In this document: piece after piece, positions 1-64,000 of the stretch
Layout of the letters: each line of letters starts with the position of its first letter
How positions within the stretch are numbered: the stretch's first letter is position 1
IMG/VR virus record: IMGVR_UViG_3300028591_000158
Coordinates: 21,044-85,043 of that record
Strand: one strand, 5' to 3'
DNA length: 64,000 bases
Source of the DNA: a virus
Lineage: Duplodnaviria; Caudoviricetes
The notes under the pieces: generated by a model
The model's database searches: none
What the model was told of the DNA's origin: nothing
The model's input: only the letters and a program-made list of their open reading frames with translations
Position numbers and translations under genes: made by a program

Positions 1-1
1 T

Positions 2-484
2 ATTATTAATTGGCAGTATATATTAAGAGAATCTACTGAAGATGAAGTTGAAATGGCTTTTGCTAAAGCGAAAGAATTAGAAGTAGATAATTTATTTTTT
101 AAATTAACTTGGGAAAAAAGTTATGTTCCAAAAGATCCTGAAAGATTAAAAGATTTAACTGGACTTCAGGCTCTTACAAGAAATGAATTTAAAGAAAAAA
201 CAGGTAAACTATATAAGATGGAAAGATGCAAACAATTATTTGACTGCCCGACAATAAATTGGAATGGTGAATTGTTAGGCTGTTGCTCCAACAAGCACAC
301 ATTTGGAGTTAATGTTTTTGAAGTTGGTTTAGAAAATGCTTTAAATTTTTCAACATTTATGGATTCAAAAAATTGAGTTTTAAATATGTCTACTGATTTA
401 GATAATAATAATCCTTGTGCAAATTGTAAGCAGTATAAAAAAATAAAAGATTTTTTACAACCTAACACTATTATCAAAAAATAA
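2..484 (+). CDS. Radical SAM/SPASM protein, C-terminal part (5' end outside window)
   Basis: Reads through TGA at 374-376 to TAA 482-484. Clear paralog of 8719-9687 (WQYI.RESTE, CKQLFDCPTINWNGELLGCC, C-terminal CANC). Confidence 0.85.
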
Positions 485-494
485 GGAGTAAAAT

Positions 495-1628
495 ATGCAA
501 ATTGATTATGATAAACTTAATAAAGTTAATAATCAAAGCAATAGAAAAATAAGATTCATTACCATATTTTCATTAGATCTAGAAGATCATTTTTCACAAC
601 CTTTACATCAAATGTGTCTTGATAGTTGATATGAATGAAAAAATAATAATAAACAAATAAAAAATATTATTATTTTTAATGAAGATAGTCAAGAATATAA
701 AGATTTTTTAACTATATTTTTAAGTAACCCTTATAATAGAACTAACACAATACCGCGTAGATTGGCAAATGGGTTTAGAATGTACATTTTATCTAAATAT
801 AAAAATTATCTATGATTAGATAGTGATATGTATATAAACGACGTTAATTTTGAATGAAAAGCTGACATGTTATTTAGTGGTATATCTTGAAATATAGCTT
901 TTAATGGTGATCAATTAGACTTTTTCAAGGATATTTTTAATTTATTTTTAACTGAAAATTTAGGAACTTTAATTGATTGAGAAATTAGTTTAAAATACAA
1001 TTTACCATTTATATCATTTAATAAATTATTACACAATAATTGTTTTACTCATCTTTCCAAGTTTGATTTAGGACGTAGATGTTTTAGTATAAGTTATAAT
1101 GAAAATAATTCTAAAGAGATTATAAAATGTTATAATAATATAAAAAAAGCAGAAAATGAATACTATGAACATTTTAATTCTGATAAATCATGATACTTTA
1201 AATTTATTTATTATAAAATGCGTAACTTAATTAAACATATAAGTTTTATAACATCGGTTGTCCTAGAAAATTATGATAATTTTTATTTACGTTATATGCC
1301 AGATGACTTAAAAAACAAACTAAGGTTATTACAAATAAAATATCCTGATAAATACCAATATAAATTAGAATATTTAAATTCAGAATTATCCTGAATAAAT
1401 AGAAACATTAATACTATTAATTTTTTAGGTAATATGCTAGATAATAGGCAAGATATGTCTGATGATAGTATTATTTATAATTTTTTAAAATACATTAATT
1501 CACCATTAGCAAATCTCTTAGAAAATAAATATATTACAATTTCTGAAACAAAATATATTTTAAATGTGGGAGAGCTTACAGGTGAAGAATTAATAACAAA
1601 ACTTACTATATTTTTTATAGATAATTAA
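495..1628 (+). CDS. GT-A fold glycosyltransferase, GT32/OCH1-like
   Basis: RBS AAGGAG, ATG 495, open to TAA 1628 with 8 in-frame TGA. RMYILSKYKNYLWLDSDM resembles the GT32 R..ILY..GG.YLD.D motif. Confidence 0.65.
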
Positions 1629-1647
1629 AAAGAAAGGAGATTTAAAC

Positions 1648-2688
1648 ATGAAATTAACATACATATTGCCTACATGTGAACCTGATTCAATGTTTAAATT
1701 CCTTTTACCGACTATTTACTTACTAAAACCAATAAAACACTTATTAGAATTTAATATATGTTTTCAACCGCCCTATACTAAAAATGATATTAAAAAAGTA
1801 TTAGATGAATTTAAAAAATGTCACATAAAAGTTAATTATATGTTTAAAGATTATAAAGTTGTAAAACCTTATACTCCTTTAATTAAAATGAGAAATGATT
1901 GTGCTATGATGAGCCCTAATTCAGATATATATGGATTAATTGATGATGATATGTCTTTTGAAGACAAATCTATTTGTGGTTATATAAGAGATATGATTAA
2001 TAGATTTGAAACTGAGTCTAGCTTAGCAGCTATATCTTTTTATAATCAACCTGAAATGAATTATAGAGAAAATTTTTATTCAACTAATGCAGGTTTATTT
2101 TATAGGGGCGGTAAATACTATGGTTTTAAAGGCTTACTGCCAAAATATATAACTGAATTTAATAAAAAAGTTAATTTAAAAGTTCCTTATAATAATGAAA
2201 ACTTATTACGGTTGTTTGGCGGGCATCAAGATAAATTTTGTGCTATGACCAGACTTGCAACAGGTGATTATGGAGATTGTATAATTAATGTACCAGTAAA
2301 TCACTTAGAAAATAGAATTGCTCGTGGCGATAAAGCACATGGCTGAAAAGATGCTGAAATTTTAGAAGGATCAATAGCAAGCTTTATTGTAAAATATTTT
2401 AATAGTAGATTTATGGAAACACATGCTTTAACTTTATTTGATAAAGAAGAAGATGAATTAATTTATCCTTATAAATATGAAAATCATATTTTAAAAGAAG
2501 AGTATGATTTATATGATGATAGGGGTATTATTAAAGATTGGTTTAGCTCATTTAATATTAATTGAAAAGATAAAAGATTTATTAATAAATATAATTATTT
2601 AGAAAATATTGGTTTATTAGTTGAGCTACCAAAAGATCTTCAAGAGTTATTAGCTAATAAAGTAAATGAAATTTATAGTAAAGAGTAG
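1648..2688 (+). CDS. GT2-like glycosyltransferase
   Basis: N-terminal LTYILPT strand and GLIDDDM DxD motif. Reads through 2 TGA to TAG 2686-2688. Confidence 0.65.
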
Positions 2689-2696
2689 GAGTTATT

Positions 2697-3899
2697 ATGA
2701 TTGTAAATAGAGAGTATGATATATTTCTAATAACTAAAGATAACTGAAGAGAGCAAGAAAATTTATTTTTTGGATATAAGACAGTTGATAATGAAGGTAT
2801 GTGATTAGATGTTAAAAATATAAAAAATAAATTAATTATTACTGGAAGTTATATTCAACCTGCTATTGCTATCTATAATCAAAATAATTTCTGAGCAATT
2901 TCAAATAGTTGTAAGGTATTGGTAGATTATTTAACTGAAAATAATTACACTTTAACTAATAATGATGAATATATAGAACAAGATTTAGGCTTAGATGGAT
3001 ATGCTTTTAATTATCCTGAAATAAGTACTAAATGAAAAGAAATAAATTTAAATCCTAATTTTTCTCATATAGAAATCAGTAATGATAGTTTATATGTAAT
3101 AGAAGAAAAAGATAAAGAAAATTTATTGTTTAGCAAAGATTTAAAAGATGGCAAAGAAATAATAGATGAATGATTTAAAAAGTATTATTTTTATATATTT
3201 AAGGAATCAAGTAAAGATAATACTTATATAACTGCCTCAGTTTCTGGAGGCTTAGATAGTAGATTCTTAATTAATTTTTGAAAGAATGCTAAGATAAATA
3301 AAATTGTTTCTAAATGAGCTAAAAATGATACTGAGACAGGAAATCGAAGATATATTGACGGTCTAATTGCTAGGCTAGTAATATCAACTTATACTTCACA
3401 TAAAAGTAAAATAAATGCTAAACTTAGAACTGTTAATTTAGGAAAAACTACTATTCCAGAAATAGAGGATGAATTATTTTGGTATGGTATTGCTTATAAA
3501 CCTAATGAACAAATAACCATCAAGAAGGTAGATAAAAATTCAAATATAAAAACAACAATTTTGAGCCTTTCGGGTGTTGGCACTGAATGATTAAAAGCTG
3601 GTGCGGGTTGTAAAGATCCTAATTTTATTCTAGGTACAGCTAGAAGATTTTTTATTTCAAAATTTATTAAGGGATATTATTTAGGTAAATTGGCAACAAT
3701 ATTGCCTTACTTGGATTCAAGTTTATTACAACTAAGAGGTGTTGAAGATAATAGTTTTCTTTACTTATTATATTTGTTATATAGCCCAGAAATGTTAGAA
3801 ATTCCATTCTATAATAATACTCAAATATATGTGCCAATAGAAGCAGAATTGGAAAAAGCAAGGCTAATTTTAAGGGAGTGGAATAATGAAGGTATATAA
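2697..3899 (+). CDS. Asparagine-synthetase-like ATP pyrophosphatase, paralog 1
   Basis: SVSGGLDSR PP-loop. 8 in-frame TGA. N-terminal DIF..FFGYKTV..EG.WL motif shared with 3886 and 12722. Confidence 0.7.
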
Positions 3900-5034
3900 T
3901 GATATATTTTTTGTAATAGATACTAATAATTATAATGAAAATAAAAAAGATCTATTCTTTGGATATAAAACAGTAGAAAATGAAGGATTTTGATTGGCTG
4001 TAAAACATAGGCTAAGCAAAATTCATATTTATACTAGTTATATTTCACCAGTTATAATAATATATAAGAAAGATGATTATTGGGCTATAAGTAATAGTTG
4101 TTATTATTTAAATGAATTTTTAAAAGAAAAAGGAATTATTTTAGAAATTAATGAAAAATTTTTAGATTTAGAATCTAAGAAAAAAACTTCATTCAGCTAT
4201 GAATACTATAATGACATTTTATTATATAAAGATTTATTTATAAATAATAATGATGAAGAGATTGATATTATAAATGGTAAATTAACTTTAACAAAAAAAG
4301 ATTTTAAATTATTTGAAAAAGATATTAATTTAAACTTAGATATATTAAATAAGTGGTATGAAAAATATTACAATTATTTATTAAATAAAGATAATGTTAC
4401 TTTATCATTATCTGGCGGTTTAGGCAGTAGATTTTTATGGTATAATTTTTTAAGACAAAATAATAGCTGCAAATTATATTGCTATAATAATAAATCAAAT
4501 GTAACAGATTATTTAGACGGAAAATTAGCTAAGGAATTGATTAAGAAATATACTGATAAAAATTTACTAACTGTAGATAAAGAGCCTAACAGAAATGTAA
4601 AAACATTAGATTGTATAAATAACTTAGATATGAAAGAATTGAATCAATTTATTCTTGGTATCTCTTATAATCCAATGCTTTTAGTTAAGACTGAATGACT
4701 AAGAGTTGTAGGTACAGGTTCAAATATATTTAGGTATGAATTTCAAGACTTAAATTTTTTAAATGGAAATATCAGAAGAAACTGAGTAGCTTCATTTATT
4801 GCAAAACATTATTTAATTAATTGTGATCATATTACTCCATATATGGATTCTCTGCTATTACAATTAGATACAAAAGAACCTGACTATTTACATGTTATTT
4901 TATATTCATTATTTGCTAAAAGCTTATTAACTGATAATATACCATTTATTACTAAAAACAAAGTAGGTGAATATAAATTTCAAGAGTTTAGAAAAGAATT
5001 ATTTGAAAGATTTTCAAAAATAACTAATTTTTAA
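3886..5034 (+). CDS. Asparagine-synthetase-like protein, paralog 2 (PP-loop SGGLGSR)
   Basis: Joins track ORFs 3994-4698 and 4843-5034 in one frame through TGA. Paralogous motifs along the full length. Confidence 0.7.
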
Positions 5035-5044
5035 GAGGTAATTT

Positions 5045-6064
5045 ATGGCAATAGAATTTTATAAAATGAATAACATACTTTCAATTGAGCCTACTAAAGA
5101 TTATTTTATGATATGCTGACATATGACAGGCTGATGTAACTATCATTGCCATTATTGCATTGCAGAGCATTTGAGAACTAAGTGAATTGATGAAAATGTT
5201 ATAATAAAAAGAGCAATTAATTTAAATAATTTTATAAATAAAAATATTGATAAAAATAGAAAAATTGTTTATAAGCTATCTGGGGGGGAAGTTACATATT
5301 ATAACCTTCCTAAAATATTAGATAATATTCAAAGATTAGATAAAGTTATTGTTGCAACCAACTTATCTCAAAAGCTAGATTATTATTATGAGTTAGAAGA
5401 TTATTGTTTTAAAAGAAATATTCAATTAGTTTTATTATGTAGTTGGCATGATGAAAATAAAAATTTTGAAAATAAATTTATTGAATTAACAAATTGATGT
5501 CGAAGTAAGCCAAAGCAAAAATTTAATTATAAAGATCCGCAAGCCACAATTGTTGTTACAAAAAATTTTGATAAGACTAAGCTAAATAAGTTATTAGATA
5601 ATAATTTATGAAGGATAAGGCTAACTAGAGAACGTGATGCAAATCAAAAAAATGTTAGCTTAAGTAATGAAATGCTAGACTATGTATATGAGTATAATAG
5701 ATTGTATGATAGTAAAGCTATAACAAATGAAAAAAGCTTTTGTTACAAAGTTACTTATTCAAATGGAGAGCAAAAGTTTGCTTGCGCCTCCAATTTAACA
5801 AATTTTTTAGATTCCTCTGGTTTTATTCCAGATGGGTACTATTGCACGGCAGGTATTGACTCTATTGCAGTTCTTCCAAATGGAAATATTTCATTAGCAA
5901 GATGTGATTATTTAATTAATAATATCTTAGGGTCTATTGATAACTATGAAAATATTCAACTCCCAAAAGATGGCATAATATGTCACCTAAATGGTAACAG
6001 TTCTGAAAAAAATAAAAGATGTGATTTATGTGCAGGTACTAGACTATTCAAAAATAGGAGTTAA
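5045..6064 (+). CDS. Radical SAM protein with C-terminal Cys cluster (subfamily A)
   Basis: CNYHCHYC motif, LSGGEVTYY, C-terminal YC.AG and CxLC. TGA read as Trp. Confidence 0.9.
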
Positions 6065-6070
6065 ACTTTT

Positions 6071-7090
6071 ATGAGACTATATAAGAATAATGACATATTA
6101 GAAATAACTAATAAGACTAATTTTTTTAATATAACTTGGTATATAACAGGGTGGTGTAATTATCACTGTCCTTATTGTATAAATAGTAATATGAAATGTA
6201 GTTGAATAAGTGAAGAAATTATTCTTAATAGAGCCGAGAAATTAAATAACTTAATTAACGCCTTAAATATAGATAAACCAATATCTTTAAAATTACTTGG
6301 GGGTGAGGTAACCTACTATGATTTAATTGCAGTCTTAGATAAGATTAAAAAGCTTGCAAAAATTATATTAATAACTAATTTATCTCAGCCAATTAGTTAC
6401 TTTATTAATCTTGCTAGATACTTAGACTCAAGAGAAATAAAATTTATTTTAATTTGTAGTAAACATGAAGAAAATAATGAGTTTGATTCTAAATTTATAG
6501 CTTTAAATGATGAGCTAAAAAAGTTAAGAAAAGAAACAAACAGGAAATTTGCTTATTTTGAACCTCAGCTAAATATAGTGGTTGATAATAATTTTAATTG
6601 GAAGAGTCTCAGACTTTTTGAAGATGCTGGAATTAAAAAGATAAATCCTACTGTTATGAGAGATTTAAATGAAAAAAATTTAGATGTAACTATGGATACT
6701 TTACAGCATATAGACTATTATAAGCAAATACAGCTTGATTATTTTAAGCATAGTAAAGATACTAGTAAAGGTAATAAAGAGATAAATTATTCCTTTGATG
6801 TTAAGTTTAATACTAATACAGAAGAATTTACTTCATTACTTAATTTAACTAATTTTATTGATGCTAATGGATTTATTGGTACTGGCTATAATTGCTCATG
6901 TGGTATTAATACTCTTGCCATTTTACCAAATGGTAATATAGTAAAATCTAACTGTTTATATTTAGCTGATAAACCACTTGGAAATATCGATGATAATATT
7001 GACATAAAGCTAGATAATGAATTAGTTAAATGTAAACTTAAGCCAGAGCAGCGCTGTATCCTAGTAAGTGGAGCAAATATCTGTAAATAG
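6071..7090 (+). CDS. Radical SAM protein (subfamily A)
   Basis: WYITGWCNYHCPYC, LLGGEVTYY, YNCSCG and C-terminal Cys. Confidence 0.9.
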
Positions 7091-7108
7091 CTATGAAAGG
7101 ATTTTGAT

Positions 7109-8695
7109 ATGAAGATATTATGTTATAATATATCGCATGAATCAGCTTGAATGTATCATGATACAGAAACAAAAGAATTATATTTTTTTAGTGCTGAACG
7201 TGAATATAATACAAAAGATGCAACTATAAGAGAAACAGACCCAATTAAAATCGCAGAAATGAAATTTGGTTTTGATAAGAAAAATCCAGAGCACATTTTA
7301 GTTGGTTGAGTTAATTATTGAGGAACTTTCGTCGATAAAGAAAAGGCAAATATTCCTGAAACAAAATTATATAAAAAAATCAAAGATAATGTATTTGTTA
7401 TAGATCATCATTTTGCGCATATCTTATCAAGCGTTGCTTTTAATAACTCTTTAAATCAAGGTATTGCAATAGACGGTCAAGGTGATCATAAACATACTGG
7501 GTTAGTTGTCAAGAATATTCACGATTTAAACAATTTACAATTTAATTATCTTCCTAATGACCCTCCAATAGGAAAATTATTTAATATATTCTCAGCTGAT
7601 TTAATTAAAAGTAAATATATGACTACAACTGATGAATTAACTGATCGACATCGAGCTGTTGGAAAAATTATGGGATTACAAGCTTATGGAAAAATAAATC
7701 AAAGTATTTATAATAAATTAGAAAGTTTTGAATTTAGTCTAAATAATTTAAATCAATTTAAAAATTATTTTAGTGAGATATTTTCTAATATAAATGTTTA
7801 TGATGAAAATCAAAATTTTGATGCTGTAACTACCTTATATCAATTTTTAACAAATAAAATTGTTGAAATTTTTAATAATAATTTTAAAGCTGGTGATAAT
7901 ATTGCTTATTCTGGTGGTTGTGCATTAAGTACAGTGGCTAATGATAAACTAATAAAAAATGGATATAATCTAACTATATGTCCTGCAGCTGGAGATATGG
8001 GATTATGTATTGGTATGTTAAAATTTATAGATTTATATTATAATTTAAATATAGATTTTTCAAATTTAAAATATGCATATTATAATGATGAACCAAATAT
8101 TATAATACCAGAAAAAAATATTAAATTTGCAGCTAAATTATTACAACAGAATGAGATAATAGCATTTGTTAATGGGGCTGCTGAAGTAGGTCCTAGAGCA
8201 TTAGGTCATAGATCTATATTAATGAATCCTTCTATTGAAAATGGCAAAGATTTTATTAATGAAAGAGTTAAACATAGAGAATGATGAAGACCATTCGGTG
8301 GATCAACAATTGATACTAAAATTATTAAGAATTACATTCCATCGAATTTAGATTTCTTTATGTTAAGAAATTATGAGATAAAGGACGAATGACAAACTAA
8401 ATTAAAGAGCATTTGTCACAAAGATAATTCATGTAGATTACAGATAATTGAAGATAAGTTAGAACCTTTATACCAAGTAATAAATGAATTTAACAACTTA
8501 ACAGGTGTTCCTGTTGTATTAAATACATCATTTAATATTGCTGGCAGACCAATTCCTAATTATAAAAAACATATTATGGAAACATTTAAGGCATTAGATG
8601 GAATAAAATATCTTTTTTATAATGATAAAATATATAAGAAAGAAAATATTTCTAAATATGGCGGAGTAATAGATATTGTTGAAGTACAATTATAA
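7109..8695 (+). CDS. NodU/CmcH/TobZ-family carbamoyltransferase
   Basis: SHES, ER, DHHFAH, IDGQGD, GKIMGLQAYG, SGGCALS, PAAGDMG, EVGPRALGHRSIL, HREWWRPFG (both W are TGA), LNTSFNIAG. Confidence 0.93.
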
Positions 8696-8718
8696 GTAAA
8701 TTGAGGCAGTGCATTATT

Positions 8719-9687
8719 ATGAAATATATGATTAGATTAGACATATGTACACTATGTACTTTAAATTGTGTAGCATGTCCTATTAGAAAAATAAACTATG
8801 GTAAATTAAAAGCTGGATATGTTAAATTTGAAATATTTAAAAAATTTATTGATGAAAATTTAGAATTAATACGAAAGATTGAAATATCAAGTGCTGGAGA
8901 ACCTTTATTAAATCCGGACTTGATTAAAATTTTAAAATATGCTTATGAAAATAATATTGTAATTACTTGTAGAAATGGAACTAATTTTAATTCATTAGAT
9001 GATGCCAAAATTAAGGCTTTAGTTGACTATAAGGTAGAGGATATTGTATTCGCGTGTGATGGGGCAACACAGGAAACATATCAAAAATATCGAAGAAATG
9101 GTGATATTAATAAGGTATTTGATTCAGTTAGAAAAATACAAGAATATAAGAAAAAAATTAATTCAGAATATCCTAGATTAATTTGACAATACATTATTAG
9201 AGAATCAACTGAAAGTAAAGAAGAAATTGAGTTGGCTAAAAAGTTAGCAAAGGAATTTAATGTTGAACTTAAATTCAAACTTACACACGAAATTAATTAC
9301 ACACCAAAAAATTCGCAAGAATTGAAGGAAATAACTGGATTAAAATATGTTACTAGAAAAGAAGCAGCTGATAATGGAGAATATTATTTAACAGCTTCAA
9401 AATGTAGACAATTATGGAATTCACCAGCTATAAATTGAAATGGAGATTTATTGGGATGCTGCTGAAATTGAGAACCATTTAATATAAATGTATTTGAAGT
9501 TGGATTAGCAGAGGCTCTAAAAAATAAAGAATACTGTAAAGCAAAAATGTATCTGAGCGATAAAATTGAAAATGATAAATCTATACCATGCATGAATTGT
9601 GAGTTTGGAGAAATTGTTCATAATAATCATTTAATTGATGATTGTTGAATTAAAACTCATGATCCACATTATAATAAGGAAAATTAA
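8719..9687 (+). CDS. Radical SAM/SPASM protein (subfamily B)
   Basis: CTLNCVACP, GEPLLNP, ACDG.TQETYQKYR.NG, SPASM-type CRQLW..P.INWNG.LLGCC. Stop TAA 9685-9687. Confidence 0.9.
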
Positions 9688-9690
9688 ATT

Positions 9691-10482
9691 ATGAAAAAAG
9701 ATATTAATAGATTGATTATAAATGAAACAGAAAATAAACCAATTTTAAATTATATAGAAACAAATATTGTTATGCATTGTAATTTAAATTGCAGAGGTTG
9801 TAATCATTTTGCTCCGTTATATTCTGAAAATGAAGATATGATTGATTTTGATAGATGAACCAAAGCTGTTGATCGAATAGCTGAAATGTTTGAAATTAAA
9901 AAATTTGGTATTTTAGGTGGTGAACCTTTACTTCATCCAAGATGACTAGATTTTTTAAGATATTTGCGAAATAAACTACCTAATGCTTTATTAACATTTA
10001 GAACAAATGGTATTTTAAGCAATCTATTAGTAGCAAATAAAAAAGAACTAGAAGACTTAAAAGTAGAATTAGTTATAAGTGATTACAACTTAAGCTTAAA
10101 TATTGACAAATCACTTTTTAATAGAACATTCGACAGAATAAAAACAAAATTTGAACACCCTTCTATAGATTCTGAAGGAAATCAAAGTAAAACAGACAGT
10201 TGATTACAGTGTAGAAATAAGCATTGTTTAGCTTTAACTGAAGATTATATCTATTGTTGTAATTATGGTCTGTCTTTTAACAAATTAAATGAATATTTTG
10301 ATTTAAAAATAGATATAAATGATGATGTAAAAATTAATATATTTAATTCAAGTGCAAATGATATAATTAAATGAACAAGACACGCTAAAGATTGTTGTAA
10401 ATATTGTAATTTAAATAATAGAAAATATGATCAAGAATGAGGATTAAGTAAAAAAGAAAAATCTGAATGAATTATTAATTAG
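9691..10482 (+). CDS. Radical SAM protein (subfamily C)
   Basis: HCNLNCRGCNHF, ILGGEPLLHP, TNG, C-terminal CCKYC. Stop TAG 10480-10482. Confidence 0.9.
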
Positions 10483-10492
10483 AGGTAATATT

Positions 10493-11521
10493 ATGTTTAA
10501 AAGTTCTGATATAGTTGCTATAATTAAAGATCAAAATAACGCAATGTTTGATTTAAGCTGAAAATTAACTTCGTGGTGTAATTATAACTGCTCTTATTGT
10601 AGTCAAGAAACAAGACAAAAAAAATTTAATTCACAGCCTATATTAGAAGCACGGGCAAAGAATATAGATAAAATTATTAATCAGTTATCAAACAAAAAAG
10701 CAATTCAATTATCTTTAATTGGTGGAGAGATTACTTATTATAATTTAATAGATATTTTAAAAAATATAAATTTATCTAAAATTTTTAAAATAAGACTTAC
10801 TACTAATTTCAGCCAAGATAACAATTATTTTATAGAACTTTTAGATTTTTTATATAAACAGAATAATAATTTAAAAATTACTCTCACTTTATCATTTCAT
10901 GATGAATATATACCATTATCATCATTTTTAAATAAAGTTGTTAAACTTCATGAAAGTATACAGACTAAATATAATAATAAATCTAAAGTTAAACTCAATG
11001 TATCATTAGTAATAAATAACGAGTTAGACTGTACTTTATTAAAACAATTTATTACTAATTATCCTAAATTAACTATTTGTCCTAACATACAACGTGATAT
11101 AAATGGAAAGATTGTTGATCTAGATAAAGAGCATATGGAATTTAAAACTAACTTAACCACTAAAGAAAATTTTAAAACTAATAAAATACTACTAATATTA
11201 AAATCAAATAAACATATTTATTTTTCTGATACTAGTACTATTCTTAATAATATAGATGAAAAAGTGTTTATATCAAAAGGCTACTTATGTAGTGCTGGTT
11301 TAAATAATCTTAGAATTGATGAAAATGGTAACATTCGAAGAGGACAGTGTCCATTAGAATTAAGCAAAAATATAGTAGGAAATATAGATAATGATAAAAA
11401 TATTATATTACCAACTGAACCAATTAAATGTTCTTTCGAAAATAGTAGCATTAAATCAGGATGTATTCTATGCCCTTGGGTAAATATTAAAATTGATACT
11501 GAGGAAGGCATAAAACCATAA
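10493..11521 (+). CDS. Radical SAM protein (subfamily A)
   Basis: WKLTSWCNYNCSYC, LIGGEITYY, YLCSAG, CILC. Confidence 0.9.
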
Positions 11522-11635
11522 TGAAAAAAAAATAAAAGAAATTAAAAATAAATTAATAGTTAAGTGTCAGTAAGATAGCTGTCCTTTTTGTGGTATAATC
11601 CATATCTGAAAATAGAAATGGGGTTGTAAAATAAA

Positions 11636-12649
11636 GTGTATAAACAAGATGACATTAAATCTATAAATTTAATAAATAATGATTTTTTTGTAATTAAATG
11701 ATTTGTAACAAATTGGTGTAATTACAGTTGTTCATATTGTATTCAAAATCCCAGAGATAAAGCCGGCTGAATTTCAGAAAATAAAGTAATAGAAATTGCT
11801 AAAAAGTTAAATGAAGCCCTTTATAACTCTAATATTACAAAAAGAATTTCTTTACAAATATTAGGTGGAGAAGTAACATTTTATAATTGATCAAAAATAT
11901 TACCTTATATAGAAAATGTTGGTAAAGTATTTATAACTACCAACTTTTCAAATACTTTAGAATATTATAAAGGTTTATATACTTATTGTTATTCTAATAA
12001 TATTGTCTTAAAATTATTATGTAGCTATCATGAAACAGGAGATGAGTTTTTTACTAAATTTATAGAATTAAAACATTGGTGTGCAGATAATAAATATCAC
12101 CTTCCTAATCTATCTTTTGTAGTGGGAAATGATTTTGATTTTACTATATTTGATAGATTTCCTGAGATAGCAAATAAAAGAGCTAGTATGTGCCCCTTAG
12201 TTCTCCCCGATCAAAGTACAGTAAAATTAAATGAAGGGGTAATAACTAAAATCAAAGAGATTAAAAGTAGAAAAGCAAATAATAGTAAACAAGAATTAAA
12301 AACTAGAGCTGAAAAATTTATTTTTAAAATTAATGATGACTTTATTGTTTGTAGTGCTCCAGAATTATTTGTAAATTTAGAAAAGGGTTATTTAGATATT
12401 AAAAAAGTATATTGTGATGCAGGCATTAATTCTATTAGTATTGATCCTGATGGTAGTATTACACGATGTGGTAATAATTCGCAATTACTTGGTAATTTAT
12501 TAACAATGGAGAATCCTAAGTTTAATTTAAAATCAAGTATCTGCGAAGATAAACAATGTAGATTGTGCCAACCTGTAAATATATGTAGAGTCATTGATTC
12601 AACCGATGATCCATTTATAAGGAGGGATAGGACATGCCCAAAGAAGTAA
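11636..12649 (+). CDS. Radical SAM protein (subfamily A)
   Basis: GTG start after GGGGT. WFVTNWCNYSCSYC, ILGGEVTFY, YCDAG, CRLC. Confidence 0.88.
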
Positions 12650-12732
12650 TTACAATAAAAGCTAATCCTGGTAATGATAAATCTTTTAAAGATAATCATA
12701 TAGAAAGAGAGAAAGATACTAATGAATTATAA
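12634..12732 (+). CDS. 32-aa small ORF (MPKEVITIKANPGNDKSFKDNHIEREKDTNEL)
   Basis: Strong RBS GGAGGGA. Overlaps the upstream stop and the downstream start, as expected for translational coupling. Confidence 0.5.
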   Translation: MPKEVITIKANPGNDKSFKDNHIEREKDTNEL

Positions 12733-13891
12733 AGATTTTGATATATTCTTAATCACAAAAGATAATTGAAAAAGTCAAGATGAAGTTTTTTATGGCTATA
12801 AGACTTTAGATGACAATGGGCTTTGATTAAAAGTATTTTGAGAGGATAGTTGCTTATTAATTAAGGGCAGTTATATTCAGCCTTATATTAGTATTTATCA
12901 ATCAGATGATTACTGGGCTATTTCTAATAATTTTTATTGTTTAGAACAACATTTAATTAGTAAGAATATTAAGCTTACTAAAAATAAAGCATTTGAAGAA
13001 TGGGACAAAGATTCTTTTAGGTTCTGTATTCAAGCAAGTCCAACAGAAACTTTATATAATGAAATTAAATTTAATGATAATTTTTCTTATTTAAAAATAT
13101 TAGATGGTAATTTAGAAATTATAAACTTGGAAATAGATTGCTTTACAAAACCTTTAGAGGATTCAAAAGAAGATTTATTAAATTGATATAAAAAATATTA
13201 TGATTATTTGCATACTTTACCCGAAGGTACTGTATCAGCCCAACTATCTGGCGGATTTGATTCAAGAATATTACTACCATTGTATGAAGATATAAATGGA
13301 GTCAGTATAAACGCACAGTGGAATAAAGAAGATGATGATAGTTATCGTGATGGATTAGCCGCAAGATTATATATTGCAAAAAAATATCCGCACTTATTTG
13401 ATAATTTACTTTCAAAAGAAGATAAAACTTGAGTTGCTAATAATGATAAGGCTAAACAAGAAAATGCAAAATTAATAACGCAATTTATCACTTATGGTTC
13501 ATATCCTATAAAAGGTGAGCTAGACTTATCAAATATGATGCCTTGTAAATCAACTAGTGGTAAAATAAGCTTAGCTGGAATGTCTCTTGAATTACATAAA
13601 AATAATCTAGCTAATAGCGTGCAAGAAATTGAAACAACTACAAGAAGATATTTTGTAAATAGATATTTAATTAGATATTATAGATCAAAACAAAGAGTAG
13701 TATGTCCTTTTCAAGATAAGGAATTATTAAAGATTAAAGGTTGTCGTGATTTAACATTTGTTTATATATTATTAGGATTATTTAATATTAACGATGAAAA
13801 ATTACCATATTATACTTATTTAAATAGTAAACCAGTTTTAAAGTTTGTTTCAAATGAAGAGATAGAAGAGGCGTTATCTTTATTAAAATAA
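12722..13891 (+). CDS. Asparagine-synthetase-like ATP pyrophosphatase, paralog 3
   Basis: LSGGFDSR PP-loop. Joins track ORFs 13208 and 13535 through TGA. Same N-terminal motif as paralogs 1 and 2. Confidence 0.7.
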
Positions 13892-13920
13892 AAGAGGTTA
13901 AAAATAACACCTCTTTTTTA
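13891..13920 (+). terminator. Rho-independent terminator closing the modification island
   Basis: AAAGAGGT...ACCTCTTT stem followed by a T-tract. Confidence 0.75.
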
Positions 13921-13921
13921 T

Positions 13922-13929
13922 TGTATATT
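13922..13929 (+). promoter_or_regulatory. Sigma70-like -10 class TGTATA(A/T)T, representative copy
   Basis: Same or near-identical octamer at 14132, 15097, 22314, 26149, 29847, 30782, 32622, 38541, 42923, 44614 and 54677. Each is shortly upstream of a gene start, often just after a terminator. Confidence 0.65.
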
Positions 13930-13956
13930 TAATATAATATTTTAGGGGGATCTACT

Positions 13957-14112
13957 ATGGAAAAAGAATCAGTGCTTGGTGTTGAAGAATTGTTAAATTT
14001 TTTAGAAAATAAGCCAGAAGAATTTAAAGCTATTTGGTTAAAATATTTAGAAGATACTGCTTATGAATATAATGATGAAGTAATAGAATTAATGGCAAGT
14101 AAATTAAATTAA
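13957..14112 (+). CDS. Hypothetical protein, 51 aa
   Basis: RBS GGGGGA, ATG, open to TAA. Confidence 0.6.
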   Translation: MEKESVLGVEELLNFLENKPEEFKAIWLKYLEDTAYEYNDEVIELMASKLN

Positions 14113-14160
14113 ACTTTTCAATATATTTAATTGTATAATTAAAGAAAGGTAGTGTTAATT

Positions 14161-14361
14161 GTGACTAAAAGAGAATTTAATCAAATTAGAGAATTAATAG
14201 TAAATATATGTAATGATCAAAATTTAGATGGCTTGTGCTACTATTATGGAATTACAAAAGCTGATTTTTATGAATTTGTTGATGAGCTTGCTTTAATTGG
14301 ATTTAAAGAAAAGTATAATCAGCACAATCATAAAGAGCACAATAAAAATATAGGTGAGTAA
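14161..14361 (+). CDS. Hypothetical protein
   Basis: RBS GAAAGGT 10 nt before GTG. Confidence 0.6.
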   Translation: MTKREFNQIRELIVNICNDQNLDGLCYYYGITKADFYEFVDELALIGFKEKYNQHNHKEHNKNIGE

Positions 14362-14363
14362 TA

Positions 14364-14828
14364 ATGGAAAATAAGATTGGTTTTTGGGGTATTACTGATA
14401 CCTATGGTTGCTTTAGTAATTTTTATCCGTGTAAATTTAAGTGCTTTAATGATTTAGAATTTAATTGTACTGAGCAAGCTTTTATGTATGCTAAGGCAAT
14501 AACTTTTAATGATATTGAAATAGCAAACAAAATTTTAGCAGAGTCAGATCCTAAGAAGATTAAAGCTTTAGGTAGACAAGTTAAAAATTTTAATGATGAT
14601 ATTTGGAATGACTTGAGATTTATGTATATGCGTTTAGTTAATTATAGTAAATTTAGTCAGAATATAGAACTTTTAAATAAATTAGTTAGTACTGGATCTG
14701 CTTATTTATTTGAAGCATCACCTTATGACTCAATTTGGGGTATTGGTAAATTTGGAGATGGTCAAAATTTATTAGGACAAGTACTAATGCAGATTAGAGA
14801 AGATTTTATTTTAATGAGGAAAAAGTAA
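14364..14828 (+). CDS. NADAR family protein (YbiA-like)
   Basis: FSNFYP, TEQAFMYAKA, PKKIKALGRQVKNF, KFSQN, EASPYDSIWGIG, GQNLLGQVLMQIR. Confidence 0.93.
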   Translation: MENKIGFWGITDTYGCFSNFYPCKFKCFNDLEFNCTEQAFMYAKAITFNDIEIANKILAESDPKKIKALGRQVKNFNDDIWNDLRFMYMRLVNYSKFSQNIELLNKLVSTGSAYLFEASPYDSIWGIGKFGDGQNLLGQVLMQIREDFILMRKK

Positions 14829-15088
14829 TGGAAAATTATGAATTAACAGACAAATTTAAAGAAATGGGTTATACTGTTCAAGCACCAGGTAAGGATAAAA
14901 CTTATTATTTAGTTAGACAAACTAATAAAGGTACTGAACAAATTTATATTAAGTTAACAAAGAAAACTGCTGAAGTAGAGTATTTTTTTAATAATAAAAA
15001 AGCACAAATAGGCAAGAAATTAGCTCATACATTTAAAGACTTATTATTGGTTTATTATCAAGATATTGTTGAATGCAATTTTATTTAA
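14828..15088 (+). CDS. Hypothetical protein
   Basis: Coupled ORF (TAATG overlap). Confidence 0.65.
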   Translation: MENYELTDKFKEMGYTVQAPGKDKTYYLVRQTNKGTEQIYIKLTKKTAEVEYFFNNKKAQIGKKLAHTFKDLLLVYYQDIVECNFI

Positions 15089-15109
15089 AAAATTATTGTA
15101 TAATATAAT

Positions 15110-15238
15110 GCCTATAGAGCACAGTGACGATTCTAAAGTACCACGCTCGAGTTACTGTGTTTTGGGATGTGCAAACAACTAGTGGTAGGCTGATGGCACT
15201 TAAAGCAGCGAGGTGCACTAGCTGCTTTCTTTTTATTT
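15110..15238 (+). ncRNA. Candidate structured ncRNA or riboswitch-like leader ending in a terminator
   Basis: GC-enriched intergenic stretch right after a TGTATAAT box. Stems GCCTAT/GTAGGC, GCACAGTGAC/GTTACTGTGT, and terminator AAAGCAGC/GCTGCTTT plus T-tract. Confidence 0.6.
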
Positions 15239-15254
15239 GGAGGTCACTGATAGT

Positions 15255-15755
15255 ATGAATATTAAAGGATTAATTGAACAAAGAAGAAAAGCAAAAGAAA
15301 ATAAAAAATTAATTAAAGAATATCCATTTTTATTACCTAGAAATAGATGGACAGGCGATGTAGCTAAAGATTATGATTATTCATATACTGAGTTAGATGC
15401 AATGCCAACTGGTTGGAGAAATGCTTTTGGTTTAGCTATGTGTCAAGAAATTAAAGACGAGCTTGTAAAATATAATTATTTAAATGATTATAGAATTGTT
15501 CAAATTAAAGAAAAGTATGGATCTTTAAGATGGTATGATGCTGGGCATCCTGCAGGTTCAAATATTCAAAAAATTATAGATAAATATGAAAAAATGTCTG
15601 AAGATATTTGTATAAATTGTGGTAAGCCTTCAAAATATTACACTAAAGGTTGGATTACTTTTATCTGTGAAGATTGTAAGAATATCTGGGTAAAAGAAGA
15701 GCAAGTCAATGAAGATATGTTTGTAAAATTGGGGGATTTAAGAGAAAATGAATAG
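15255..15755 (+). CDS. Conserved phage hypothetical protein
   Basis: RBS GGAGGT. QIKEKYGSLRWY and C..CG..C..C motifs typical of a widespread phage family. Confidence 0.7.
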   Translation: MNIKGLIEQRRKAKENKKLIKEYPFLLPRNRWTGDVAKDYDYSYTELDAMPTGWRNAFGLAMCQEIKDELVKYNYLNDYRIVQIKEKYGSLRWYDAGHPAGSNIQKIIDKYEKMSEDICINCGKPSKYYTKGWITFICEDCKNIWVKEEQVNEDMFVKLGDLRENE

Positions 15756-15921
15756 TATTATTAAGTTTTTTATACTCTTATTAGATACCGATTTTAATAA
15801 TATTGATAGTCTTTTAATGTTAAAGGATATTGCATATAATTACTGGGAACAAGGTAATTTAACTGATTCTGAACATTGTGATATTGAAGCATTATTAGAT
15901 GAACACTTATCTAAATTTTAA
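15748..15921 (+). CDS. Hypothetical protein
   Basis: Overlapping ATG, open to TAA 15919-15921. Confidence 0.5.
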   Translation: MNSIIKFFILLLDTDFNNIDSLLMLKDIAYNYWEQGNLTDSEHCDIEALLDEHLSKF

Positions 15922-15938
15922 TAGAGAGGTAGCTTAAG

Positions 15939-16913
15939 ATGTCAAAATATTTTGTAATTAGTGACTTACATAGTGGCTATACACCCATGATGTATGCTCT
16001 TAATAAAGTTAAATTTGAACCAGATAATCCAGAACACACCTTAATTGTTTGTGGTGATGTTTTTGATAGACTTAATGAAACATTAGAAGTATATAATTTC
16101 TTAAAATCAATCCCAAAAGAAAGATGCATCTTAATTAGAGGAAATCATGAGGAATTATATTTAAAATTATTAGATAAAAAATATCCAGAATCTCATGATT
16201 TTTCTAATGGAACTGTATTAACATTTTGTCAAATAGCTGGTTATGAAGCAGATACAGCTTATGATTTGAGAGCTGGTTATCATATTAGTTATGGTACTTA
16301 TTGGGATAACGAAGTAATAGACCCTAAGTGTGAAAATATCTGGAATGATATCAAGAAAAAAGTTAAGGAATCAGAGGTAACAAAATGGTTGCAGTCAGAT
16401 CAGTGGATAAATTATTATGAGCTAGATAAATATATATTTGTTCACTCATTTATTCCTCTTGTATATAATGGTGAAAGAGGTTTTGATGAAGATTATTGCA
16501 TCTATTATGGTTGGACTCAATACTTTAAAGAAAGACCTGACTGGCGAGAAGCTAATGATTTAGAATGGGCTGGAGCAACTTGGGGTTGTGCCTATAAATT
16601 CTTTGATGCTGGTTTATTTGATCAAGAGAAAGAAAAAGGTAAAGTACTAGTTTGTGGACATTATAGATGTTCTGAATTTAATCAACATTACCTTAATTTA
16701 GAAACTCATGATATTTATTATGGAGAAAATTTAATTGCAATAGATGCAACAACCGCATTATCAAATCAAGTCAATGTATTGGTTATTGATGGTGATAAAT
16801 GTTATGATCAAAATGGTTTGTTAGAATATAAGAAACCTTGTCCTATCATTGAGACAGTTACTTTAGATAAAGATGAATATGAAAAATATACTAACGATGT
16901 AACAAATTCTTAA
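15939..16913 (+). CDS. Calcineurin-like metallophosphoesterase (Ser/Thr phosphatase type)
   Basis: SDLH, CGDVFDR, RGNHE, FVHS, VCGH, IDA motifs. Confidence 0.9.
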   Translation: MSKYFVISDLHSGYTPMMYALNKVKFEPDNPEHTLIVCGDVFDRLNETLEVYNFLKSIPKERCILIRGNHEELYLKLLDKKYPESHDFSNGTVLTFCQIAGYEADTAYDLRAGYHISYGTYWDNEVIDPKCENIWNDIKKKVKESEVTKWLQSDQWINYYELDKYIFVHSFIPLVYNGERGFDEDYCIYYGWTQYFKERPDWREANDLEWAGATWGCAYKFFDAGLFDQEKEKGKVLVCGHYRCSEFNQHYLNLETHDIYYGENLIAIDATTALSNQVNVLVIDGDKCYDQNGLLEYKKPCPIIETVTLDKDEYEKYTNDVTNS

Positions 16914-16935
16914 AAATAAAGGGGTGGTTTTACTA

Positions 16936-17820
16936 ATGAAAATATTTAATGAAAATTTAGAAAGAATTACAATATTACATATGGCAGGTAAAACCACTAT
17001 GCCTGAATTTAAAACAATTATTGAAGGTCAAAAAAAGAATTTAATAATTAAAGATGATAGTATATCAATAATTATTATTGCAACTAAAAATTATATTAAA
17101 GATTCACCTGTCATTAATCAATTAAAATTTAATAATATTAGATATTATAATGGAGCACAAGAGCTTGATGAAGAAGGTTGGAGTAATTCAATGAAAATTG
17201 ATCTTATTTTAAATAATTTAAAAAAGATTAAAACTGAATATACTTTAATTCTTGATGCTCGTGATGTTCTTATATGTGATCATTTAAATAAAACTTTTAT
17301 AAATAAATTTAAAAAGTTAAACACTAAAATTTTATTTAATGCTTCAAGTTCAAGATATCCAAGTTGGATTAATATTAAAGCTGTTGATACAAAATATAAA
17401 AATAATTTACAAAGTAAGCCGTTTTTAAATGCAGGTGTTTGTTTTGGTGAAACAAAAGCACTACATGCTATGTATCAAGCTGCAAGTGAGATTAGTAAAA
17501 AATATAGCCAGTTAAATAAATCTGAGCAATTCATATTAAAGCTTGCAATATCTGCTAATAATTTAACTTCTGTGGTAAGTCTAGATAATGAAGATAAATT
17601 ATTTAAGTGTGTGCATCAATCAATAGATAAGCCTGATTTTTTAGTAATTAGAGAGTCCGGTAATTATGTTATTAAAAATATTAGAAATTATCAGTATAAG
17701 ACTTCTAGATATAAGAAAAAAATAAAATTAAAAATAGAAAAAGCAAAATTAATTTTATATCCTAATAGTAAAGGTCATGAGGAAGAGGTTAAAACCTTTA
17801 TTGACAAAATAAGAAAGTAG
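16936..17820 (+). CDS. PLOD-type glycosyltransferase domain protein
   Basis: LILDARDV, LFNA, FLNAGVCFG, SEQ match the lysyl-hydroxylase GT-domain pattern (FTD.YDV, F.AE, YLNSG...G, DDQ). Confidence 0.6.
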   Translation: MKIFNENLERITILHMAGKTTMPEFKTIIEGQKKNLIIKDDSISIIIIATKNYIKDSPVINQLKFNNIRYYNGAQELDEEGWSNSMKIDLILNNLKKIKTEYTLILDARDVLICDHLNKTFINKFKKLNTKILFNASSSRYPSWINIKAVDTKYKNNLQSKPFLNAGVCFGETKALHAMYQAASEISKKYSQLNKSEQFILKLAISANNLTSVVSLDNEDKLFKCVHQSIDKPDFLVIRESGNYVIKNIRNYQYKTSRYKKKIKLKIEKAKLILYPNSKGHEEEVKTFIDKIRK

Positions 17821-17830
17821 GTAAATTTAT

Positions 17831-18631
17831 ATGTTTCATAAGCATCCAATAAGAAAATTTTTTAGACATTTATTTAGAACAGCTTGGTGGCAACCAAATA
17901 GGCAATCAAGAAAAATGTTAAAAGAAGAAGCAAAAAAATTAATTGGCTATGATAGATCCATAAATGAAACTTGGGCTAAGTCTTGGAAATATTTTATTAA
18001 AAGACAATATCCATGGCAAGGAATTATAGAATTAAATCAGTATAAATTAATTGAAATGCGTGATTATATGCAAAATCATAGCTGGGCAGAGAAAGAATAT
18101 CTTAATAACCAAATTAAGGAAATGACTGAAGCAATTGATTTAGGTAACAAAATTTTAAAAGATGATTATGAAAAAGCTCCTTTTGACTGAAGTCGTGAAA
18201 ATTCAGTTAATATTACTTATGTTTATCAAAAATTAGGTTATCAAACACTAGATGCAGAACAATTGTCTGCTGATGGACCAATGTCAAAAATAAAAATAGC
18301 TAAGCAAGGTAAACTACTAGCTACTTTATATAATCAAGATCTTTTTAATGAAATTATAGGTGATTTTAGAGATGAAGAATTATCTATAGCCAAAAAAGAA
18401 TTTTTAAAGGATAAGGAAACAAAATCAGTTGAACAATGGCTAAAAGACAATAACTTAACTAGAAAAGATATTACCTGTGCTTATAGTCATGTTTGGATAA
18501 ATGATAAATCTGATGACGAAAACACAACATATCTTTCAAAATTATTAGAGGAAGCTAAACAAGCTAGACAAGCTGATATAGATAAATATTTTGAACATAT
18601 TGCAAAGCATGCTGATAGCTGGGGTGACTAA
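17831..18631 (+). CDS. Hypothetical protein
   Basis: Track ORFs 17831 and 18263 are one frame joined by TGA 18188-18190. Confidence 0.75.
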
Positions 18632-18633
18632 TT

Positions 18634-18665
18634 AAAATAGCTATATTTTGTAGCTATTTTTTTTA
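18634..18665 (+). terminator. Rho-independent terminator
   Basis: AAAATAGCTA/TAGCTATTTT perfect stem plus T-tract. Confidence 0.75.
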
Positions 18666-18677
18666 TTTGCTAAATTA
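18666..18677 (+). promoter_or_regulatory. Phage-specific motif TTTGCTAAATTA, representative copy (putative late promoter)
   Basis: Full or core (GCTAAATTA) intergenic copies at 18666, 19241, 20276, 25433, 26104, 52867, 54178, 61325 and 63948. Confidence 0.65.
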
Positions 18678-18708
18678 TTTATATTAAAGTAGGAGGTAAA
18701 TAAGTTTT

Positions 18709-19236
18709 ATGGAACAATTAAAACCTAGATATGAACATACTAAATTTGGTAATTTTATGTTTAAGCTATGTGCAAAGTGATCTCAATTTGTAATTAAACA
18801 TAGATGGTTATATTATTTAGTCTTATTTACTTGAGGTTTACCTATTGTATTATTTGGTTTATTAGTATCATTTGGACTTCTTATTGCCAAAATATTTAAT
18901 CATAAAATAAAATTTTTTAAATTTGGCTGGATCTATGGAATTAAAATAGGTGCTGATTACTGAGGCGGATTTAGCGCGGGCATTACATTTTTAAGAGATC
19001 AGAAGTCCAATGATAGATTAAGTATGCATGAATTTGGTCATACTTTCCAATTAATTTTAGGTATATTTGCTTTATTTTTAATATATATACCATCAATATA
19101 TAGATATTGAATAAGAACTATTAAACCAAATAAAAAATTCAAACCATATGACAGTTTCTGGGGAGAGGACTCAGCTTCTGTGTGTGGTGAATTTGCAGCC
19201 AAGTATATTAATAATAAAAAATTAAAAAATAGTTAG
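18709..19236 (+). CDS. Membrane protein with HExxH zinc-peptidase-like motif
   Basis: Missed by the code-11 track because of internal TGA. RBS AGGAGGT, hydrophobic segments, MHEFGHTFQ, downstream WGEDSA. Confidence 0.7.
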
Positions 19237-19302
19237 TAAATTTGCTAAATTAAATAGTTTGGCAAATGACAAATAAAAATTTTAAAGTTAGGAGACTATC
19301 CA

Positions 19303-19866
19303 ATGGAATGGTATCAATGGGTTATGATGTTTGGTGGTACAGCTTTGGTTGGCCTTATTATTGCAGATATTTATATCTTTTTTAAATCGAGAAGCAAAAA
19401 AGCTATTGAAAAACACAGACATGCAAAAGAACAAGATGAGCGTGCACTAATTGCTGATGTTGTTAAAGAAGTAATGGCACCTTCATGTTCTAATTTAGAG
19501 TCAATTAAAACTGAAGTAATTAATGTTAAAACTGATTTAGAAGAATTAAAACCTATTAAAGCTGATGTTCTTGCTGTTAAAACTGAAATCTTGGCAGTTA
19601 AAAAAGAAGTTACTACAATTAAAAAAGAAGATATTAAATTATTGGCTGCTGCTAATAGAGACAGTTTAAGAAATCAATTATTAACTGTATTTAGAGAATG
19701 CCAAGCAAAAGGTTATAAGACTACTGAAGATATAAGAAATTTTGAATACATGTTTGATTCTTATAAAGCATTAGGTGGAAATAGCTTTATGATAGATATT
19801 GCAAAACAAATGGAACATATACCTCCAAAAGTTGAAGGTATTACAATTATTACAGATAAAGAATAA
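19303..19866 (+). CDS. Single-TM coiled-coil protein of phage lysis-cassette type
   Basis: N-terminal TM. C-terminal LRNQLL..F.....KGY...YKALGGN pattern common next to holins. Confidence 0.55.
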   Translation: MEWYQWVMMFGGTALVGLIIADIYIFFKSRSKKAIEKHRHAKEQDERALIADVVKEVMAPSCSNLESIKTEVINVKTDLEELKPIKADVLAVKTEILAVKKEVTTIKKEDIKLLAAANRDSLRNQLLTVFRECQAKGYKTTEDIRNFEYMFDSYKALGGNSFMIDIAKQMEHIPPKVEGITIITDKE

Positions 19867-19883
19867 GAAAGGATATATAAATT

Positions 19884-20225
19884 ATGGATTGGATTACAAA
19901 TGGTACAGCTATAATATCATTAATTACTGGTTTAATTGGATTAATTACAGCAGGTGTTACTGCATTTATTGCAATTAAAAAAGTTATTAAAGCTAATAAA
20001 GGAAAATCATTAAAAGAAATTTGAGCTTTAATTATGAAAATTGCAGATGCTGCTATGGTTGAAGCTGAGAAATCTCAATTAAGTGGTAAAGGTAAAAAAG
20101 AAATGGTTATGGCAGCAGTTGATGCTGGTGCTAAAGAAGCTGGAATTGAAATAACACCATTCTTAGACCAATTATCTGCTTATATTGATCAGTCAATTAA
20201 GTTTGTAAATGATATGAATAAGTAG
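19884..20225 (+). CDS. Holin-like protein (LL-H type)
   Basis: One long N-terminal TM, then AAMVEAEKS..SGKGKKEMV..AV. One internal TGA. Confidence 0.6.
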
Positions 20226-20230
20226 TTTTT

Positions 20231-20260
20231 AAAAAGTCATCTTTTGGTGACTTTTTTATT
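20231..20260 (+). terminator. Rho-independent terminator
   Basis: AAAAAGTCA...TGACTTTTT stem plus T-tract. Confidence 0.7.
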
Positions 20261-20318
20261 TTACCCCTAGTTTTCTGCTAAATTATATAGCAAAATAAAA
20301 ATCATGGAGGCTTTAGCT

Positions 20319-20783
20319 ATGCGTGACATGTTTTATAATTATGATAATAATATTCCAAATAACTCATGTAATAACTATCCTGACATTTATAAATATAAAA
20401 AGGCACCAAAGACTTTCAATACATTCCACGGTGCTAAAATGTTAAGAGACAAAGCAGGTAAATTTTTAGGTATTGAAGCCACAAGAAATTCTACTGTTAG
20501 ATTGTTTTTTTCATTTGAAGGACTTTCTGACCCAGAAGAAGTTCAAAATTTACTAGAAAATAATTTAGTTCGTTTTGATGTTTTAGATACAAATCACAAT
20601 ATATTACTTGAATGTGATGTTGAAGTTTTTTCACTTTATGATATGGTTAGTATAGAGCTAATATTAAGTGAAGAAAGTAAATTGGTTGGTGGTAATGTAT
20701 ATAAAATGCATTTATATACAATTATAGATGGTGTAACTTATGACTTATTTTCTGAAAACGATGGATTATTATATGTAAAGTAA
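20319..20783 (+). CDS. Hypothetical, beta-rich probable virion protein
   Basis: RBS GGAGG. Follows a GCTAAATTA motif. Confidence 0.6.
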   Translation: MRDMFYNYDNNIPNNSCNNYPDIYKYKKAPKTFNTFHGAKMLRDKAGKFLGIEATRNSTVRLFFSFEGLSDPEEVQNLLENNLVRFDVLDTNHNILLECDVEVFSLYDMVSIELILSEESKLVGGNVYKMHLYTIIDGVTYDLFSENDGLLYVK

Positions 20784-20796
20784 GGAGAATAAGCAA

Positions 20797-21291
20797 ATGA
20801 GAAATTTTAAAATAATTACAACTTTAAATATCGTTCCAACTAAAAAATTAACTAAATATTGGTATAAAGTTACTAGAGGTACTAGTACTAATTTTATGTT
20901 TGATTTAGTTGATAGAGCTTATAATTTCGAAGATATAGTACAATTATCTTATAGATTTGTTAGTAAAACTGGACAAATGATTCATTATGATATGTATATT
21001 TATAATTATTTAAAAGATGGTACTATTGAAGCTATCTTTAATGATGAATATTTTGAGCATGTTAAAGGTTATTCTACTGATTTAGAGCAAGAAATACCTT
21101 ATGAGTATGTTAATTTAAAGCTAACAGGTAATGATACTAATGAATTCTGGCTTGCTAATAAAGATAATCCATTAAACTTTGAAGTAGCTGTTACTATAAA
21201 TAATAATGTAAATAAAGATACTGAAAATAACTATACATATATTGAAAAACAATTGCCAGTTATTGTATTAGATAGCAGAGGAGTGAATTAG
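20797..21291 (+). CDS. Hypothetical, probable virion protein
   Basis: Intact ORF. Ig-like VTRGTSTNF pattern similar to the next gene. Confidence 0.55.
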   Translation: MRNFKIITTLNIVPTKKLTKYWYKVTRGTSTNFMFDLVDRAYNFEDIVQLSYRFVSKTGQMIHYDMYIYNYLKDGTIEAIFNDEYFEHVKGYSTDLEQEIPYEYVNLKLTGNDTNEFWLANKDNPLNFEVAVTINNNVNKDTENNYTYIEKQLPVIVLDSRGVN

Positions 21292-21292
21292 T

Positions 21293-21643
21293 ATGTCAAA
21301 AATAATAAGACTTTATAGAGGTGATACTTTTAATTTTGTTTTAAATATTGATGATGAAAGTACTCTTGAACATTATTATGTTTTAAGAAAAAATGATTTA
21401 GTTTATTTAGGTGTCACACTTCCTCATCAACCATTTGAAGATGCTATCATTAAAAAAGTATTAACAGCTGCAGATTGTGATTCTTCTGGAAATATCATAG
21501 TTACTTTTGAACCAAAAGATACAGTAAATATTATGCCAGGTGTTTACTATTACTCTGTTAAATTAAGAAAATCAATTGATGACAAGCGTAAAGAAGAAGT
21601 AATAACAGTAATACCAAAAACAAAATTTGTTATACTTGATTAA
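21293..21643 (+). CDS. BppU-like Ig-fold baseplate or tail accessory protein
   Basis: LYRGDTFNFVL ... PGVYYYSVKL pattern. Confidence 0.5.
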   Translation: MSKIIRLYRGDTFNFVLNIDDESTLEHYYVLRKNDLVYLGVTLPHQPFEDAIIKKVLTAADCDSSGNIIVTFEPKDTVNIMPGVYYYSVKLRKSIDDKRKEEVITVIPKTKFVILD

Positions 21644-21662
21644 TTAGAGAGGTATAGGTAGA

Positions 21663-22274
21663 ATGTCAAGAATTATATTCTCAAAAAAATCACTTACAAG
21701 CTCAATTGAAGGTGATATCAAAGTAAATAGTAAAGCTACTGCAGATACATATAGTCTTACTACTATTGATCATGATAAACTTAAAAACAGAGACTTAGCA
21801 GACCAACACCCAATTAGTGCAATTACTGGTTTAAATACTATCATAACTCAACTTGAATCTGGTGTTGAAGAGGCAACAAACAAAGCAACTATTGCTGAAA
21901 GTCAAGCTACAATTGCAATTACAAAAGCAGAAGAAGCTCTTACAAATCATTTATATGAATATTTAGTATACTTTAATTTCAATAAGTCAGGTACAGGAGC
22001 TGCTTATTACTCAGTATACTTCACTTTAAAATCAACTATAGAATATGATCCACAGGAAATTGACTTTGCTATATTAAGAAATATGATTATCGCTAATGGT
22101 GATCATGTACAATGTTCTTGTCAAACAGCAGGACCATTAGATATGAATATTATATCAACAAGCACTAATGCCGGTGATGATACAATTATGGTTGATTGTA
22201 AGTCTGGTGATTTCTATGAATTCTATAGCTTCAGTGATCTAGAAGATTATAGTATTACAAAATTAAATTATTAA
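21663..22274 (+). CDS. Tail-fibre-like protein
   Basis: DHDKLKNRDLADQHPISAITGL motif of phage fibre proteins, followed by a short coiled coil. Confidence 0.55.
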   Translation: MSRIIFSKKSLTSSIEGDIKVNSKATADTYSLTTIDHDKLKNRDLADQHPISAITGLNTIITQLESGVEEATNKATIAESQATIAITKAEEALTNHLYEYLVYFNFNKSGTGAAYYSVYFTLKSTIEYDPQEIDFAILRNMIIANGDHVQCSCQTAGPLDMNIISTSTNAGDDTIMVDCKSGDFYEFYSFSDLEDYSITKLNY

Positions 22275-22275
22275 T

Positions 22276-22305
22276 AAAGTGGTTTAAATAGCCACTTTTT
22301 CTTTT
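22276..22305 (+). terminator. Rho-independent terminator
   Basis: AAAGTGG...CCACTTT plus T-tract. Confidence 0.7.
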
Positions 22306-22345
22306 ACTTAAATTGTATATATTAATGATATTTGGAGGTATTTAT

Positions 22346-22693
22346 ATGACAAGTCAAGAATTTGATAAAATAGTTAATGAAACATTAGAAAATATTAAGA
22401 GTACTTTACAACGTAAATCTAAAGAATATAACTTAGATGAAGATCGTTTAAGTGTATTTAAGAGAGCTGCATCAATTCAGCATCAAACACCTTCACAAGC
22501 ATTACTTGGTATGCTTACTAAACATATTATATCAATATATGATTATGTAGAAACTGATGCTTATTTTTCAAATGAATTAGCAGCAGAGAAAATAAATGAT
22601 GCTATCAATTATTTATTGTTATTATATGCATTAAATAAAGAGTATAATGATTATAGATTGAGTCTTAATGCAGCTCAATCAAATAAAGAATAG
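22346..22693 (+). CDS. All-alpha NTP-pyrophosphatase-like protein (nucleotide-modification-associated domain type)
   Basis: K..EY...DRL..FK, GMLTKH, EKINDAINYL helical motifs. Confidence 0.5.
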   Translation: MTSQEFDKIVNETLENIKSTLQRKSKEYNLDEDRLSVFKRAASIQHQTPSQALLGMLTKHIISIYDYVETDAYFSNELAAEKINDAINYLLLLYALNKEYNDYRLSLNAAQSNKE

Positions 22694-22711
22694 TTAAGGA
22701 AGTATTATTAA

Positions 22712-23239
22712 ATGATTAATGGTATTGTATGTGTAGATAAAAATTTTGCAATTGGTAAAAATAATGCTGAAGGTAAACCTCAATTATTATTTAATATTTC
22801 TGCTGATATGGCTTATTTTAAAGAGAAAACATTACATAATATAGTTGTAATGGGTTATACAACTTATTTATCCTTACCAAAAAAGCCTTTATCTGATAGA
22901 GTTAACCTAGTTTTATGAGATAAAGCAACATCGCCAGATTGTTTAAAAGGCTGTATTACATTTAATAATTTTGATGTATTATTAAAATTTGTTAAAGAGC
23001 TAAGCAAAATATACGAAGTATTTGTTATTGGTGGTGCTTCTGTTTATAATTTATTTATGCCTTATTATGATAGATTATTTATAACAAAAGTAGCTGCAGA
23101 AGATAAAGAAGCAACAGCTTTTTTTCCTAATATAGATAAAGATACTAATTTTGAACTTGTAAGCAAAATGAACTATGCACCTAAAAATGAGTATCCATTA
23201 TCATTTACAATTTATTCAAGAATAAAGGAGAATAAATAA
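22712..23239 (+). CDS. folA: Dihydrofolate reductase
   Basis: IVCVD...IG, DMAYFKEKT, VVMGYTTYLSLP.KPL.DR.N, VIGGASVY. One internal TGA at 22916. Confidence 0.92.
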
Positions 23240-24078
23240 TGTCAGTAGCAGATAAGTATTTTAAAGATGCAGTTAATAAGATTTTAACTAAAGGCGTTTC
23301 AGATGAAGCTTTTGAAGTCAGACCTAAGTGGCCTGATGGAACTCCAGCTCATACAAGAAAGATTCATTGTTATATTGCAAGATATAACTTAGCTGAAGAA
23401 TTTCCAATTTTAACTCTTAGAACTCAAGCCTTTAAATCTTGTGTTAAAGAGATACTTTGGATGTGGCAAAAGAAGTCAAATAAAGTATCTGAATTAGGTG
23501 CTCATTTCTGGGATGCCTGGGAATTAGAGGATGGAACTATTGGTAAGTCTTATGGCTATCAAGTAGGTCGTAAATTTCACTTTAAAGAAGGTTTTATGGA
23601 TCAAGTAGACTTATTACTATATAAGTTAAAAAACAATCCTATGGACCGAAGAATGATAGTTACGCTTTGGGATAACGAAGACTTAAAAGATATGGCGTTG
23701 GCTCCATGCGTATTTCAATCAATTTGGGATGTTGCTGACGGTAAATTAAATATGACTTTGATACAAAGGTCAGGAGATGTTCTTGCTGCCGCAGCCCCAG
23801 GAGGTTTTGATGTGGTTGAATATGCAATTTTACAGCACATGATTGCCCAAGTATCTGGTCTACAGGTAGGGGAGTTAGTACACATTGTCACAAATTTACA
23901 TATTTACGATCGACATGAAAAGTTAGTTAAGGAAGTACTTGAAAATCCTGAATATCCAGCACCAAAGTTCTGGATTAATCCTGAAGTTAAGAATTTCTAT
24001 AACTTTAAACCTGAAGACTTTAAATTAATTGATTATAAATCGACTAAGGCAAGCAGTTCATTCGAGGTTGCAGAATAA
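23239..24078 (+). CDS. thyA: Thymidylate-synthase-family enzyme with Asp at the dUMP-specifying Asn position
   Basis: MALAPC, QRSGD, HIYDRH. FDVVEY where canonical enzymes have FN/WN...Y. Confidence 0.9.
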   Translation: MSVADKYFKDAVNKILTKGVSDEAFEVRPKWPDGTPAHTRKIHCYIARYNLAEEFPILTLRTQAFKSCVKEILWMWQKKSNKVSELGAHFWDAWELEDGTIGKSYGYQVGRKFHFKEGFMDQVDLLLYKLKNNPMDRRMIVTLWDNEDLKDMALAPCVFQSIWDVADGKLNMTLIQRSGDVLAAAAPGGFDVVEYAILQHMIAQVSGLQVGELVHIVTNLHIYDRHEKLVKEVLENPEYPAPKFWINPEVKNFYNFKPEDFKLIDYKSTKASSSFEVAE

Positions 24079-24395
24079 TGAAATTAGTTAGAGACAATAT
24101 TCCAAGTATTATAAAGCAACAAGTAGGTAAATGTAACTATCATGCTTGTAAAAATAATGAAGAGCTTTTAAATTATTTAAATAAAAAAGTTTTTGAAGAA
24201 GTTGATGAATTCTTAAAAGATCCATCAGTAGAAGAACTAATTGATATAATAACTGTTGCTATTGCTATTCTTAAAAATAAAAATGTATTAGATGATAGCT
24301 ATTCATTAGATGATATATTTGTAATTTTAGAAAATAGCTATAACACAAAAGCAAGAGAACGTGGCGAATTTAAAAAAGGTTATATTTTAGAATAA
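24078..24395 (+). CDS. MazG-like / phosphoribosyl-ATP-pyrophosphohydrolase-like NTP pyrophosphatase
   Basis: KLVRDNIP, KVFEEVDEF, EELIDI, K..ERGEF..GY.L. Confidence 0.8.
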   Translation: MKLVRDNIPSIIKQQVGKCNYHACKNNEELLNYLNKKVFEEVDEFLKDPSVEELIDIITVAIAILKNKNVLDDSYSLDDIFVILENSYNTKARERGEFKKGYILE

Positions 24396-24401
24396 GAGAG
24401 G

Positions 24402-25400
24402 ATGATTGTATTGCAGTTTATAGATAGACTAGTAGAAAGCTATGAGAATAGCAATTATACTAATGTATTAATTGAACAATTTGTTAAATTATATATTGAG
24501 CCTTGGAGATTTAATTATTTAGCTAAGTCTTGGAAATGCCCAAAAAGTGAAGTTAATAGAGCTATTTTATCTGCAGAAGATTGGGAGAAAGAAAGACAAC
24601 TATTTTTAGCAGCTGGAAAAAATATAGTAGTTAATAATACTGCTGAAGTTTGTGCAACAGCTTATAATTATGGTAAAAGCTATTTAGTTTGGCTAGAATT
24701 TATAGCTCCTGATAATACAGTTCATAAAATTGATGCTTGGATACAAGAAACAGGTAAAAATGCCAATTTTGGTAAGCAAGGAAAAAATGCTGAAAAGTTT
24801 ATTGATCCAAGAAGTCCTTTATGCCAAGATATATATGATTCAATAGTTAATAAAGGATATATAGATCCTAACATTGCTAAGCTATTAAATAGTGTAGGTT
24901 CATTAACTTGGACTGGTAACAAAGAACAAAGAGTACAAAAGAAATTAAATAGTTTTATTCAACAAAAATTATTTGAAAAAGCTGTTGATTATGCAATAAA
25001 AAATTGTAAAATAAATGTTGTTTTATTACAATTAGATAAGTTTGATGATTACTTATATAAAGGTGATCCTGGAAAATTAGCTGATTATGATTTAAGAATA
25101 ACTACAAGTACAGATATATTTAGTGCAAGAATAGATCTTAAACTGCTTGAAGATAATGATACTGCAAAAAATCAAAATCCACATGATGCTGATTTATTAA
25201 TTGTATCTAATTGGAGAGATGCAAAAGTTGGATTTTATAGAGTTACTGGAAACCCTGGAATTGAAAAAACAGAAGAGTTTCAAACAATCTTACAATTATT
25301 TAATGAGATGCTAATTAGTGCAGGCAAGTGTTTTATTCATATTTCAAAAATCGATGAAGAAACAGGCAAAGTTGATTTTAATATGTTTGGAAATATTTAA
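24402..25400 (+). CDS. Hypothetical protein, possible C-terminal PD-(D/E)xK-like domain
   Basis: Intact 332-aa ORF. ADYDL...IDLK could be a nuclease motif (weak). Confidence 0.5.
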   Translation: MIVLQFIDRLVESYENSNYTNVLIEQFVKLYIEPWRFNYLAKSWKCPKSEVNRAILSAEDWEKERQLFLAAGKNIVVNNTAEVCATAYNYGKSYLVWLEFIAPDNTVHKIDAWIQETGKNANFGKQGKNAEKFIDPRSPLCQDIYDSIVNKGYIDPNIAKLLNSVGSLTWTGNKEQRVQKKLNSFIQQKLFEKAVDYAIKNCKINVVLLQLDKFDDYLYKGDPGKLADYDLRITTSTDIFSARIDLKLLEDNDTAKNQNPHDADLLIVSNWRDAKVGFYRVTGNPGIEKTEEFQTILQLFNEMLISAGKCFIHISKIDEETGKVDFNMFGNI

Positions 25401-25427
25401 CCCAATTAAAAGTTGGGTTTTATTTTT
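25399..25427 (+). terminator. Rho-independent terminator
   Basis: AACCCAA/TTGGGTT stem plus T-tract. Confidence 0.7.
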
Positions 25428-25477
25428 AGCTATTTGCTAAATTAATTAGTATTTATAGTTTTAAAGGAGACTATTTT

Positions 25478-26092
25478 ATGGATAATAATAGATATTATAA
25501 TAAATTAGATCTTACTTATGCTCTTGAACATAAAGAAGAATGTATGGAAAAAATAAGTAGCCAATTTGGCTATAATGGTGATATAACTACAGGTGGTTTT
25601 TACATAATGCCAGATGGCACTGCTATTAAATCTACTAATCATGCTGATATTGATAAATATTTAATGAAACTTAAATATATACCAAAAGCAGATGTTGATT
25701 TTAGTGATGGTAGTCAATTCATGGAAGAGATAAACTGTTTACGATTAAGACGTAGAGGTGGAAAGGATGCTTGAATGCTTCCTTATGTATTATTACCAGA
25801 AAAACAATTAACACAAGCACAATATAATATTTTAACTAAGTGGTTAGACTTTGTATTAAATGCTAATGGTGAAATTAATGTTCAAGCTCAAAAAGCATTT
25901 TCTGGCGCTAATAAAATATTTAAAACATCACAAGGTATTTGAACTGATGATATTATTGATTCTATAAAAACATATTATAGAACTGATATTTTAGAAGGTG
26001 CTGAATATGATAATATATTTGATGATGAGATTGATCAAACAGACTATCAATTAAAATATGATATAGATAAAGGATTCTTTGATCAATTTTAG
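25478..26092 (+). CDS. Hypothetical protein
   Basis: RBS AAGGAG. Reads through 2 TGA to TAG 26090-26092. Follows a GCTAAATTA motif. Confidence 0.7.
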
Positions 26093-26134
26093 CGGTAAAA
26101 AAATTTGCTAAATTAAATGATAACAGTGCTGTTA

Positions 26135-26236
26135 TAATTAAAAGATATTGTATAATATAATATAAATATGAATGATAAAAAAAGAATGATAATTAATTAA
26201 AAGATATTTTATAAAAGATATGTAATAAACGATATT
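26135..26236. repeat. AT-rich direct repeats (TAATTAAAAGATATT x2 plus AAAGATAT-like variants)
   Basis: Exact 15-mer at 26135-26149 and 26194-26208, degenerate copies near 26212 and 26226, in a ~280-bp non-coding AT-rich gap. Confidence 0.55.
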
Positions 26237-26375
26237 TATATAAATTAATAATTAATTATCTTAACTAGATTGTCATTCATTAATTTGAGTGACAATTTTT
26301 GTTTTTATTGATTTATTCAGATAAAAAAATTGTATTTAAGTATGGAATATTATTTGATAAGGAGATTTTTATTTA

Positions 26376-26786
26376 ATGAAGATTAAGTTGTTTAAAGAAA
26401 TTACTTTACCACTTAAAAAACGTGATAGTGATGCAGGTTGGGATGTTTTTTTACCTGAGGATGTCACTTTTAAGGCACATTCACTTACAACTGTTGATTT
26501 AGGTTTTGGTGTAAAATTACCTAGTGGCTATGCAGGCTTATTTGCAATGAGAAGTTCTGTTTGTAAAACAGGTATGACTATTCAAATGCCGCTTATTGAT
26601 GAAGGATATCTTGGAGAATTACATTTATTAGTACAAAATTCAACAGATACTGACTATAGTTATAAGAAGGATGAAAGAGTTTGTTCTTTGTTTATTTTCC
26701 CAGTATTTAGAGATACATTAGAAGTAGTTGATGATTTAGGAACATCAGACAGAGGAACTAATTGGTCAGGTAGCTCAGGTAAGTAG
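26376..26786 (+). CDS. dut: Trimeric dUTPase
   Basis: DAGWD, RSS, IDEGYLGE, ERVCSL, RGTNWSGSSG. Confidence 0.88.
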   Translation: MKIKLFKEITLPLKKRDSDAGWDVFLPEDVTFKAHSLTTVDLGFGVKLPSGYAGLFAMRSSVCKTGMTIQMPLIDEGYLGELHLLVQNSTDTDYSYKKDERVCSLFIFPVFRDTLEVVDDLGTSDRGTNWSGSSGK

Positions 26787-26807
26787 TTTTTTAAGGGAGG
26801 TGAATCT

Positions 26808-27482
26808 ATGTCAAATTGTTTTCTTTATGCGTTTTGTAACCACAAAGACTGTGACAAAGATTTTTGTTTAAGAAAATATAAGTTAGAATATTTATATGAT
26901 AATGCATTGGTATCAGAAGCTCAACGTAAGCATATAAAGTTAAGAATAGATGAAGATGGAACTGATTATAATGAGTTTATGCAGCTGGCTGAAATTGAAA
27001 AAAATATTGAAAATTTTGTTCAAGAAGGTCAAAATTTATATATCCATTCTACAATATGTGGCTGTGGCAAAAGTTCCTGGGCATTACGTATGATTGAGGC
27101 TTATTTTAATAAAATTTGGCCTAAAACTGATTTGATTTGTAGAGCCTTATTTATTAATGTCCCTAGGTTTTTAGTTGCGTTAAAAGACAATATTTCGAAT
27201 CCTAGCGAGTATATTGCACATATCAAAGACAATATTGCCAATGCCGATTTAGTTGTTTGGGATGACATAGCAGCTAAAGTTGGGTCTGAGTTTGAATTAA
27301 ATCATTTATTAAGTTTAATTGATCTTAGAATTGCTAATGGTAAAGCTAATATCTATACATCAAATTTAGATAAAGACGCAATTTACAATGCTTTAGGAGA
27401 AAGAATTGCCAGCAGAATTTGTAATATGTCACACGAAATTGAACTGCATGGTAGTGATAAACGCTTCTTAAGAGTTAATTAG
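26808..27482 (+). CDS. DnaC/IstB-like helicase loader ATPase
   Basis: CGCGKS Walker A, VWDDI Walker B, YTSNL, LGERIASRI. Confidence 0.85.
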   Translation: MSNCFLYAFCNHKDCDKDFCLRKYKLEYLYDNALVSEAQRKHIKLRIDEDGTDYNEFMQLAEIEKNIENFVQEGQNLYIHSTICGCGKSSWALRMIEAYFNKIWPKTDLICRALFINVPRFLVALKDNISNPSEYIAHIKDNIANADLVVWDDIAAKVGSEFELNHLLSLIDLRIANGKANIYTSNLDKDAIYNALGERIASRICNMSHEIELHGSDKRFLRVN

Positions 27483-27496
27483 GAAGAGGTGATTGT

Positions 27497-28876
27497 ATGA
27501 CAGCACAATATCAAGTTTTATTAAAAATATTACAAACGGGCGATTTATCTATTGTTACTTTAAATGATTTAACTGAAGACTATTTTTCAGATTATAGAAA
27601 TGAATTTAATTTTATAATGAATCATTATAAACAATATAAAAAAGTACCAGATTTATTAACACTTGCTGGTGTATTTCCTGATTTCTTTCCAGAAACAGGT
27701 GTGCCAGAAGTTAAAGAACCAGATAATTATTTATTAGAAAAATTGTATGAAGATTATTCATTTGCATATATAGTAAATAATTTAAAGACAACTAAAAATT
27801 TACTAGAAAAAGATGAAATTGAAAAAGCTCGTGATATCTTTATAAATGCAGCTAAAAATATGCGTAGAGGATCCAGCTTAACTTGTACAAATTTAATAAA
27901 AGATACATCAAGATATGAAAGATATGTTGAAAAAACAACTAATTGGAATAAGTATTATTTATCAACAGGTTTTCCAGAACTAGATAAATTAACTGGCGGT
28001 ATTGATCGTGAAAATGAAAATATGGTTATTGCTGCACGTCCAGGTCGAGGCAAAACAATGGTGCTAGTAAAGATGGCAACTGCTGCTTCTATGCAAGGAC
28101 TATGTGTAGGTATATATGAGGGTGAAATGACAGCTGATAAATTAGGTTATCGTGTCGACACTTTCTTAGGACATATTAAAAATTCATCTTTAAATCATGG
28201 TGACTTATTTATCCAAAAAGAATATAAAAAATATATAGATAGCTTAGCTGTTGCAAATTATGGTGATATTAAAGTTATTACGCCAAATGATATTGCAGGA
28301 GCTCCAACAGTAGATGCATTAAGAGCATTTATTGAAAAAGAAAAGTTAGATATATTATTTGTTGACCAATATTCACTACTTGAAGATAAAAGTGGTGCTA
28401 GAAAAGAAAATGAAAAAGTTGCTAATATTTCAAAAGCAATTAAACAATTACAAGTAGAAAAGCATATACCAATTATCTCTGTTTCACAAATGAACAGAAC
28501 ATCTAATAAAGATGAAAATGGTAAGGCTGGCGAAATGGATACTAACCAAATTGCTTTGTCAGATAGAATTGGACAAGATGCAACAGTAGTATTAATGCTA
28601 GAACGTAAAGATGATGATAAGTTAATTATTCACACAACTAAGTCAAGAGATGGTGGCGATAATAGAAAGTTAACTTATAAGATTGATTTTAATTATGGCT
28701 CATTTACATTTATTCCAAGTGAAGGTGACTCAATTACTACTACTGAGGACCTAGAAAATATTGCACATAGTTATGATCAAAATATAGCAAATGAGATTGC
28801 AAATAATTTTGGGCCAGATGATGAAACACCTGATTATACAGATGTAACAAATTTTGGAAATGACAGGCCATTTTAA
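27497..28876 (+). CDS. dnaB: Replicative helicase DnaB
   Basis: AARPGRGKT, EGEM, FVDQYSL, SQMNR, SDRIGQDA, KSRDG. Confidence 0.93.
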   Translation: MTAQYQVLLKILQTGDLSIVTLNDLTEDYFSDYRNEFNFIMNHYKQYKKVPDLLTLAGVFPDFFPETGVPEVKEPDNYLLEKLYEDYSFAYIVNNLKTTKNLLEKDEIEKARDIFINAAKNMRRGSSLTCTNLIKDTSRYERYVEKTTNWNKYYLSTGFPELDKLTGGIDRENENMVIAARPGRGKTMVLVKMATAASMQGLCVGIYEGEMTADKLGYRVDTFLGHIKNSSLNHGDLFIQKEYKKYIDSLAVANYGDIKVITPNDIAGAPTVDALRAFIEKEKLDILFVDQYSLLEDKSGARKENEKVANISKAIKQLQVEKHIPIISVSQMNRTSNKDENGKAGEMDTNQIALSDRIGQDATVVLMLERKDDDKLIIHTTKSRDGGDNRKLTYKIDFNYGSFTFIPSEGDSITTTEDLENIAHSYDQNIANEIANNFGPDDETPDYTDVTNFGNDRPF

Positions 28877-28901
28877 AATGTAGAAATGGGGGTGATGTTC
28901 T

Positions 28902-29858
28902 ATGTTTAGAGTAAATAATAATTATATAGTTAAAACTGATATTGAAGAAATATTACAAAAGCTTAGATTAGTATTAACTAATGGAAAATTATCTAACTTC
29001 CGTAGAACATCATCAGGCATTAGTGTTCCTTGTCCTCATCATGCTGGAGGACAAGAGAGTCACAATTCTTGTTATATAACAGATGATGGTATATTCCATT
29101 GTTTTACTTGTGGAACATCTGGAAATTTTGTTAAATTTGTACAAGAATGTTTTGATTGTTCAAGAGAATATGCCGAAGAATGGTTAATAACTAATTTTGG
29201 AGAATTATCAGCTCACTCTATAAATATTGATTTAGATGTCTTAGATATAAAAAATAAACAAAAAAAGATATTTTTAGATAAGAATATACTAGAGAATTTT
29301 CAAGATTGGTGTCCATATTTTGCAAAAAGAGGCTTATCAGCTGAGACATGTAAGAAATATAATTTAAAATATGATCCAATATATAGACAAGTTATATTTC
29401 CATGCTATGATGCTAGAGGACATTTATTAATGTTAGCTAAAAGATCTATAGATACAAAAACATTTTACTTAGACAAAAATATAGAAAAACCAGTATATTG
29501 CTTAAATACTATTATTAATAATAATTGTAGAAGTGCAATAATTACAGAAGGACCATTTGACTGCCTATTAGCTAATCAGTATGGTTTTCCAGCATGTGCC
29601 ACTTTAGGTAATATTTCAAAATCTCAGATAGAGCAAATTAATAAGTCATCTCTAAAGATAATTTATACTATGTTTGATAATGATGAAGCAGGAAGAAATT
29701 TTGCAAAGATTATTGAACATGGTGTTGCTAGAAATATTTTAGTAGTAGATATTAAAATACCAAAAGGTAAAAAAGATATTGGCGAATTATCTTATGAAGA
29801 ATTTTGGAATATTTTAAATACTTATGGTATTACACAGCAAAAAAGCTGTATAATATAA
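28902..29858 (+). CDS. dnaG: DNA primase (CHC2 zinc finger plus TOPRIM)
   Basis: CPHH...HCFTC, ITEGPFD, FDNDEAG, KDIGE. Confidence 0.92.
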   Translation: MFRVNNNYIVKTDIEEILQKLRLVLTNGKLSNFRRTSSGISVPCPHHAGGQESHNSCYITDDGIFHCFTCGTSGNFVKFVQECFDCSREYAEEWLITNFGELSAHSINIDLDVLDIKNKQKKIFLDKNILENFQDWCPYFAKRGLSAETCKKYNLKYDPIYRQVIFPCYDARGHLLMLAKRSIDTKTFYLDKNIEKPVYCLNTIINNNCRSAIITEGPFDCLLANQYGFPACATLGNISKSQIEQINKSSLKIIYTMFDNDEAGRNFAKIIEHGVARNILVVDIKIPKGKKDIGELSYEEFWNILNTYGITQQKSCII

Positions 29859-29921
29859 AGTGCTGATTAAAGCACAAAAAGATACAAAATAAAAGATAAA
29901 AAATTAAAGGAGAAAAAAAAG

Positions 29922-30773
29922 ATGTCAAAATTTAGTATCAACGATTATCAAGAAGTAAAAGAAAGAGCAGCAGAAAATTCAACTAATTCTGCTGACAGAG
30001 TAAGAGTTGGATTCTTTAAGCTTAAGAATCATGGCGATCAAGCATTAGTTAGAATTAATTGTAGTAAGTTAGAAGATTTAGAATTTGCTACAGTACATCA
30101 ATTAGGTGCTGCAGCAAAATATATGAAGGTCAGCTGTTTAAATAAAGTTGGTGAATATACTGACAACTGTCCATTCTGTAAGGCAGCTAAGGCTGGAAAT
30201 ACAGCAGTTGGAAAAGCAGCTAAGAAGTGCTATGTTCAAATGTTAGTTTCTTATATTGACGGTGCAACAGGTCAATTATCTGCTCCAATTCCAGTTGTTT
30301 GGGAAAGACCTGCTGGATTCTCTTCAGAATTAGCAACTAAGTTAAAACAATATGGAAATTTAAAAGATGTTTTATTTACTATTACTCGTAATGGTATTGC
30401 AGGTGCAAAAGATACAACATATTCTATCGATTATGCAATTCCAACAGTATTTAAGCCTGAATTTATCCCAGCTGATTTCTCAGCATTTGATAACTTTAGA
30501 ATTGATAAGCATTCATATTGGGAAAAATCAGTAGATGAAATGAATACTTATTTAACAACTGGTCAATTTCCAGAAGTTCAAAGACAACAAGTAGTTGATC
30601 CAAAAGCTTTTATTCAACCTACTCCAGCACCAGAAGTTCGTCCAATTTATGGAGCACCAGTACAACCAACACCAGTACAACCTGCTCCACAAGCTCCAGT
30701 GCAACCAGCCCAACCAGAGCAACCTGCACAACCAACAAATAATGGAACTAGAAATTTTGGCCAATTTTGGTAA
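29922..30773 (+). CDS. Single-stranded DNA-binding protein with Pro/Gln-rich tail
   Basis: FFKLKNHGD, HQ...C...CPFC zinc motif, WER, ITRNG..KDTTY. Lies between primase and polymerase. Confidence 0.7.
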   Translation: MSKFSINDYQEVKERAAENSTNSADRVRVGFFKLKNHGDQALVRINCSKLEDLEFATVHQLGAAAKYMKVSCLNKVGEYTDNCPFCKAAKAGNTAVGKAAKKCYVQMLVSYIDGATGQLSAPIPVVWERPAGFSSELATKLKQYGNLKDVLFTITRNGIAGAKDTTYSIDYAIPTVFKPEFIPADFSAFDNFRIDKHSYWEKSVDEMNTYLTTGQFPEVQRQQVVDPKAFIQPTPAPEVRPIYGAPVQPTPVQPAPQAPVQPAQPEQPAQPTNNGTRNFGQFW

Positions 30774-30824
30774 AATATAGTTGTATAATAATTAAATAAT
30801 AAAATTAAAAATTGAGGTGGTCTT

Positions 30825-32576
30825 ATGCAAAGTCTTTTCGGAGATGAATTTAATATTGATTTTAATAAACCAAAAGCTAAAGAATTAGCTAGTAAAGCAA
30901 GAGTAACAGCTGGCTCTGAAGAATACGACCCAATGAAAATTCTTAAAAGTAAAAAAGTTTCATTGGAAGACCAACTCTTAGTAATTAAAGAACAAGTCAT
31001 TAGGGTCTTAGGAAAACAACGTAAAAATATTGTTGTTATCAGAAGTCTTAATGACTTTTCTGACTATATAACAGCTTGTATAGAGTCTGGCTATATTTCA
31101 GTAGATACTGAAACTAATAACTCACTTGATCCAGTTACTTGTAAACTAATGGGTCTCTGTCTATATTATCCTGGTGGTAAGCAAGCCTATATTCCAGTAA
31201 ATCATAAAGATCCAAAAACAAAAGAAAAGTTATCAAATCAAATAACTGAAAAACAAATAAAAGAGCAATTACAAAGAGTAAAAGATGCAAAAACATTTGT
31301 AGTAATGCATAATGCTAAGTTTGATTTTAGTGTTATAAAGTGTACTTGTAATATTGAATTATTAGCAGATTGGGATACTTCTATTGCAGCTGCTTTAATT
31401 GATGAGAATGAAGAAAAAGGATTAAAAAAGCAATATATATTACATATTGATCCTTCACAACAAAAGTATAGTATTGAAGGATTATTTGCTCATATTCCTT
31501 ATGCTTATGTTGATCCAGAAATATTTGCATTATATGCTGCAACAGACTCATTAATGACTTTTAGATTATTTAAAGAATATCAAGAACCTATTTTATTAGC
31601 TGAGGATAATAAGAAAGTTAAATGGGTATTTGATAATATTGAAATGCCATTAGTTGAAGTTACAGCTAAAATGGAATTAAAAGGTGTATGTGTTGATCAA
31701 GCATTAGGAAAAAGACTTGAAGATAAATATAATGCTAAACTTGCAATTGTGGATAAAAATATTGCAGAAGAGCTAGATAAATTACAAGATAGAATAGTTA
31801 AGTGGAAGTTAACTAAAGATGCCAATGACGTTACTAAGAGATATGTACCTAAGAAATCAAAATTATCAAAAGAAGCTTTAGAGAAAAGATATCCATTAGT
31901 TGATAATGATGGTAAGCGTTATGCAGTTGGAAAGTCTAAGGCATCACAATTAACTGACCCAATTAATCTAGCTTCACCAGTACAAATGGCTATCTTATTT
32001 TACGATATTTTAAAAGCTCCTATAGTTAATAAAAAATCACCTAGAGGAACAGGTGAAGAAGAAATTAAGGCAATTGATGAAAAAATGAATATTCCATTAT
32101 GCAAGCTATTATTAAAACGTAGAGGATTAGTTAAAATTTTAACTACTTATATCACAACAATACCAACTCTTGTTGAACATTGGCCTGATAAAAGAATTAG
32201 ATTCCATCTTGATCAAACAGGTACTGCGACAGGCAGATATTCATCTGGAGGAAAATTAAAGTTTATGGACGAGACTACAGATGAACCAATAGAAGTGTCG
32301 GGTATTAATATTCAAAATATTCCTTCACACGAAAAAAGTATAAGACAATTATTCATTGCTGACTGTAAATATGATACTGTTGAAGCTGAAAATAATGAAA
32401 TTTCAATTCCAGAATATACAGAAATTGAAACTGTAAATGGATATAAATATCCAATAGACTTAACTGATGCTGATATCATTGTTGGCGAAGATACAAATAC
32501 AAATTATAAAATAAATAAAATATTATTAGATAACAAAATATATTATATAAATTTAACTCCGTTTAACTCTAATTAA
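30825..32576 (+). CDS. polA: Family A DNA polymerase, N-terminal part (3'-5' exonuclease, thumb, start of palm)
   Basis: VDTETN, HNAKFD, YAATD, IEMPL..V...ME..G, TATGRYSS, NIQNIP...IRQLFIA. Ends in an unrelated ~63-aa tail. Confidence 0.92.
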   Translation: MQSLFGDEFNIDFNKPKAKELASKARVTAGSEEYDPMKILKSKKVSLEDQLLVIKEQVIRVLGKQRKNIVVIRSLNDFSDYITACIESGYISVDTETNNSLDPVTCKLMGLCLYYPGGKQAYIPVNHKDPKTKEKLSNQITEKQIKEQLQRVKDAKTFVVMHNAKFDFSVIKCTCNIELLADWDTSIAAALIDENEEKGLKKQYILHIDPSQQKYSIEGLFAHIPYAYVDPEIFALYAATDSLMTFRLFKEYQEPILLAEDNKKVKWVFDNIEMPLVEVTAKMELKGVCVDQALGKRLEDKYNAKLAIVDKNIAEELDKLQDRIVKWKLTKDANDVTKRYVPKKSKLSKEALEKRYPLVDNDGKRYAVGKSKASQLTDPINLASPVQMAILFYDILKAPIVNKKSPRGTGEEEIKAIDEKMNIPLCKLLLKRRGLVKILTTYITTIPTLVEHWPDKRIRFHLDQTGTATGRYSSGGKLKFMDETTDEPIEVSGINIQNIPSHEKSIRQLFIADCKYDTVEAENNEISIPEYTEIETVNGYKYPIDLTDADIIVGEDTNTNYKINKILLDNKIYYINLTPFNSN

Positions 32577-32671
32577 CTCTAATTAATAGCCTAATTAGCT
32601 TATAACTAGTTGATAATTAACTGTATAATATAAAAAGTCTATATGACAAGAAAGGACGGTGGTGCCACGCT

Positions 32672-33856
32672 ATGAGCAAAATAAAAACTAGAACAAGATA
32701 TAAAATTGTTGGTTCAGATTATTCTGCTCAGGAATAGCCTGAGCCACGATTAGCCGCATATATGTCTCAAGATCCAGAAATGAAAAAAGTTTATTTTGAA
32801 GGTAAAGATTTATATGCTAGAATTGCTCAGTCAGCATTTAACAATGATTATGCTGATAATCTAGAATTTTATCCAGAAGGAACTGAGCTTGAAATTGATG
32901 GTAAAAAAGTAATAGCTGGTAAAAAAACTCATAAAAATCCTGAGGGAAAAAGTCGACGTTCTGTTGGAAAAACATTACTTTTAGCAGCAAATTATGGCAT
33001 GGGACCTAAGACTGCTGGTGAAAAAATGGGTAAATCTGCTAAAGAAGGTGGTGAACTACTAGAGAGCTTTTTCAAAGGCTTTCCAGTTTTAAAACAAACT
33101 ATTGAAGAATCAAAAGTATTCTTAAAAAAGAATGGCTATGTTGAAGATGCATTTGGTAGACGTAGGCATATTCCAGAAATCAATGAAAAGCCGTATGATG
33201 CAAGGTATGCTGATGAGAAAAAAGTTGAAGAATTAACTTTTAATCCATTTTTAAATTGTAATAATAGAACTTTTACAGATGATAAATTAAATAAATATAT
33301 TACACTTGCAAAAAACACTAGAAATAATGAAGACTTTGATAAATTAGCTAGAGAGGCTGATCGAGATGGAATTATATTAACAGCTAACACTGGTAGAATA
33401 GCCCAAGCTGAAAGACAATGTTTTAATGCAAGAATTCAGGGTTCAGCAGCTTCACTTACTAAGCTAGCAATGGTTAATATATTTAATGATGCATTATTAA
33501 AAGAATATAAAGCTGACTTAATTATTTCAGTACATGATGAAGTATTAGTTGAGTGCCCAGATTATTATGCTGACAAAGTTGAAGAACGTTTGCCAAAAAT
33601 TATGATTGATACAGCTAAGCCATATATTGATATTCCGATGAGTTGTGACCCTTATAATGTTACCCGTTGGTATAGTGATGAAATGGCTGCACAGCTAAGA
33701 GAAGAACTAGATAAAATGGAAAAAGGTGATCCAGATAAAAATATACCACCAATTGCACATGATATTGCAGTTCAAAATATTTATAAAGATCATTGTGAAA
33801 TTCCAAAAGAAGCTATAGACAAATGTTTAGCAAGTAATGATGATTTAGAGTTTTAA
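32672..33856 (+). CDS. polA: Family A DNA polymerase, C-terminal part, with in-frame TAG at 32735-32737 inside motif A
   Basis: MSKIKTRTRYKIVGSDYSAQE*PEPRLAAYMSQD, motif B RSVGKTLLLAANYGM, NARIQGSAA, motif C VHDE. Confidence 0.88.
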
Positions 33857-33870
33857 AGGAGATATAAGAT

Positions 33871-34998
33871 ATGATATTAAATACAAAATTATTTAAAGAA
33901 GCCGCAGATACTATATTATTAGCTATTGGCGTTGACAAAACAGTGACAAATCTAGAATTAGCTGCTGGTAATGGAGCCTTATTTTTAAATGTAACTAATT
34001 CTGAATATTATGTATCAATTAAACAAACTATTGAAAATCAAGATACTTTTAAGGCAGTCGTAGATGCTACTACATTTTTAAGCTTAATTTCTAGTATTAG
34101 CACTGATGAGTTTGAATTAACAATTGTTGATAACAAAATAGTCATTAAATCTGGTAAAAGCAAATATTCAATTCCATTAATATATAAAAATGATAAATTA
34201 CTGGAAGTGCCAGTAATTAGAGTTGATGAAGCAGCAGTAGAAATGCAAATTCCACTAGCTATTTTACAAAGTATTTTAAATATTAATGGCAAAGAAATTG
34301 CAAAAATTAAAAAATTAGACACCGATGAATTACAACGTTTATACTTTGTAGATGAAACAGGTTGCTTTACTTTTAACTCTGGTGCTTGTATTAATTCATT
34401 TACATTAGCTAAACCTGTAAAAATGTTATTAAATGATAGAATAGTTAAATTATTTAAATTATTTGATGCTGATGTAGAATTTAAGCTTGGTTATGAAACA
34501 ACTCAAGCCGATAGAAAGTTAACTAAAATTGCTATGACTGCTAATAATGTTTATATGGCAGCTATTATTCCAAGTGATGATATTTTATTAAATAGAATGG
34601 CACAACCTTATGAAACAGCTAAGAAATTTTTAACATTAGATTATAAGTATAATGTAGAAATATCAACTACTGATCTAGAAACAGTAATTAATAGAATAGC
34701 TCAATTTACAAAAAATAGTGTTGAAAAAGCTAACATGTCCTGGATTAATATTTTAGTTACTATTAAAGATAATGAAGTGACTATTAAAGATACTTTTAAT
34801 AATATAGAAGTATTTAATACAATTAATAATACAGCTACTAGTGAATCTTATGAATTTCCAGTTAACCTTCCTGATTTAAAAGCTGTTGTTGATTCATGTA
34901 AAAATGAAAAGTTAAGTCTTTTCTTTGGAAATTATAAAAATATTTTAATTACAAGAGATAATATCTTTAATATTATACCAGAAAGAAGAATACGTTAA
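33871..34998 (+). CDS. dnaN: DNA polymerase III beta-like sliding clamp
   Basis: 375 aa, clamp-like length and pattern (LELAAGNGALFLNVTNSE, FL.LISSI, IKSGKSKY.I, AIIP). Confidence 0.75.
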   Translation: MILNTKLFKEAADTILLAIGVDKTVTNLELAAGNGALFLNVTNSEYYVSIKQTIENQDTFKAVVDATTFLSLISSISTDEFELTIVDNKIVIKSGKSKYSIPLIYKNDKLLEVPVIRVDEAAVEMQIPLAILQSILNINGKEIAKIKKLDTDELQRLYFVDETGCFTFNSGACINSFTLAKPVKMLLNDRIVKLFKLFDADVEFKLGYETTQADRKLTKIAMTANNVYMAAIIPSDDILLNRMAQPYETAKKFLTLDYKYNVEISTTDLETVINRIAQFTKNSVEKANMSWINILVTIKDNEVTIKDTFNNIEVFNTINNTATSESYEFPVNLPDLKAVVDSCKNEKLSLFFGNYKNILITRDNIFNIIPERRIR

Positions 34999-35483
34999 TG
35001 GCAACTAATCGTGGAAAACAATTCGAGGCACATTTTAAGGCCGATTGACAAAAATCTTTTCCACACACATGGATTTATCGTTTGCCCGATCAAGTAAGTC
35101 GCTTTAAGGGCACTTCAAAAAATCCATGTGATTTTTTAGCTTACAATAATAGTATTCTTTGAATGTTAGAATGCAAAGAAACAAAAGAAGGAACATTAAA
35201 TTTTTCAAAGATAGGTCAGTTTGATCTATTAAAAGCAAATTTAGGTTATGATGGTGTTAAACCTTATCTTATTATTTGGTTTGAGAGTTTTGATAAGATT
35301 TTTGCAGTTCCATTTCAAGAAGTTGTTAGAATGAAAGATGATGAGCTAAAGTCAGTCAGTCTTAAAAATTTAGAAAAAAAATTGTATAAAAATATTGAAA
35401 TACCATCAGTTAAAAAAAGAGTATTTTTAGAAAGTGACTACTCTGTATTAATTGAGTTTGAAAACTCATTAACTGAAATTTAG
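34998..35483 (+). CDS. recU: RecU-like Holliday junction resolvase
   Basis: NRGKQFE, PCDF, LECKET, Q...L. TGA read as Trp. Confidence 0.8.
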
Positions 35484-35495
35484 GAGGTTAATATT

Positions 35496-36032
35496 ATGGC
35501 AAGTGATAAGTTAAATAATGCGCTTGAAAAGGTTGGAATGTGTTATGGCGATTTAGTTAAAATTGCTAATGACATGTTAAATGATGTTGTATCACCAGCC
35601 AAAGCATTAATAAGAGAACAATTAGATAAAAATATTAATAGTTTATCTATTGATGCACTACGTGACTATATGTGACAACTACAGGTGCAATCATTTAGTT
35701 TAAGTGAAATTAAAGAAAAAGCTGTATTTAAAGCAGATTTGGCAGATGCTTTGCAAAAAGAAGCTTATGCAATTAAGTTTAATGAAATTGATGGCTCTGC
35801 TGCAGTAAAAGAAAAGCAAGCAGTTGTAGCAGTTTCAGAGGAAATCTTAACTGAAATACTATATAGCTTATGTGCTAATTTACTAAAGACTACATTAGAT
35901 GAAATTCATAGAGCTATTGATGCTCTTAAGTCTATTTTAATGTCTCGTATGCAAGAAACTAAGTTTATGCAAGTAGGACAGACTTCAGAAATTCCTGGCA
36001 CAACTAATGGTAGAATAATTTTAAATGAATAA
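35496..36032 (+). CDS. Hypothetical helical protein
   Basis: RBS AGGAGGT. One internal TGA. Confidence 0.7.
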
Positions 36033-36043
36033 GGAGATACTAG

Positions 36044-36112
36044 ATGGCAAGTATTTTAGAAATTGCTAAAAGACTTGGTATTCTAATTAATAGATATCGC
36101 AAAAAAGTTTAA
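36044..36112 (+). pseudogene. Vestigial RecA-like N-terminus (MASILEIAKRLG...)
   Basis: RBS AAGGAG. The first 11 aa resemble MATLAEIVKKI of the intact recA at 36970. Confidence 0.5.
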
Positions 36113-36150
36113 TAAACATTGACTAAATTAAATATAAGTAGGAGATGATT

Positions 36151-36954
36151 ATGAAACAATATTGCGTATATATCCACAAAAATAAAATAAATAATAAGAT
36201 CTATGTTGGAATAACTTGTCAAAAACCAATATATAGATGAAAAAATGGTAGTGGTTACCCAAAAAGCACACAGCCAAAAATGTATAATGCTATTAAGAAA
36301 TATGGTTGAGATAACTTCGAGCATATTATAGTAGCAGAATCATTAACTTATGAAGAAGCTAATAAGCTTGAACAAGAGTTAATACTTAAATATGATTCAT
36401 TTGTAAATGGCTATAATATGTCATTAGGCGGTGATGGAAATAAAGGACATATTGTTTCTGAAGAGTTACGTCAACAAATGAAATCTACTCACCGTGTGCC
36501 ACATCCAGGCGCACAAGGAAAAACATTTTCAGAAGAGCATAAAAAGCATTTAAGTGAAGCAAGACGTGGTAAAAAATTTGGGCCAAGATCAGCTGAAACA
36601 AAAGATAAAATAAGTAAAGCTTTATCTGGAAAAATAGTTTCTAATGAGACTCGTCAAAAAATAAGTCAAGCAAGCAAAGGACGCCAATCATGAAATAAAG
36701 GATTAACTGGCATTCCAGGCCATTTACAATCCGCAGAAACAAGAAGAAAAATTGCAGAACAAAATGGTTATGCTGTTGGAGCTTATAATTTAGAAACAGA
36801 TACATTACAGTTAACATTTGTTTCAATTACAAGTGCAATAAACTATTTAAGAAAAGAAACTCAATATAAAACTGCTAATAGAAATACACTTGTTAATTGT
36901 ATTAAATTAAAAAAGCTATATTGTGGATTTATATGAAAAATAATTAAAAATTAA
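36151..36954 (+). mobile_element. Free-standing GIY-YIG homing endonuclease with NUMOD3/NUMOD1-type repeats
   Basis: VYIH...IYVGIT...RW, KYGWDNF, GYNMSLGG, repeated SEEHKK.LS / SAETK.KIS. Several TGA read as Trp. Confidence 0.88.
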
Positions 36955-36969
36955 AGGAGATTAAAATTT

Positions 36970-38136
36970 ATGGCAACATTAGCCGAAATTGTTAAAAAAA
37001 TAAATCACGAATATAAGGATGATAATCTAGCAATTATTAGTAATATCAAGCCTAATTATAAAAGATTAGCAACCAATGCATTTGGTTTAGATTATATTTT
37101 AGGTGGTGGTCCTGCATTAGGTAGAATTGTAGAATTATCTGGAGTTGAGCATTCAGGTAAAACAACTGCAGCTTGTGTAATCTTAGCTGCCTACCAACGT
37201 GCATTCCCAGATCAACTCTGTGCATATTTTGATATTGAGCACTCACTAGATTTAAAGTTTCAAGCAAAAATGACTGGGCTTGATTTATCTAAATTAGTTT
37301 ATGTTTCTCCAAATGGTTTATCAGGAGAACAAATTTGTGACATGATTGTTGAATATCAAAAAGCAGATGATATTGGCTGTATTGTGTTAGATTCACTTCC
37401 TGCAATGCTTCCTTCTGCTGTTTTAGATAATGATTTAACTAAAGATCAAGGCCTAAGGGGTTCCATGGCCAAAACATTCCATAAGTTCTTTCCAGAAATG
37501 AATGATCTAGTTGCAAGAAAAGAGAATTTATTTATTGCAATTAATCAAGTTCGTGATGCTGGTAAGACATTTACTGGTATTCAATTATATAAAGAAACTG
37601 GTGGTTCGGCACCTAGTTATTATGCTTCATATATTTTAAGATTTGGTAAGCGTAAATTTACATTAGGTGATGATATGGATGCTTGTGGTGCAAAGAATGG
37701 TGAAGGTGCAGATGGCTTCCGTCTTAGCTTTAAAGTATTAAAGAATAAATGTGGATCTTGTGCTCGTGGTGGTGGTTATATGACATTTAGATACGAGACT
37801 GGATTTGACTGGATTAATGACTTACTTGAAATAGCGCTTGGCTTTGGATTTATTCATCGTATTAATAATGTAACATATGAATTAATTGATTTAAATACTG
37901 GCGAAGTATATACTGATGAAGATGGTGAATTATTAAGAGGAAAGAAGAATGATTTAATAGAATATATTAAAACAAATATTCAATTCCAAACAAAATATTT
38001 AGCTATGTTGAATGATTATATTTCACAGGATGATTCAAAATCTTATGGTCAATTATTAGATGAACGTGTAAATGCTGAAATTGATGAGCAACAAGTTGCA
38101 ATCGATCATCAATTTGATGCAGGAAATCAAGAATAA
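36970..38136 (+). CDS. recA: RecA/UvsX recombinase
   Basis: GRIVELSGVEHSGKTT, FDIEHSLD, VLDSL, INQVR, GG.A..YYAS, KNK. Confidence 0.95.
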   Translation: MATLAEIVKKINHEYKDDNLAIISNIKPNYKRLATNAFGLDYILGGGPALGRIVELSGVEHSGKTTAACVILAAYQRAFPDQLCAYFDIEHSLDLKFQAKMTGLDLSKLVYVSPNGLSGEQICDMIVEYQKADDIGCIVLDSLPAMLPSAVLDNDLTKDQGLRGSMAKTFHKFFPEMNDLVARKENLFIAINQVRDAGKTFTGIQLYKETGGSAPSYYASYILRFGKRKFTLGDDMDACGAKNGEGADGFRLSFKVLKNKCGSCARGGGYMTFRYETGFDWINDLLEIALGFGFIHRINNVTYELIDLNTGEVYTDEDGELLRGKKNDLIEYIKTNIQFQTKYLAMLNDYISQDDSKSYGQLLDERVNAEIDEQQVAIDHQFDAGNQE

Positions 38137-38150
38137 GAGGCAGTATATAA

Positions 38151-38525
38151 ATGGCTTTTGGTACTAAGATTAGAGAAAAAGAGGGAGAAAAAATTCCTAC
38201 AAGATTTAGAAGTAAACGTCAAGAAGAGCAAGTAGCAAAAGCTGTTGGTGGCCAAAGACAACCTAACTCTGGAGCTACACCATGAGCACCTGGAGATGTG
38301 AAAACTGATAAGCTACTTGTCGAATGCAAAACTAAAATGACACCGAGTGAGTCTATCTCTGTTAAAAAAGAGTGATTAATTAAAAATAGAGAAGAAGCAG
38401 TTTTTATGGGTAAGCCATATAGTGTAGTTGCATTTAATTTTGGCCCTGATGAAGAAAACTACTACATTCTTGATGAAAGTTTATTTTTAGATTTTTTAGA
38501 ATATTTAAACAATAAAGAGCTTTAA
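38151..38525 (+). CDS. PD-(D/E)xK Holliday-junction-resolvase-like nuclease
   Basis: Absent from track because of TGA. SKRQEEQVAK, NSGATPWAPGDV, VECKT, KKEWLIKIREEA. Confidence 0.8.
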
Positions 38526-38540
38526 TTAGCTCTTTTTTAT
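38514..38540 (+). terminator. Rho-independent terminator
   Basis: AAAGAGCT/AGCTCTTT plus T-tract. Confidence 0.65.
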
Positions 38541-38572
38541 TGTATATTATTTTGTAATAGAGGTTTAATATT

Positions 38573-38935
38573 ATGTTAAAATCAATACAAGACCAATTAA
38601 ATAAGACTCAATATACAGATTTAAGTAATTTTGATGAAAAAACAAATACTTTTATAATACCAAAATATACTAAGCCTGTGTATGAAACTAAAAAATGTTA
38701 TTTAGTACAATTAAATAGTAGTATTTTAAATAATCCAAATTCATATGTAGCTGCTAATATGAATAATGGGCGTTTTCCAACAGATGAGTATTTAAAAATA
38801 TATGTAAATAATGTTAGTGGAAAATTTATATATGTAAATGGACTTGTGTATGATATTATAAATAAAAAAGACTTATTAAAAATGTGATCCGGCTGATTAC
38901 CAATTGATGAAATTACAATGATATCTAAAATGTAG
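38573..38935 (+). CDS. Hypothetical protein
   Basis: Reads through WSGW (two TGA) to TAG 38933-38935. Confidence 0.7.
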
Positions 38936-38948
38936 GAGTGTGATTTAA

Positions 38949-39992
38949 GTGAATGAATCTTTAGCTGTAAAATATAGACCAAAAGATTTTTCATCAGTAG
39001 TTGAACAAAATATTAGTGTTCAAATATTAAATAAAGTTATTGAAACAGGACAATTTAAAAATGCTTATTTATTCTGCGGTCCATCTGGAGTTGGAAAAAC
39101 AAGTATAGCTAGGCTGTTTGCTAATGCTATTAATAAGGGCGCTGGAGCTCCAATTGAAATAGATGCAGCTTCTAATAATTCTGTTGATCAAGTACGTGAG
39201 ATTATTGCATCTTCAACTACAAGAGATTTATTTGCAGAATATAAAATTTATATTATTGATGAATGTCATGCAATTACAACACAAGGTTGGCAAGCATTTT
39301 TAAAAGGTCTTGAGGAACCACCAGCATATACTATTTATATTTTCTGTACTACTGAACCAAATAAAATTCCTGCTACAGTACAAAATAGATTACAAAGATT
39401 TAATCTTTCAAAAATATCTGATCAAGGAATAGAAGAAAGATTAAAGTATATTTGTGCTAATGAGGGCTTTACTAACTATGATCAAGCTTGTAATTTTATT
39501 AGTAAATTAGCACACGGTGGAATGAGAGATGCAATTTGCTACCTTGAACAATGTTCAGATTATTCAAAAGATTTATCTATAGAAAATGTAAAGGCTGTTC
39601 TTGGTGATATTTCTTATGAGTTAGATGCTAAGTTTACTAATTATTTATTAGACAAAAATAAAACGGCAGTATTAGCAATTTTAGAACAATTATTTGCAGA
39701 TGGTAGAGATCTTAAAAATTTTATTGATATATATTTAGATTTTATTCTTGATTTAATTAAATATAAATTATTTAACAGTATAGAATTAACTGGAATTCCT
39801 AAATATTTAAGCGAAATAAATGATGATAAGATTAATGTAAATAAGTTAATTTCAAGAAATAATATTAATTATTATTTAGATAAAATAGTAGAAACTTTAA
39901 TTGAGCTAAAATCTAATTTAAGATATGAAGCTGCTTTTAAAGCTATAATTGAAGCATATTTTATTAAAATTATAAATGAATTAGGTGATTAA
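38949..39992 (+). CDS. dnaX: Clamp loader gamma/tau-like subunit
   Basis: LAVKYRPKDF, AYLFCGPSGVGKT, EIDAASN, IIDECH, LEEPP, TTEP.KIP.TV..R, GGMRDA. Confidence 0.93.
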   Translation: MNESLAVKYRPKDFSSVVEQNISVQILNKVIETGQFKNAYLFCGPSGVGKTSIARLFANAINKGAGAPIEIDAASNNSVDQVREIIASSTTRDLFAEYKIYIIDECHAITTQGWQAFLKGLEEPPAYTIYIFCTTEPNKIPATVQNRLQRFNLSKISDQGIEERLKYICANEGFTNYDQACNFISKLAHGGMRDAICYLEQCSDYSKDLSIENVKAVLGDISYELDAKFTNYLLDKNKTAVLAILEQLFADGRDLKNFIDIYLDFILDLIKYKLFNSIELTGIPKYLSEINDDKINVNKLISRNNINYYLDKIVETLIELKSNLRYEAAFKAIIEAYFIKIINELGD

Positions 39993-39995
39993 TAA

Positions 39996-40802
39996 ATGAT
40001 TGGGCAAGAGAAGCTATTAAATATTATAACTAAATATACATTGGCAACTATGCCCAAGACAATATTATTCTTAGGACAAAAGGGCTGTGGAAAACATACT
40101 ATGTCTAAGCTACTAGCTACTCAACTTAACTTGCCAATAGAAGAGCTAAATGCAGATACTACTGCTGCTCAATTAATTGACTTTCAGTTAAGAACTATAC
40201 CATATTTATATTTAATTGATTTAAGTGTTATTACTGAAAAGCAACAAAATCAATTTTTAAAGTTTATTGAAGAACCAAGCTCAAATGTTTATATTATATT
40301 AATGGCAGAAACTGAATTTTCAGTCTTAAATACTATTTTAAGTAGATGTGTTAAATTTAAATTTGAAGAATATACAAATGAACAATTAGCACAGTTAAAT
40401 ATTGATTTTGGAGAAGACTCAAATTTAGCTTTTGAAATCTGTAAAACTCCAGGCCAATTATTATCGACTGATATAACAAAAATAAAAGCTATGCAATCAT
40501 TATGCAATTCAATATTTGATAATATACTAAGAGCTAACTATGCTAATTTAATGTCACTAATAACTAAATTTAATTATAAAGAAGATTATAATAAGTTTGA
40601 TCCAAAATTATTTTTAAATTTATTTTCTACATTAGCATATAAAAGATACATTGAGTCTAATTGTTCAAATATTTATTTAAATGTTGGAAATTATGCAACA
40701 AGATATACACAACAAATTAATGGCATATCACAAAGTTTTGCTGAAAATATTATGATAAATTTCTTATCTGGCCTACAACAAACATTTAAGGAAGTGAATT
40801 AA
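39996..40802 (+). CDS. holB: Clamp loader delta-prime-like subunit
   Basis: MIGQ, LFLGQKGCGK, QN.FLKFIEEP, TILSRC, TPG. Confidence 0.8.
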   Translation: MIGQEKLLNIITKYTLATMPKTILFLGQKGCGKHTMSKLLATQLNLPIEELNADTTAAQLIDFQLRTIPYLYLIDLSVITEKQQNQFLKFIEEPSSNVYIILMAETEFSVLNTILSRCVKFKFEEYTNEQLAQLNIDFGEDSNLAFEICKTPGQLLSTDITKIKAMQSLCNSIFDNILRANYANLMSLITKFNYKEDYNKFDPKLFLNLFSTLAYKRYIESNCSNIYLNVGNYATRYTQQINGISQSFAENIMINFLSGLQQTFKEVN

Positions 40803-41702
40803 ATGATATTATCACAATTAAAAGATCAAATTAAAGATAATACATTAGCAGATGATTTTTTAATATTTAAGTATACTGATAATACTTTTTTGATTGATCA
40901 ATATATTGAAGCTATCTGCAATCAAAAAGGTTTAATAAAGCATGTTGTTGAAAGTATATTTGAAATAAATGCTAGTGCTGGTGATTTTATCAAAAATACA
41001 GACTCTAACTTAAATATAATTTATACGGATGAATTTAATGATTATATGGATATTTATCCTAATAATACTATTGTAGTATGTAAGAAAATTGGCGATAAAT
41101 TAGATGGAGCTATTGATGAACAATGTGTAGTTGAATTTATTAAATTACAAGACTGGCATATTGTTGATTATATTTTATCACAATGTTCTGGGCTTGACAG
41201 AGAAGATAGTCAATGGTTATGTAATGCAGCAAATTTAGATATTTATAAAATTGAAAATGAATTAGATAAAATAAAATTATTTGATCAAAAACAACAAAGG
41301 CATGTATTGCAAGCGCTAAGATATGAAGAAAATTCTGAGCTTTATAATGCTACAGTTTTTGATTTTACCGATGCTATAATTACTAGGGATATACGAAAAA
41401 TTTCTGATATCTTAGAACATATAAATAACTGCGATATTGAGCCTTTAGGGGTCGTTAAATTGCTTTTAAATAAGTTCAAGCTAATTTTATTAGCTAATAA
41501 ACAAAGTGGCTTAAATGCGTCAGATTTAGAGATATCTCAAAAGTATTTTAATGCTCTTAGCTATTATTATAAAAGCTATACACCAGAGTATATTAAACCA
41601 AGATTAGAATTTCTTGCGGTCATTAATACAAGATTAGCTCAAGGTAAATTAGAAATGACTAAAGATCAATTAATGACTTATATGCTTTATCATATTTTAT
41701 AA
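40803..41702 (+). CDS. holA: Clamp loader delta-like subunit
   Basis: IENELDKIKLF, VFDFTDAI, EPLGVV.LL. Directly after dnaX and holB. Confidence 0.72.
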   Translation: MILSQLKDQIKDNTLADDFLIFKYTDNTFLIDQYIEAICNQKGLIKHVVESIFEINASAGDFIKNTDSNLNIIYTDEFNDYMDIYPNNTIVVCKKIGDKLDGAIDEQCVVEFIKLQDWHIVDYILSQCSGLDREDSQWLCNAANLDIYKIENELDKIKLFDQKQQRHVLQALRYEENSELYNATVFDFTDAIITRDIRKISDILEHINNCDIEPLGVVKLLLNKFKLILLANKQSGLNASDLEISQKYFNALSYYYKSYTPEYIKPRLEFLAVINTRLAQGKLEMTKDQLMTYMLYHIL

Positions 41703-41716
41703 GAGGTGATTTATTT

Positions 41717-42685
41717 TTGGAAGATTTAGAAAAATATTCATATTCAAAATTAGATACTTACATGCAATGCCCATTTAAATATAAATTAGTATATATAGAC
41801 AAGAAAAATATTTATACAGATAGTGTTGCAACTTTAATTGGAACACTTGTTCATGCAACTGAGGAAAATATTGCTAAACTAATTCAAAAAAATGAACCAA
41901 TTGATTATATTAAACTAAAAAATAATTTTATTATTAAAATAGCTGAAATTGAAAAGAAGTTTTATAAAGATTATTGAACTCCGGATAAAAACGGTGTTTT
42001 ATATAAAGATAAAATTTATTTTTATTTAGATAAAGGAATTTACCGTCTTGAGAAATTTATGAAAGAACATCCAACTTATAAAATAGTCGGAATTGAACAG
42101 GAATTCCTATTTGATTATGAAACAGCTAAAGTTAAAAAATGTAAATTTAAGGGTTTTATTGATAGAGTATTTTATGATACTGCTACTGATAAATATATTA
42201 TTCAAGATATAAAAACTTATGCAGAGCCAATTAGTGATGAAAAACTGACAACACCTTTACAATTTGTATTTTATACCCTAGCAGCAGATAATTTGTGGGG
42301 AGCTAAAGAAAACCAAATTATATGTCAATATGATTTACCATTTTTAGACCTTACTCAAGATGCTGGAACTAAAGGCTATATGACTCGTGGCAAAGCAAAA
42401 TTAGAAAAATTATTTGGTAGTATTGATAACAAAGATTTTAAACCAAATCCAACTCCATTATGTCATTGGTGTATATTCTGTCAAACTAATCCAAATCAGC
42501 CAGAAGCTGCTAAACACCTTTGTCCATATTATAGTCATTGGACAAGAGAAAATAAAACATTTAAAACAGAAAATGAGTGGCAAGGTATGGAAAACCATAA
42601 ACTTGTATTGGAACATTATCTTAAATCGCACAATGTCAGCCAAATAGAGGGAGGTGAATTGAATGGCAAAAGTAGTAGTAACTAA
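41717..42685 (+). CDS. Cas4/AddB-like PD-(D/E)xK exonuclease with Fe-S cysteines
   Basis: SYSKL..Y.QCP, GFIDR, DIKT, Q..FY, CHWCIFC...CP. TTG start. One TGA at 41975. Confidence 0.85.
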
Positions 42686-42884
42686 AAATACTGAAACTGG
42701 TGAACCAGAATCAATTGAAAATCTTCTAAAACGCTTTAAAAAGCAAGTTGTTAAGGATGAAATATTGTTAGAATGTAAGAAACGCCAATATTTCAGATCT
42801 AAGGCAGTTAAAAGACAAGAAAAGTCAGCTGCAGCTCAAAAACGTTTAAAAAGTAAGAAGAAAAAACAAATAAGAGCATTTTAA
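42663..42884 (+). CDS. rpsU: Ribosomal protein bS21 homolog
   Basis: ESIENLLKRFKK, ECKKRQYF.SKAVKR..K..AA.KR. Confidence 0.88.
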   Translation: MAKVVVTKNTETGEPESIENLLKRFKKQVVKDEILLECKKRQYFRSKAVKRQEKSAAAQKRLKSKKKKQIRAF

Positions 42885-42889
42885 AAAAT

Positions 42890-42920
42890 AGGAGAATTAT
42901 TGAATTCTCCTTTTCTTTTT
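42890..42920 (+). terminator. Rho-independent terminator
   Basis: AGGAGAATT/AATTCTCCT plus T-tract. Confidence 0.7.
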
Positions 42921-42964
42921 ACTGTATATTATATGAGAAATTTTTTGTAGGAGGTAGTCAAAAA

Positions 42965-43543
42965 ATGCTTACACAAGAACAAATTTTAGAGAATAAGACT
43001 AAATTTATAACTTTATTGTCTGAGCTAAATATTGATATTACAAATATATTTAAATATTTAGAGGCAATAGATTATTTTAATCAACCATTAACAGCAAATG
43101 CTCAGGGAGCATATCCTGGCGGTTTATGTAGCTATGCACTTGCATCTTTTAGAGAACTAAGCCAATTAATTATGGCATATTGTCCAACAGTATATACTAA
43201 AGAAGATGCTATTAAAGTAGCTTTATTTAAAGATATATTTAGAGCAGAGTTATATGAGCAATATAATGCTAATGTTAAAAATGAAACAACAGGTGCCTGG
43301 GAAAGTATTAAAGCTTATAGAGCTAAAAAAGAACACCCAACTTTTGGTGATTTAGGTTTTAGTTCTTTTATGATTACAAAACATTTTATAGATTTAACAG
43401 ATGATCAAATTGAAGCAATTTGTTTGGCATCAAGTAGAACATTATCTGGTCAGGATATGCCAGAAGTTTTAAGATCATATAAATTATCAACATTAACAAT
43501 TATGGCGGAATTAGCTGTTCGTTATATTAGTGATTGGGAGTAA
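42965..43543 (+). CDS. HD-domain-like protein lacking metal-binding histidines
   Basis: Overall pattern of phage HD proteins (F..P..A...AYPGGL, VALFKDI, L.DDQI.AI), but the expected HSL is YAL and LHD is FKD. Confidence 0.65.
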   Translation: MLTQEQILENKTKFITLLSELNIDITNIFKYLEAIDYFNQPLTANAQGAYPGGLCSYALASFRELSQLIMAYCPTVYTKEDAIKVALFKDIFRAELYEQYNANVKNETTGAWESIKAYRAKKEHPTFGDLGFSSFMITKHFIDLTDDQIEAICLASSRTLSGQDMPEVLRSYKLSTLTIMAELAVRYISDWE

Positions 43544-43549
43544 TTAATA

Positions 43550-44593
43550 ATGGCAAATAAAGTTTTAATTTTCAGTGATGTGCATTGGAGCACAACATCA
43601 AGCGTTATTAAAAAAAGAGGTACAAAATATTCAACTAGATTAGAACATTTAATTAACAGCATGAACTGAGTAAATAAACTTGCTGAAGATGAGGATTGCT
43701 CTTTTATGATCTGTGCTGGTGATATGATGGATCAAAGTGCTTGTAATGATGAAGAGATCACTGCAACACGTGAAATAGAATGAAATGATTTAAACTGCTA
43801 TTTCTTATGTGGAAACCATGAAAGTAGTGTAAATGATTTAAGTTTTAGTACAGTAAAATTATTTGAAGGTAAGAATCATTTTATTATTGATAATCCATAC
43901 TTATTAGAACCAAAAAATACTACAACACAAATTCATTTTATTCCATATATTGTAGAGTCCGATCGTACTGATTTAGCTAATTATTTAACTAATGTGGATA
44001 AGAGTAAAAAACAAGTAGTAATAAGTCATAATGATATTGCAGGTATTCAATACGGTGGATTTACAAGTAAGCTTGGCTTTAATATTACAGAAATTGAAAA
44101 TAATGTTGATTTATACTTAAATGGACATTTACATAATTCTGAATTTATAACTAAGAAAATCTTAAATGTCGGTAGTTTATCTGCCCATAATTTTACTAAT
44201 GATTCATTTAATTATAAATATGGAGCTTGAATTTTAGATTTAGACACACTTGAATTAAAATTCTTTGAAAATCCTTATGCTTTTAATTTTTATAAAATAG
44301 AAATAAATGATAGCAAAGATTTAAAAGTTTTAGATACACTTAAAGAAAGTGCTGTTGTAACTATTAAATATAATGAGGCTTTAGATAAAGAAGTTAAGCA
44401 ATTAGTACAGTTAAATAAAAATATTATATATTGTAGATATATAATTAAAAAAGATATAGTATCAACTAGTTTAATAGAATCAAATATATCTAATTTAACT
44501 GTTGATTATATTACCAAATTTGCTGAATTAGCTCTTGAAAAATTAGAAAATACACAAATATTGTCAGATGAACTTGCAATTATTTGTGCTTAA
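43550..44593 (+). CDS. sbcD: Mre11/SbcD-like nuclease
   Basis: SDVHW, AGDMMD, CGNHE, SHND, NGHLH, VGS. 3 internal TGA. Confidence 0.88.
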
Positions 44594-44653
44594 AAAAATA
44601 AATATTGATATATCGTATAATAATATATAAAGTTAAGAAAGTTGGTAAAATTA

Positions 44654-46516
44654 ATGTTAACTTTTAACAATATAGTTTTACATAATTTTGGTAGCTATAA
44701 TCACACAGAGCTAGACCTAAAAGATAAAGGTTTTTGTATTGTGTCTGGCCGAAATTACTGTAAAAAAGATAATGCATTTAGCAATGGTAGTGGTAAAACT
44801 TTTTTATTCCATGGAATATGTTTTGCTATTACTGGTGAGACAGTTAATGGATTACATAATAATTTAAAAAATATAAATATTGATGAAAACTTAGCTTATG
44901 TAACGCTTGATTTTAATGTTGATTCTGATCACTATATTATAACAAGATACATAGAGCCAAAATCAGATTTAAAAATAATTAGAAATGATGTGGATGTTTC
45001 AGGAAAAGGAATTAGAGAATCAGAAAAGAAATTAAGTGAGTATTTACCTGATTTAACTAAGGACTTATTAGCTTCTACGATTATTTTAGGGCAGGGCTTA
45101 CCTAATAAGTTTACAGCCTTTAGTCCCGTTGGAAGAAAAGAACTCTTAGAAAAATTAACAAAGTCTGATTTCATGATTGAAGACATGAAAACCAGAATTG
45201 CTAAACGTATTGAGGAATTAAATAGAAAACTAAGAGAATATGAAGATAGTTTATTAGTAAATAATACACAATTAACTAACATTAATGCTTTAATTACAAA
45301 AACAGAGTCTGAGCTTGCTAGTACTGCAAAACCAGAAAATGATTCAAAAGTAAAGGAATTAACAGAATTAATTAGTGATATTAATAATAGACTGGCAGTT
45401 ATTAATTTATCTATCACTGAGATAGAAGCTGATGTTGAAAAAGAAAATGCTAAGTTATTAAAATATAACGAAGATAAAAGCACAACATTAGCTGCCGAGG
45501 CAGAAGGTTATAATAATCGTTTTAGAGATGAGTCTATTGCTAAGGTAAAACTTGAGTCTGAAATTAACTCATTAACACTTGAAATTAATAAATTAAAAAA
45601 TATTACAGACATTTGTCCAACATGTGGCCAAAAAATACCAGGTGTTCAAAAACCTAGTACTATAAAGCTAGAAGAAAGTCTTAGCGAGTTAAATGTTAAA
45701 TTAGTCAATCAAAATAAAACTATTGCTGAAATAAATCAAAAGCATATTAATAATCAACAGATTATAAATAATAGTTTTTCAGGTGACATTAAATCAAGTT
45801 CAGATTATTTGGCAGCTCTTAAAATTAATTTAAATAAATTAAAAGAAACCAAAAATAGTCTTACTAATGAACTAAGCGTAAATAGTGGTTTATTAGAGAA
45901 AATAAATTATGATCTGCTAAATTATGACAAAACAATTAATAAGCTAAAAGCAGAGCTTTTAGAAAGTACAAAACAAAAACAAAAGTATGAGAGTATAATA
46001 AAGCTTACTGAAGAAGGTAAAAATGATACAGTTGAGCATCTGTCAATAGTTAGAAAATTAGATTCTTTAAGTAAAAGAGAATATAGAGGCTATATATTAA
46101 CTAATATAATTAATCATTTAAATATAAAAACAAAAGAATACAGTAGATTAGTATTTGGTACTGATGAATTTGAAATTTATTTAGATGGTAATGCACTTGA
46201 TATTTCATATTGTGGTAAGTTAGTTGAAAGCTTATCTGGTGGTGAACGAACAAGAGTTGATTTAATTCTACAATTTGCAATTAGAGACCTATTAAGTTCA
46301 CAATTAAATATTACATCAAATATCTTAGTGTTAGACGAAGTTACAGACTTTTTAGATGCTACAAGCTGTGCTGCTGTTATGCAGTTAATAGAAAATGAAT
46401 TAAATATGGTTGAGTCTGTATTTATTATAAGTCACCATGCAGAGTCATTAAATTTATCTTTTGACTCAGAAATAAAAGTAGTTAAAAACTCAGAAGGAAT
46501 AAGTGAGGTATATTAG
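44654..46516 (+). CDS. sbcC: Rad50/SbcC-like SMC ATPase
   Basis: NGSGKT, coiled coils, CPTCGQ hook, LSGGE, LDE, ISH. Confidence 0.93.
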   Translation: MLTFNNIVLHNFGSYNHTELDLKDKGFCIVSGRNYCKKDNAFSNGSGKTFLFHGICFAITGETVNGLHNNLKNINIDENLAYVTLDFNVDSDHYIITRYIEPKSDLKIIRNDVDVSGKGIRESEKKLSEYLPDLTKDLLASTIILGQGLPNKFTAFSPVGRKELLEKLTKSDFMIEDMKTRIAKRIEELNRKLREYEDSLLVNNTQLTNINALITKTESELASTAKPENDSKVKELTELISDINNRLAVINLSITEIEADVEKENAKLLKYNEDKSTTLAAEAEGYNNRFRDESIAKVKLESEINSLTLEINKLKNITDICPTCGQKIPGVQKPSTIKLEESLSELNVKLVNQNKTIAEINQKHINNQQIINNSFSGDIKSSSDYLAALKINLNKLKETKNSLTNELSVNSGLLEKINYDLLNYDKTINKLKAELLESTKQKQKYESIIKLTEEGKNDTVEHLSIVRKLDSLSKREYRGYILTNIINHLNIKTKEYSRLVFGTDEFEIYLDGNALDISYCGKLVESLSGGERTRVDLILQFAIRDLLSSQLNITSNILVLDEVTDFLDATSCAAVMQLIENELNMVESVFIISHHAESLNLSFDSEIKVVKNSEGISEVY

Positions 46517-46519
46517 AGC

Positions 46520-47338
46520 ATGTTATGAAAGAAACCAGCCGGAGTACATTACACAGAACTATGTATGTTTATTGATGAAAATGTACCCTTAATTTTAGAA
46601 CCAGGAAAATATCCACAACTAGAGGATAAGATATATAATTATCTGTGATTAGTTGTAAAAGCTTTAGCTATTAAAAAGAGAATGTTTACTAATTTCTCTG
46701 ACTATGATCCATTTTCTTTTTATGCAGCTAATAGATTATTTTTTGCATTAAGAAAAAATCTAATAAATCAAGGTAAAGTAATTAAAGGAAAAGAAATAAG
46801 ACCGATAAAATCATGTTTAAACTATATGAAAACATTACTTTATCCTATGAAGGTTGAATATCAAAATGAAAACTATAAAATAGTTATATCAGAAGAATTT
46901 GTAGCTAAAAAATTTGATGCTTTTAAGTATGAAGAACAGTTAAAGAATGAAGTTAGATATAGTAAAGAAGTAGTCGATCAATTCCATAAATATGTTACAG
47001 AAACATTTTCAAGAATAGATATGGTAATAGATAAAGTATTAAAGAAATCACCATTCACAAGTAATACGCTAGATTATAAAAAAATTAAAATATCTATATT
47101 ATTAAATAGTTTACATTCATTAAGAACAAAAAAGAAGCTTGAAGTTGATAATGGAGCTATAATATTGTGGAAGCTCCCAAAAACTATGACAAGCTATGTA
47201 AGATTATTATTAAATGAATTCTATTCTGAAATTAAACTACAAATTATGGAATGTTATGAAGTAGTAGCTGTCGATGATAACATGATAGAAAAAATAATAT
47301 CAGGTCAGGATGGACAAAACTATGAGTACGACGAATAA
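46520..47338 (+). CDS. Hypothetical protein, possibly a divergent sigma-factor region-2 fold
   Basis: Starts ML(W=TGA)KKP. Helical pattern loosely like sigma region 2. Confidence 0.45.
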
Positions 47339-47753
47339 TGTTACAAAAAATCTTAATACATTACGTTTATCTGACATATATTCTTTAATGCTATTTATAT
47401 TATATAAATTACAAGATAATCCAGATTATGCAGTATTAAGTGAACTTTGCTATCTGTTAGACGGAGCAAATTTAACAAGATTGTTAGCTTATTTTGAAGG
47501 TAAAACAGTAACTTTTCCTACTGCTGATGATATGTCAATTTTAACAGCTGCATTATTGCTATACCAATATATAATGGTAGACGGTATGAGCTTGACAGAA
47601 GCTCAAGGAAAATTAAATAATGTTACACCTAAAAAGAAAGAAAAAGCAACAAATTTATTCTTACAGATTGTTCCTATAATGAAACAATATAATGTTGACA
47701 GAGGAAAATTTAAATATGTCAAATCAAAATCAAGAACAAGAACAAAAAAGTAG
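47322..47753 (+). CDS. Mor-like / HTH DNA-binding protein
   Basis: RLLAYFEGKTVTFPT resembles the Mor-family L..YFGG..IYIP motif. Confidence 0.45.
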   Translation: MSTTNNVTKNLNTLRLSDIYSLMLFILYKLQDNPDYAVLSELCYLLDGANLTRLLAYFEGKTVTFPTADDMSILTAALLLYQYIMVDGMSLTEAQGKLNNVTPKKKEKATNLFLQIVPIMKQYNVDRGKFKYVKSKSRTRTKK

Positions 47754-47979
47754 GCCAAGTGAGACCTACATTTCAAGAGGTGAAAGAACTTTTGAAACAC
47801 GCTTATTATTTATTTATGATTTATTCAATGAACCATATGAAAAAATAGATATAATGACAAGTTGTGTAAAATTTAAACTAAATACTTCCTTAGAGGAGTA
47901 CTTATGGGCTTTACACAAAGTTGATTGAGCAATTAAAGGTAAAGACCCAATGAAATTATTAAAAAGAGTGGACGGTTAG
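47716..47979 (+). CDS. Hypothetical protein
   Basis: RBS GAGGA. One TGA. TAG 47977-47979. Confidence 0.65.
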
Positions 47980-47984
47980 AAAAA

Positions 47985-48308
47985 ATGATACAACATAATT
48001 TAATTGAAAATTTAAGTAATTATACAAAAGTGCCTAATAAAATTTTAACAGAATTAAATAGAAAGGCAGAACTTTGTATTGGAAGTGCAATCAATGATGC
48101 TTTATTAGCAGGTGAAACTGATTTATTAATCAATATTGGTGTAGGAGTACTAAGTATTAATTTAACTGATATGCAATGTAAGTTTACACCTGGAAAGGAT
48201 TTAAAGCAAATTATCAAAACTAGTATTGCTTCAAAAGTTGATCCATTAGAACTTGAATTAGATAAAGCATTAGCAGACAAATTAGTTGCAATTTGTGAGG
48301 GAATATAA
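47985..48308 (+). CDS. HU/IHF-like protein with shortened beta-arm
   Basis: N-terminal helices, GE...INIGVG.L and KFTPGKDLKQII, like HU G.GTF...FKPGKALKDAV. Confidence 0.5.
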   Translation: MIQHNLIENLSNYTKVPNKILTELNRKAELCIGSAINDALLAGETDLLINIGVGVLSINLTDMQCKFTPGKDLKQIIKTSIASKVDPLELELDKALADKLVAICEGI

Positions 48309-48312
48309 TATT

Positions 48313-48870
48313 ATGGCTGATTTAGGTAGTGATCAAGAAAAAGAAGTAAAAAGTTTACAAATTAATAACTTAGCTGATGAACTAGAACTACTTAATGAGG
48401 AGTCAAAAGAAATTATTAATCAATTAATTCAAGAACAAGATCCTGAAAAAACAAAAGATCTAACTAATTTATTTAATATTAATCAAACTAAAAAAACAAT
48501 GGCTAGAATTGATAAATTAAATAATGTGTTAGATGGCTTAACAGATGAAACAGCTAGACGACTTGTTTCAAAACCTGATCAAATTTCAACAAAAGAATTA
48601 CTTGATGCAATAAAAATTACTCAAGATGTTCTTGAACGTAGCCAAAAACAGGCAAGTGGCATTAATGATGCACCATTAATTCAAATTAATACACAAACAA
48701 ATATAAAAGAAGTAAAAGCTGAAACAATGTCACGTGAATCAAGAATTAAAGTTCAAAATGTAGTCAATGAGTTATTAAAAAACATAAACACAGAAGTACA
48801 AGCAGCAGAAAAAAATGATATTATTGATGCTGAAGTTACTGACATAGGAGATAAGACTGATAATGACTAG
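48313..48870 (+). CDS. Helical hypothetical protein, possible terminase small subunit
   Basis: Coiled-coil, LIQINTQTNI and IIDAEVTD C-terminal pattern. Weak. Confidence 0.4.
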   Translation: MADLGSDQEKEVKSLQINNLADELELLNEESKEIINQLIQEQDPEKTKDLTNLFNINQTKKTMARIDKLNNVLDGLTDETARRLVSKPDQISTKELLDAIKITQDVLERSQKQASGINDAPLIQINTQTNIKEVKAETMSRESRIKVQNVVNELLKNINTEVQAAEKNDIIDAEVTDIGDKTDND

Positions 48871-49162
48871 TGATATTACTAAATTATTAAAAAAATTAAA
48901 TATAAAAGACACAGGAAAGTATGATAATCATTTTTATGTTATCCAACTTTCAGATAGTGATGAATATGCAAAATATTATACAAAGCTTGATGAGCTAGCA
49001 ATTAATCAAGAAGATCCTGGTTTTGGTACAAATACTAATAATACAACAGTAAAAGTTACCAATTATTTTGAAATAGAAGTTGACAGTGTTAAATACCAAT
49101 TATTTTTAATTGCAAATTTTGTAGATGACACTTATTATCTAAAAATTAAGGAGCAAAATTAG
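48863..49162 (+). CDS. Hypothetical protein
   Basis: Intact coupled ORF. Confidence 0.7.
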   Translation: MTSDITKLLKKLNIKDTGKYDNHFYVIQLSDSDEYAKYYTKLDELAINQEDPGFGTNTNNTTVKVTNYFEIEVDSVKYQLFLIANFVDDTYYLKIKEQN

Positions 49163-49537
49163 ATGATCTATGATTATAATCAAGCTACAATGTTTCTAAA
49201 TACCCTAGAAGTCAAAGATTTTGGAAACACAGCTATTAGATCGACAACAGAAGAGGGATTGGAGCTATATTTAATAATTGCAACAAGTCAAGGATCAACA
49301 TTACTTATAGAATTTGGTCCAATTTTACCTGACTTACCTGTTTTACCTAAAGGATATAGCTTAAGTTGTTCAACTTTTGCATTTAAAGAATCAAAAATAG
49401 ACAAAGCAATTACTGATTTATTAAACAATACAAAGTATCCAGCAGTAAATGCTGAAGTAATTGACCCTTTAGATGCATTATGTGCTCTCCCAAATATTAA
49501 AGAAGTATTAGAATATCATATGTCAGAGGAGCATTAA
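49163..49537 (+). CDS. Hypothetical protein
   Basis: RBS AAGGAG, intact ORF. Confidence 0.7.
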   Translation: MIYDYNQATMFLNTLEVKDFGNTAIRSTTEEGLELYLIIATSQGSTLLIEFGPILPDLPVLPKGYSLSCSTFAFKESKIDKAITDLLNNTKYPAVNAEVIDPLDALCALPNIKEVLEYHMSEEH

Positions 49538-49540
49538 TAA

Positions 49541-49918
49541 ATGGCAAAATTACAATTAGCAATATATTATAAAAAAATGCTTAATCAGTACTTAGAAATG
49601 AAAAAAGATTTAGCTGATTTTGAAAAAGCACTTGCTGATGGCTATATTACAGAAGATAAATTAGTTGAAGTAAAAGAAGATGTAGCAAAGTTGGAAGCAA
49701 ATTATGAAAGAATAGCTTTTATAATGTTTAAATTAGAAGAACCAAGACAATCAAAGAGAAAAGAAAAGTGGAAAAAACAAAATAGTGAGCTTTTCTCTAT
49801 GTTTAATGAATTAGGTGCTGATGTTGATTCAGTAGAAGATGAAAACGAAAGTCTTTTAAAGTCAATGAAAGAGCAATTAAAGACAATTTTAGAGAATAAC
49901 AAGGAAAATAAAGATTAA
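49541..49918 (+). CDS. Hypothetical coiled-coil protein
   Basis: RBS GAGGAG, intact ORF. Confidence 0.7.
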   Translation: MAKLQLAIYYKKMLNQYLEMKKDLADFEKALADGYITEDKLVEVKEDVAKLEANYERIAFIMFKLEEPRQSKRKEKWKKQNSELFSMFNELGADVDSVEDENESLLKSMKEQLKTILENNKENKD

Positions 49919-49945
49919 AATAGGTAATTTTATACCTATTTTTTT
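49917..49945 (+). terminator. Rho-independent terminator
   Basis: AAAATAGGTA/TACCTATTTT plus T-tract. Confidence 0.7.
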
Positions 49946-49962
49946 GAATAAAGGAGAAAATT

Positions 49963-50733
49963 ATGTGCGAAATTATAACAGATATAGAAAAATTGAATGA
50001 ACCATCTAGCCCATTACAATTTTTAGATGGCGAAGTTACACATAAAGAAGAGGGAATTGAAATAATTAATAAATTAAAAAGTGCATTAGAGCAAAATAAA
50101 GATTTATTAGCTATTTCAGCACCTCAAATTGGAATTAATAAAAGAGTTATTTGTATAAAATTTAATGATGTTATAAAAACTTTCATTAATCCAATATTAA
50201 CTAAGAAAAAAGGAATGGTAATTGCTCCTGAAACCTTCTATGGCATGACTGGAAAAGAGATTTTAATTGGAAGACCTGAAGAAATATCACTTGTTTATTA
50301 TAATGAAGACTTTAAGTATGAAGATAATAAATTATTAGGACTTGCAGCTAGACTTTTTGACCAACAATATCAATTATTAGACGGTATAACACCAGCAGAT
50401 CTTGGACTTGTATCAGATGTTGAAGCAGATGGCTCAATTTTTAATCTAACTGATGAAGAATTTAATGAACTTGCTGAATTTTATAAAAATTATGTGGCTG
50501 TAAAATCAAAAGCAGCAAAAGAACAGCTAGATACAGATGAGGAAGTTGCAAAAAATTATAAGTCTTTGAAATTTTCTGAAGATGTTATCAATGGTAGAAC
50601 TTTAATAATTGATGAAGCTGATACAGAAGCAGTTGCTCAAAAGAATAGAACAATGAATTTTTATAAAAATCAATCAAAAAAGCAAGCTCACCAAATAGAA
50701 TTACAAAATTTTACTAAAAAACACAGAAAGTAG
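49963..50733 (+). CDS. def: Peptide-deformylase-like protein with degenerate active site
   Basis: AISAPQIG..KR.I, FINP, RPEEI...Y, GLAARLF...LDGI. EGCLS is ETFYG and HEIDH is QQYQL. Confidence 0.82.
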   Translation: MCEIITDIEKLNEPSSPLQFLDGEVTHKEEGIEIINKLKSALEQNKDLLAISAPQIGINKRVICIKFNDVIKTFINPILTKKKGMVIAPETFYGMTGKEILIGRPEEISLVYYNEDFKYEDNKLLGLAARLFDQQYQLLDGITPADLGLVSDVEADGSIFNLTDEEFNELAEFYKNYVAVKSKAAKEQLDTDEEVAKNYKSLKFSEDVINGRTLIIDEADTEAVAQKNRTMNFYKNQSKKQAHQIELQNFTKKHRK

Positions 50734-50744
50734 GAGGTAACTAT

Positions 50745-50963
50745 ATGACAGAAGAATATATTAAGGACTTTAGTGGCTATATTTTAGGTTATATCGTGCA
50801 TGAAGACAATGGGGACGAAAAAGTAGTTGATTTTGATACTAGAAAAGTGCTTGGTTATTATAAAGCATCTGAAAATACTACAAGAGAATTTTCTGGTAAA
50901 ATAGTTGGACGTGGAAATAGACTATCTGAATTATTATATAAAGAAAAGAATAAAAATAAATAA
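50745..50963 (+). CDS. Hypothetical protein
   Basis: RBS AGGAGGT. Internal repeat (DFSG.ILGY / EFSGKIVG). Confidence 0.7.
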   Translation: MTEEYIKDFSGYILGYIVHEDNGDEKVVDFDTRKVLGYYKASENTTREFSGKIVGRGNRLSELLYKEKNKNK

Positions 50964-50984
50964 TAGTATAAGAGGCAAATATTA

Positions 50985-52863
50985 ATGGCAATTCAAATTA
51001 ATAAAGATACTAAAATATTAATACTTGTGGAGTCTCCCTAACAAGGTAAAAACTGTCCAATCTATTGTAAAAAAACTGGGTTATACTAAAACAATGGTTG
51101 CTGCAACAATAGGACATACAACTAGAATTAAAGATAATAAAAACAGCTATAAAAACTCAGGAATTCATCCAGATAATAATTTTAAAATTGACTGAGAAGT
51201 ATCACCTGATAAACAAAAAGTTATTGAAGAGTTAAAAGCTAAAGCAAAAGCTGTTGATTTAGTCCTAATTGCATCAGACCCCGATAGAGAGGGAGAATGT
51301 TTAGGTAATCAAGTCAAAAATGTATTAAAATTAAAAGATAGTCAATACTATAGAATTACTTATCATAGTGTAACTGAGACAGATATTAAAAAAGCACTTG
51401 AAAATCCAACAAAAATGAATTTAAAATTATGTGAAGCTGCCGAATCTCGTGCAGCAGTAGATAAACTTGTTGGTTATTCATTAAGTCCAATTGCTAGAAT
51501 GTATATTGGAGCAAAATCTGTTGGCAGATGTCAGTCAGCAGGGCTTAAATTAGTTGCAGATCGTGAAAAAGAGATAATTGATTTTAAACCAGAACAATAT
51601 TTTGATATTTATTTAAAATTTAGTAAGAATAATGCTAATTTTAAAGCAAAATATATTGGTACTGATAAAGAAAAAATTGATCATTTAAAAAATATAGATG
51701 ATGTTAATGCAGTTAAAATTGGTTGTGCTAAAAGTAAATTTATTGTAAAAGATGTTACTAAAAAAGAGAGACAAGAAAGTCCAAAGCCACCATTTTCTAC
51801 TATTACATTTCAACAAGAGGCAGCTAGTAAACTAAATTTAAAAATAAAAGATGCTATGTCATGTGCTCAAAAGTTATTTGAAGGTATAAATGTTAATGGT
51901 GAACATATCGGTTTAATAACTTATCACAGAACAGACTCAACTGATCTTGCAGAAGACTTTATACCAGTCTTAAAGAATTATATAACTGATACCTATGGTC
52001 AAAAATCTTTTGTAACACCTAGAATTGGTAAAAAAACTGGTGATGAACAAGAAGGACATGAGGCATTAAGAGTTGTAGACCCAAGCATGACTCCAGAAAA
52101 GCTTGCACAGTATTTACCAAATGATTTATATATAAAAGTATATAAGCTAATTTGGCAAAGAACTATTGCTTCAGCTCTTCCTAATGCTGTTTTCTCTGAA
52201 ACTATATATACTATATATAATAACATTTATAAATTTAGTATGACCTCAAATGAGCTAGTTTCAGCTGGTTTTAAGACTGTTTATAATTATTCAGACGATC
52301 AAGATGATGAAAATCAAGTTGTAAAAGAAAGCTTCAAAGAAAATGAAGAATTGCAAAATACTTTACTTGAAGATATTTCAAAAACAACTACACCACCTGC
52401 AAGATATACTGAAGCTAGCCTAGTTAATGCACTAAAAAAATATGGTATAGGTAGACCTTCTACTTTTGCTACAATAGTTGAAACAGTTCTAAGCCCAGTA
52501 AGAAACTATGCTACCTTAGATGGCAAGTCTATTGTACCAACAGATAAAGGAATGCAGCTTGCAGCATTTTTAGATAGATCATTTTCTAATATAATAAATT
52601 TAAACTATACAAAACAAATGGAAGATTCACTTGATGCTATTGCTAATGGTAAATTAGATCATCTTGAGTTCTTAAATGGCTTTTTTAAGGATTTAACAAC
52701 TACTATAAGCAATAATACAGAAACTGGCTTTGCAGAGACAGTAGCCCCTAAAAAGTGTCCTAAATGTGGAAGTGATTTAGTGGTTAGACGTAGTCGCTTT
52801 GGAACCCTATTTAGAGGCTGTAGTGGCTATCCTAAGTGTAATTACACAGAATCAGTTGAATAA
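50985..52863 (+). CDS. topA: Type IA DNA topoisomerase, needs a +1 frameshift at CCC-TAA (51036-51041)
   Basis: 0-frame ILILVESP*. +1 frame NKVKT..., GH, ASDPDREGE, SVGRCQS, ITYHRTDS, HEALR, GIGRPST, C-terminal zinc ribbon. Confidence 0.93.
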
Positions 52864-52933
52864 TAAGCTAAATTAAGTAAGAATGAGAAATTTTTCCTAC
52901 TTAATTTTTTATTTTTAAAGGAGTATTAATGCT

Positions 52934-54127
52934 ATGCTATTGCCATCTGCGTATTTTGAAAACAATAGTTATTATAATAGCTATAAAATACTAATTAATA
53001 CAGCATTTGATTTAACCGTTCCAGTTGAAAAGCATCATATGATACCAGTATGTTACTATAAACAATTGTACCAGTGTAAAACACGAAAACAAGCGGAGAA
53101 ATATGCAAATAGTGATCCAGCTAATAAGCTAGTTGATTTGCCATTACCTCAGCATATTCTTGCACATTATTATTTGTGTAATTGCTGCATCAATAAAGAA
53201 CTAAAAGCTAGATTAATTAATGCTTTTTTAATGCTAGCCTCATTTAAACATAAATATACCTATTACTTATCAAAAAAAGATTCTGAGTTACTCAATGAAT
53301 TCAAGACCTACTGTGAAAAAAAATTACAAAATATTTACGGAAAGAAAGTAATATGTATTGAAACAGGTATTGAGTATGTAAATATATGTGCTGCTAATGA
53401 AGCTATGGGAAAAAATCGTTATAACTATACAGGTATTCATAATGTATGTTATAAAATTGATAACCAACAAACAGCATGTGGCTATCATTGATGTTTTAGT
53501 GATAATATACAAGCTGTGGCAGATTTAAAAAAATTATATTTTAAACAAAATCCAGTAAAGCTTAAAAATCAAGCAAAGCAAATATTTTGTCCTGAAACTG
53601 GCTTAATTTTTAGATCAGCTTATGAGGCAAGTATTAAAATGGGTGTGTATAGAGATGCTATTTTAGCTTGTTGTAAACACTATTGAAAAACAATAAATAC
53701 TTTTCATTTTTGTTTTTTAGAGGATAAAGATAAATTTAAGCCATTATCCAAACCAGTACGAAAACTAACAGCAGCTCAAAAACAATATATTGGGCAAAAA
53801 ACTAAAGAGGCTATGTCAAAGCTTACTGATGAACAAAAAGCTGCTATGAAACTTAAAGTATATCAAAGCTGACAACTCAAAGATGCGCACTACTATAATA
53901 ATGGTATTGAGGAGATAAGAGCTAAAGTATGCCCTGAAGGCTGAATGCCCGGTAGACTGGCTAAATATAAAACAAAAGGAAAACAAATTATTTGTATAGA
54001 ACTTAATCAAGTTTTTAGCTCAATTGTAGAAGCGAGTAAAACACTAAATATTAGCCATGGCAGTATCTCAAATTGTTTAAGCTGTAAAAGTAAAACTGCT
54101 GGTGGATATCATTGAAAATATTATTAG
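52934..54127 (+). mobile_element. Free-standing HNH homing endonuclease with repeated NUMOD1/IENR1-type modules
   Basis: EKHHMIP...L...H..AH, three V/I.C.E(T/L) modules and TA.GYHW endings. Several TGA read as Trp. Confidence 0.8.
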
Positions 54128-54224
54128 TATTGAAAACTTTAATTAAACATAAAAATTACTTATTACACTAATTAATCGCTAAATTAATTAGTGTTTTAAT
54201 TTATAGAGAATTGGAGGCACCTAT

Positions 54225-54683
54225 ATGAAACAAGATAAGGTCCGAGAAGCTTGACTACATGATGTACTGGTTACATGTGATTTAATGTCTCCTAAAAGAC
54301 CATCAGATTATCAATTTATGTATAATGCTGAAGGATTTAGCTACTATAACAAGCTTAAAAGCTATTGTAAAAAATTAAAGGACTATATATTAGCTCATAA
54401 CTGTAAAAATTGTGAATTAATTGATAGTATACTACAATATTTAACTACAATTAGATTTATAGGTGATATTAGTTATGGTGAACTTAAAAATCTAGCAGAT
54501 TGAAAAAAAGTTGTTTATAATCATAGAAACAACAACTTTACACTAGAGGAAGAAGCAGACACCTTAGCAGAATTCTTTGCAAAAAATGGATTACTATGAA
54601 TTTGTGATAAAAAAGATTATGATAACATAAATTCAACATTTTTTAAAGCATTAAAAAATTATAACTGTATAAAAGTTGTATAA
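54225..54683 (+). CDS. Hypothetical protein
   Basis: RBS GGAGG. 3 internal TGA. Follows a GCTAAATTA motif. Confidence 0.7.
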
Positions 54684-54709
54684 TATATAATAAAGGTAGG
54701 TAAAAATAA

Positions 54710-55795
54710 ATGAGTTTTTATAGACTAGATGATAAAGAACAAGCAATTATTTATTTTATTTTTAATTACGGTGGTGTTAATGGATGGCAAAAAGATCTAT
54801 TACAAGACCTTAGAAACTTAAAAAATTTTTCCGGGTGAGAAACTATTGCACCAGAAATTATCAATTACATAAAAGTAAGAAGCTTAGATGTTCGTATTGT
54901 TAATAAATTAGAAACTGATATTGAAAAAGAAAGACCTCAAATTGTATTTCCATTAGATTTTAAAGGTCAAGGTGCAAATGCAGCCATAACAGCTGCTGCT
55001 ACAGGAAACTTTAATACACCAACTGCTGCAGATGTATTTGAGGCAGTTGTTAAATTTTGTGTAAATAAACAATTATATTGGGATGACTGTAATAAAAATT
55101 TAACAGTTTATGAAGTAAATGCTTTCTATGACACAACATTTGGACACATTGTTACAAATTTAAATGGTTTTACGTCTCAACCAGAACCATGGGAAGATAG
55201 TACTACAACAAGTACTACAACTAATACTCAGGCTGCTCCTAAAACTAGGGCACCTAAAACAGCTAATCCAAATGGGCCAGTTAAAGATTATAAGTCATTA
55301 GGACCTCTTGCAACAAAATGTAGAGATGTTAAAGATACTACAGTAATAGTAATTAATAGACCTATGTATAAAATTTCTGGAGTAAAAGGTACAAATAAAT
55401 CAGAAGTTAATGCCTATATAAAACCAGTACTAGTTGGTGACTATGGACGTGGCGGTGATAGTAGTTCTACTAATAAATTGCTTTTTGGATCTGCCAAAGG
55501 CTATGGCTACTGTACTTGTTTATGGAGCAGTGTATCCGATGCAGATGCTGCACTAAAATACTTACAAGATAATAATAGAATTCCATCAGATGTAACAAAT
55601 GTGCAAGTATGCAGCACTAATAATCAACATAGATTTATTAAAATAGGAACTGAAACTGGAGACTGCTATATTTCTGCAGGCAAAATTAACGAAGCATTAG
55701 GTGAAGAATTTGAAGAAGATCTTAACACTGAAGAAGTGTATGATAAATATAGTGAAATTTCACCAGAATTTTTTGAAGAAGTACTAAAAGACTAA
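54710..55795 (+). CDS. Two-domain hypothetical protein with Thr/Pro linker
   Basis: RBS AGGTAGG. In frame with track ORF 55364 through one TGA. Confidence 0.7.
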
Positions 55796-55813
55796 TAAGG
55801 AGAAGAGCTTAAA

Positions 55814-57370
55814 ATGAAAATTGTTAAAAAAACTAATTTATTAAATGAATCAGTAAAAAAATTAATTGAAGCTGACGAAGAAGCACCAAAAGCTGAGGCA
55901 GGTGCAGAAGATGTTGGTGTAATTGAAGATCCAGAAACAGCTTCTACAAGTGAAATTGCAGATGAAATTAAAGATACTGTAGAAGTTGCAACTGACGGTC
56001 AAGAAACAGTCAGTGATAAAGCAGCTGTAGAAGTTGCTAAAGAAGCTGAGGAAATTAGTGATAAAATTGCTGCTGATACAACAATAATTGCAGAACCATT
56101 TAAGTTAGAAAAGAAAGAAAGAGAACAAACTTATATCTTAAATAATAGAATAACTAGATATTTAAATAGAGCTTGGCGTGAAGCAAAAAGAGGACAAACT
56201 GATGAGTTTGGTGAAGAATCATATGCTTATCCTAATGTATTAATAGTAGGACTTCCAGGATCTGGTAAGACTGCAATTGTTAATAACTGGGCAAGATCTG
56301 TTGGTGCTAATTTAGTATTCTTAGATGCTAAGAATGATGATTTAAAAGCTATGATAAATGGTTATGTTATTCAAGACCCAGATAGAAAATTAACAGTTAC
56401 AAAAGCTGCTTCTGGTGCTTTAGATGATCTAGAAAAACCAAATTCTATACTATTCTTAGATGAATTTAACCGTCAAACAAACCAAGCAATAAGAGGATCA
56501 GTACTTTCATTAATTCAAGACCATACAATTTTAGGTAGAAATAATGAACCTATCAAATTCCCTAACTTCTTATTTACAATTGTCTGTACAAACCCAATTG
56601 CACGTACAGATAAAGGTGCATCTCCTTTCTTTGGAGCTGAATTAAACCGTTTTAAACATCAACTTTTTGATGAAGACTCAGATCCAAAAGTTACAGAGGA
56701 ATACTTTGAAGCAAGATGGGCAAAAGGTCCAAACAGTGTAGTAAAAAGAATTATTGATTATGTAAACAAAAAATATAATGGTAAGTTTACTGACGAAGCT
56801 ATAGCCGGCATTGAGCTAGCTTTAAGAAGATATGATTTAGGTAAGTTTATATTAAACCATGATGACTTTAAATATGATAATTTTGATGAGTATGAAGAAG
56901 CTACTGCTGAACAAAGAAACTTATTCTCTCAACGTCAATTAACAACTGAAATTGAAGGATTAGATGGTCGTATCAAAAATAGTGATGGTAGCTGGACTTT
57001 TGATGCACAAGCAATGGTAGATGATTTCTTAGATGATCTAGCAACTAATAACGGAAAGAGATCAACTGCTAACTTACTTGACACAACAACTGATATGCTA
57101 ATTACTATCTTAAATGATTATAATATTCCATCAAGAGACTACTTATTTAGTCATAGTAACTATCCTGAAGTAAAGAATTTAATTGATCTTAGCTCAGGTG
57201 GAAATAATAATGCAGGTGGAAATAATAACAATGCGCCAGAAACAACTGGTCCTGATGCAGAAGAGAATGAATCAGATTGGAATAACAAAACACCTAAAAA
57301 ACAGTCAGCACAAAATGATGATTGGGACGAAACAACATTAGATAATTCTATTAATCAATGGTTTAATTAA
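55814..57370 (+). CDS. MoxR/dynein-related AAA+ ATPase with acidic N-terminal extension
   Basis: VLIVGLPGSGKT, LFLDEFNR, LSLIQDH, CTNP, AELNRF. Confidence 0.88.
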   Translation: MKIVKKTNLLNESVKKLIEADEEAPKAEAGAEDVGVIEDPETASTSEIADEIKDTVEVATDGQETVSDKAAVEVAKEAEEISDKIAADTTIIAEPFKLEKKEREQTYILNNRITRYLNRAWREAKRGQTDEFGEESYAYPNVLIVGLPGSGKTAIVNNWARSVGANLVFLDAKNDDLKAMINGYVIQDPDRKLTVTKAASGALDDLEKPNSILFLDEFNRQTNQAIRGSVLSLIQDHTILGRNNEPIKFPNFLFTIVCTNPIARTDKGASPFFGAELNRFKHQLFDEDSDPKVTEEYFEARWAKGPNSVVKRIIDYVNKKYNGKFTDEAIAGIELALRRYDLGKFILNHDDFKYDNFDEYEEATAEQRNLFSQRQLTTEIEGLDGRIKNSDGSWTFDAQAMVDDFLDDLATNNGKRSTANLLDTTTDMLITILNDYNIPSRDYLFSHSNYPEVKNLIDLSSGGNNNAGGNNNNAPETTGPDAEENESDWNNKTPKKQSAQNDDWDETTLDNSINQWFN

Positions 57371-57412
57371 TAATCATTATATAATGTAAATAATTTATAA
57401 GGAGATTATATA

Positions 57413-58669
57413 ATGTTAACTTTTGAAAATTTTTTATTAAAAAATAATAGTCAATTAACTGAAGCTAACAATTATTATAGAGACGACAATATAGTAACTG
57501 GGGTAGAAAATAGATTCAAAAAGGATCTCTCTACCCTTTTAGCTAAACAAGGTTATAATAGATACAAAAAGCGTTTAGAAGCTTTTAATATTAGAATTTT
57601 GTTTCCAGGAGACCCTGAATTTGATCAAATTACAACTGCTGCTATATCATTTGATGATATGACAATATATGTAAATGCTGGAATGCTTAACCTAGATTAT
57701 TATAAAAAACATGGTAATTTTAAAGAATTCGGTGATATTAATAAGGGACAATACAATTTTGAACAAATGAGTATGTTAATTAGACATGAGTTATCTCACA
57801 ACTTATTAATGCATCAGATAAGAATGATTAAAAAATTATCTGATAAGTTTCCAGAATTAAAGTTAAGGACAAGTTCTAGCTTACATAAGTTATTAAATAT
57901 TTTAGAGGACTTTGAAATATCTAATAAAAGATATACTGATAAAGATAAAGAGCTTGTTAGACATACTTACTTAAATGGCTGTTTTATTTCCGGTCTTGTT
58001 ACTGAAGATCATAGAGGTGACTGAGCAAAAATGTCACTTGAAGATATGTATGATGCAATTAAAGCTGAAATATATGATATTGAGAATGTTAATTCTAAAG
58101 CTAATAAGTTTAAAAGTGGATATGGACCTTATGGTGCTTTAGGAAAAGATTCCGATTGGTGAGGAAAACCTGATTATAATGCCGTATTAACTCAAGCTTC
58201 AACTGAAGTAAATGCATATAAAAATAAGATGGATGAATCAAGTATTTACGATTTTAATGAGCTAAACCAAACTATTAACTATGTAAAATCAATAAATCCT
58301 GAGTTAGGTAAATCATTTGAAACAATTGCTAATAGCCTAAAAGCAACAATTGTAGATGATAAAAATACAGCTTATACACAACAAGATATTGAAAAATTCA
58401 TTACAGCTGTTCAAGACTCTGCTTTTGATGAAACAGTTGACTTAATAAATAATAATACTGGTGAAGTTATATGTGAACATATTACAACACCAGAAGAAAA
58501 AATGTTTACAATAGAAGTATTAAATTTAATACTTGGAAAAACTCCATATAATAATGATTATAAAATATGGAAAGAGCAAATTGAAAAACATATTGATCCA
58601 CAAGAATTTAGTGAAGATGAATTAAAAGAATTAATTGATATTGTTAGTAAGAATGCAAGTTCTAATTAG
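57413..58669 (+). CDS. HExxH metallopeptidase-like protein (DUF2201 N-terminal type)
   Basis: TAA...D..IYVN, IRHELSH.L..H, NI.EDFEI. Joined to track ORF 58229 through TGA. Confidence 0.75.
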
Positions 58670-58681
58670 GTGGTGACTAAA

Positions 58682-60709
58682 ATGACTGTTAAAAAGAAAA
58701 AAATTAATCTAAATACAAATGTATTATTAGAAGATAGACAAGATGATACAGCTAAAGTATTTGGTATGGATATAGCTGTTAAAGGTAATAAGCTAAGTAA
58801 AGAAGAACAAACTTTAGATGAGCTAAAAAGAAGAATCACTACCCTTAGAAGAGCTGCTCGTGCTGCAGAAAGCGGCGCAAGTAGTGCAAAGGCAGCTAAT
58901 AATAGAACTGATGCAAAAAATTTAATTGAATTAAGTGATAAGCTTAATGCCTGGGCTAATTCTATTGAAGCAGAACTAAAACAGGAAGAAACTAATAATT
59001 TAATTAATAAAATTAATAATAATAATGATAATGAATCTGATGATGAGGCTGGTTCAAAAGACAAAGAGTCTGACAATAAGAATAAACCTAGCGATAACCA
59101 AGGTCAAGAAAATTCAGACCAATCAAATCAGTCTCAAAATGCACAAAGCAACGGTAACCAAACACAAAGCAATAGTAACCAAAATTCAAACTCATCAAAT
59201 TCAAACTCATCAAACTCTGATAATAAAGCACAAGATCAATCAGATGAAAACTCAACTGACGGCCAAGCAAATAGTCAAACGGGTGGAACTAGCGGTACTG
59301 CCCAAACTAATAGTGGACAACATGATAATAGTAGTTCTGATGAGAGTGGCTCTGACCAATCTCAACAAGATGATGGTCAAGGCGGCAATAGCCAACAAGA
59401 TCAAAATAATCAAGACAATAGTTCTAATAAAGAGAACTCTAATAATAAAAATAACGGACAAGATAATAACCAAAATAACCAACAATCTACTAATGGTAAA
59501 AATGGTAATGATGATGATAAGAAAAATCAACAACAAAATTCTAACCCTAAGATTGATCCAATAAAAAATCCATTTGATAAGCTTCCTAGAAGTGTCAAAC
59601 CACTAACAAATAGTGAGCAAAAGAAAGTTGATGCAATAAAGCAAAATAAAACACAAACAAAAGAAGAAAAACTTGAATCAATTAAACAAGTGCTTAGTAA
59701 ATTAGCAAGAGGCGAAGCTGATGGTGCATTAGCTGGCTTACAAGAAATTTTAAAGCAAAAACAAGCTTCATCAGGCAATCAAACTACTGAATCTTTATTA
59801 CAAGAAGCTTCTATGTCAACTACTTTGGTTAATAGTATTTTAAAAGAAGTAGAAAGAAATATTAATAAAACTTCTAGTCAAGTAAAAGAAGATTCTTTTG
59901 ATGGAATTATTAATGATATTTATAAAGCAATACAAACAATTGCTCCTGGTGGTTTTATACAATCACAAAGCTTAGAAGATAGAAAAGATATGTTAACTCA
60001 AATTGACTCTGACCCCGAAAATAATGTTGAAAATGATTATATTGATTTAGGCAAAAAGCAGCATACTGAAATTGAAACTGGTGTTGTTAGACCTCGTGAA
60101 GGTAAGGCTGTAAATTTACCTAAAATGGGTGCTTTTGAAAAAGCTTTATTAAAAGCTGCTCAATTAGATGCTATTGAAGTTGATGTTCAAAAACAAACTT
60201 GGGAAAAGCCAAATAGACATCACACAAATGATGGTATATTAGCAAAAGCAACTTACTGGGATAAGGAAGAAGAACCAGATATTCCAGTATATGCAGTTTT
60301 TATGGATTGTTCATCCTCATTTAGTGGCTATGATATTGATAGAGAGCTGGCAATTATTAATAAGCTTGAAAAATATCAAGAAGATGGTGTATTAAAATTA
60401 CAAAAAACTTACTTCTCAGATCATCTTTTTGATAACTACAAGGAAGCTAGAGCTGAAGGCGGAACTACTGCAGGTCCAGCTATTTATGATTGAGTTAGAC
60501 AAAATCAACCAGCTAATTTAATTATAATAACAGATAGTGACTTAGATGCTTTAATGGGAAACAAATCTTGGCCAAATCAAGTTCAATTAGAGTCAGCTCC
60601 TACCCTAAGACTTGAGGGAAATGTTTGGTTTATCTGGAAGGAAACAAGTTCTCCAAAATTTATGAAAAAATTTGCAGGTAAACGTGGCAATAATCAATAT
60701 GCAATGTAA
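58682..60709 (+). CDS. vWA-domain protein with long Asn/Ser/Gln low-complexity linker (CobT/DUF2201 C-terminal-like)
   Basis: MIDAS-like VFMDCSSSF, GGT..GP, IIITDSD. Stop TAA 60707-60709. Confidence 0.8.
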
Positions 60710-60726
60710 ATAGCGAGGTATTAAAG

Positions 60727-61275
60727 ATGAAAATTAATAAAAATATTAAACTAAATGAAAGTAAAGAAAAAATTACAACTTCAGTTGTAACTGATTTAAT
60801 CAGTAGAGCTTGGGAAGAAATTGGACTTGTTAAAGCTAATATTGAGCAATTAGGAAAAGCTTATTCAAATACATCTAAACTAGTAGATATTTTTGAAGAA
60901 TTATTAGACTCATATTTAATCTATGTTGGTCAATTAGAAGCATTTTTAACTGATAATAACTTAGTTGAATACCCTGAAGAAAATAATGCGATTAACGAGC
61001 AATTAAGCTTAAATGAAGACACTTATAGCAAAACAATTATTGAAAGAAAGCCAATTGATTTGCCTAATAAAGAAGTTGAGTTAGATGTTGAGCTTGAAGA
61101 ACAAAAAAATTCAGTAGCAGAAAACTCAATTGAGGATTTATTAGATGCTGATAATAGTCTAGAAGATACAAAAGAACCAGAGATAAGAGAACAAGCTGAC
61201 TTTTTTGTAGATTTTGATGAACCAGACCTATCCGAACCAAAATTAACTGATGCAGATATTTATGGCAGTAAGTAA
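60727..61275 (+). CDS. Acidic hypothetical protein
   Basis: RBS GAGGT, intact ORF. Confidence 0.75.
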   Translation: MKINKNIKLNESKEKITTSVVTDLISRAWEEIGLVKANIEQLGKAYSNTSKLVDIFEELLDSYLIYVGQLEAFLTDNNLVEYPEENNAINEQLSLNEDTYSKTIIERKPIDLPNKEVELDVELEEQKNSVAENSIEDLLDADNSLEDTKEPEIREQADFFVDFDEPDLSEPKLTDADIYGSK

Positions 61276-61293
61276 TTTAATTAAATAATAGAT

Positions 61294-61318
61294 AGACCTC
61301 ATTTTTGAGGTCTTTTTT
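61294..61318 (+). terminator. Rho-independent terminator
   Basis: AGACCTCA/TGAGGTCT plus T-tract. Confidence 0.75.
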
Positions 61319-61416
61319 AATTTATTTGCTAAATTATTTGATATGTAGTTTCAGGCTTATCCTTTCACTGATAACTACATATCTTGTTTAAAAAAATAAA
61401 CAGGAGATTAACAACT

Positions 61417-62835
61417 ATGGCAAATAAAAAGAAAAAAAGAAAAACATATTATAACTCAATAACATATTTAACTGGTTGTCCAGGATTAAATATGAAGAGA
61501 TTTAATCAAGAACTTGGCTTATGCGAAAAAGACAAGGATAAAGAAACAAATAAAGACGTTGCCAATGAGATAAATAATGAACTTGCTGATGCAGCTACTA
61601 CTGCAGCTACTAATGATGCAATTGATACCGATACTACAAGTTCAGATATTATTAGTGGTGATTCAACTGGTGCAGATACAGCTGGTGCTGGTGGTGCCGC
61701 TGATAATGGAGCAACTGTTGCAGGAGATGCTGGTGATGCTAGTAGCACAGGAGGACTTGGCGAAAGCTTATTAACTGAAGCCGATGAACCAGAAAAGGCT
61801 GAAAACGAAAACGAAGAAGAAACTGAAAAAGAAATGCCTAAAAAAGCATTTACTAGTACTGCTAATAAACGTGAAGTTAAAAGATATTATCTAAGACCTC
61901 AAAATATTTTCTGTGCAAATAAAAAAGAAATAGTTCAAGCTTTAGTTGAGTTAGGTAATACTAATAACTGTTCTATCTATACATTAAATAATCTTCCTGA
62001 TGATGATAAAGATGTTCATAAATTAACTAATAGAGATATTATTTATTATTATGATGATGGTATTCTTTATGATAAAAATCATGTTAAAGTAATGGACTAT
62101 GATTTATTTATTAGAAAAGAAGAACAACGTAAAAGATTCCCAGGCGGAGTTGACTCTGTTTCTGATCAAGAATTTAATAGAGTATATCAAGATAGAGTTA
62201 CAGAAAGCTTAGTTGATAACCCATTTAACTTAAACTTTGATTCATACAATGCTTATGGTGAAAAGTTAGTAGAAGGTAAGGTAGCAGATAATATTTGTTG
62301 TATTTGTGGTGAACCTTATGAAGGATATGGCAATAATGCTGAGCCTTATGCAGATGGTTATTGTTGCGATTCTTGTAATATTCATTTTGTAATACCTGCA
62401 AGACTTAGTGCATTACACCAAGATGATGAAGAAAATATATCTGAGGGTGTTGTAAAACAAGGTAAAAAATGGGCAAATAAAGGAGACTCAGGAGAGGTCC
62501 ATGGCACATTTAGAACTAAAAAAGAAGCAGATGCACAAAGAAAAGCAATGTTTGCAAATGGCTTTAAAGAGTCATTAAATGAAGAAGAAGAAATTCCAGC
62601 TGAATTTAATGATCAAATGGATTACTTATCAGCTGATGAAGAAGAAGCAATTAATGCTTATGCTGCTGTAATTAATAAAGTAGATGATGAACATGTTAAA
62701 GATCAATTAACAAAGATAGAAACTGAAGAAAAAGCTCATAAAGACTATCTCGAAAAAGTAAAAGATGATAAAACAATTGATTATGTTGAACCATTAGAAG
62801 ATGAAGATTCAAAATTAACAATGGAAGAAGAATAA
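61417..62835 (+). CDS. Multi-module acidic protein (low-complexity linker, Cys4 zinc finger, ferritin-like C-terminal helices), probable head-associated
   Basis: CCICG..YEGYGNNAEP..DG.CCDSCN, GTF.TKKEA..Q.KA, DEEEAINAY...EEKAH. Confidence 0.65.
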   Translation: MANKKKKRKTYYNSITYLTGCPGLNMKRFNQELGLCEKDKDKETNKDVANEINNELADAATTAATNDAIDTDTTSSDIISGDSTGADTAGAGGAADNGATVAGDAGDASSTGGLGESLLTEADEPEKAENENEEETEKEMPKKAFTSTANKREVKRYYLRPQNIFCANKKEIVQALVELGNTNNCSIYTLNNLPDDDKDVHKLTNRDIIYYYDDGILYDKNHVKVMDYDLFIRKEEQRKRFPGGVDSVSDQEFNRVYQDRVTESLVDNPFNLNFDSYNAYGEKLVEGKVADNICCICGEPYEGYGNNAEPYADGYCCDSCNIHFVIPARLSALHQDDEENISEGVVKQGKKWANKGDSGEVHGTFRTKKEADAQRKAMFANGFKESLNEEEEIPAEFNDQMDYLSADEEEAINAYAAVINKVDDEHVKDQLTKIETEEKAHKDYLEKVKDDKTIDYVEPLEDEDSKLTMEEE

Positions 62836-62866
62836 TAGTTAGATTAATAAACAAGGAGCTGATAGT

Positions 62867-63895
62867 ATGAAATTTTATAATGCTCTACTTGATGATTTTT
62901 ATCAAACAGCTGATTTAGATGAAGATATTGAAAAACATTCAGAGCTAAACCAAAAGCTATTTGATGGTAAGAAATTAAAGCCAGAAGTCATTGAAAAAAT
63001 TAATCAAATTGTTGATTTATTTTTAGCTGACTTAAAAGAAGACGGAATTAAACTTGATCTTGAAGATATTATATTAGTAGGCTCAAATGTAAGCTATAAC
63101 TATACTAAAGATTCAGATTTAGATATTCATATAGTAGCTAATATATCAAACTTACATTGTCCTGATAATTTATATCCACTTTTATATGGTGCTTACAAAT
63201 CATTGTTTAACAAAAAATTAGATATAGACTTTTATGGAATACCTGTTGAAATATATGTAGAAACAGATAGAACACCACTAAGAAGTAATGGTATATATTC
63301 AGTTAAAGATAATAACTGGATAAAATTTCCAAAACAAGAAGATATTCCTGATATAGACGAAGCAGAGATTGAAAAATTATTAGAGCCTTTTGAAGAAAGA
63401 TATAATAAAATTATTAAAAACCCATCTATAGACGCAATAAATAAATGAATAACAGATATTTATGATTTAAGACAAAAAGGCATGGCTAATGAAGGAGAAT
63501 ATAGTACTGAAAACCTTGCTTTTAAAGAGGCAAGAAATAAGGGCTATCTTGATGAATTAAAAGATTTAAAAAATAAAGAGCTATCTAAAGAACTATCATT
63601 AGAATCTTTTAATACTATTGATGAGCAAGTAACTGGAAAAGACTTGAATAATTACAGAATTAAGCTTCAGCAACTTACTGGTCATTATGGTTTAGTATTT
63701 AATAATGGTAATTTTACAATAAATAATGTTAGTAAAGCTGATGCTGATTACATAGTTGGAAGATTATCTAGAGAAAAATTTGTGATAGAATGTCATAAAG
63801 TACCATCTGGTAAATGAGATTTTAATCATATTGATCCTCTTACACACCTACCTAAACAATATTATACTGTTAGTGGCAAATTAGATATAAATTAA
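62867..63895 (+). CDS. Pol-beta-superfamily nucleotidyltransferase
   Basis: VGSNVSYNY..DSDLDIHIV, PVEIYV, GIYS, GEYS.ENLAFK. Reads through 2 TGA to TAA 63893-63895. Confidence 0.85.
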
Positions 63896-63901
63896 TGATT
63901 T

Positions 63902-63932
63902 AAAAACTAGTATTAAAGTACTAGTTTTTTTC
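63902..63932 (+). terminator. Rho-independent terminator
   Basis: AAAAACTAGTA/TACTAGTTTTT plus T-tract. Confidence 0.75.
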
Positions 63933-64000
63933 TTACTTTAATAATTATTTGCTAAATTATTCAGTAATCTACTTTTAATACAGGTTGGTGATAAGTATGC

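Follow-up and report, generated by a model that had tools for sequence, protein, structure and literature searches.

The window analysed here is the whole 64,000-nucleotide stretch that begins at position 21044 of an 85,043-bp contig. The contig represents ~38% of the genome (roughly 220 kb) of a large, uncultured phage with 25% GC and genetic code 4 (TGA = Trp). With this code, positions 1–13891 hold 13 contiguous genes on the + strand (Table 1); under table 11 the same region yields only short ORFs. Two consecutive TGA codons in g8 (residues 392–393) align with the WW of the TobZ motif REWWRPF, indicating that TGA encodes Trp and not Gly. TGA and TGG are also aligned at the same sites across the island paralogs, which supports this assignment. 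Intergenic gaps are -17 to 67 nt from a 748-aa ORF upstream of the island to g11 (3–19 nt within g1–g11), then 114 and 72 nt, and 472 nt on the 3ʹ side of g13. A preliminary description of the region as co-oriented, coupled genes closed by a terminator therefore holds, but only under code 4. The hairpin that closes the block was missed by a consensus terminator scan because the loop limit of that scan is 8, and the actual loop is 10 nt.

The island extends to the left of the window, as had been proposed. It is 18 kb in size, with its left end lying ~4.4 kb (perhaps 6.7 kb) to the left of window position 1, and the whole contig contains g1 in full length as well as, upstream, a fourth, divergent PP-loop paralog, a PLOD-type glycosyltransferase (GT) paralog and a g3 paralog. 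Its phage origin is also borne out, with tail fibre and tail proteins encoded upstream and T4-like replication genes downstream. The island begins 26 nt past the 748-aa ORF, which itself follows tail proteins and encodes a Ser/Thr/Tyr-rich protein. A GT-like gene begins 9 nt past a collagen-like tail-fibre gene. No membrane helices are predicted in any island protein. The contigs bearing this island all come from a single JGI metagenome.

Table 1. Features of the island and its surroundings (window coordinates).
Feature	Position	Strand	Basis or remark
g1, C-terminal part of 312-aa radical SAM/SPASM protein, family C	1..484	+	start 455 nt upstream of window
g2, putative DXD-type glycosyltransferase-like protein, motif level only	495..1628	+	ADxFRxYILS...LWLDxD block in 6 family members
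g3, GT-A fold glycosyltransferase family	1648..2688	+	34% identical to upstream paralog (genome 16641-17588)
g4, AsnB-fold ATP-dependent (PP-loop) ligase without glutaminase cysteine	2697..3899	+	SGGLDSR
g5, g4 paralog, altered PP-loop SGGLGSR	3886..5034	+	33% identical to g4
g6, radical SAM family B	5045..6064	+	CNYxCxYC and four invariant C-terminal Cys; paralog of g7, g11, g12
g7, radical SAM family B	6071..7090	+	Pfam Radical_SAM 29.8 bits; family alignment
g8, TobZ/NodU-type O-carbamoyltransferase	7109..8695	+	Carbam_trans_C E 6e-46, Carbam_trans_N E 2e-15
g9, radical SAM/SPASM family C	8701..9687	+	Radical_SAM E 7e-10, SPASM at threshold
g10, short radical SAM family D (263 aa)	9691..10482	+	Radical_SAM E 1e-8, Fer4_12; CNLNCRGC
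g11, radical SAM family B	10493..11521	+	domain searches and family B alignment
g12, radical SAM family B	11636..12649	+	domain searches and family B alignment
g13, AsnB-fold PP-loop ligase paralog	12722..13891	+	SGGFDSR
Intrinsic-terminator-like hairpin and T-run, closes block	13892..13925	+	AAAGAGGT / ACCTCTTT, 10-nt loop
PLOD-type GT-domain protein	16924..17820	+	Pfam GT_PLOD 40.1 bits, cut-off 27 bits

Seven proteins carry the radical SAM (rSAM) motif CX3CX2C (g1, g6, g7, g9, g10, g11 and g12), in agreement with the earlier count. They fall into three families: B, with an auxiliary-cluster domain (four members), the SPASM-type C (two) and the short D (one). Full-length g1 matches Pfam Radical_SAM (E 1e-9) and, weakly, SPASM, has CNLNCPAC at residue 13, and is 50% identical to g9. 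The top NCBIfam match of g9, TIGR04317 (E 8.5e-22), is far under the cut-off of that model, and none of the five rSAMs scanned (g6, g7, g9, g11 and g12) matched NF033640.

The three AsnB-like ligases of the preliminary description are PP-loop paralogs with an AsnB/beta-lactam-synthetase fold that, like the divergent copy upstream, lack the glutaminase cysteine. An AF2 model of g4, of moderate confidence (pLDDT 66), has carbapenam synthetase, beta-lactam synthetase and AsnB as fold matches covering both domains (E 1e-6 to 4e-4; TM ~0.43). No Pfam or PDB sequence match was found for g4, and tblastn against ~50,000 sequenced phages returned no relatives of g4 or g6. The PP-loop of g5 has Gly in place of the motif Asp, which is kept in a homolog (P0005). 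An ortholog of g13 stands alone next to a 211-aa GT-like gene in another locus (L005). The single carbamoyltransferase, g8, was likewise correctly recognized: it has both Pfam domains, matches phrog_1601 (E 1e-94) and TobZ (E 7e-27), and keeps REWWRPF and HHxAH. At two of the three positions that discriminate DNA-modifying carbamoyltransferases, g8 has the TobZ-like G and R; its motif is GPRALGHRS, as compared with GPRALCNTT in the validated 5-hydroxymethylcytosine (5hmC) enzyme (PMC8670742).

Two GTs had been proposed within the window, and one of these assignments stands. A high-confidence GT-A model of the g3-paralog family (pLDDT 90) matches K4 chondroitin polymerase, TarP, GnT-I and TarS (E 1e-8 to 1e-7), and DDD is invariant in this family, supporting g3 as a predicted glycosyltransferase. 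The other, g2, rests at the level of a DXD-type motif: it has no Pfam, NCBIfam or PHROG match, and hhalign gives no link to the other GT families here. The PLOD-type gene lies 3 kb downstream of the island, and its paralog (genome 18796-19482) is in the upstream island part. None of the five complete relatives checked has a PLOD-type GT, which makes the link to collagen particular to this phage. The count of GT-like genes is six.

A complete relative, G001 (230 kb, CheckV 100%), has an island in which two g3-like GTs and a g2-like gene occur together with rSAM-B and rSAM-C genes and a UDP-glucose 6-dehydrogenase (Ugd)-like gene (phrog_9148 E 8e-23; PDB 7kws E 1.5e-13). This island is located ~1.3 kb from tail-fibre-like genes and lacks both the PP ligase and the carbamoyltransferase. 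Natural fusions join rSAM-B to an AsnB-like domain (P0137; hhalign 97.9%, E 4e-13; two cluster members, four contigs), a PLOD-type GT domain to rSAM-B (P0187; BLASTP E 4e-10), and a g2-like domain to rSAM-D (L003:10652-12220); L003 and L004 have homologs of g10 that adjoin g2-like domains or are fused to them. An rSAM-B gene is again next to an AsnB-like gene in L009, where rSAM-B, PP and rSAM-B genes are flanked only by very large proteins, and in a Treponema locus (L092). Island gene content varies between this phage and L003, L004 and L125. The closest bacterial homologs, in Treponema MAGs, lie among housekeeping genes, with rSAM-B paired with a MatE-family transporter in four loci, and we saw no known host surface-glycan locus holding homologs.

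What does the island make? The preliminary description listed DNA hypermodification, virion glycan decoration and a RiPP-like product without ranking them. We tentatively favour the second: the island most likely builds and edits, in the cytoplasm, an unusual sugar decoration rather than a DNA base or a peptide. This preference is based on the GT and rSAM core of the complete relative and the Ugd-like gene there, the fusions of rSAM to GT and to AsnB-like domains, and the adjacency to tail-fibre genes. Variable gene content among relatives, the lack of membrane helices and the TobZ-like residues of g8 support it further. Several observations count against a glycan. No sugar-nucleotide synthesis gene is found in the island of this phage, the Ugd-like gene being confined to G001; the MatE exporter beside the Treponema homologs is more in keeping with a small exported molecule than with a protein glycan; and an Asp-type ThyA in the phage keeps a DNA acceptor possible. 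The motif-level assignment of g2, the moderate-confidence AsnB-like model and the absence of PLOD-type GTs from the five complete relatives were also weighed against it.

We infer four steps for such a glycan pathway. GT-A-type transferases (the g3 family, the PLOD-type pair, the 211-aa phrog_854-like gene and probably g2) would glycosylate an acceptor made late in infection, using nucleotide sugars that probably include a uronic acid. The acceptor would most likely be a virion protein, with the collagen-like tail fibre and the 748-aa protein rich in Ser, Thr and Tyr as candidates. The rSAM enzymes would then perform oxygen-independent C-H chemistry on the sugar, a role suggested by their neighbours and fusions since these families have no characterised member. 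The AsnB-fold ligases may adenylate a carboxylate, either C6 of the uronic acid or one added at an earlier step, and couple it with an amine, yielding an amide, and the TobZ-like enzyme may O-carbamoylate a sugar hydroxyl. Paralog expansion and turnover of gene content between relatives suggest that the product is under diversifying selection.

An alternative, which we consider unlikely, is that the sugar or other group is attached to DNA. The Asp-type ThyA would supply 5-hydroxymethyl- (or 5-methyl-) dCMP; the base would be glycosylated by the GTs after replication, or 5hmC carbamoylated directly, and the rSAMs and AsnB-like ligases would tailor the appended group to give restriction-resistant DNA. 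In the phage ThyA homolog, GGFD replaces the PFN of thymidylate synthases (equivalent to N177D), and the Asp type is dCMP-specific; the homolog's gene adjoins DHFR, and a dUTPase/DCD-family gene and NrdD are also on the contig. Three published enzymes provide precedents: a phage carbamoyltransferase that produces 5-carbamoyloxymethylcytosine, such genes being found alongside Asp177 TS homologs on contigs whose DNA is modified (PMC8670742); CmoY, a phage AsnB homolog that ligates glycine onto carboxylated cytosine in DNA (PMC12783734); and GT-A enzymes with a TarP-like fold that glycosylate 5hmC in phage DNA (bioRxiv 2023.12.21.572611). TarP is among the top PDB matches of the g3 family, and the island enzymes are all soluble. 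Nonetheless, the DNA reading is weakened by the independent distribution of the island and Asp-type ThyA, by the TobZ-like residues of g8, and by the absence of a C5-methyltransferase/CmoX-type gene from the contig. All 29 IMG/VR relatives in the ThyA clade have Asp, yet the carbamoyltransferase, rSAM-B and g3-type GT are all absent in 12 records (four at ≥95% completeness and 220–233 kb; positive controls were detected through TGA). Conversely, G001 has the island core and an Asn-type ThyA. Furthermore, g8 sits among rSAM genes, 15 kb from ThyA, and TET-associated DNA GTs rank just 35th and 41st among viral fold matches.

It is similarly improbable that the island alters the host or makes a soluble product, i.e., a modified nucleotide sugar or small glycoside placed on the envelope by host machinery for superinfection exclusion or receptor masking, or another amidated, carbamoylated small molecule active in infection. 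Chemistry of the TobZ, BtrN and AsnB types is typical of natural products of the aminoglycoside and nucleoside classes. The MatE-paired Treponema rSAM-B homologs suggest an exported small product in bacteria, and alteration of the host O-chain has been proposed for glycosyltransferases of tail-fibre-associated islands (PMC7029224). However, the phage island encodes neither a membrane protein nor a flippase, polymerase, lipid-carrier transferase or exporter, the six GT-like genes indicate transfer to an acceptor rather than free-sugar synthesis, and the adjacency to tail genes is left unexplained. Least probable of all is a sugar-independent, RiPP-like function, in which rSAM/SPASM enzymes would crosslink or epimerise a peptide or virion protein and AsnB-like enzymes would make lactam or isopeptide linkages in the manner of lasso-peptide cyclases. 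Both SPASM-type rSAMs and AsnB-like cyclases are well known from RiPP pathways. Weak NCBIfam matches of the island rSAMs to peptide maturases, the lactam-forming BLS and CarA as nearest fold matches of the PP family, the arrangement in L009, and the exporter adjoining the Treponema rSAM-B/AsnB-like pair all point this way. Against it, the core gaps (3–19 nt) are too small for a precursor-like ORF, and the Treponema loci showed no small ORF conserved among them. The rSAM cluster motif begins at residues 13–31, leaving no room for an N-terminal RRE domain, and none was found; the phage island likewise has no protease or transporter, and its rSAMs are tied to GT-like domains by fusions and the conserved core.

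Among known enzymes, TobZ (tobramycin 6ʺ-O-carbamoyltransferase) and NodU/NolO share both domains and the HHxAH and REWWRPF motifs with g8, although g8 aligns well with TobZ only over the YrdC-like C-terminal domain; g8 is ~30% identical to cyanophage “Nol-like” enzymes. The 5hmC carbamoyltransferase (Yang et al. 2021, PMC8670742) is also a phage-encoded NodU/TobZ family member with an Asp177-type TS homolog on its contig, but it has C and T where g8 has G and R, and the gene neighbourhood of g8 and the 12 relatives described above differ from that precedent. The best full-length fold matches of the ligases are beta-lactam and carbapenam synthetases, AsnB-derived enzymes with an inactive glutaminase domain. 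These are likewise two-domain proteins without the N-terminal Cys nucleophile, but identity is 9–14% with no sequence-level match, and the context here is glycan-type, not beta-lactam. CmoY of phage S-B43, which acts on 5-carboxymethylcytosine (PMC12783734), is another phage AsnB-superfamily PP-loop enzyme without glutaminase activity, and by analogy the island ligases may also form an amide on a carboxylate handle. Whereas CmoY is a 271-aa synthetase domain encoded between CmoA and CmoX, the island ligases have retained a degenerate Ntn-like domain at the N-terminus, resemble CmoY only around the PP-loop (hhalign 17%), and have no CmoA or CmoX nearby.

The combination of genes had been said to match no known pathway. 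No reaction is known for islands of this type, but the genomic kind has been described: in marine T4-like phages (pelagimyophages and cyanomyophages), hypervariable islands in the tail-fibre region carry both glycosyltransferases and cassettes of radical-SAM genes (Zaragoza-Solas et al. 2020, PMC7029224). This island differs from such “host recognition clusters” in its rSAM families, its new AsnB-fold ligase family with four copies, its lack of sugar-activating genes, and its code-4, 25% GC phage from a different habitat. The clusters are defined by VrlC-gp14 landmarks; on the partial contig compared here, the likeness consists of a large, hypervariable block beside tail-fibre genes, several glycosyltransferases, rSAM cassettes and turnover of content between relatives. 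We therefore propose, as tentatively as the glycan reading with which it is coupled, that the island is of the same genomic kind, here in a low-GC, code-4 jumbo phage.

Under the standard bacterial code, the opening 14 kb of the window falls apart into short ORFs. With TGA as a sense codon, the same DNA holds 13 contiguous genes on the + strand (g1–g13), and the entire window becomes + strand and gene-dense. Table 11 and a code with TAG as glutamine were both rejected because the genes are open under neither. Two observations indicate that TGA encodes tryptophan: adjacent TGA codons in g8 (residues 392–393) align with the two tryptophans of the TobZ motif REWWRPF, and TGA in one island paralog lies opposite TGG in another. 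The alignment to TobZ also led us to reject code 25, in which TGA encodes glycine. No tRNA, including any of the suppressor type, was found in the window or in those of its flanks that were examined. TGA accounts for 72% of tryptophan codons in g1–g13 (54/75) and for 14–40% elsewhere on the contig (tail, post-island and replication blocks). In recoded phages, stop-codon recoding is tied to late genes. If this link holds, the island may be translated only once recoding is active. Alternatively, the high TGA share may stem from a separate origin of the island genes.

The source is one contig of 85,043 bp that lacks terminal repeats; the window covers positions 21044–85043 of this contig. CheckV estimates the contig's completeness at ~38%, so the island probably belongs to a jumbo phage with a genome of about 220 kb. 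The preliminary description had the island reaching left of the window and closed by one terminator, and both points hold: an all-against-all comparison revealed further members upstream, with the complete g1 gene recovered once that part of the contig was included, and a hairpin followed by a T-run ends the block. From a 748-aa Ser/Thr/Tyr-rich ORF through g11, gaps range from -17 to 67 nt. Other upstream neighbours are a split NrdD, a collagen-like tail fibre and an 833-aa tail protein; the downstream side has genes for a NADAR protein, a phosphoesterase, a holin, DHFR/ThyA and a dUTPase-family protein, as well as a T4-like replication module. Enzymes of the NADAR type undo the ADP-ribosylation of DNA bases, and the gene found here may be an anti-defence gene. 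Its homolog in G001, a complete 230-kb phage relative, is 55% identical and lies upstream of the island; the homologous holin region of G001 immediately follows the island. For the two small ORFs past the terminator, no functional assignment was found.

Features in and around the island (genome positions refer to the whole contig)
Feature	Position	Location	Evidence or remark
Collagen-like tail fibre, 1244 aa	genome 3980-7714	upstream of window	74 GXY triplets
211-aa GT-like gene	genome 7723-8358	9 nt after tail-fibre gene	phrog_854 (phage glucosyltransferase family), E 5e-7
Second g3-type gene	genome 16641-17588	upstream of window	all-against-all comparison
PLOD-type GT-domain protein	genome 18796-19482	upstream of window	paralog of window 16924-17820
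PP0, fourth divergent AsnB-like gene	genome 19495-20583	upstream of window	all-against-all comparison
g1–g13	window 1-13891	island	+ strand
g5	window 3886-5034	island	PP-loop Asp replaced by Gly; Asp kept in g5 homolog
Terminator	window 13892-13925	end of block	hairpin and T-run
51-aa ORF	window 13957-14112	between terminator and NADAR gene	preceded by AGGGGG ribosome-binding site
69-aa ORF	window 14152-14361	between terminator and NADAR gene	
NADAR-domain gene	window 14364-14828	directly after island terminator	Pfam E 7e-45
PLOD-type GT	window 16924-17820		exceeds Pfam GT_PLOD cut-off
Holin	window 19884-20225	between island and nucleotide-metabolism genes	Phage_holin_6_1, E 2e-6
DHFR	window 22712-23239		
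ThyA homolog	window 23239-24078	start overlaps DHFR end	Asp at Asn177-equivalent (GGFD)
dUTPase/DCD family	window 26376-26786		
Split polymerase	window 30825-32576, 32762-33856	replication region	
Homing-endonuclease-type genes	window 36145-36954, 52934-54127, 58670-60709	scattered in replication region	GIY-YIG with NUMOD; HNH

The enzyme content proposed from the DNA alone (seven radical SAM enzymes, three AsnB-like ligases, a carbamoyltransferase and two glycosyltransferases) is largely borne out. All seven radical SAM proteins carry a CX3CX2C motif near the N-terminus (residue 13 in g1, 31 in g6, 29 in g7, 19 in g9, 30 in g10, 29 in g11 and 28 in g12). Five of them score over the gathering cut-off for PF04055 (g1 at full length, g7, g9, g10 and g11); the other two, g6 (18.4 bits) and g12 (24.1 bits), fall short of it, but their paralogy to g7 and g11 is clear (E 1e-79 to 1e-29). 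They form three families: B (g6, g7, g11 and g12), C (g1 and g9, putatively SPASM-type) and D (g10, short). A SPASM domain (PF13186/TIGR04085) is matched exactly at threshold by g9 (21.5 bits) and under it by g1; g12 also matches TIGR04085 with a score under the cut-off. Family B is marked by CNYxCxYC, GGE and four invariant C-terminal cysteines (C267, C287, C313 and C326 in g6). When 1.84 billion representative proteins were searched with a family-B profile, 99 clusters matched at E ≤ 1e-30 and 1,245 matched at E ≤ 1e-10; no relative whose source name was checked carries a functional name.

The putative ligases g4, g5 and g13 are paralogs bearing a PP-loop motif (SGGxDS), which reads SGGLDSR in g4 and SGGFDSR in g13, with variants in g5 (SGGLGSR) and PP0 (TAGLDTR). 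Judged by these variants, g5 and/or PP0 may be catalytically altered. An AlphaFold model of the family, built from six members (pLDDT 66), matched CarA (1q15, E 1e-6), BLS (1mbz, E 3e-6) and human ASNS and E. coli AsnB (E 1e-5 to 4e-4) in Foldseek, with alignments of 405–487 columns and a TM of about 0.43. The model thus supports, with moderate confidence, a two-domain AsnB fold for g4, g5 and g13. Searches for membership in Asn_synthase (PF00733) gave no Pfam, NCBIfam or PHROG match at E 0.01–0.1, a PDB sequence search with the family profile gave no match, and neither single-protein nor profile scans found close relatives in IMG/VR. The N-termini (MIVN, MKVY and MNYK) lack the conserved Cys at position 2 (alignment A1). 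Given the AsnB fold and the absence of the N-terminal Cys for glutamine hydrolysis, these proteins would be ATP-dependent carboxylate activators that take their amine from another source.

The carbamoyltransferase g8 is a two-domain protein of the TobZ/NodU type, with a Kae1-like N-terminal and a YrdC-like C-terminal domain. Both Pfam domains are well over their cut-offs (157 and 57 bits versus 27 and 24), and DHHFAH and REWWRPF align with the metal and carbamoyl-AMP motifs of TobZ. The two glycosyltransferases fared unequally. None of the 26 homologs in the g3 family has a Pfam domain, but a model of a paralog that is 34% identical to g3 (pLDDT 90, pTM 0.90) matches 2z86, 6h2n, 1foa and 5tzi at probability 1.0, and D103–D105 of an acidic DDD motif are invariant in 24 sequences; with high confidence, the g3 family is predicted to be GT-A glycosyltransferases. 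The putative glycosyltransferase g2 shows just a DXD-type motif block.

Several proteins join these activities in one chain. P0137, a metagenome protein (two cluster members, four contigs), combines a family-B radical SAM with an AsnB-like domain (hhalign 97.9%, E 4e-13; BLAST to g4, g5 and PP0), P0187 combines a PLOD-type glycosyltransferase domain with a family-B radical SAM, and positions 10652–12220 of the related phage contig L003 encode a g2-like domain fused to a family-D radical SAM. In P0067 and P0106, a family-B radical SAM is attached to a common, unassigned extra domain of ~300 aa. tblastn searches of about 50,000 GenBank phage genomes with g4, g6, the PLOD-type glycosyltransferase and P0106 each gave no match. 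Together with recurrent adjacency and a conserved core, the fusions suggest that the radical SAM enzymes, sugar transferases and amide ligases act in one pathway.

The island recurs in other phages. L003 and L004, two code-4 contigs from one metagenome, carry the same island at 45–65% identity with different gene numbers and order, including, for example, two carbamoyltransferases. In G001, a code-4 genome from IMG/VR, the island is reduced to two g3-type glycosyltransferases, a g2-like gene, three family-B and one family-C radical SAM and a UDP-glucose 6-dehydrogenase-like gene; neither an AsnB-like ligase nor a carbamoyltransferase was found anywhere in that genome. Locus L009 holds a minimal rSAM-B/AsnB-like/rSAM-B module flanked by two very large proteins. 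Among cellular sequences, the nearest homologs of family B come from rumen Treponema MAGs (~28% identity), where a family-B-like radical SAM is paired with a MatE-family transporter of ~545 aa at four loci (L089, L092, L093 and L120), with an AsnB-like gene adjacent to the pair at L092. At L093 and L120, the radical SAM gene is in pieces. The preliminary description allowed that homologs might map to a host surface-glycan locus picked up as passive cargo; the neighbours in Treponema are housekeeping genes instead. A g3-family homolog in Streptococcus phage GXN1, beside two glycosyltransferases and SbcCD, was set aside for its mixed context; the “thymidylate synthetase” of GXN1 is not ThyA-type.

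What does the island modify? We tentatively read it as a cytoplasmic glycan-building and glycan-editing island, quite possibly of the same kind as the host recognition clusters (HRCs) of marine T4-like phages; the radical SAM, ligase and carbamoyltransferase steps would be those predicted from what is known of these families and from the genomic setting. Among possible acceptors, a virion protein is the most plausible, as suggested by the GT-like gene that closely follows the collagen-like fibre gene, by two PLOD-type (collagen-glycosylating-type) domains and by the Ser/Thr-rich 748-aa protein ahead of the island. PLOD-type genes, however, are missing in the five complete relatives that were checked. 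The GXY triplets of the fibre have Pro, Glu or Asp at X and Gln, Lys or Thr at Y, with Lys and Thr frequent at Y. In G001, copies of the 211-aa GT-like gene (phrog_854) adjoin the island on its flanks, and tail-fibre-like genes are ~1.3 kb away; on related contig L005, a homolog adjoins a g13-like gene. Direct remodelling of the host envelope is argued against by the absence of predicted membrane helices from all island proteins and of any flippase, polymerase or exporter from the island. Nor does the block resemble a RiPP-like biosynthetic cluster: small precursor ORFs do not fit in the gaps of the island core, RRE (PqqD-like), leader protease and exporter are absent from the Pfam results, the radical SAM motifs start at residues 13–31, and no conserved small ORF was found in the Treponema loci.

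An unlikely alternative to modification of virion proteins is that the island acts on phage DNA, with a sugar placed on a C5-modified cytosine supplied by an Asp-type ThyA and then subjected to oxygen-independent radical SAM editing, amidation and carbamoylation. If so, no known DNA hypermodification would be more elaborate, and it would be the first case of radical SAM enzymes acting on a glycan linked to DNA in an anaerobe. The ThyA homolog can be aligned with B. subtilis ThyA over its full length (E 5e-77), with GGFD in place of the PFN of TS enzymes, and all 29 of its IMG/VR relatives at 58–70% identity have Asp at the substrate-selecting position (GG[W/F]D); many members of this clade are on 130–233-kb contigs. 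The enzyme probably methylates or hydroxymethylates dCMP. Such Asp-type enzymes and phage carbamoyltransferases have been linked to modified cytosine (PMC8670742), and CmoY, a phage AsnB homolog, amidates carboxylated cytosine in DNA (PMC12783734). An Asp-type ThyA and g8 lie 15 kb apart on this contig, and this is the only phage in which we saw both Asp-type ThyA and the island. However, carbamoyltransferase, family-B radical SAM and g3-type glycosyltransferase are absent from 12 of 12 Asp-ThyA phage records, four of them ≥95% complete, in searches that recovered positive controls through TGA codons, and G001 has the island core yet an Asn-type ThyA. The idea that Asp-ThyA accompanies the carbamoyltransferase and ligases, which came from comparing this phage with G001, was rejected after more genomes were tested. 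This independent distribution makes the Asp-type ThyA look like a separate trait of the phage lineage. Apparent family-B matches beside ThyA in marine and other IMG/VR records were generic radical SAM genes near canonical Asn-type TS, and are uninformative.

The individual enzymes also argue against DNA as the acceptor. Positions W408, G421 and R423 of TobZ are non-canonical in the 5hmC carbamoyltransferase clade (Yang et al. 2021, PMC8670742). By motif comparison, g8 has F, G and R at these positions (…AFVNG…GPRALGHRS) and thus agrees with TobZ at G421 and R423, two of the three; in the validated 5hmC enzyme this stretch is …GPRALCNTT… (PMC8670742), in contrast to GPRALGHRS in g8. On these residues, g8 would fall outside the 5hmC clade. 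The island ligases have just the PP-loop in common with CmoY (hhalign probability 17%, in that region only). No C5-methyltransferase was found on the contig, and no methyltransferase-fold match was found among the island ORFs when neighbours of the CmoA/CmoX kind were sought.

The island is an example, from a recoded, low-GC jumbo phage of gut or rumen type, of tail-adjacent radical SAM/sugar-transferase islands. To our knowledge, no reaction, product or target has ever been demonstrated for any of these. Its compactness (18 kb) and the solubility of all its enzymes, which have no predicted membrane helices, make the question more testable. It also contains two enzyme families without a characterised member, radical SAM family B and the small AsnB-fold ligase family, and its relatives form a natural module series: core only; core with ligases and carbamoyltransferase; Asp-type ThyA only. 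A product that decorates tail fibres would matter for receptor recognition and host range in the anaerobic ecosystems of the gut; one that decorates DNA would represent a new class of anti-restriction chemistry.

The closest described counterparts are the HRCs, hypervariable islands within or beside the tail-fibre module of T4-like marine phages that contain glycosyltransferases and radical SAM cassettes (PMC7029224). HRCs have also been placed between VrlC and the neck protein gp14 in a Tevenvirinae-like backbone (PMC7029224). HRCs and the island described here are alike in lying beside tail genes, in combining glycosyltransferases with radical SAM enzymes, and in gene turnover, which is seen here among L003, L004, the G001 locus (L125) and this phage.

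Follow-up and report, generated by a model that had tools for sequence, protein, structure and literature searches.

A thymidylate synthase homolog with aspartate at the pyrimidine-specificity site, predicted to methylate dCMP in a sheep-gut jumbo phage

The locus described here raises the question of whether a thymidylate synthase (TS) homolog that carries Asp where canonical dTMP synthases carry Asn177 (E. coli numbering) still makes dTMP, or whether it has been turned towards dCMP. It lies in a 64,000-nucleotide stretch of phage DNA, the whole of which we refer to as the window. The source is a sheep-gut jumbo phage whose 85-kb record amounts to 38% of the genome, the remaining ~62% being unsequenced. 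The site is a telling one: as cited in PMC8670742, the TS mutants N177D and N229D become dCMP methylases (Hardy & Nalivaika 1992; Liu & Santi 1992), and phage contigs with modified cytosine are enriched in Asp177 homologs (PMC8670742). When seven Asp177 phage homologs were tested in vivo, five made 5mdC, as did Xp12's own enzyme, and two gave none (bioRxiv 10.1101/2024.12.05.627091). A residue rule further assigns the product, with a hydrophobic residue at position 143 accompanying a methyl product, Asp or Glu at 143 a hydroxymethyl product and D169N 5-hydroxy-dCMP (PMC13326640).

The TS gene is enclosed by small partner genes (Table 1) in the order that a sequence-only reading of this stretch had given, namely helical pyrophosphatase-like, DHFR, TS-like and MazG-like. 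At both the DHFR/TS and the TS/MazG-like junction the TAA stop overlaps the next ATG by one base (TAATG), and because of these overlaps we consider the three genes probably translationally coupled. The dUTPase gene belongs to the same nucleotide-metabolism block, after which come DnaC-like, DnaB, primase and PolA genes, and relatives show the same dUTPase and replication-gene synteny. The open reading frames at 24402-25400 and 25478-26092 were without match in PHROGs and Pfam scans. Contigs identical to the TS locus were found in a sheep-gut RNA library of a separate study, which, as assembled contigs only and with DNA carry-over possible, is weak evidence of expression; gaps in their coverage carry no meaning.

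Table 1. Features of the TS locus, in window coordinates
Feature	Position	Strand	Basis or remark
115-aa all-helical protein	22346..22693	+	conserved upstream partner of Asp-type TS
DHFR, 175 aa	22712..23239	+	PF00186; one in-frame TGA (22916-22918) as Trp
ThyA-family enzyme, 279 aa, predicted dCMP C5-methyltransferase (5-methyl-dCMP synthase)	23239..24078	+	PF00303
Leu154-Ala-Pro-Cys157, equivalent to E. coli L143 through C146	23698..23709	+	catalytic Cys and position 143
GAT codon, Asp191, equivalent to E. coli Asn177, pyrimidine-specificity residue	23809..23811	+	alignment
MazG/PRA-PH-like all-alpha NTP pyrophosphohydrolase, 105 aa, candidate dCTPase	24078..24395	+	homologs, structure match
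dUTPase	26376..26786	+	PF00692, E 7e-19

TGA is a sense codon for Trp throughout the record, and a search of the 85 kb for a suppressor tRNA found none. Because TGA is read in this way, the DHFR is one intact gene: its halves align to positions 1-62 and 105-159 of PF00186 in a single frame across the TGA, a column in which the DHFRs of relatives hold Trp or Cys, and the pseudogene or split gene suggested by translation table 11 is ruled out. A DHFR gene lies 1-9 kb from the TS in 36 of 39 loci of Asp-type relatives. Its retention beside a sole Asp-type TS agrees with continued formation of dihydrofolate by that enzyme; since the arrangement is inherited from a bacterial thyA-folA pair, adjacency alone is no proof.

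The TS homolog itself matches PF00303 over residues 7-271 (E 1e-73, 248 bits, cut-off 24.3). It scores 165 bits against the generic model TIGR03284, above the cut-off of 108, and 289.6 bits against the best subtype model, NCBIfam NF002495, short of the equivalog threshold of 327. Among solved structures, that of a true TS, B. subtilis ThyA (PDB 1B02, E 5e-77), is the nearest, and alignments with this protein and with the E. coli ThyA of NC_000913.3 place Asp191 on Asn177, so that the residue of a canonical dTMP synthase is replaced. The peptide on which the sequence-only reading had based this assignment is present, with Asp191 four residues before Tyr195, and the catalytic PC that it had called intact is Cys157 of an ALAPC motif (E. 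coli Cys146). The rest of the ThyA set is likewise in place (Glu71 for E58, Tyr105 for Y94, Arg137/138 for R126/R127, Arg177 for R166, Ser178 for S167, Asp180 for D169, His221 for H207 and Tyr223 for Y209), and W80, W83 and Q165 in E. coli numbering are also canonical. Position 143 is occupied by the hydrophobic, non-acidic Leu154. A three-residue loop insertion (AAAAPGG) precedes Asp191.

Asp191 is neither a chance substitution nor a sequencing error, because, among the 120 homologs nearest to the enzyme, 118 have Asp in that column. These homologs form a clade of ~220-kb gut and rumen phages. Alignment and phylogeny, proposed by the sequence-only reading as a check, bear it out, nesting the Asp clade in an Asn-bearing lineage of the B. 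subtilis ThyA type. In our tree, a quick IQ-TREE restricted to sequences of 255-300 aa without gaps in the key columns, fused, truncated and Cys146-lacking representatives being omitted, the Asp-type homologs are a well-supported clade (SH-aLRT 97). The sister of this clade (P0117) has Asn, 63% identity and a place in a bacterial chromosomal thyA-folA operon. Across the tree the Asn/Asp state switched at least six times. Three further independent Asp177 lineages sit in phage-like neighbourhoods, so that phages carry each of the four Asp lineages with an examined gene context, and the bacterial chromosomal neighbours keep Asn177 with one exception. Fold, residues, conservation, gene context and phylogeny of the TS are matters of direct observation. 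The same reading had also raised the matter of a second thyA or thyX: neither was found in the phage's own record (38% complete), and the four relatives of at least 95% completeness each have no PF00303 homolog besides the Asp-type gene, gave no ThyX on searching, and retain DHFR.

Less uniform are the two small genes beside the DHFR-TS pair, both of which had been taken for NTP pyrophosphatases. For the downstream gene this identification is supported by sequence and structural relationships. Its homologs over 99% of its length include one with a PF03819 MazG match (P0393, 42% identity) and one with PF12643 (P0394, 41%) that JGI names a house-cleaning NTP pyrophosphatase; an Atlas structure match joins it to NTP pyrophosphohydrolase clusters at TM 0.80; and it has an N-terminal KLVRDNIP together with EExxE (FEEVDE) and EExxD (EELID) motifs, which we take to be the acidic metal-binding site of the MazG family. 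Its own Pfam scan gave no match, hhalign of its profile detected no relationship to one MazG from L003 or to the profile of the upstream partner, and its AF2 model is poor (4-sequence alignment, pLDDT 63), with a MazG-related chain at the top of the Foldseek list without significance. The upstream protein is a different matter. Of the 39 loci fetched for Asp-type relatives, 22 encode a homolog 0.3-2 kb upstream of their TS, and none accompanies the Asn-type bacterial thyA genes. The gene matches phrog_6802 (function unknown); sequence scans of Pfam, NCBIfam and the PDB gave no match to it, and the 15 family members scanned are likewise without a Pfam match. Here the hints come from features and fold: an Atlas feature score of 0.96 to a cluster with DUF1599 (PF07659) in 50% of its members, MazG-family chains at the top of the Foldseek list for its AF2 model (pLDDT 85) at E values of only 0.8-4, and, in a VIA search, the MazG-like chain 2p06_B, which covers the greater part of the model (Z 7.7) among generic helical matches. 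On these hints the protein is possibly DUF1599/Nmad1-like and hence MazG-superfamily-like. For both small proteins, PDB sequence and profile searches returned spurious helical or coiled-coil matches only. The earlier assignment therefore stands for the downstream gene and is left with weak hints for the upstream one; likewise, the suggestion that the pyrophosphatases purge the canonical nucleotide is plausible for the former and unproven for the latter.

What, then, does the enzyme make? The reading of the Asp switch as the mark of an enzyme that modifies dCMP, and not of a dTMP synthase, is supported by the alignment, by conservation across the clade, by the Asn-bearing bacterial sister and by the published experiments on Asp177 homologs (PMC8670742; bioRxiv 10.1101/2024.12.05.627091; PMC13326640). 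The combination of Asp177, Leu143 and Asp169 in turn predicts a dCMP C5-methyltransferase like that of Xp12 and not a hydroxymethylase. Of the two products named by the sequence-only reading, we thus retain dCMP as the likely substrate and favour 5-methyl-dCMP over 5-hydroxymethyl-dCMP because of Leu143, Asp169 and the retained DHFR. The position-143 rule is a loose one, because Xp12's own TS has Asn, a non-hydrophobic residue, at this site.

We infer the substrate and product of the TS, the substrate of the pyrophosphohydrolase and the fate of the nucleotide as follows. A TS-fold enzyme would have been switched from dUMP to dCMP with its reductive methyl transfer kept, converting dCMP and 5,10-methylene-THF to 5-methyl-dCMP and dihydrofolate, and the latter would be recycled by the overlapping upstream DHFR. 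The MazG-like pyrophosphohydrolase probably hydrolyses dCTP, which would both supply dCMP and lower the canonical dCTP pool. 5-Methyl-dCMP would then be phosphorylated to 5-methyl-dCTP and enter phage DNA, replacing C partly or wholly as in Xp12; should a 5mC-selective deaminase be encoded in the unsequenced 62%, 5-methyl-dCTP may also feed dTTP. Searches of the 85-kb record (38% complete) found no dNMP kinase and no deaminase, and a scan of the record for Tet/JBP dioxygenases gave no match, but neither did the control genomes, so that this last result carries no weight. We put the probability of this explanation as a whole, from enzyme and DHFR recycling to MazG-like removal of dCTP and 5mC-containing DNA, at roughly 0.6.

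Two alternatives lead to dT nucleotides. 5-Methyl-dCMP may be made solely as an intermediate of thymidylate synthesis, with a deaminase encoded elsewhere in the phage or by the host converting it further and the packaged DNA retaining ordinary C. Deaminases adjoining Asp177 TS genes do convert 5mdCTP to dTTP (bioRxiv 10.1101/2024.12.05.627091), a dCMP-deaminase-family gene lies near the TS in three of the four complete relatives, and a phage of 73% A+T has a large need for dTTP. A Clostridiales MAG chromosome, moreover, carries an operon of an NTPase-deaminase fusion, an Asp177 TS, DHFR, PHP and MazG, in which the Asp177 enzyme is the sole TS homolog and ThyX is lacking; this has the look of a cellular pathway that reaches dTMP independently of dUMP, and it means that Asp177 need not imply 5mC-substituted DNA. 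We nevertheless hold this account to be unlikely for the phage, given that neither the 85-kb record nor G001, the nearest of the complete relatives, yielded a deaminase, that a deaminase coexists with full 5mC substitution in Xp12 and in the B5 contig (bioRxiv 10.1101/2024.12.05.627091), and that a MazG-like candidate dCTPase coupled to the TS fits the exclusion of dCTP. Alternatively, the enzyme could be an ordinary dTMP synthase that tolerates Asp, perhaps by virtue of the AAAAPGG insertion, in a dUTPase/TS/DHFR module for dTMP supply. The A+T content, the dUTPase and the dCMP deaminase and FolD that many relatives add are the classic set for such supply; the active site is otherwise canonical, the best match among solved structures is to a true TS, and the single TS homolog of each complete relative could be its dTMP synthase. 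Against this, Asn177 is an established discriminator and Asn-to-Asp mutants lose the preference for dUMP (PMC8670742; PMC13326640), and the sister, which has Asn, shares the insertion, so that this does not compensate for Asp. The retention of Asn in all bacterial chromosomal neighbours but one also speaks against it, and the repeated Asn/Asp changes, with every examined Asp lineage phage-borne, suggest functional switching and not drift. We accordingly regard an Asp-tolerant dTMP synthase, too, as improbable.

A third alternative takes up the proposal of the sequence-only reading that the TS locus and a distant island form one cytosine hypermodification system, in which the enzyme would be a dCMP hydroxymethylase and the island would carbamoylate and glycosylate the resulting 5hmC. 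The window does hold all three elements: besides the Asp177 TS, the island at 1-18 kb encodes a two-domain carbamoyltransferase (7109-8695) and a glycosyltransferase (GT; 16924-17820), its undescribed open reading frames being without match in PHROGs and Pfam scans. A known phage 5hmC carbamoyltransferase, in addition, shares modified contigs with TS homologs, PRA-PH/MazG and deaminases (PMC8670742). The residues, however, point elsewhere, as Leu stands at 143 in place of the Asp or Glu of a hydroxymethylase and the DHFR is retained; with no source of 5hmC predicted, a 5hmC carbamoyltransferase would be left without a substrate. The carbamoyltransferase is moreover 14.5 kb from the TS, inside a cassette of at least seven paralogous radical-SAM-type genes, and in the two closest carriers of this cassette, both phages in which TGA is Trp, its neighbours are capsid/protease or tail-type genes and the 10 kb to either side hold no TS. 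No carbamoyltransferase was found in the four relatives at least 95% complete that have the Asp-type TS. In IMG/VR, a single-sequence scan for its close subfamily was without match and an alignment scan yielded only relatives at 38% identity or less; among 46 carbamoyltransferase loci fetched, six contain a TS, each with the canonical Asn177. GT-flanked carbamoyltransferases have also occurred on unmodified contigs (eLife, PMC8670742). The joining of the two loci into one system is hence not borne out, and a hydroxymethylase serving the island is in our view very unlikely. Still more speculative is a variant in which the TS would provide 5mC, a radical enzyme of this late-gene island would functionalise the methyl group after replication, and carbamoylation or glycosylation would follow; if true, it would constitute a new cytosine hypermodification without a hydroxymethylase or TET enzyme.

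If the preferred reading, nucleotide-level methylation of dCMP, is correct, 5-methylcytosine takes the place of C, or occurs alongside it, in a whole clade of ruminant and gut phages of ~220 kb, which would bear on restriction evasion, on the behaviour of their DNA in methylation-sensitive library preparation and on the reading of virome data. The lineage also offers enzymology a clean natural experiment: a bacterial thyA with Asn and a phage sister with Asp, 63% identical, and at least six switches between the two states. This kind of phage enzyme has already been described, and since both the Asp177 principle and the mining of IMG/VR for Asp177 homologs are published, the advance is incremental.

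Among known systems, the dCMP methyltransferase of Xp12 (QNN97214.1) comes closest in predicted working. It shares with the window TS Asp177, Asp169, the catalytic Cys, the Arg/Ser/His/Tyr set, a C-terminal Glu, a DHFR partner and the predicted product, 5-methyl-dCMP. The Xp12 operon, TS-deaminase-DHFR, is a module of the same kind, which counts towards the preferred reading, as do the dCMP-deaminase-family genes near the TS in three of the four complete relatives; the window TS has no adjacent deaminase in the 85 kb, and Xp12 has Asn at 143 in contrast to Leu. At ~22% identity, with Xp12 on a very long separate branch, the two have independent origins; the window enzyme would resemble that of Xp12 in how it works but does not belong to its clade. 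The Asp177 TS homologs of Yang et al. 2021 (eLife, MetaGPA) and of the 2024 bioRxiv study likewise come from phage metagenomes and IMG/VR, carry the same diagnostic residue and keep similar company (MazG/PRA-PH in the window; a dCMP-deaminase-family gene and PolA in relatives). What marks the clade described here is descent from the B. subtilis ThyA/phi3T type and residence in ~220-kb phages, with TGA read as Trp in the window genome.

With the B. subtilis ThyA and phi3T ThyP3-type enzymes (PDB 1B02, 1BKO), the window TS is colinear over its full length at ~48% identity and shares Val147 and an N-terminal phosphate-binding segment of the DGTPAHT type; it departs from B. subtilis ThyA in Asp177, the three-residue insertion before it, Gly168, a C-terminal Glu in place of Val and its score below the NCBIfam equivalog cut-off. 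T4 gp42 dCMP hydroxymethylase matches it in the Asp177 equivalent and in the predicted dCMP substrate, but has Asp at 143, where the window has Leu154, and only ~22% identity. Similarly, the 5-hydroxy-dCMP synthases of RB69 and DLP3 have the Asp177 equivalent, but carry D169N (PMC13326640) where the window enzyme keeps Asp180.

Our analysis points to a thymidylate synthase (TS) homolog through which this phage would make 5-methyl-dCMP, partnered by its dihydrofolate reductase (DHFR) and a MazG-like dCTPase, a reading to which we assign a probability of about 0.6. The protein matches PF00303 from end to end (E 1e-73), and its closest solved structure is B. subtilis ThyA (PDB 1B02, E 5e-77). When it is aligned with E. 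coli ThyA (NC_000913.3), phi3T ThyP3, T4 gp42 and the Xp12 enzyme, Asp191 falls in the column of E. coli Asn177 and Cys157 in that of the catalytic Cys146, bearing out both the Asp substitution and the intact Cys proposed by the sequence-only reading. The remaining catalytic and folate-side residues are canonical (E58, W80, W83, Y94, R126, R127, L143, Q165, R166, S167, D169, H207 and Y209, E. coli numbering), and a three-residue insertion (AAAAPGG) precedes Asp191. The last residue is Glu, as in the Asp177-bearing (Asp-type) clade, its Asn-bearing sister protein P0117 and the unrelated Xp12 enzyme, instead of the Val or Ile of canonical TS. Because the C-terminal carboxylate closes the TS active site, this terminal Glu may affect catalysis.

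The Asp is real and conserved: 118 of the 120 most similar proteins (63-85% identity) have it in the motif QRSGDxLAAAA[SP]GG[WF]D, and these proteins come from a clade of ~220 kb phages of animal guts sharing with the window a synteny of TS, DHFR, dUTPase, DnaC-like, DnaB, primase and PolA genes. Four clade members have genomes 95-100% complete, and none of them encodes a PF00303 homolog other than the Asp-type gene (a second match in one, G003, is the same gene repeated in the terminal redundancy) or any ThyX. The canonical L143/D169/N177 signature occurs in 114 of the 150 nearest 50%-identity cluster representatives, and L/D/D in ~12. A quick maximum-likelihood tree, on which the Asn/Asp state needs at least six changes, places the window TS inside a nine-row Asp clade (SH-aLRT 97) whose sister (support 100) is P0117, which has the same loop insertion and Asn at 177 and is encoded in a bacterial chromosomal thyA-folA operon amid Wzy, glycosyltransferases, UPRTase, peptidyl-tRNA hydrolase and Mfd. 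With one exception, L003 (below), Asp is not a common trait of bona fide bacterial ThyA in this subfamily, since P0117 and the nearest Clostridia chromosomal ThyAs (48-49% identity) have Asn, and all three other Asp lineages looked up lie in phage-like neighbourhoods. The bacterial thyA-folA pair at L096:6703-8045 (GCA_045601085.1), 63% identical to the phage enzyme with the AAAAPGG loop and Asn177, offers the closest Asn/Asp comparison found in nature and perhaps points to the donor or host lineage.

Previous work showed that Asp177 confers dCMP specificity and that its bearers are over-represented on phage contigs with modified cytosine (PMC8670742), and that five of seven tested Asp177 homologs, as well as Xp12's own enzyme, make 5mdC in vivo (bioRxiv 10.1101/2024.12.05.627091). 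Bulky hydrophobic residues at position 143 go with methyl products and Asp/Glu with hydroxymethyl products, while D169N goes with 5-hydroxy-dCMP (PMC13326640). Leu143/Asp169/Asp177 in the window thus reads as a methyl signature, by a position-143 rule that is loose since the Xp12 enzyme itself has Asn there; T4 gp42, in contrast, has Asp143 in the same alignment. DHFR is required only where folate gets oxidised, and it is kept within 1-9 kb of the TS in 36 of 39 Asp-type relative loci, although these relatives have no TS homolog besides the Asp-type enzyme. Of the two products envisaged earlier, 5-methyl-dCMP gains from the signature and the retained DHFR, whereas 5-hydroxymethyl-dCMP is disfavoured by the lack of Asp or Glu at 143. 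A dCMP-deaminase-family gene lies near the TS in three of the four complete relatives; the available 38% of this genome (CheckV, 85,043-bp record) contains no recognizable deaminase or dNMP kinase.

Coordinates of the features discussed
Feature	Position	Strand	Remarks
Radical-SAM-type paralogs	5045-6064, 6071-7090, 8701-9687, 9691-10482, 10493-11521, 11636-12649	+	
Two-domain carbamoyltransferase	7109-8695	+	NodU/TobZ-type; phrog_1601 match, Nol-like carbamoyltransferase
NADAR-domain protein	14364-14828	+	
Calcineurin-like metallophosphoesterase	15939-16913	+	
PLOD-type glycosyltransferase	16924-17820	+	
Upstream gene	22346-22693	+	115 aa
DHFR	22712-23239	+	175 aa, in-frame TGA 22916-22918
TS homolog	23239-24078	+	279 aa; Asp191 GAT 23809-23811; C-terminus 24073-24078
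MazG-like gene	24078-24395	+	105 aa
ORF	24402-25400	+	332 aa, no family match
GIY-YIG/NUMOD3 homing-endonuclease-like gene	36145-36954	+	
Peptide deformylase homolog	49963-50733	+	
NUMOD1 and I-HmuI-type NUMOD-like gene	52934-54127	+	

TAATG overlaps join the DHFR stop to the TS start and the TS stop to the next start, which makes translational coupling of the three genes probable. The earlier suggestion of two flanking NTP pyrophosphatases is half confirmed. We accept the downstream protein as MazG-like because its few homologs (41-42% identity over full length) carry PF03819 or PF12643, its Atlas model aligns with NTP-pyrophosphohydrolase clusters (TM 0.80) and its sequence contains EExxE and EExxD motifs; a direct Pfam scan of the protein gave no match, and JGI names one homolog a house-cleaning NTP pyrophosphatase. 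The upstream protein is a true conserved partner: among 39 fetched relative loci of the Asp type, 22 have a homolog just 5' of the TS, and Asn-type bacterial thyA genes lack such a neighbour. It is at most a tentative pyrophosphatase: it matches phrog_6802, of unknown function, none of 15 family members has a Pfam match, and its AF2 model (pLDDT 85) retrieves MazG-family chains at the head of the Foldseek list with E only ~1 and mostly generic helical hairpins in a VIA structure search, alongside a feature match to a DUF1599/Nmad1 cluster (score 0.96, Atlas). The 332-aa ORF has homologs (39-51% identity) 2-6 kb downstream of Asp-type TS, just beyond DHFR, in 10 fetched relative loci representing five distinct arrangements, and may be another module member.

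An ordinary TS in a plain dTMP module would suit an A+T-rich genome with a dUTPase equally well, and DHFR adjacency is ancestral; we regard an ordinary TS as quite improbable. The chemistry could also be the same and serve only dTMP supply, for which a bacterium offers a possible precedent: a Clostridiales bacterium GWD2_32_19 MAG (L003:3870-7557, MGOU01000021.1) has a chromosomal operon, close to aspartate kinase, pta and ackA genes, encoding an NTPase-dCMP-deaminase fusion, an Asp177 TS, DHFR, a PHP phosphatase and MazG. Deaminases adjoining Asp177 TS genes convert 5mdCTP to dTTP (bioRxiv 10.1101/2024.12.05.627091). As the L003 enzyme, with its operonic deaminase, is the sole TS homolog in a ~2.0-Mb, possibly incomplete assembly where no ThyX was found, the operon suggests that Asp177 enzymes could serve a dUMP-independent route to dTMP from dCMP through 5-methyl-dCMP and deamination. 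Asp177 by itself is no proof of 5mC-substituted DNA; we consider it unlikely that the phage pathway feeds dTMP alone.

Nor does any result support the proposed union of the TS with the carbamoyltransferase island into one hypermodification system. The carbamoyltransferase lies 14.5 kb from the TS in a cassette spanning 1-13891 and continuing left of the window, where a further radical-SAM-type paralog brings these to at least seven; several ~340-400-aa ORFs without family match also lie in the cassette. Its closest relatives (79% and 52% identical) occupy the same radical-SAM cassette in TGA=Trp phage contigs, L048 and L049, one adjoining Gp23-type capsid and prohead protease genes and the other amid large Laminin_G and Gp49-like proteins, tail-related by look, with no TS within 10 kb on either side. 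These cassettes also adjoin UDP-glucose dehydrogenase or methyltransferase. A hydroxymethylase feeding the carbamoyltransferase is highly improbable: the published carbamoyltransferase requires 5hmC and is inactive on 5mdCTP (PMC8670742), whereas the window TS has the methyl signature; the four near-complete Asp-type phages lack a carbamoyltransferase; and IMG/VR carbamoyltransferase loci with a TS nearby have canonical Asn177. Carbamoyltransferases beside glycosyltransferases are also seen on unmodified contigs (PMC8670742). It is possible that the island acts on DNA some other way. Between it and structural-looking genes lie the NADAR, metallophosphoesterase and glycosyltransferase genes.

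The phage reads TGA as Trp (code 4), because ORFs tile the DNA (~27% G+C) end to end when TGA is read through, all gene stops are TAA or TAG, and aligned relatives have Trp opposite conserved TGA (11 of 11 rows at two sites; Trp 8 and Cys 24 at the DHFR site), among sites where relatives could be aligned. Translation with table 11 leaves many genes apparently broken. With TGA read as Trp, DHFR is one intact gene, not one split by its TGA. The 85-kb record contains no tRNA genes, suppressors included. The window makes up the final 64 kb of this IMG/VR record, and all genes lie on the + strand. In-frame TGA is very uneven, with 1-8 per gene across 495-13891, nine in one gene left of the window, and none in most of the nucleotide-metabolism and replication genes at 20304-34998; the standard code appears to apply in most relatives with an Asp-type TS. 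Both NUMOD-containing genes lie inside the replication-gene region. The full stretch is present in one sheep-gut DNA run, its probable source sample, and a sheep-gut metatranscriptome from a different study yields zero-mismatch contigs over DHFR, most of the TS, the TS/MazG junction and dUTPase, which fits transcription, with DNA carry-over possible. A goat-gut DNA run contains a relative 90-95% identical over 22000-27000.

Enzymes of this kind, and their discovery by Asp177, are already in the literature; described here is an independently evolved Asp177 clade in code-4 and standard-code jumbo phages. We read the window TS as a dCMP C5-methyltransferase that would work like that of Xp12, the reference 5mC phage, in view of its methyl signature, the retained DHFR, the deaminases of its relatives and the parallel with Xp12's TS-deaminase-DHFR operon, and as one of independent origin because it shares only ~22% identity with the Xp12 enzyme, which sits on a distant long branch.

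Follow-up and report, generated by a model that had tools for sequence, protein, structure and literature searches.

The window (the whole 64-kb stretch of DNA analysed here) is part of an 85-kb phage record of 27% G+C, which comes from a sheep gut metagenome and has an estimated completeness of 38%. Its plus strand carries a replication module encoding a DnaB-type helicase and a primase, a family A DNA polymerase, a sliding clamp and RecA, as well as a clamp loader, an SbcC-like ATPase and a type IA topoisomerase. The phage departs from the standard code in that TGA is a reassigned codon, read as Trp in many genes of the window. TAG is an ordinary stop, as had been claimed from the letters alone: it terminates 19 of the 73 long ORFs. 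We rejected its use as a sense codon (code 15), since the ORFs become scarcely longer under that code and 19 of the 73 stop at TAG. tRNA scans detected no tRNA gene in the window or in the whole 85-kb record, and no suppressor tRNA could be named. A megablast search with the polymerase region found no match among deposited phage genomes.

The polymerase is encoded in two ORFs separated by a short spacer (Table 1), and its assignment to family A comes from Pfam matches on both fragments. The N-fragment contains a 3'-5' exonuclease (PF01612), the first part of the family A polymerase domain (PF00476, positions 19-152) and a family-specific tail domain of about 70 aa, for which there was no Pfam family match. 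As the tail starts with a Cys and looks Hint-like, we considered a split intein. We rejected it because the tail domain also occurs in fused relatives, where it runs on into motif A, because the C-fragment has no intein C-part, and because Pfam detects no Hint domain. The ORF of the C-fragment opens with an ATG that has a ribosome-binding site upstream (32652-32665). Motifs B and C, which lie in the larger, distal part of this fragment, align with the Taq, Bst and Klenow polymerases (PDB matches). Motif A aligns with the DYS...E segment of Taq polymerase, and HMMER places a gap of three residues opposite the insert described below. The 21-residue nascent chain encoded ahead of the insert is basic; the same residues are also present in uninterrupted homologues.

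Table 1. Features of the split polymerase gene, in window coordinates
Feature	Position	Strand	Basis
Polymerase N-fragment, 583 aa, ending in TAA	30825..32576	+	ORF list, translation
95-nt spacer between the polymerase halves	32577..32671	+	alignment with L004
Remnant (~30 nt) of the 3' end of a GIY-YIG endonuclease gene	about 32643-32675	+	nucleotide alignment with L004
Start of the C-fragment, ATG to take-off codon, 21 codons	32672..32734	+	protein conserved in relatives
GAT codon of the catalytic Asp, motif A	32717..32719	+	sequence
Perfect 7-bp hairpin (arms 32726-32732 and 32738-32744), 5-nt loop with the stop (32733-32737)	32726..32744	+	sequence
Proposed take-off codon GAA (Glu of motif A)	32732..32734	+	last sense codon before the stop
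9-nt coding gap: TAG (32735-37), CCT, landing codon GAG (32741-43)	32735..32743	+	sequence, relatives
Rest of the C-fragment, resume codon CCA (Pro of motif A) to TAA	32744..33856	+	translation, Pfam PF00476

Nine bases interrupt motif A

The codons of motif A in the window read GAT TAT TCT GCT CAG GAA TAG CCT GAG CCA CGA TTA, with an in-frame TAG in the middle of the catalytic motif. Removal of nine bases gives DYSAQEPR(L), the motif of every uninterrupted homologue; indeed, about 150 of these have D[YF]SAQEPR with zero residues between Glu and Pro. The boundaries of the gap can be moved by up to 3 nt with the product unchanged, and the two Glu codons that border the stop, GAA and GAG, are synonymous, not identical. 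The original prediction had given the order of the codons, the TAG within motif A, the deletion that restores the motif and a 7-bp stem around an AATAG loop, and its coordinates for all of these, including both arms and the 5-nt loop, proved exact. It had also noted that the catalytic Asp precedes the stop. Both the sequence and the ORF translation bear out that a product started at the next ATG (32762), 25 nt past the stop, is without the catalytic Asp; no ribosome-binding site was found upstream of this ATG.

No other perfect hairpin with a stem of 7 bp or more and 5 or more G-C pairs occurs in the 64 kb of the window; shuffled sequences give an expectation of 0.1. A longer imperfect helix is predicted over 32704-32751, and the local fold has a z-score of -3.8 (computed on the copy in locus L003, the hairpin of which is identical). 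An AGGA (32730-33) ends 7 nt before the GAG; it had been singled out earlier and was placed correctly, but relatives with other inserts do not have it.

The insert is real and not an error, as had been thought likely from the sequence of the window. The identical nine bases and hairpin are found in contigs from three other DNA samples. Two of these, L002 and L003, are JGI metagenome contigs with a C-fragment 86% identical to that of the window (the end of L002 falls inside the hairpin). The third, L011, is an IMG/VR contig, which has the same insert in a polymerase only 55% identical. In a Logan assembly made independently from what is probably the source sample, 32690-32870 shows 0 differences. 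A 439-nt contig from the sheep-gut metatranscriptome of a different study matches 32517-32955 throughout, free of differences and gaps, and the dominant species in the RNA library thus retains the insert and spans the spacer; this evidence is one contig at a depth of 3.4x, for which DNA carry-over is possible, and contigs mask rare variants. Runs X3 and X4 gave coverage only downstream of the insert site.

Related polymerases carry inserts that follow two rules

Protein searches returned about 600 homologues of the C-fragment, mostly 383-aa proteins encoded on phage contigs of about 220 kb, together with fused full-length forms. On viral contigs, a scan with a single protein query found no relatives, whereas an alignment query did. 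We collected 160 loci from viral and metagenome collections, plus five by exact-protein look-up, and classified about 145 of them against a fixed anchor. Motif A is interrupted in 48 of these, by inserts of 29 distinct types.

The inserts are 4-14 nt long and follow the Ser, Ala, Gln, Glu, Pro or Arg codon of motif A. No relation between the frames is preferred (the length modulo 3 is 0, 1 and 2 in 7, 7 and 15 types, respectively), and in relatives the two parts of the ORF occupy different frames. Past each insert, the downstream frame resumes the family consensus exactly, and does so ahead of any start codon. In 28 of the 29 types the insert opens with an in-frame stop, immediately after the last sense codon (TAG in 18, TAA in 6 and TGA in 4). 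The exception, L005, has CCG in this place, a codon that is rare in the window phage (0.7 per 1000 codons). The close relatives L004 and L007 differ at the stop only in its identity, TGA in the former and TAA in the latter.

The other end of the insert is constrained as well. The landing codon agrees with the take-off codon at the first two bases in 23 of the 29 types and is fully identical to it in eight, examples being Ser-to-Ser over 6, 7, 8, 12 or 14 nt and Arg-to-Arg over 4 nt. In other registers, from -4 to +6, the codons match in 0-3 of the 29 types (binomial p ~7e-23). GAA serves as the take-off codon in six types. Six types have no two-base match, of which four still allow two of the three base pairs; in L063 and L162 there is essentially no match between take-off and landing codons.

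As had been proposed as a check on the window, we aligned the homologues. The 9-nt insert proved common to L002, L003 and L011. Hairpins with the stop in the loop recur in cassettes of the GAA type, with stems that differ (7 bp in the window, 6 in L109, 5 in L004 and 7 in L007). Two synonymous changes in L007 relative to L004 add two pairs to the stem. Inserts of the Pro type have a 5-bp stem with a GNRA-like loop containing TAA, and in those of the Ser type the 3' end of the insert pairs with the Asp-Tyr codons. The mean local dG is -7.4 kcal/mol in interrupted genes, compared with -3.3 for the same span of uninterrupted ones. The stop-in-loop hairpin is thus frequent in the family, though not universal; inserts of 5 nt are unable to form one, and the structure would therefore be an aid rather than a requirement.

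A second site was found in L039, L041, L142 and L134, where a GIY-YIG gene splits the polymerase before motif B. The candidate hops at this site are Thr-to-Thr over 9 nt and Leu-to-Leu over 12, 12 and 8 nt, and each starts with TAG or TGA. The same design before motif B argues that the phenomenon belongs to the cassettes and not to motif A.

The inserts track homing-endonuclease cassettes

An endonuclease gene (of the GIY-YIG/NUMOD types, plus one different nuclease) lies at the site in 25 interrupted loci and in no uninterrupted one; the endonuclease queries were taken from interrupted loci, and in most uninterrupted split loci the N-fragment ends about 150 nt or less from motif A, too close for an endonuclease gene to fit in between. 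The polymerase gene is fused in none of the interrupted loci and in 68 uninterrupted ones, and it is split without an endonuclease gene in 23 interrupted and 26 uninterrupted loci.

In L004 the two polymerase halves are separated by a GIY-YIG gene of 255 aa; the ribosome-binding site falls within the final codons of this gene, which ends in a stop that overlaps the ATG opening the C-fragment. The window has no endonuclease ORF between the halves and only the remnant listed in Table 1, from which the ribosome-binding site of its C-fragment derives. The alignment of this remnant with the 3' end of the L004 endonuclease gene suggests that the window formerly had such a gene and lost it. Looked for elsewhere in the window, the ribosome-binding motif of the cassette gave only matches at the level of chance, and scanning the spacer for promoters and terminators yielded no informative signal.

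Several observations speak for mobility of the cassette. Interrupted genes do not form a group of their own on the tree of C-fragments but lie dispersed among those that are fused or plainly split; one and the same insert is found in distant polymerases, and different inserts are found in near-identical ones. The fused gene of L025 and the cassette-bearing gene of L026 share about 93% DNA identity from the insert onward, compared with about 75% in the 20 codons before it, where many of the differences are synonymous, and they are unrelated further upstream. Between the window and L011, a 35-nt stretch with the insert at its centre is identical, although the flanks agree at only about 70%. These sequence relationships indicate that the insert is the 3' edge of a mobile endonuclease cassette, and that the segment from the ATG of the C-fragment to the take-off codon is a cassette-borne replacement of host sequence.

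By analogy with known elements, the insert probably destroys the target of the endonuclease; this candidate role in target-site immunity is suggested by the perfect association of endonuclease gene and insert. The original prediction had the bypass gate production of the polymerase. Such gating is not supported, as the insert tracks the endonuclease cassettes and lies at their 3' boundary; the distribution points to an origin from a selfish element rather than to a regulatory device. The most probable course of events is as follows. A homing-endonuclease cassette would have invaded a family A polymerase gene and split it about 20 codons before motif A, supplying its own stop, ribosome-binding site and start codon, and a copy of the first 20 or so codons of the downstream half. 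At its terminus the cassette would have placed a short insert where the DNA of the gene is most strongly conserved, probably abolishing the target of the endonuclease. In the window the endonuclease gene would later have been deleted, with its last 30 nt or so left behind.

A probable ribosomal hop and its alternatives

We consider it likely that the interruption is overcome by a translational stop-hop from GAA to GAG, in a layout like that of the T4 mobA/gene 60 element. A ribosome that starts at the ATG at 32672 would arrive at the GAA with TAG in the A site. The peptidyl-tRNA-Glu would then unpair, the mRNA would slip by 9 nt, and the tRNA would re-pair at GAG, after which decoding would restart at CCA and give a product with the canonical DYSAQEPRL. 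The stop codon would serve as a pause, and the hairpin, with the stop in its loop, may aid take-off or block the release factor. The window holds a gap between two parts of an ORF, matched codons, a stop in the A site and a take-off stem-loop, and the comparative data (a codon match in 23 and a stop in 28 of the 29 types) strongly favour the programmed 9-nt hop between matched Glu codons that had been proposed for it. The unprogrammed short hops known from E. coli are reportedly inefficient.

Other explanations were weighed against these data. The TAG might be read through by a suppressor or near-cognate tRNA, leaving three extra residues (X-Pro-Glu) after Glu. This would suit the window, where the insert is in frame and the phage already alters termination by reading TGA as Trp. 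However, close variants of the same cassette have inserts of 5, 8 and 10 nt after the same GAA and stop, and 22 of the 29 insert types are out of frame; readthrough could rescue none of these. Nor does the ORF map, drawn with TGA as sense, show another gene broken by an in-frame TAG; the 85-kb record is without a tRNA gene, and an extra residue between Glu and Pro is seen in none of the uninterrupted homologues. Readthrough is improbable, although the sequence of the window by itself, with its in-frame insert, would allow it. As inserts of 4-14 nt in all frames begin with a stop and end with a matched codon, readthrough is excluded as a general mechanism and micro-introns become unnecessary. 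Conventional +1 or -1 frameshifting (with readthrough where the insert is in frame) would call for extra residues to be tolerated in motif A. A stop in the A site does stimulate +1 frameshifting at prfB-type sites, but at these sites, which have no slippery overlap, a shift by +1 or -1 offers the take-off tRNA no pairing, and the matched codon lies 4-14 nt downstream. Such an account, which would require three mechanisms for one family of cassettes and would add 1-4 residues to an otherwise invariant motif, is very unlikely. Removal of the nine bases at the RNA level before translation, by a micro-intron, by editing or by cleavage and ligation, appears more doubtful still. The hairpin might be a processing signal, and phages encode RNA ligases and endoribonucleases; yet the RNA-library contig keeps all nine bases, inserts of 4-6 nt are too short for any known intron, and this explanation needs neither an in-frame stop nor a landing codon in register. 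No Rfam match was obtained at the gathering thresholds or at E-values up to 10, and a group I or group II intron or an intein was rejected on this account, on the length of 9 nt and on the contig. The original prediction, too, had held a micro-intron to be the less likely explanation.

The polymerase might instead be made in three pieces, with termination at TAG followed by reinitiation at the ATG at 32762, so that the 21-residue peptide with the catalytic Asp and the C-fragment assemble non-covalently. The enzyme is already in two pieces, and this ATG is close behind the stop; however, it has no ribosome-binding site, and the codons between the insert and the ATG are conserved as protein, changes being synonymous only (a comparison of the window with L003 from TAG to this ATG gives 2 synonymous changes and 0 non-synonymous ones). 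Moreover, inserts after Ser or Ala leave the essential Gln-Glu-Pro-Arg past the stop with no start codon before it. We regard this arrangement as exceedingly unlikely. It is also improbable, to much the same degree as readthrough, that the gene is dead or decaying, inactivated by the cassette in a phage that uses another polymerase or is itself defective. The stop does lie within the catalytic motif, the clamp and clamp loader encoded by the phage could serve another polymerase, and in a record of which only 38% is present a second polymerase is possible. Against this, both fragments are otherwise intact, and dN/dS is 0.02-0.24 for the C-fragments of pairs with a common insert (since the cassette is mobile, these low values do not strictly date selection after gain of the insert). 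The strict rules for the stop and the matched codon are not a product of decay, and the interruption persists across many diverged lineages and samples. In two interrupted relatives that are complete or nearly so, one of 221 kb (95%) and the other of 223 kb and carrying terminal repeats, nothing but the split gene matches polymerase families A, B or C, and no further DNA polymerase is recognisable. A gene drive that knocked out an essential gene would, besides, be unable to spread. With readthrough, slippage, RNA excision, reinitiation and decay disfavoured, re-pairing of the P-site peptidyl-tRNA at a matched codon a short way downstream, with a stop or hungry codon in the A site, remains as the candidate mechanism, which amounts to a short translational bypass.

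Discussion

The wider reading, in which we place slightly less confidence than in the hop of the window itself but which we still think likely, is that jumbo phages of the rumen and gut harbour a natural family of 4-14 nt hops. Motif A would account for at least 29 types, with others before motif B, and each would end an endonuclease cassette in the sole DNA polymerase gene of its phage. If this is true, the 9-nt version in the window would be a natural 'stop-hop', and ordinary bacterial ribosomes could be made to take short hops at an efficiency sufficient for the supply of an essential enzyme. Selfish nucleases would then exploit hopping to immunise their own target sites; homing endonucleases could put immunity inserts into catalytic motifs of essential genes and leave it to translation to repair them.

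There is essentially one proven bacterial or phage case of efficient programmed bypass, T4 gene 60, the relatives of which are all in topoisomerase genes, and full-text literature searches found no publication on bypass in polymerase genes. The polymerase cassettes would represent a second, independently evolved bypass system. Their dozens of natural variants, which differ in gap length, frame, stop, take-off codon and hairpin, offer a ready mutational series for the minimal requirements of a hop. There is also a consequence for annotation: gene callers truncate such polymerases at an internal ATG, as seen in proteins found here, or call them pseudogenes.

Comparison with known systems

In Aeromonas phage Aeh1, nrdA is reportedly split by mobE. 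The likeness to the polymerase lies in an endonuclease gene within a conserved enzyme gene and in two separately translated fragments that assemble; to our knowledge, no bypass insert has been described in Aeh1 nrdA/mobE. Genes split by free-standing homing endonucleases are covered in a review of T4-type mobile elements (PMC2988022).

A looser parallel comes from a yeast, Magnusiomyces capitatus, the mitochondrial genes of which contain 'byp' elements (Lang et al., cited in PMC5009743). Like the phage inserts, byps are many, short and mobile and lie in essential genes. They are, however, 27-55 nt long, GC-rich and mitochondrial, with no link to homing endonucleases, whereas the phage inserts are shorter and confined to endonuclease target sites.

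The arrangement in the window resembles the synthetic 'stop-hop' of Weiss and co-workers in E. coli, with one amino acid encoded by 9 nt (per PMC5009743); according to the same 2016 review of recoding, no natural in-frame stop-hop was known (PMC5009743). In both, a sense codon is followed by a stop and by a matching codon 9 nt from the first; with the peptidyl-tRNA re-paired downstream, as would happen in the window, nine bases stand for one residue. The stop-hop constructs are artificial, whereas the arrangement in the window is natural, lies in an essential gene and has a hairpin. The synthetic stop-hops are said to have worked at low efficiency.

The closest likeness is to the gene 39/mobA/gene 60 element of T4, in which the translational bypass spans 50 nt (Manning and Atkins, bioRxiv 10.1101/2022.08.31.505936; PMC5009743). 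This element consists of an endonuclease gene, a new start, a diverged replacement of host sequence and the bypass insert, and cassettes of the gene 60 type have been reported in topoisomerase genes only (bioRxiv 10.1101/2022.08.31.505936). In T4 and in the polymerase cassettes alike, a free-standing homing-endonuclease gene splits an essential replication gene, and the cassette gives the downstream half its start together with a diverged copy of the host sequence that it replaced. The non-coding insert ends the cassette a few dozen codons into the downstream half; a stop or a rare codon directly follows the take-off codon, take-off and landing codons are matched, and there is a stem-loop at take-off. 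Some copies of both are without the endonuclease. The differences are as clear. The host gene here encodes a family A DNA polymerase and not a topoisomerase, and the endonucleases are of the GIY-YIG/NUMOD types and at least one other type, compared with MobA in T4. The gap is 4-14 nt (9 in the window), compared with 20-50 nt for the gene 60 type, and it has no room for an internal Shine-Dalgarno sequence or AU-rich elements. The insert in the polymerase lies inside a catalytic motif and shares no sequence homology with the gene 60 cassette. Finally, bypass has been proven experimentally in T4 only; in the polymerase it is predicted from the sequence. The putative hop of the window is, on this comparison, one that would work like that of gene 60 and is not a member of its family by descent.

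Nucleases at the polymerase split sites

The GIY-YIG endonuclease is not the only nuclease found at the motif A split site of the family A DNA polymerase. Three related phage loci (L048, L099 and L100) carry there a distinct 456-aa ORF that weakly matches DUF7487 as well as a restriction-endonuclease-like domain, and downstream of this ORF motif A is interrupted too. As this different nuclease also precedes an interrupted motif A, several unrelated nucleases appear to use the site. GIY-YIG genes also occupy a second site: in L039, L041, L142 and L134, the polymerase is split immediately upstream of motif B, and the GIY-YIG gene is followed by a stop-first insert of the same kind as at motif A, with matched codons for Thr or Leu and spanning 8–12 nt.

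Coordinates of the features discussed (window positions unless a locus is named)
Feature	Location	Remark
456-aa ORF at motif A split site	L048:1-1368	also in L099, L100
Polymerase split before motif B	L039:1486-1600	also in L041, L142, L134
N-fragment tail domain	32349-32573	~70 residues, C-terminal; first residue Cys
Variant contig	32499-32636	run X2, record 10
Type IA topoisomerase gene	51415-52863	
ORF with NUMOD1 and I-HmuI-like DNA-binding motifs	52934-54124	TGA read as Trp
Other example genes with TGA read as Trp	7091-8692, 9688-10479, 43544-44590	

Tail domain and strain variation

The tail domain of the polymerase N-fragment lies between a conserved IRxxF segment and motif A, into which it runs without a break in fused relatives. 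It matched no Pfam family, the sole weak hint being SH3-like (E 0.07). Its resemblance to a Hint domain is superficial, and it has no intein features.

The sheep-gut metatranscriptome X2 also contains a variant contig, which diverges from the window within the spacer between the polymerase fragments and runs on into a ribosome-binding region of different spelling, indicating a co-occurring related strain.

TGA recoding

Directly 3' of the topoisomerase gene, the NUMOD1 ORF, with five internal TGA codons, is probably a free-standing homing endonuclease. Many of the phage's genes, across region 1-14000 and scattered through the window, use TGA as a Trp codon, while in the replication genes this codon is avoided. 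With TGA counted as sense the ORFs tile contiguously, and the conserved Trp-Trp of TobZ-type carbamoyltransferases aligns opposite two neighbouring TGA codons. A tRNA scan of the whole 85-kb record found no suppressor tRNA. Reading TGA as Trp is consistent with the recoding of gut phages described in bioRxiv 10.1101/2021.08.26.457843.

Follow-up and report, generated by a model that had tools for sequence, protein, structure and literature searches.

To our knowledge, few genes, cellular or phage-borne, depend on an obligatory +1 frameshift, and prfB is the textbook case. The Shine-Dalgarno (SD)-like element of prfB (AGGGGG) ends 3 nt before the shift codon of CUU_UGA_C, at codon 26. Phage +1 frameshifts mostly add extensions to structural proteins, and the one well-known phage topoisomerase gene that is recoded is gene 60 of T4. 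The features of the +1 frameshift in prfB, which encodes release factor 2, are a short 0-frame ORF, an SD-like element and a stop codon with a 3′ C (PMC5009743). In gene 17.1/17.1* of phage SPP1, a +1 shift at CCCUAA (~25% shifted) extends the tail-tube subunit C-terminally (PMC6316719), a genuine precedent that had already been invoked in the initial annotation of the locus described here. The tsh gene of the Listeria phages PSA, A118 and A500 undergoes +1 frameshifting at CCC_UGA, and T4 gene 60, encoding a topoisomerase II subunit, is read across a 50-nt bypass in which peptidyl-tRNA-Gly hops with a nascent-peptide signal (PMC5009743). Full-text literature searches turned up no topoisomerase I gene described as undergoing programmed frameshifting. 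Here we describe a phage topA gene that, judged by comparison with its relatives, probably carries a conserved and obligatory +1 ribosomal frameshift of the prfB type.

A split topA gene in a phage with genetic code 4

The gene lies in a window of 64,000 nt, the whole stretch of DNA that was analysed, which belongs to an IMG/VR virus record of 85 kb that is estimated to be 38% complete. The window has a GC content of ~27% and every gene on one strand, and its ORF coverage rises from 0.82 to 0.96 when it is read with code 4; the in-frame TGA codons show that the phage uses this code (TGA = Trp). The source is a jumbo phage of the gut or rumen with code 4, and its complete relatives measure 220-233 kb. 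Close to topA are genes for a DnaB-like helicase, a family A polymerase, a Rad50/SbcC-like ATPase and a deformylase-like protein. A chromosomal Mollicute topA, suspected from code 4 and the 27% GC, was ruled out by the virus record and the phage replication genes, and the earlier assignment of the topoisomerase to a phage holds.

The surroundings of topA follow a conserved order (deformylase-like gene, one or more small ORFs, topA, an unknown gene and an AAA ATPase gene) in the window and in L004, L006, L035, L036, L041, L042 and L123. In the window the deformylase-like gene occupies 49963-50733 and a small ORF 50745-50963, and some relatives have several small ORFs. The deformylase-like protein reached 42 bits with NCBIfam, far under the cut-off, and may not be an active enzyme. 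Positions 1-13891 of the window hold a big block of co-oriented genes including a Nol/TobZ-like carbamoyltransferase (phrog_1601, 319 bits), possibly a DNA-modification island as the initial annotation proposed.

A stop codon also interrupts the split family A DNA polymerase. Its second gene has an in-frame TAG at 32735-32737 (within 32672-32760 of the window) inside motif A (DYSAQE*PEPRLAAY), which the initial annotation had flagged as a separate observation and where relative L126 reads DYSAQEPRI; the window has a 9-nt insert, TAG CCT GAG, between GAA and GAG. The ribosome might make a short hop at this TAG or read through it. The polymerase relatives were obtained by a search within five complete relatives, a single-protein scan having been unproductive.

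In topA, the ATG at 50985-87 opens a 0 frame whose 18 sense codons read MAIQINKDTKILILVESP and are followed by TAA at 51039-41. The sequence at 51021-51047 is ...ATA CTT GTG GAG TCT CCC TAA CAA GGT..., and the features of the locus are as follows.

50970..50975, plus strand: Shine-Dalgarno-type ribosome-binding site AAGAGG of topA, with a 9-nt spacer to the ATG
50985..51041, plus strand: short 0-frame ORF MAIQINKDTKILILVESP plus TAA, encoding the first TOPRIM beta-strand and the catalytic Glu of ESP
51027..51044, plus strand: recoding cassette GTGGAGTCTCCCTAACAA, an 18-mer that is invariant in all frameshifted alleles while its flanks vary
51029..51032, plus strand: internal SD-like GGAG, put forward as the stimulator; its distance to the shift codon is 3 nt, as in prfB
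51033..51035, plus strand: spacer and E-site codon TCT (Ser of ESP), invariant in frameshifted alleles
51036..51038, plus strand: shift codon CCC, from which the P-site peptidyl-tRNA-Pro is proposed to re-pair with CCU at 51037-51039
51039..51042, plus strand: 0-frame stop UAA with its 3′ C, a weak termination context; the post-shift codon AAC (51040-42) is Asn
51040..52863, plus strand: +1-frame body of topoisomerase IA, 607 codons plus TAA, with the rest of TOPRIM, Topoisom_bac and the C4 zinc ribbon

The body is open in the +1 frame from 51040 to the TAA at 52861-63, and the two pieces join between P and N of the conserved ...VESPNK... motif. Slippage from CCC to CCU yields VESP-NKVKT and puts back the catalytic TOPRIM glutamate; taking CCCT as a single proline gives a fused protein of 625 aa (P0243). 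CCC and CCU are both proline codons, so the P-site tRNA can re-pair at +1. A −2 shift was rejected, as it would produce VESPPNK, which mismatches the family motif ESPNK. Upstream of the slip site the +1 frame is open for 6-12 codons only. A search for CCC or CCT followed by a stop and an open +1 continuation returned topA as the sole case in the window, the record's first 20 kb, L042, L021 and L004.

The codons of the signal are disfavoured in the window, where usage is 4.9% for GTG (Val), 18.9% for GAG (Glu), 23.9% for TCT (Ser), 2.3% for CCC (Pro) and 12.5% for AAC (Asn). Only 2 of 69 genes terminate at TAA-C, which ties with TAG-C and TAG-A as one of the rarest stop contexts, and CCC directly precedes the stop in no long ORF of the window (n=69). 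A GGAG, GAGG or AGGA motif is found within 20 nt upstream of 47 of these 69 ORFs, indicating that the host ribosome uses SD pairing and could pair with the internal GGAG. The initial annotation had stated that the 0 frame ends after 18 codons, that a +1 slip gives VESP-NKVKT and the rest of an intact topoisomerase, that GGAG ends exactly 3 nt before CCC, and that GTG and GAG are disfavoured in this AT-rich genome; the sequence, the positions and the codon usage given above agree with each of these statements.

From its profile matches, the product is a bacterial-type DNA topoisomerase I (type IA). The +1 body alone scored 514.2 bits against TIGR01051 topA_bact (cut-off 456.4), and Toprim, Topoisom_bac and C4 zinc ribbon were the Pfam domains detected in the topA product. 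The Toprim match increased from 35.5 bits (profile positions 10-94) for the body alone to 48.6 bits (positions 2-94) for the fusion, and alignment of the fused P0243 with the solved topoisomerase I 6ozw_A was gapless across the junction (KILILVESPNKVKTV to KNLVIVESPAKAKTI). The window gene has one TGA=Trp codon, W70 of the fused protein. Catalysis by type IA topoisomerases requires the Glu of the ESP motif (E9 in E. coli TopA). The N-terminal TOPRIM strand with this conserved Glu exists only in the fusion of the 0-frame and +1-frame pieces, and a protein starting 3′ of the slip site should be inactive because that Glu is catalytic.

All elements of a prfB site are present, and the architecture resembles that of prfB in its short 0-frame ORF (18-25 codons in phage topA, 25 in E. 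coli prfB) closed by a stop with a 3′ C, a body lying wholly in the +1 frame, an SD-like element 3 nt before the shift codon and a throw-away unshifted peptide. It differs from prfB in its shift codon (CCC rather than CUU), in its stop (UAA, read by RF1 and RF2, rather than UGA) and in its SD-like element, which consists of GGAG alone; topA is here a phage gene with mostly in-frame relatives, and its product is not the stop-reading factor, hence there is no direct autoregulatory loop. With SPP1 the locus shares the heptamer, in which a rare CCC overlaps the frequent CCU and is followed by UAA, and an AT-rich, SD-using host (PMC6316719). In SPP1, however, the site stands at the end of a complete gene and both products are functional, whereas in phage topA it stands 18 codons in, within a catalytic motif, where function is possible for the shifted product alone; a 5′ SD stimulator is unmentioned for SPP1 in PMC6316719. 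The Listeria phages likewise have a P-site tRNA-Pro that slips +1 at a rare CCC beside a stop, in low-GC hosts, but in structural genes with two isoforms, and their UGA stop is a sense codon in the window phage. T4 gene 60 is also a recoded phage topoisomerase gene with an event that starts at a stop near the 5′ part, although it encodes a type II enzyme and has neither sequence nor mechanism in common with the topA slip site.

Conservation of the signal and competing readings

The best 120 protein relatives are nearly all 605-631 aa long with an in-frame ...ESPNK..., and the 0-frame leader aligns with the N-termini of ~115 in-frame relatives (...ILVIVESPNK...). One relative starts with MWSLPNK (P0029), which is the +1 reading of GTG GAG TCT CCC T AAC, and another, P0002, is truncated and begins MVAATIGH. 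The contigs of these odd-start proteins are L004 and L005, and both carry GTGGAGTCTCCCTAACAA at the equal place. Scanning JGI metagenomes with the 18-mer gave four matches, three of them topA with the same arrangement (L021, L023 and L024), and truncated gene calls among relatives of L021 and L004 led to L041, L042 and L122/L123, all with the 18-mer. The L122/L123 allele is present on seven contigs of up to 257.6 kb. A locus search with a single protein gave only 30%-identical loci, and an alignment query was required. Of the 12 matches to GGAGTCNCCCTAACAA in IMG/VR and the 10 to the 16-mer in GTDB (one genome per prokaryote species), all were chance matches and none lay in topA; by the GTDB result, the slip site was not found in cellular topA genes.

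The 18-mer thus occurs at the same ESP position in nine loci besides the window (L004, L005, L021, L023, L024, L041, L042, L122 and L123), ten loci in all from separate samples and assemblies (JGI, ENA, Logan), and it is unchanged across at least 5-6 lineages. GGAG with its 3-nt spacer TCT is invariant in 10/10 loci, as is TAA-C. Conservation stops exactly at the edges of the signal: the codon before it is CTT, ATT or ATC, and the Lys codon after it is AAG or AAA. The frameshifted enzymes are 52-84% identical, with saturated synonymous sites (pS 0.6-0.75, dS > 1) and a dN/dS of 0.06-0.3 between alleles, which places the +1 body under purifying selection. A dS above 1 together with the low dN/dS indicates that these genes were kept functional for long while bearing the extra base. 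The 0-frame leader is conserved as protein, its differences being synonymous, which indicates that coding moves from frame 0 to +1 exactly at the slip site. An 18-letter signal kept in such distant relatives argues for a selected decoding signal and not an error.

The frameshifted form is confined to ~3-5% of the relatives, while ~95% are in frame, so the shift is dispensable for the family. In-frame relatives spell V-E-S-P-N with many codon sets (n=64 distinct), in which GTG is used in 16%, GAG in 30%, TCT in 38% (24/64) and CCC in 11% (product 0.0019), and GGAG stands at the slip-site position in 3 of the 64. The Asn codon is AAC in all frameshifted alleles and AAT or AAC (16 and 14) in in-frame relatives. 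The initial annotation had asked whether homologous phage topA genes keep GGAG-NNN-CCC-TAA or uniformly lack the extra base; most do lack the base, the motif is invariant in the ten loci that have it, and comparison with relatives supports the prfB-like programmed +1 frameshift that was originally suggested.

We built a maximum-likelihood tree from the gene body only, excluding the leader and ESP columns, with seven frameshifted rows. The tree requires at least 6 changes of state between frameshifted and in-frame, and in it the frameshifted L005 and L021 are joined, with strong support, to in-frame sisters (P0082 and P0123, respectively). P0123 is 95% identical to the L021 enzyme and has another leader (MEDLKSKK... 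versus AKDNNLGNTVNLKDSK...), and the in-frame P0003 is 70% identical to the window enzyme. In L005, L021, L023, L024 and L123, the bodies share 67-78% identity, against 86-99% for the 81 nt upstream of the site (ribosome-binding site and leader); leader and site, conserved far above the body, behave as a 5′ cassette, which is either exchanged between phages or constrained much more strongly than the enzyme. The window and L004 share with the L005/L021 group only the 18-mer, their leaders being unrelated, and the signal is thus present in at least 3 leader contexts. This comparative evidence marks the slip site as an element under selection: several lineages keep it unaltered, and within one clade it moves with its leader as a 5′ cassette.

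Three further observations concern these and related alleles. In the clade of L005, L021, L023, L024 and L123 (the 'AKxNN-leader' clade), the topA bodies are without any TGA and the contigs are nonetheless code 4, which may reflect early, standard-code-compatible expression. A stable, clade-specific 5′ hairpin joins the leader codons GAC TCC to GGAGUC in the slip signal, at −12 to −17 kcal/mol (z −3 to −4.7), and has an inner pair that covaries (U-A versus C-G); it lies at L005:459-491, L123:2909-2941 and, on the minus strand of L021, in the homologous stretch just before the site, and it is absent in the window and L004. The third observation comes from a 45%-identical topA in L077 (IMGVR_UViG_3300011008_000004, 214 kb), which has an in-frame TAA at exactly the slip-site position, directly after the ESP proline codon; its site (1489-1506) has 6 extra bases, GAA TCG CCT TAA CTT AAC AAA (VESP*LNK), and is the sole such sequence in IMG/VR. 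This TAA could be another recoding event, a readthrough site or a defect.

The same conservation bears on the best of the competing readings, that a one-base insertion arose in alleles already reading GTG GAG TCT CCN AAC and that slippage compensates for it, being corrective with no control role. Frameshifting of the 'corrective' or 'savior' kind is an established category (PMC5009743), GTG GAG TCT CCA/CCC is found in some in-frame relatives (L052-54, L090), most relatives manage without a shift, and a tolerated indel with efficient slippage would give an identical sequence picture. Yet loss of one base would restore the frame and the state has persisted through saturated synonymous divergence, the site recurs in at least three leader contexts, and in one clade conservation of the leader and site far exceeds that of the gene, which resembles positive maintenance. 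We regard such a compensated indel as improbable.

Much less probable still is quadruplet decoding, in which a phage tRNA-Pro with an enlarged anticodon loop would read CCCU like the sufA/sufB-type suppressors. Arrays of 6-33 tRNA genes, tRNA-Pro(UGG) among them, are present in complete relatives, and a tRNA of the enlarged-loop kind could be encoded elsewhere in the genomes concerned, since the allele-bearing fragments are incomplete and ARAGORN detected no tRNA genes in any of them. The anticodons that ARAGORN gave in the sampled arrays were only ordinary ones, however, and a four-base reading would leave the invariant GGAG at 3 nt, the stop-making T and the 3′ C unexplained.

A sequencing or assembly error, or a decaying pseudogene, might be suspected since the extra base lies within a C run and the window is a single metagenome contig. 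The same base was present in ten loci from different samples and assemblers, the 600-codon +1 frame is intact with the dN/dS given above, and flanking synonymous positions are frozen, which makes this explanation scarcely credible. Equally hard to credit is translation of an N-terminally truncated enzyme from a +1-frame start (TTG 51025 or ATG 51094) or by re-initiation: TTG TGG... does occur in the +1 frame of the window and L004, and such starts were picked by gene callers (P0029, P0002), but the start is not conserved because the L005/L021/L123 clade has TCG for the window's TTG, the protein would be without the first TOPRIM strand and the conserved Glu, and the 0-frame leader is conserved as protein and has its own ribosome-binding site.

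Proposed mechanism and meaning for recoded phages

With an obligatory prfB-type frameshift as the preferred reading, the steps at the site may be envisaged as follows. ATG 50985 can serve as the start of translation, and once 18 codons have been read CCC would occupy the P site and UAA-C the A site. Release factors would read UAA followed by C slowly, while GGAG 3 nt upstream would pair with the 16S anti-SD of the translating ribosome and peptidyl-tRNA-Pro on the rare codon would slip from CCC to CCU. AAC would be decoded next, giving ...ILILVESP-NKVKT... and the full 625-aa enzyme, and terminating ribosomes would release only an 18-residue peptide. A point against this scheme is that the SD-like element is only 4 nt long. 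A 3′ RNA stimulator was looked for and none was found, the downstream folds being no stabler than shuffles and the consensus fold empty; Rfam gave no match, and a promoter and terminator scan stayed at background level.

Under this scheme the yield of enzyme would equal the initiation rate multiplied by the frameshift efficiency, which should depend on release-factor activity and on the supply of tRNA-Pro. By analogy with prfB and SPP1, it is a reasonable inference that termination and frameshifting compete and so determine how much topA product is made, and our best guess is that this links topA expression to how the infected cell is terminating and decoding. The phage family interferes heavily with translation, through code 4, the tRNA genes of complete relatives and, in one of them, RF1. 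A topoisomerase reads no stop codons, so this would not be autoregulation of the prfB type, and the regulatory rationale is speculative because there is no obvious feedback link from topoisomerase I to termination at UAA.

A more far-reaching proposal, which we consider rather unlikely but worth stating, is that the slip site senses release-factor activity and ties topoisomerase I synthesis to the genetic-code change of the phage. Phages that read UGA as Trp must blunt RF2. Some TGA-recoded phages encode RF1 (bioRxiv 10.1101/2021.08.26.457843), and a full-length release factor 1 is encoded in a 232-kb complete relative of the window phage (G003, L130:877-1938; NF001859, 472 bits against a 400-bit cut-off). 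If the proposal held, the efficiency of termination at UAA-C, and hence frameshifting, would vary in the course of infection and turn topA on or off at a given stage; the topA slip site and the TAG in polymerase motif A might share one 'termination-state' switch, and the leader-plus-site cassette would be a portable regulatory module swapped between phages.

For annotation, the locus warns against taking such topA genes for pseudogenes or truncated genes, gene callers having given fragments of 572-609 aa. As an 18-nt, naturally validated +1 cassette, the signal would be a compact tool for studying SD-stimulated slippage at UAA. The locus joins the architecture of prfB and the CCC_UAA slip site of SPP1 on a DNA-replication enzyme, within its catalytic motif, and the genomes that host it are those of giant phages with an altered genetic code, tRNA arrays and sometimes a release factor. 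It may in this way offer a testable link between the manipulation of release factors by recoded phages and the timing of replication-gene expression.
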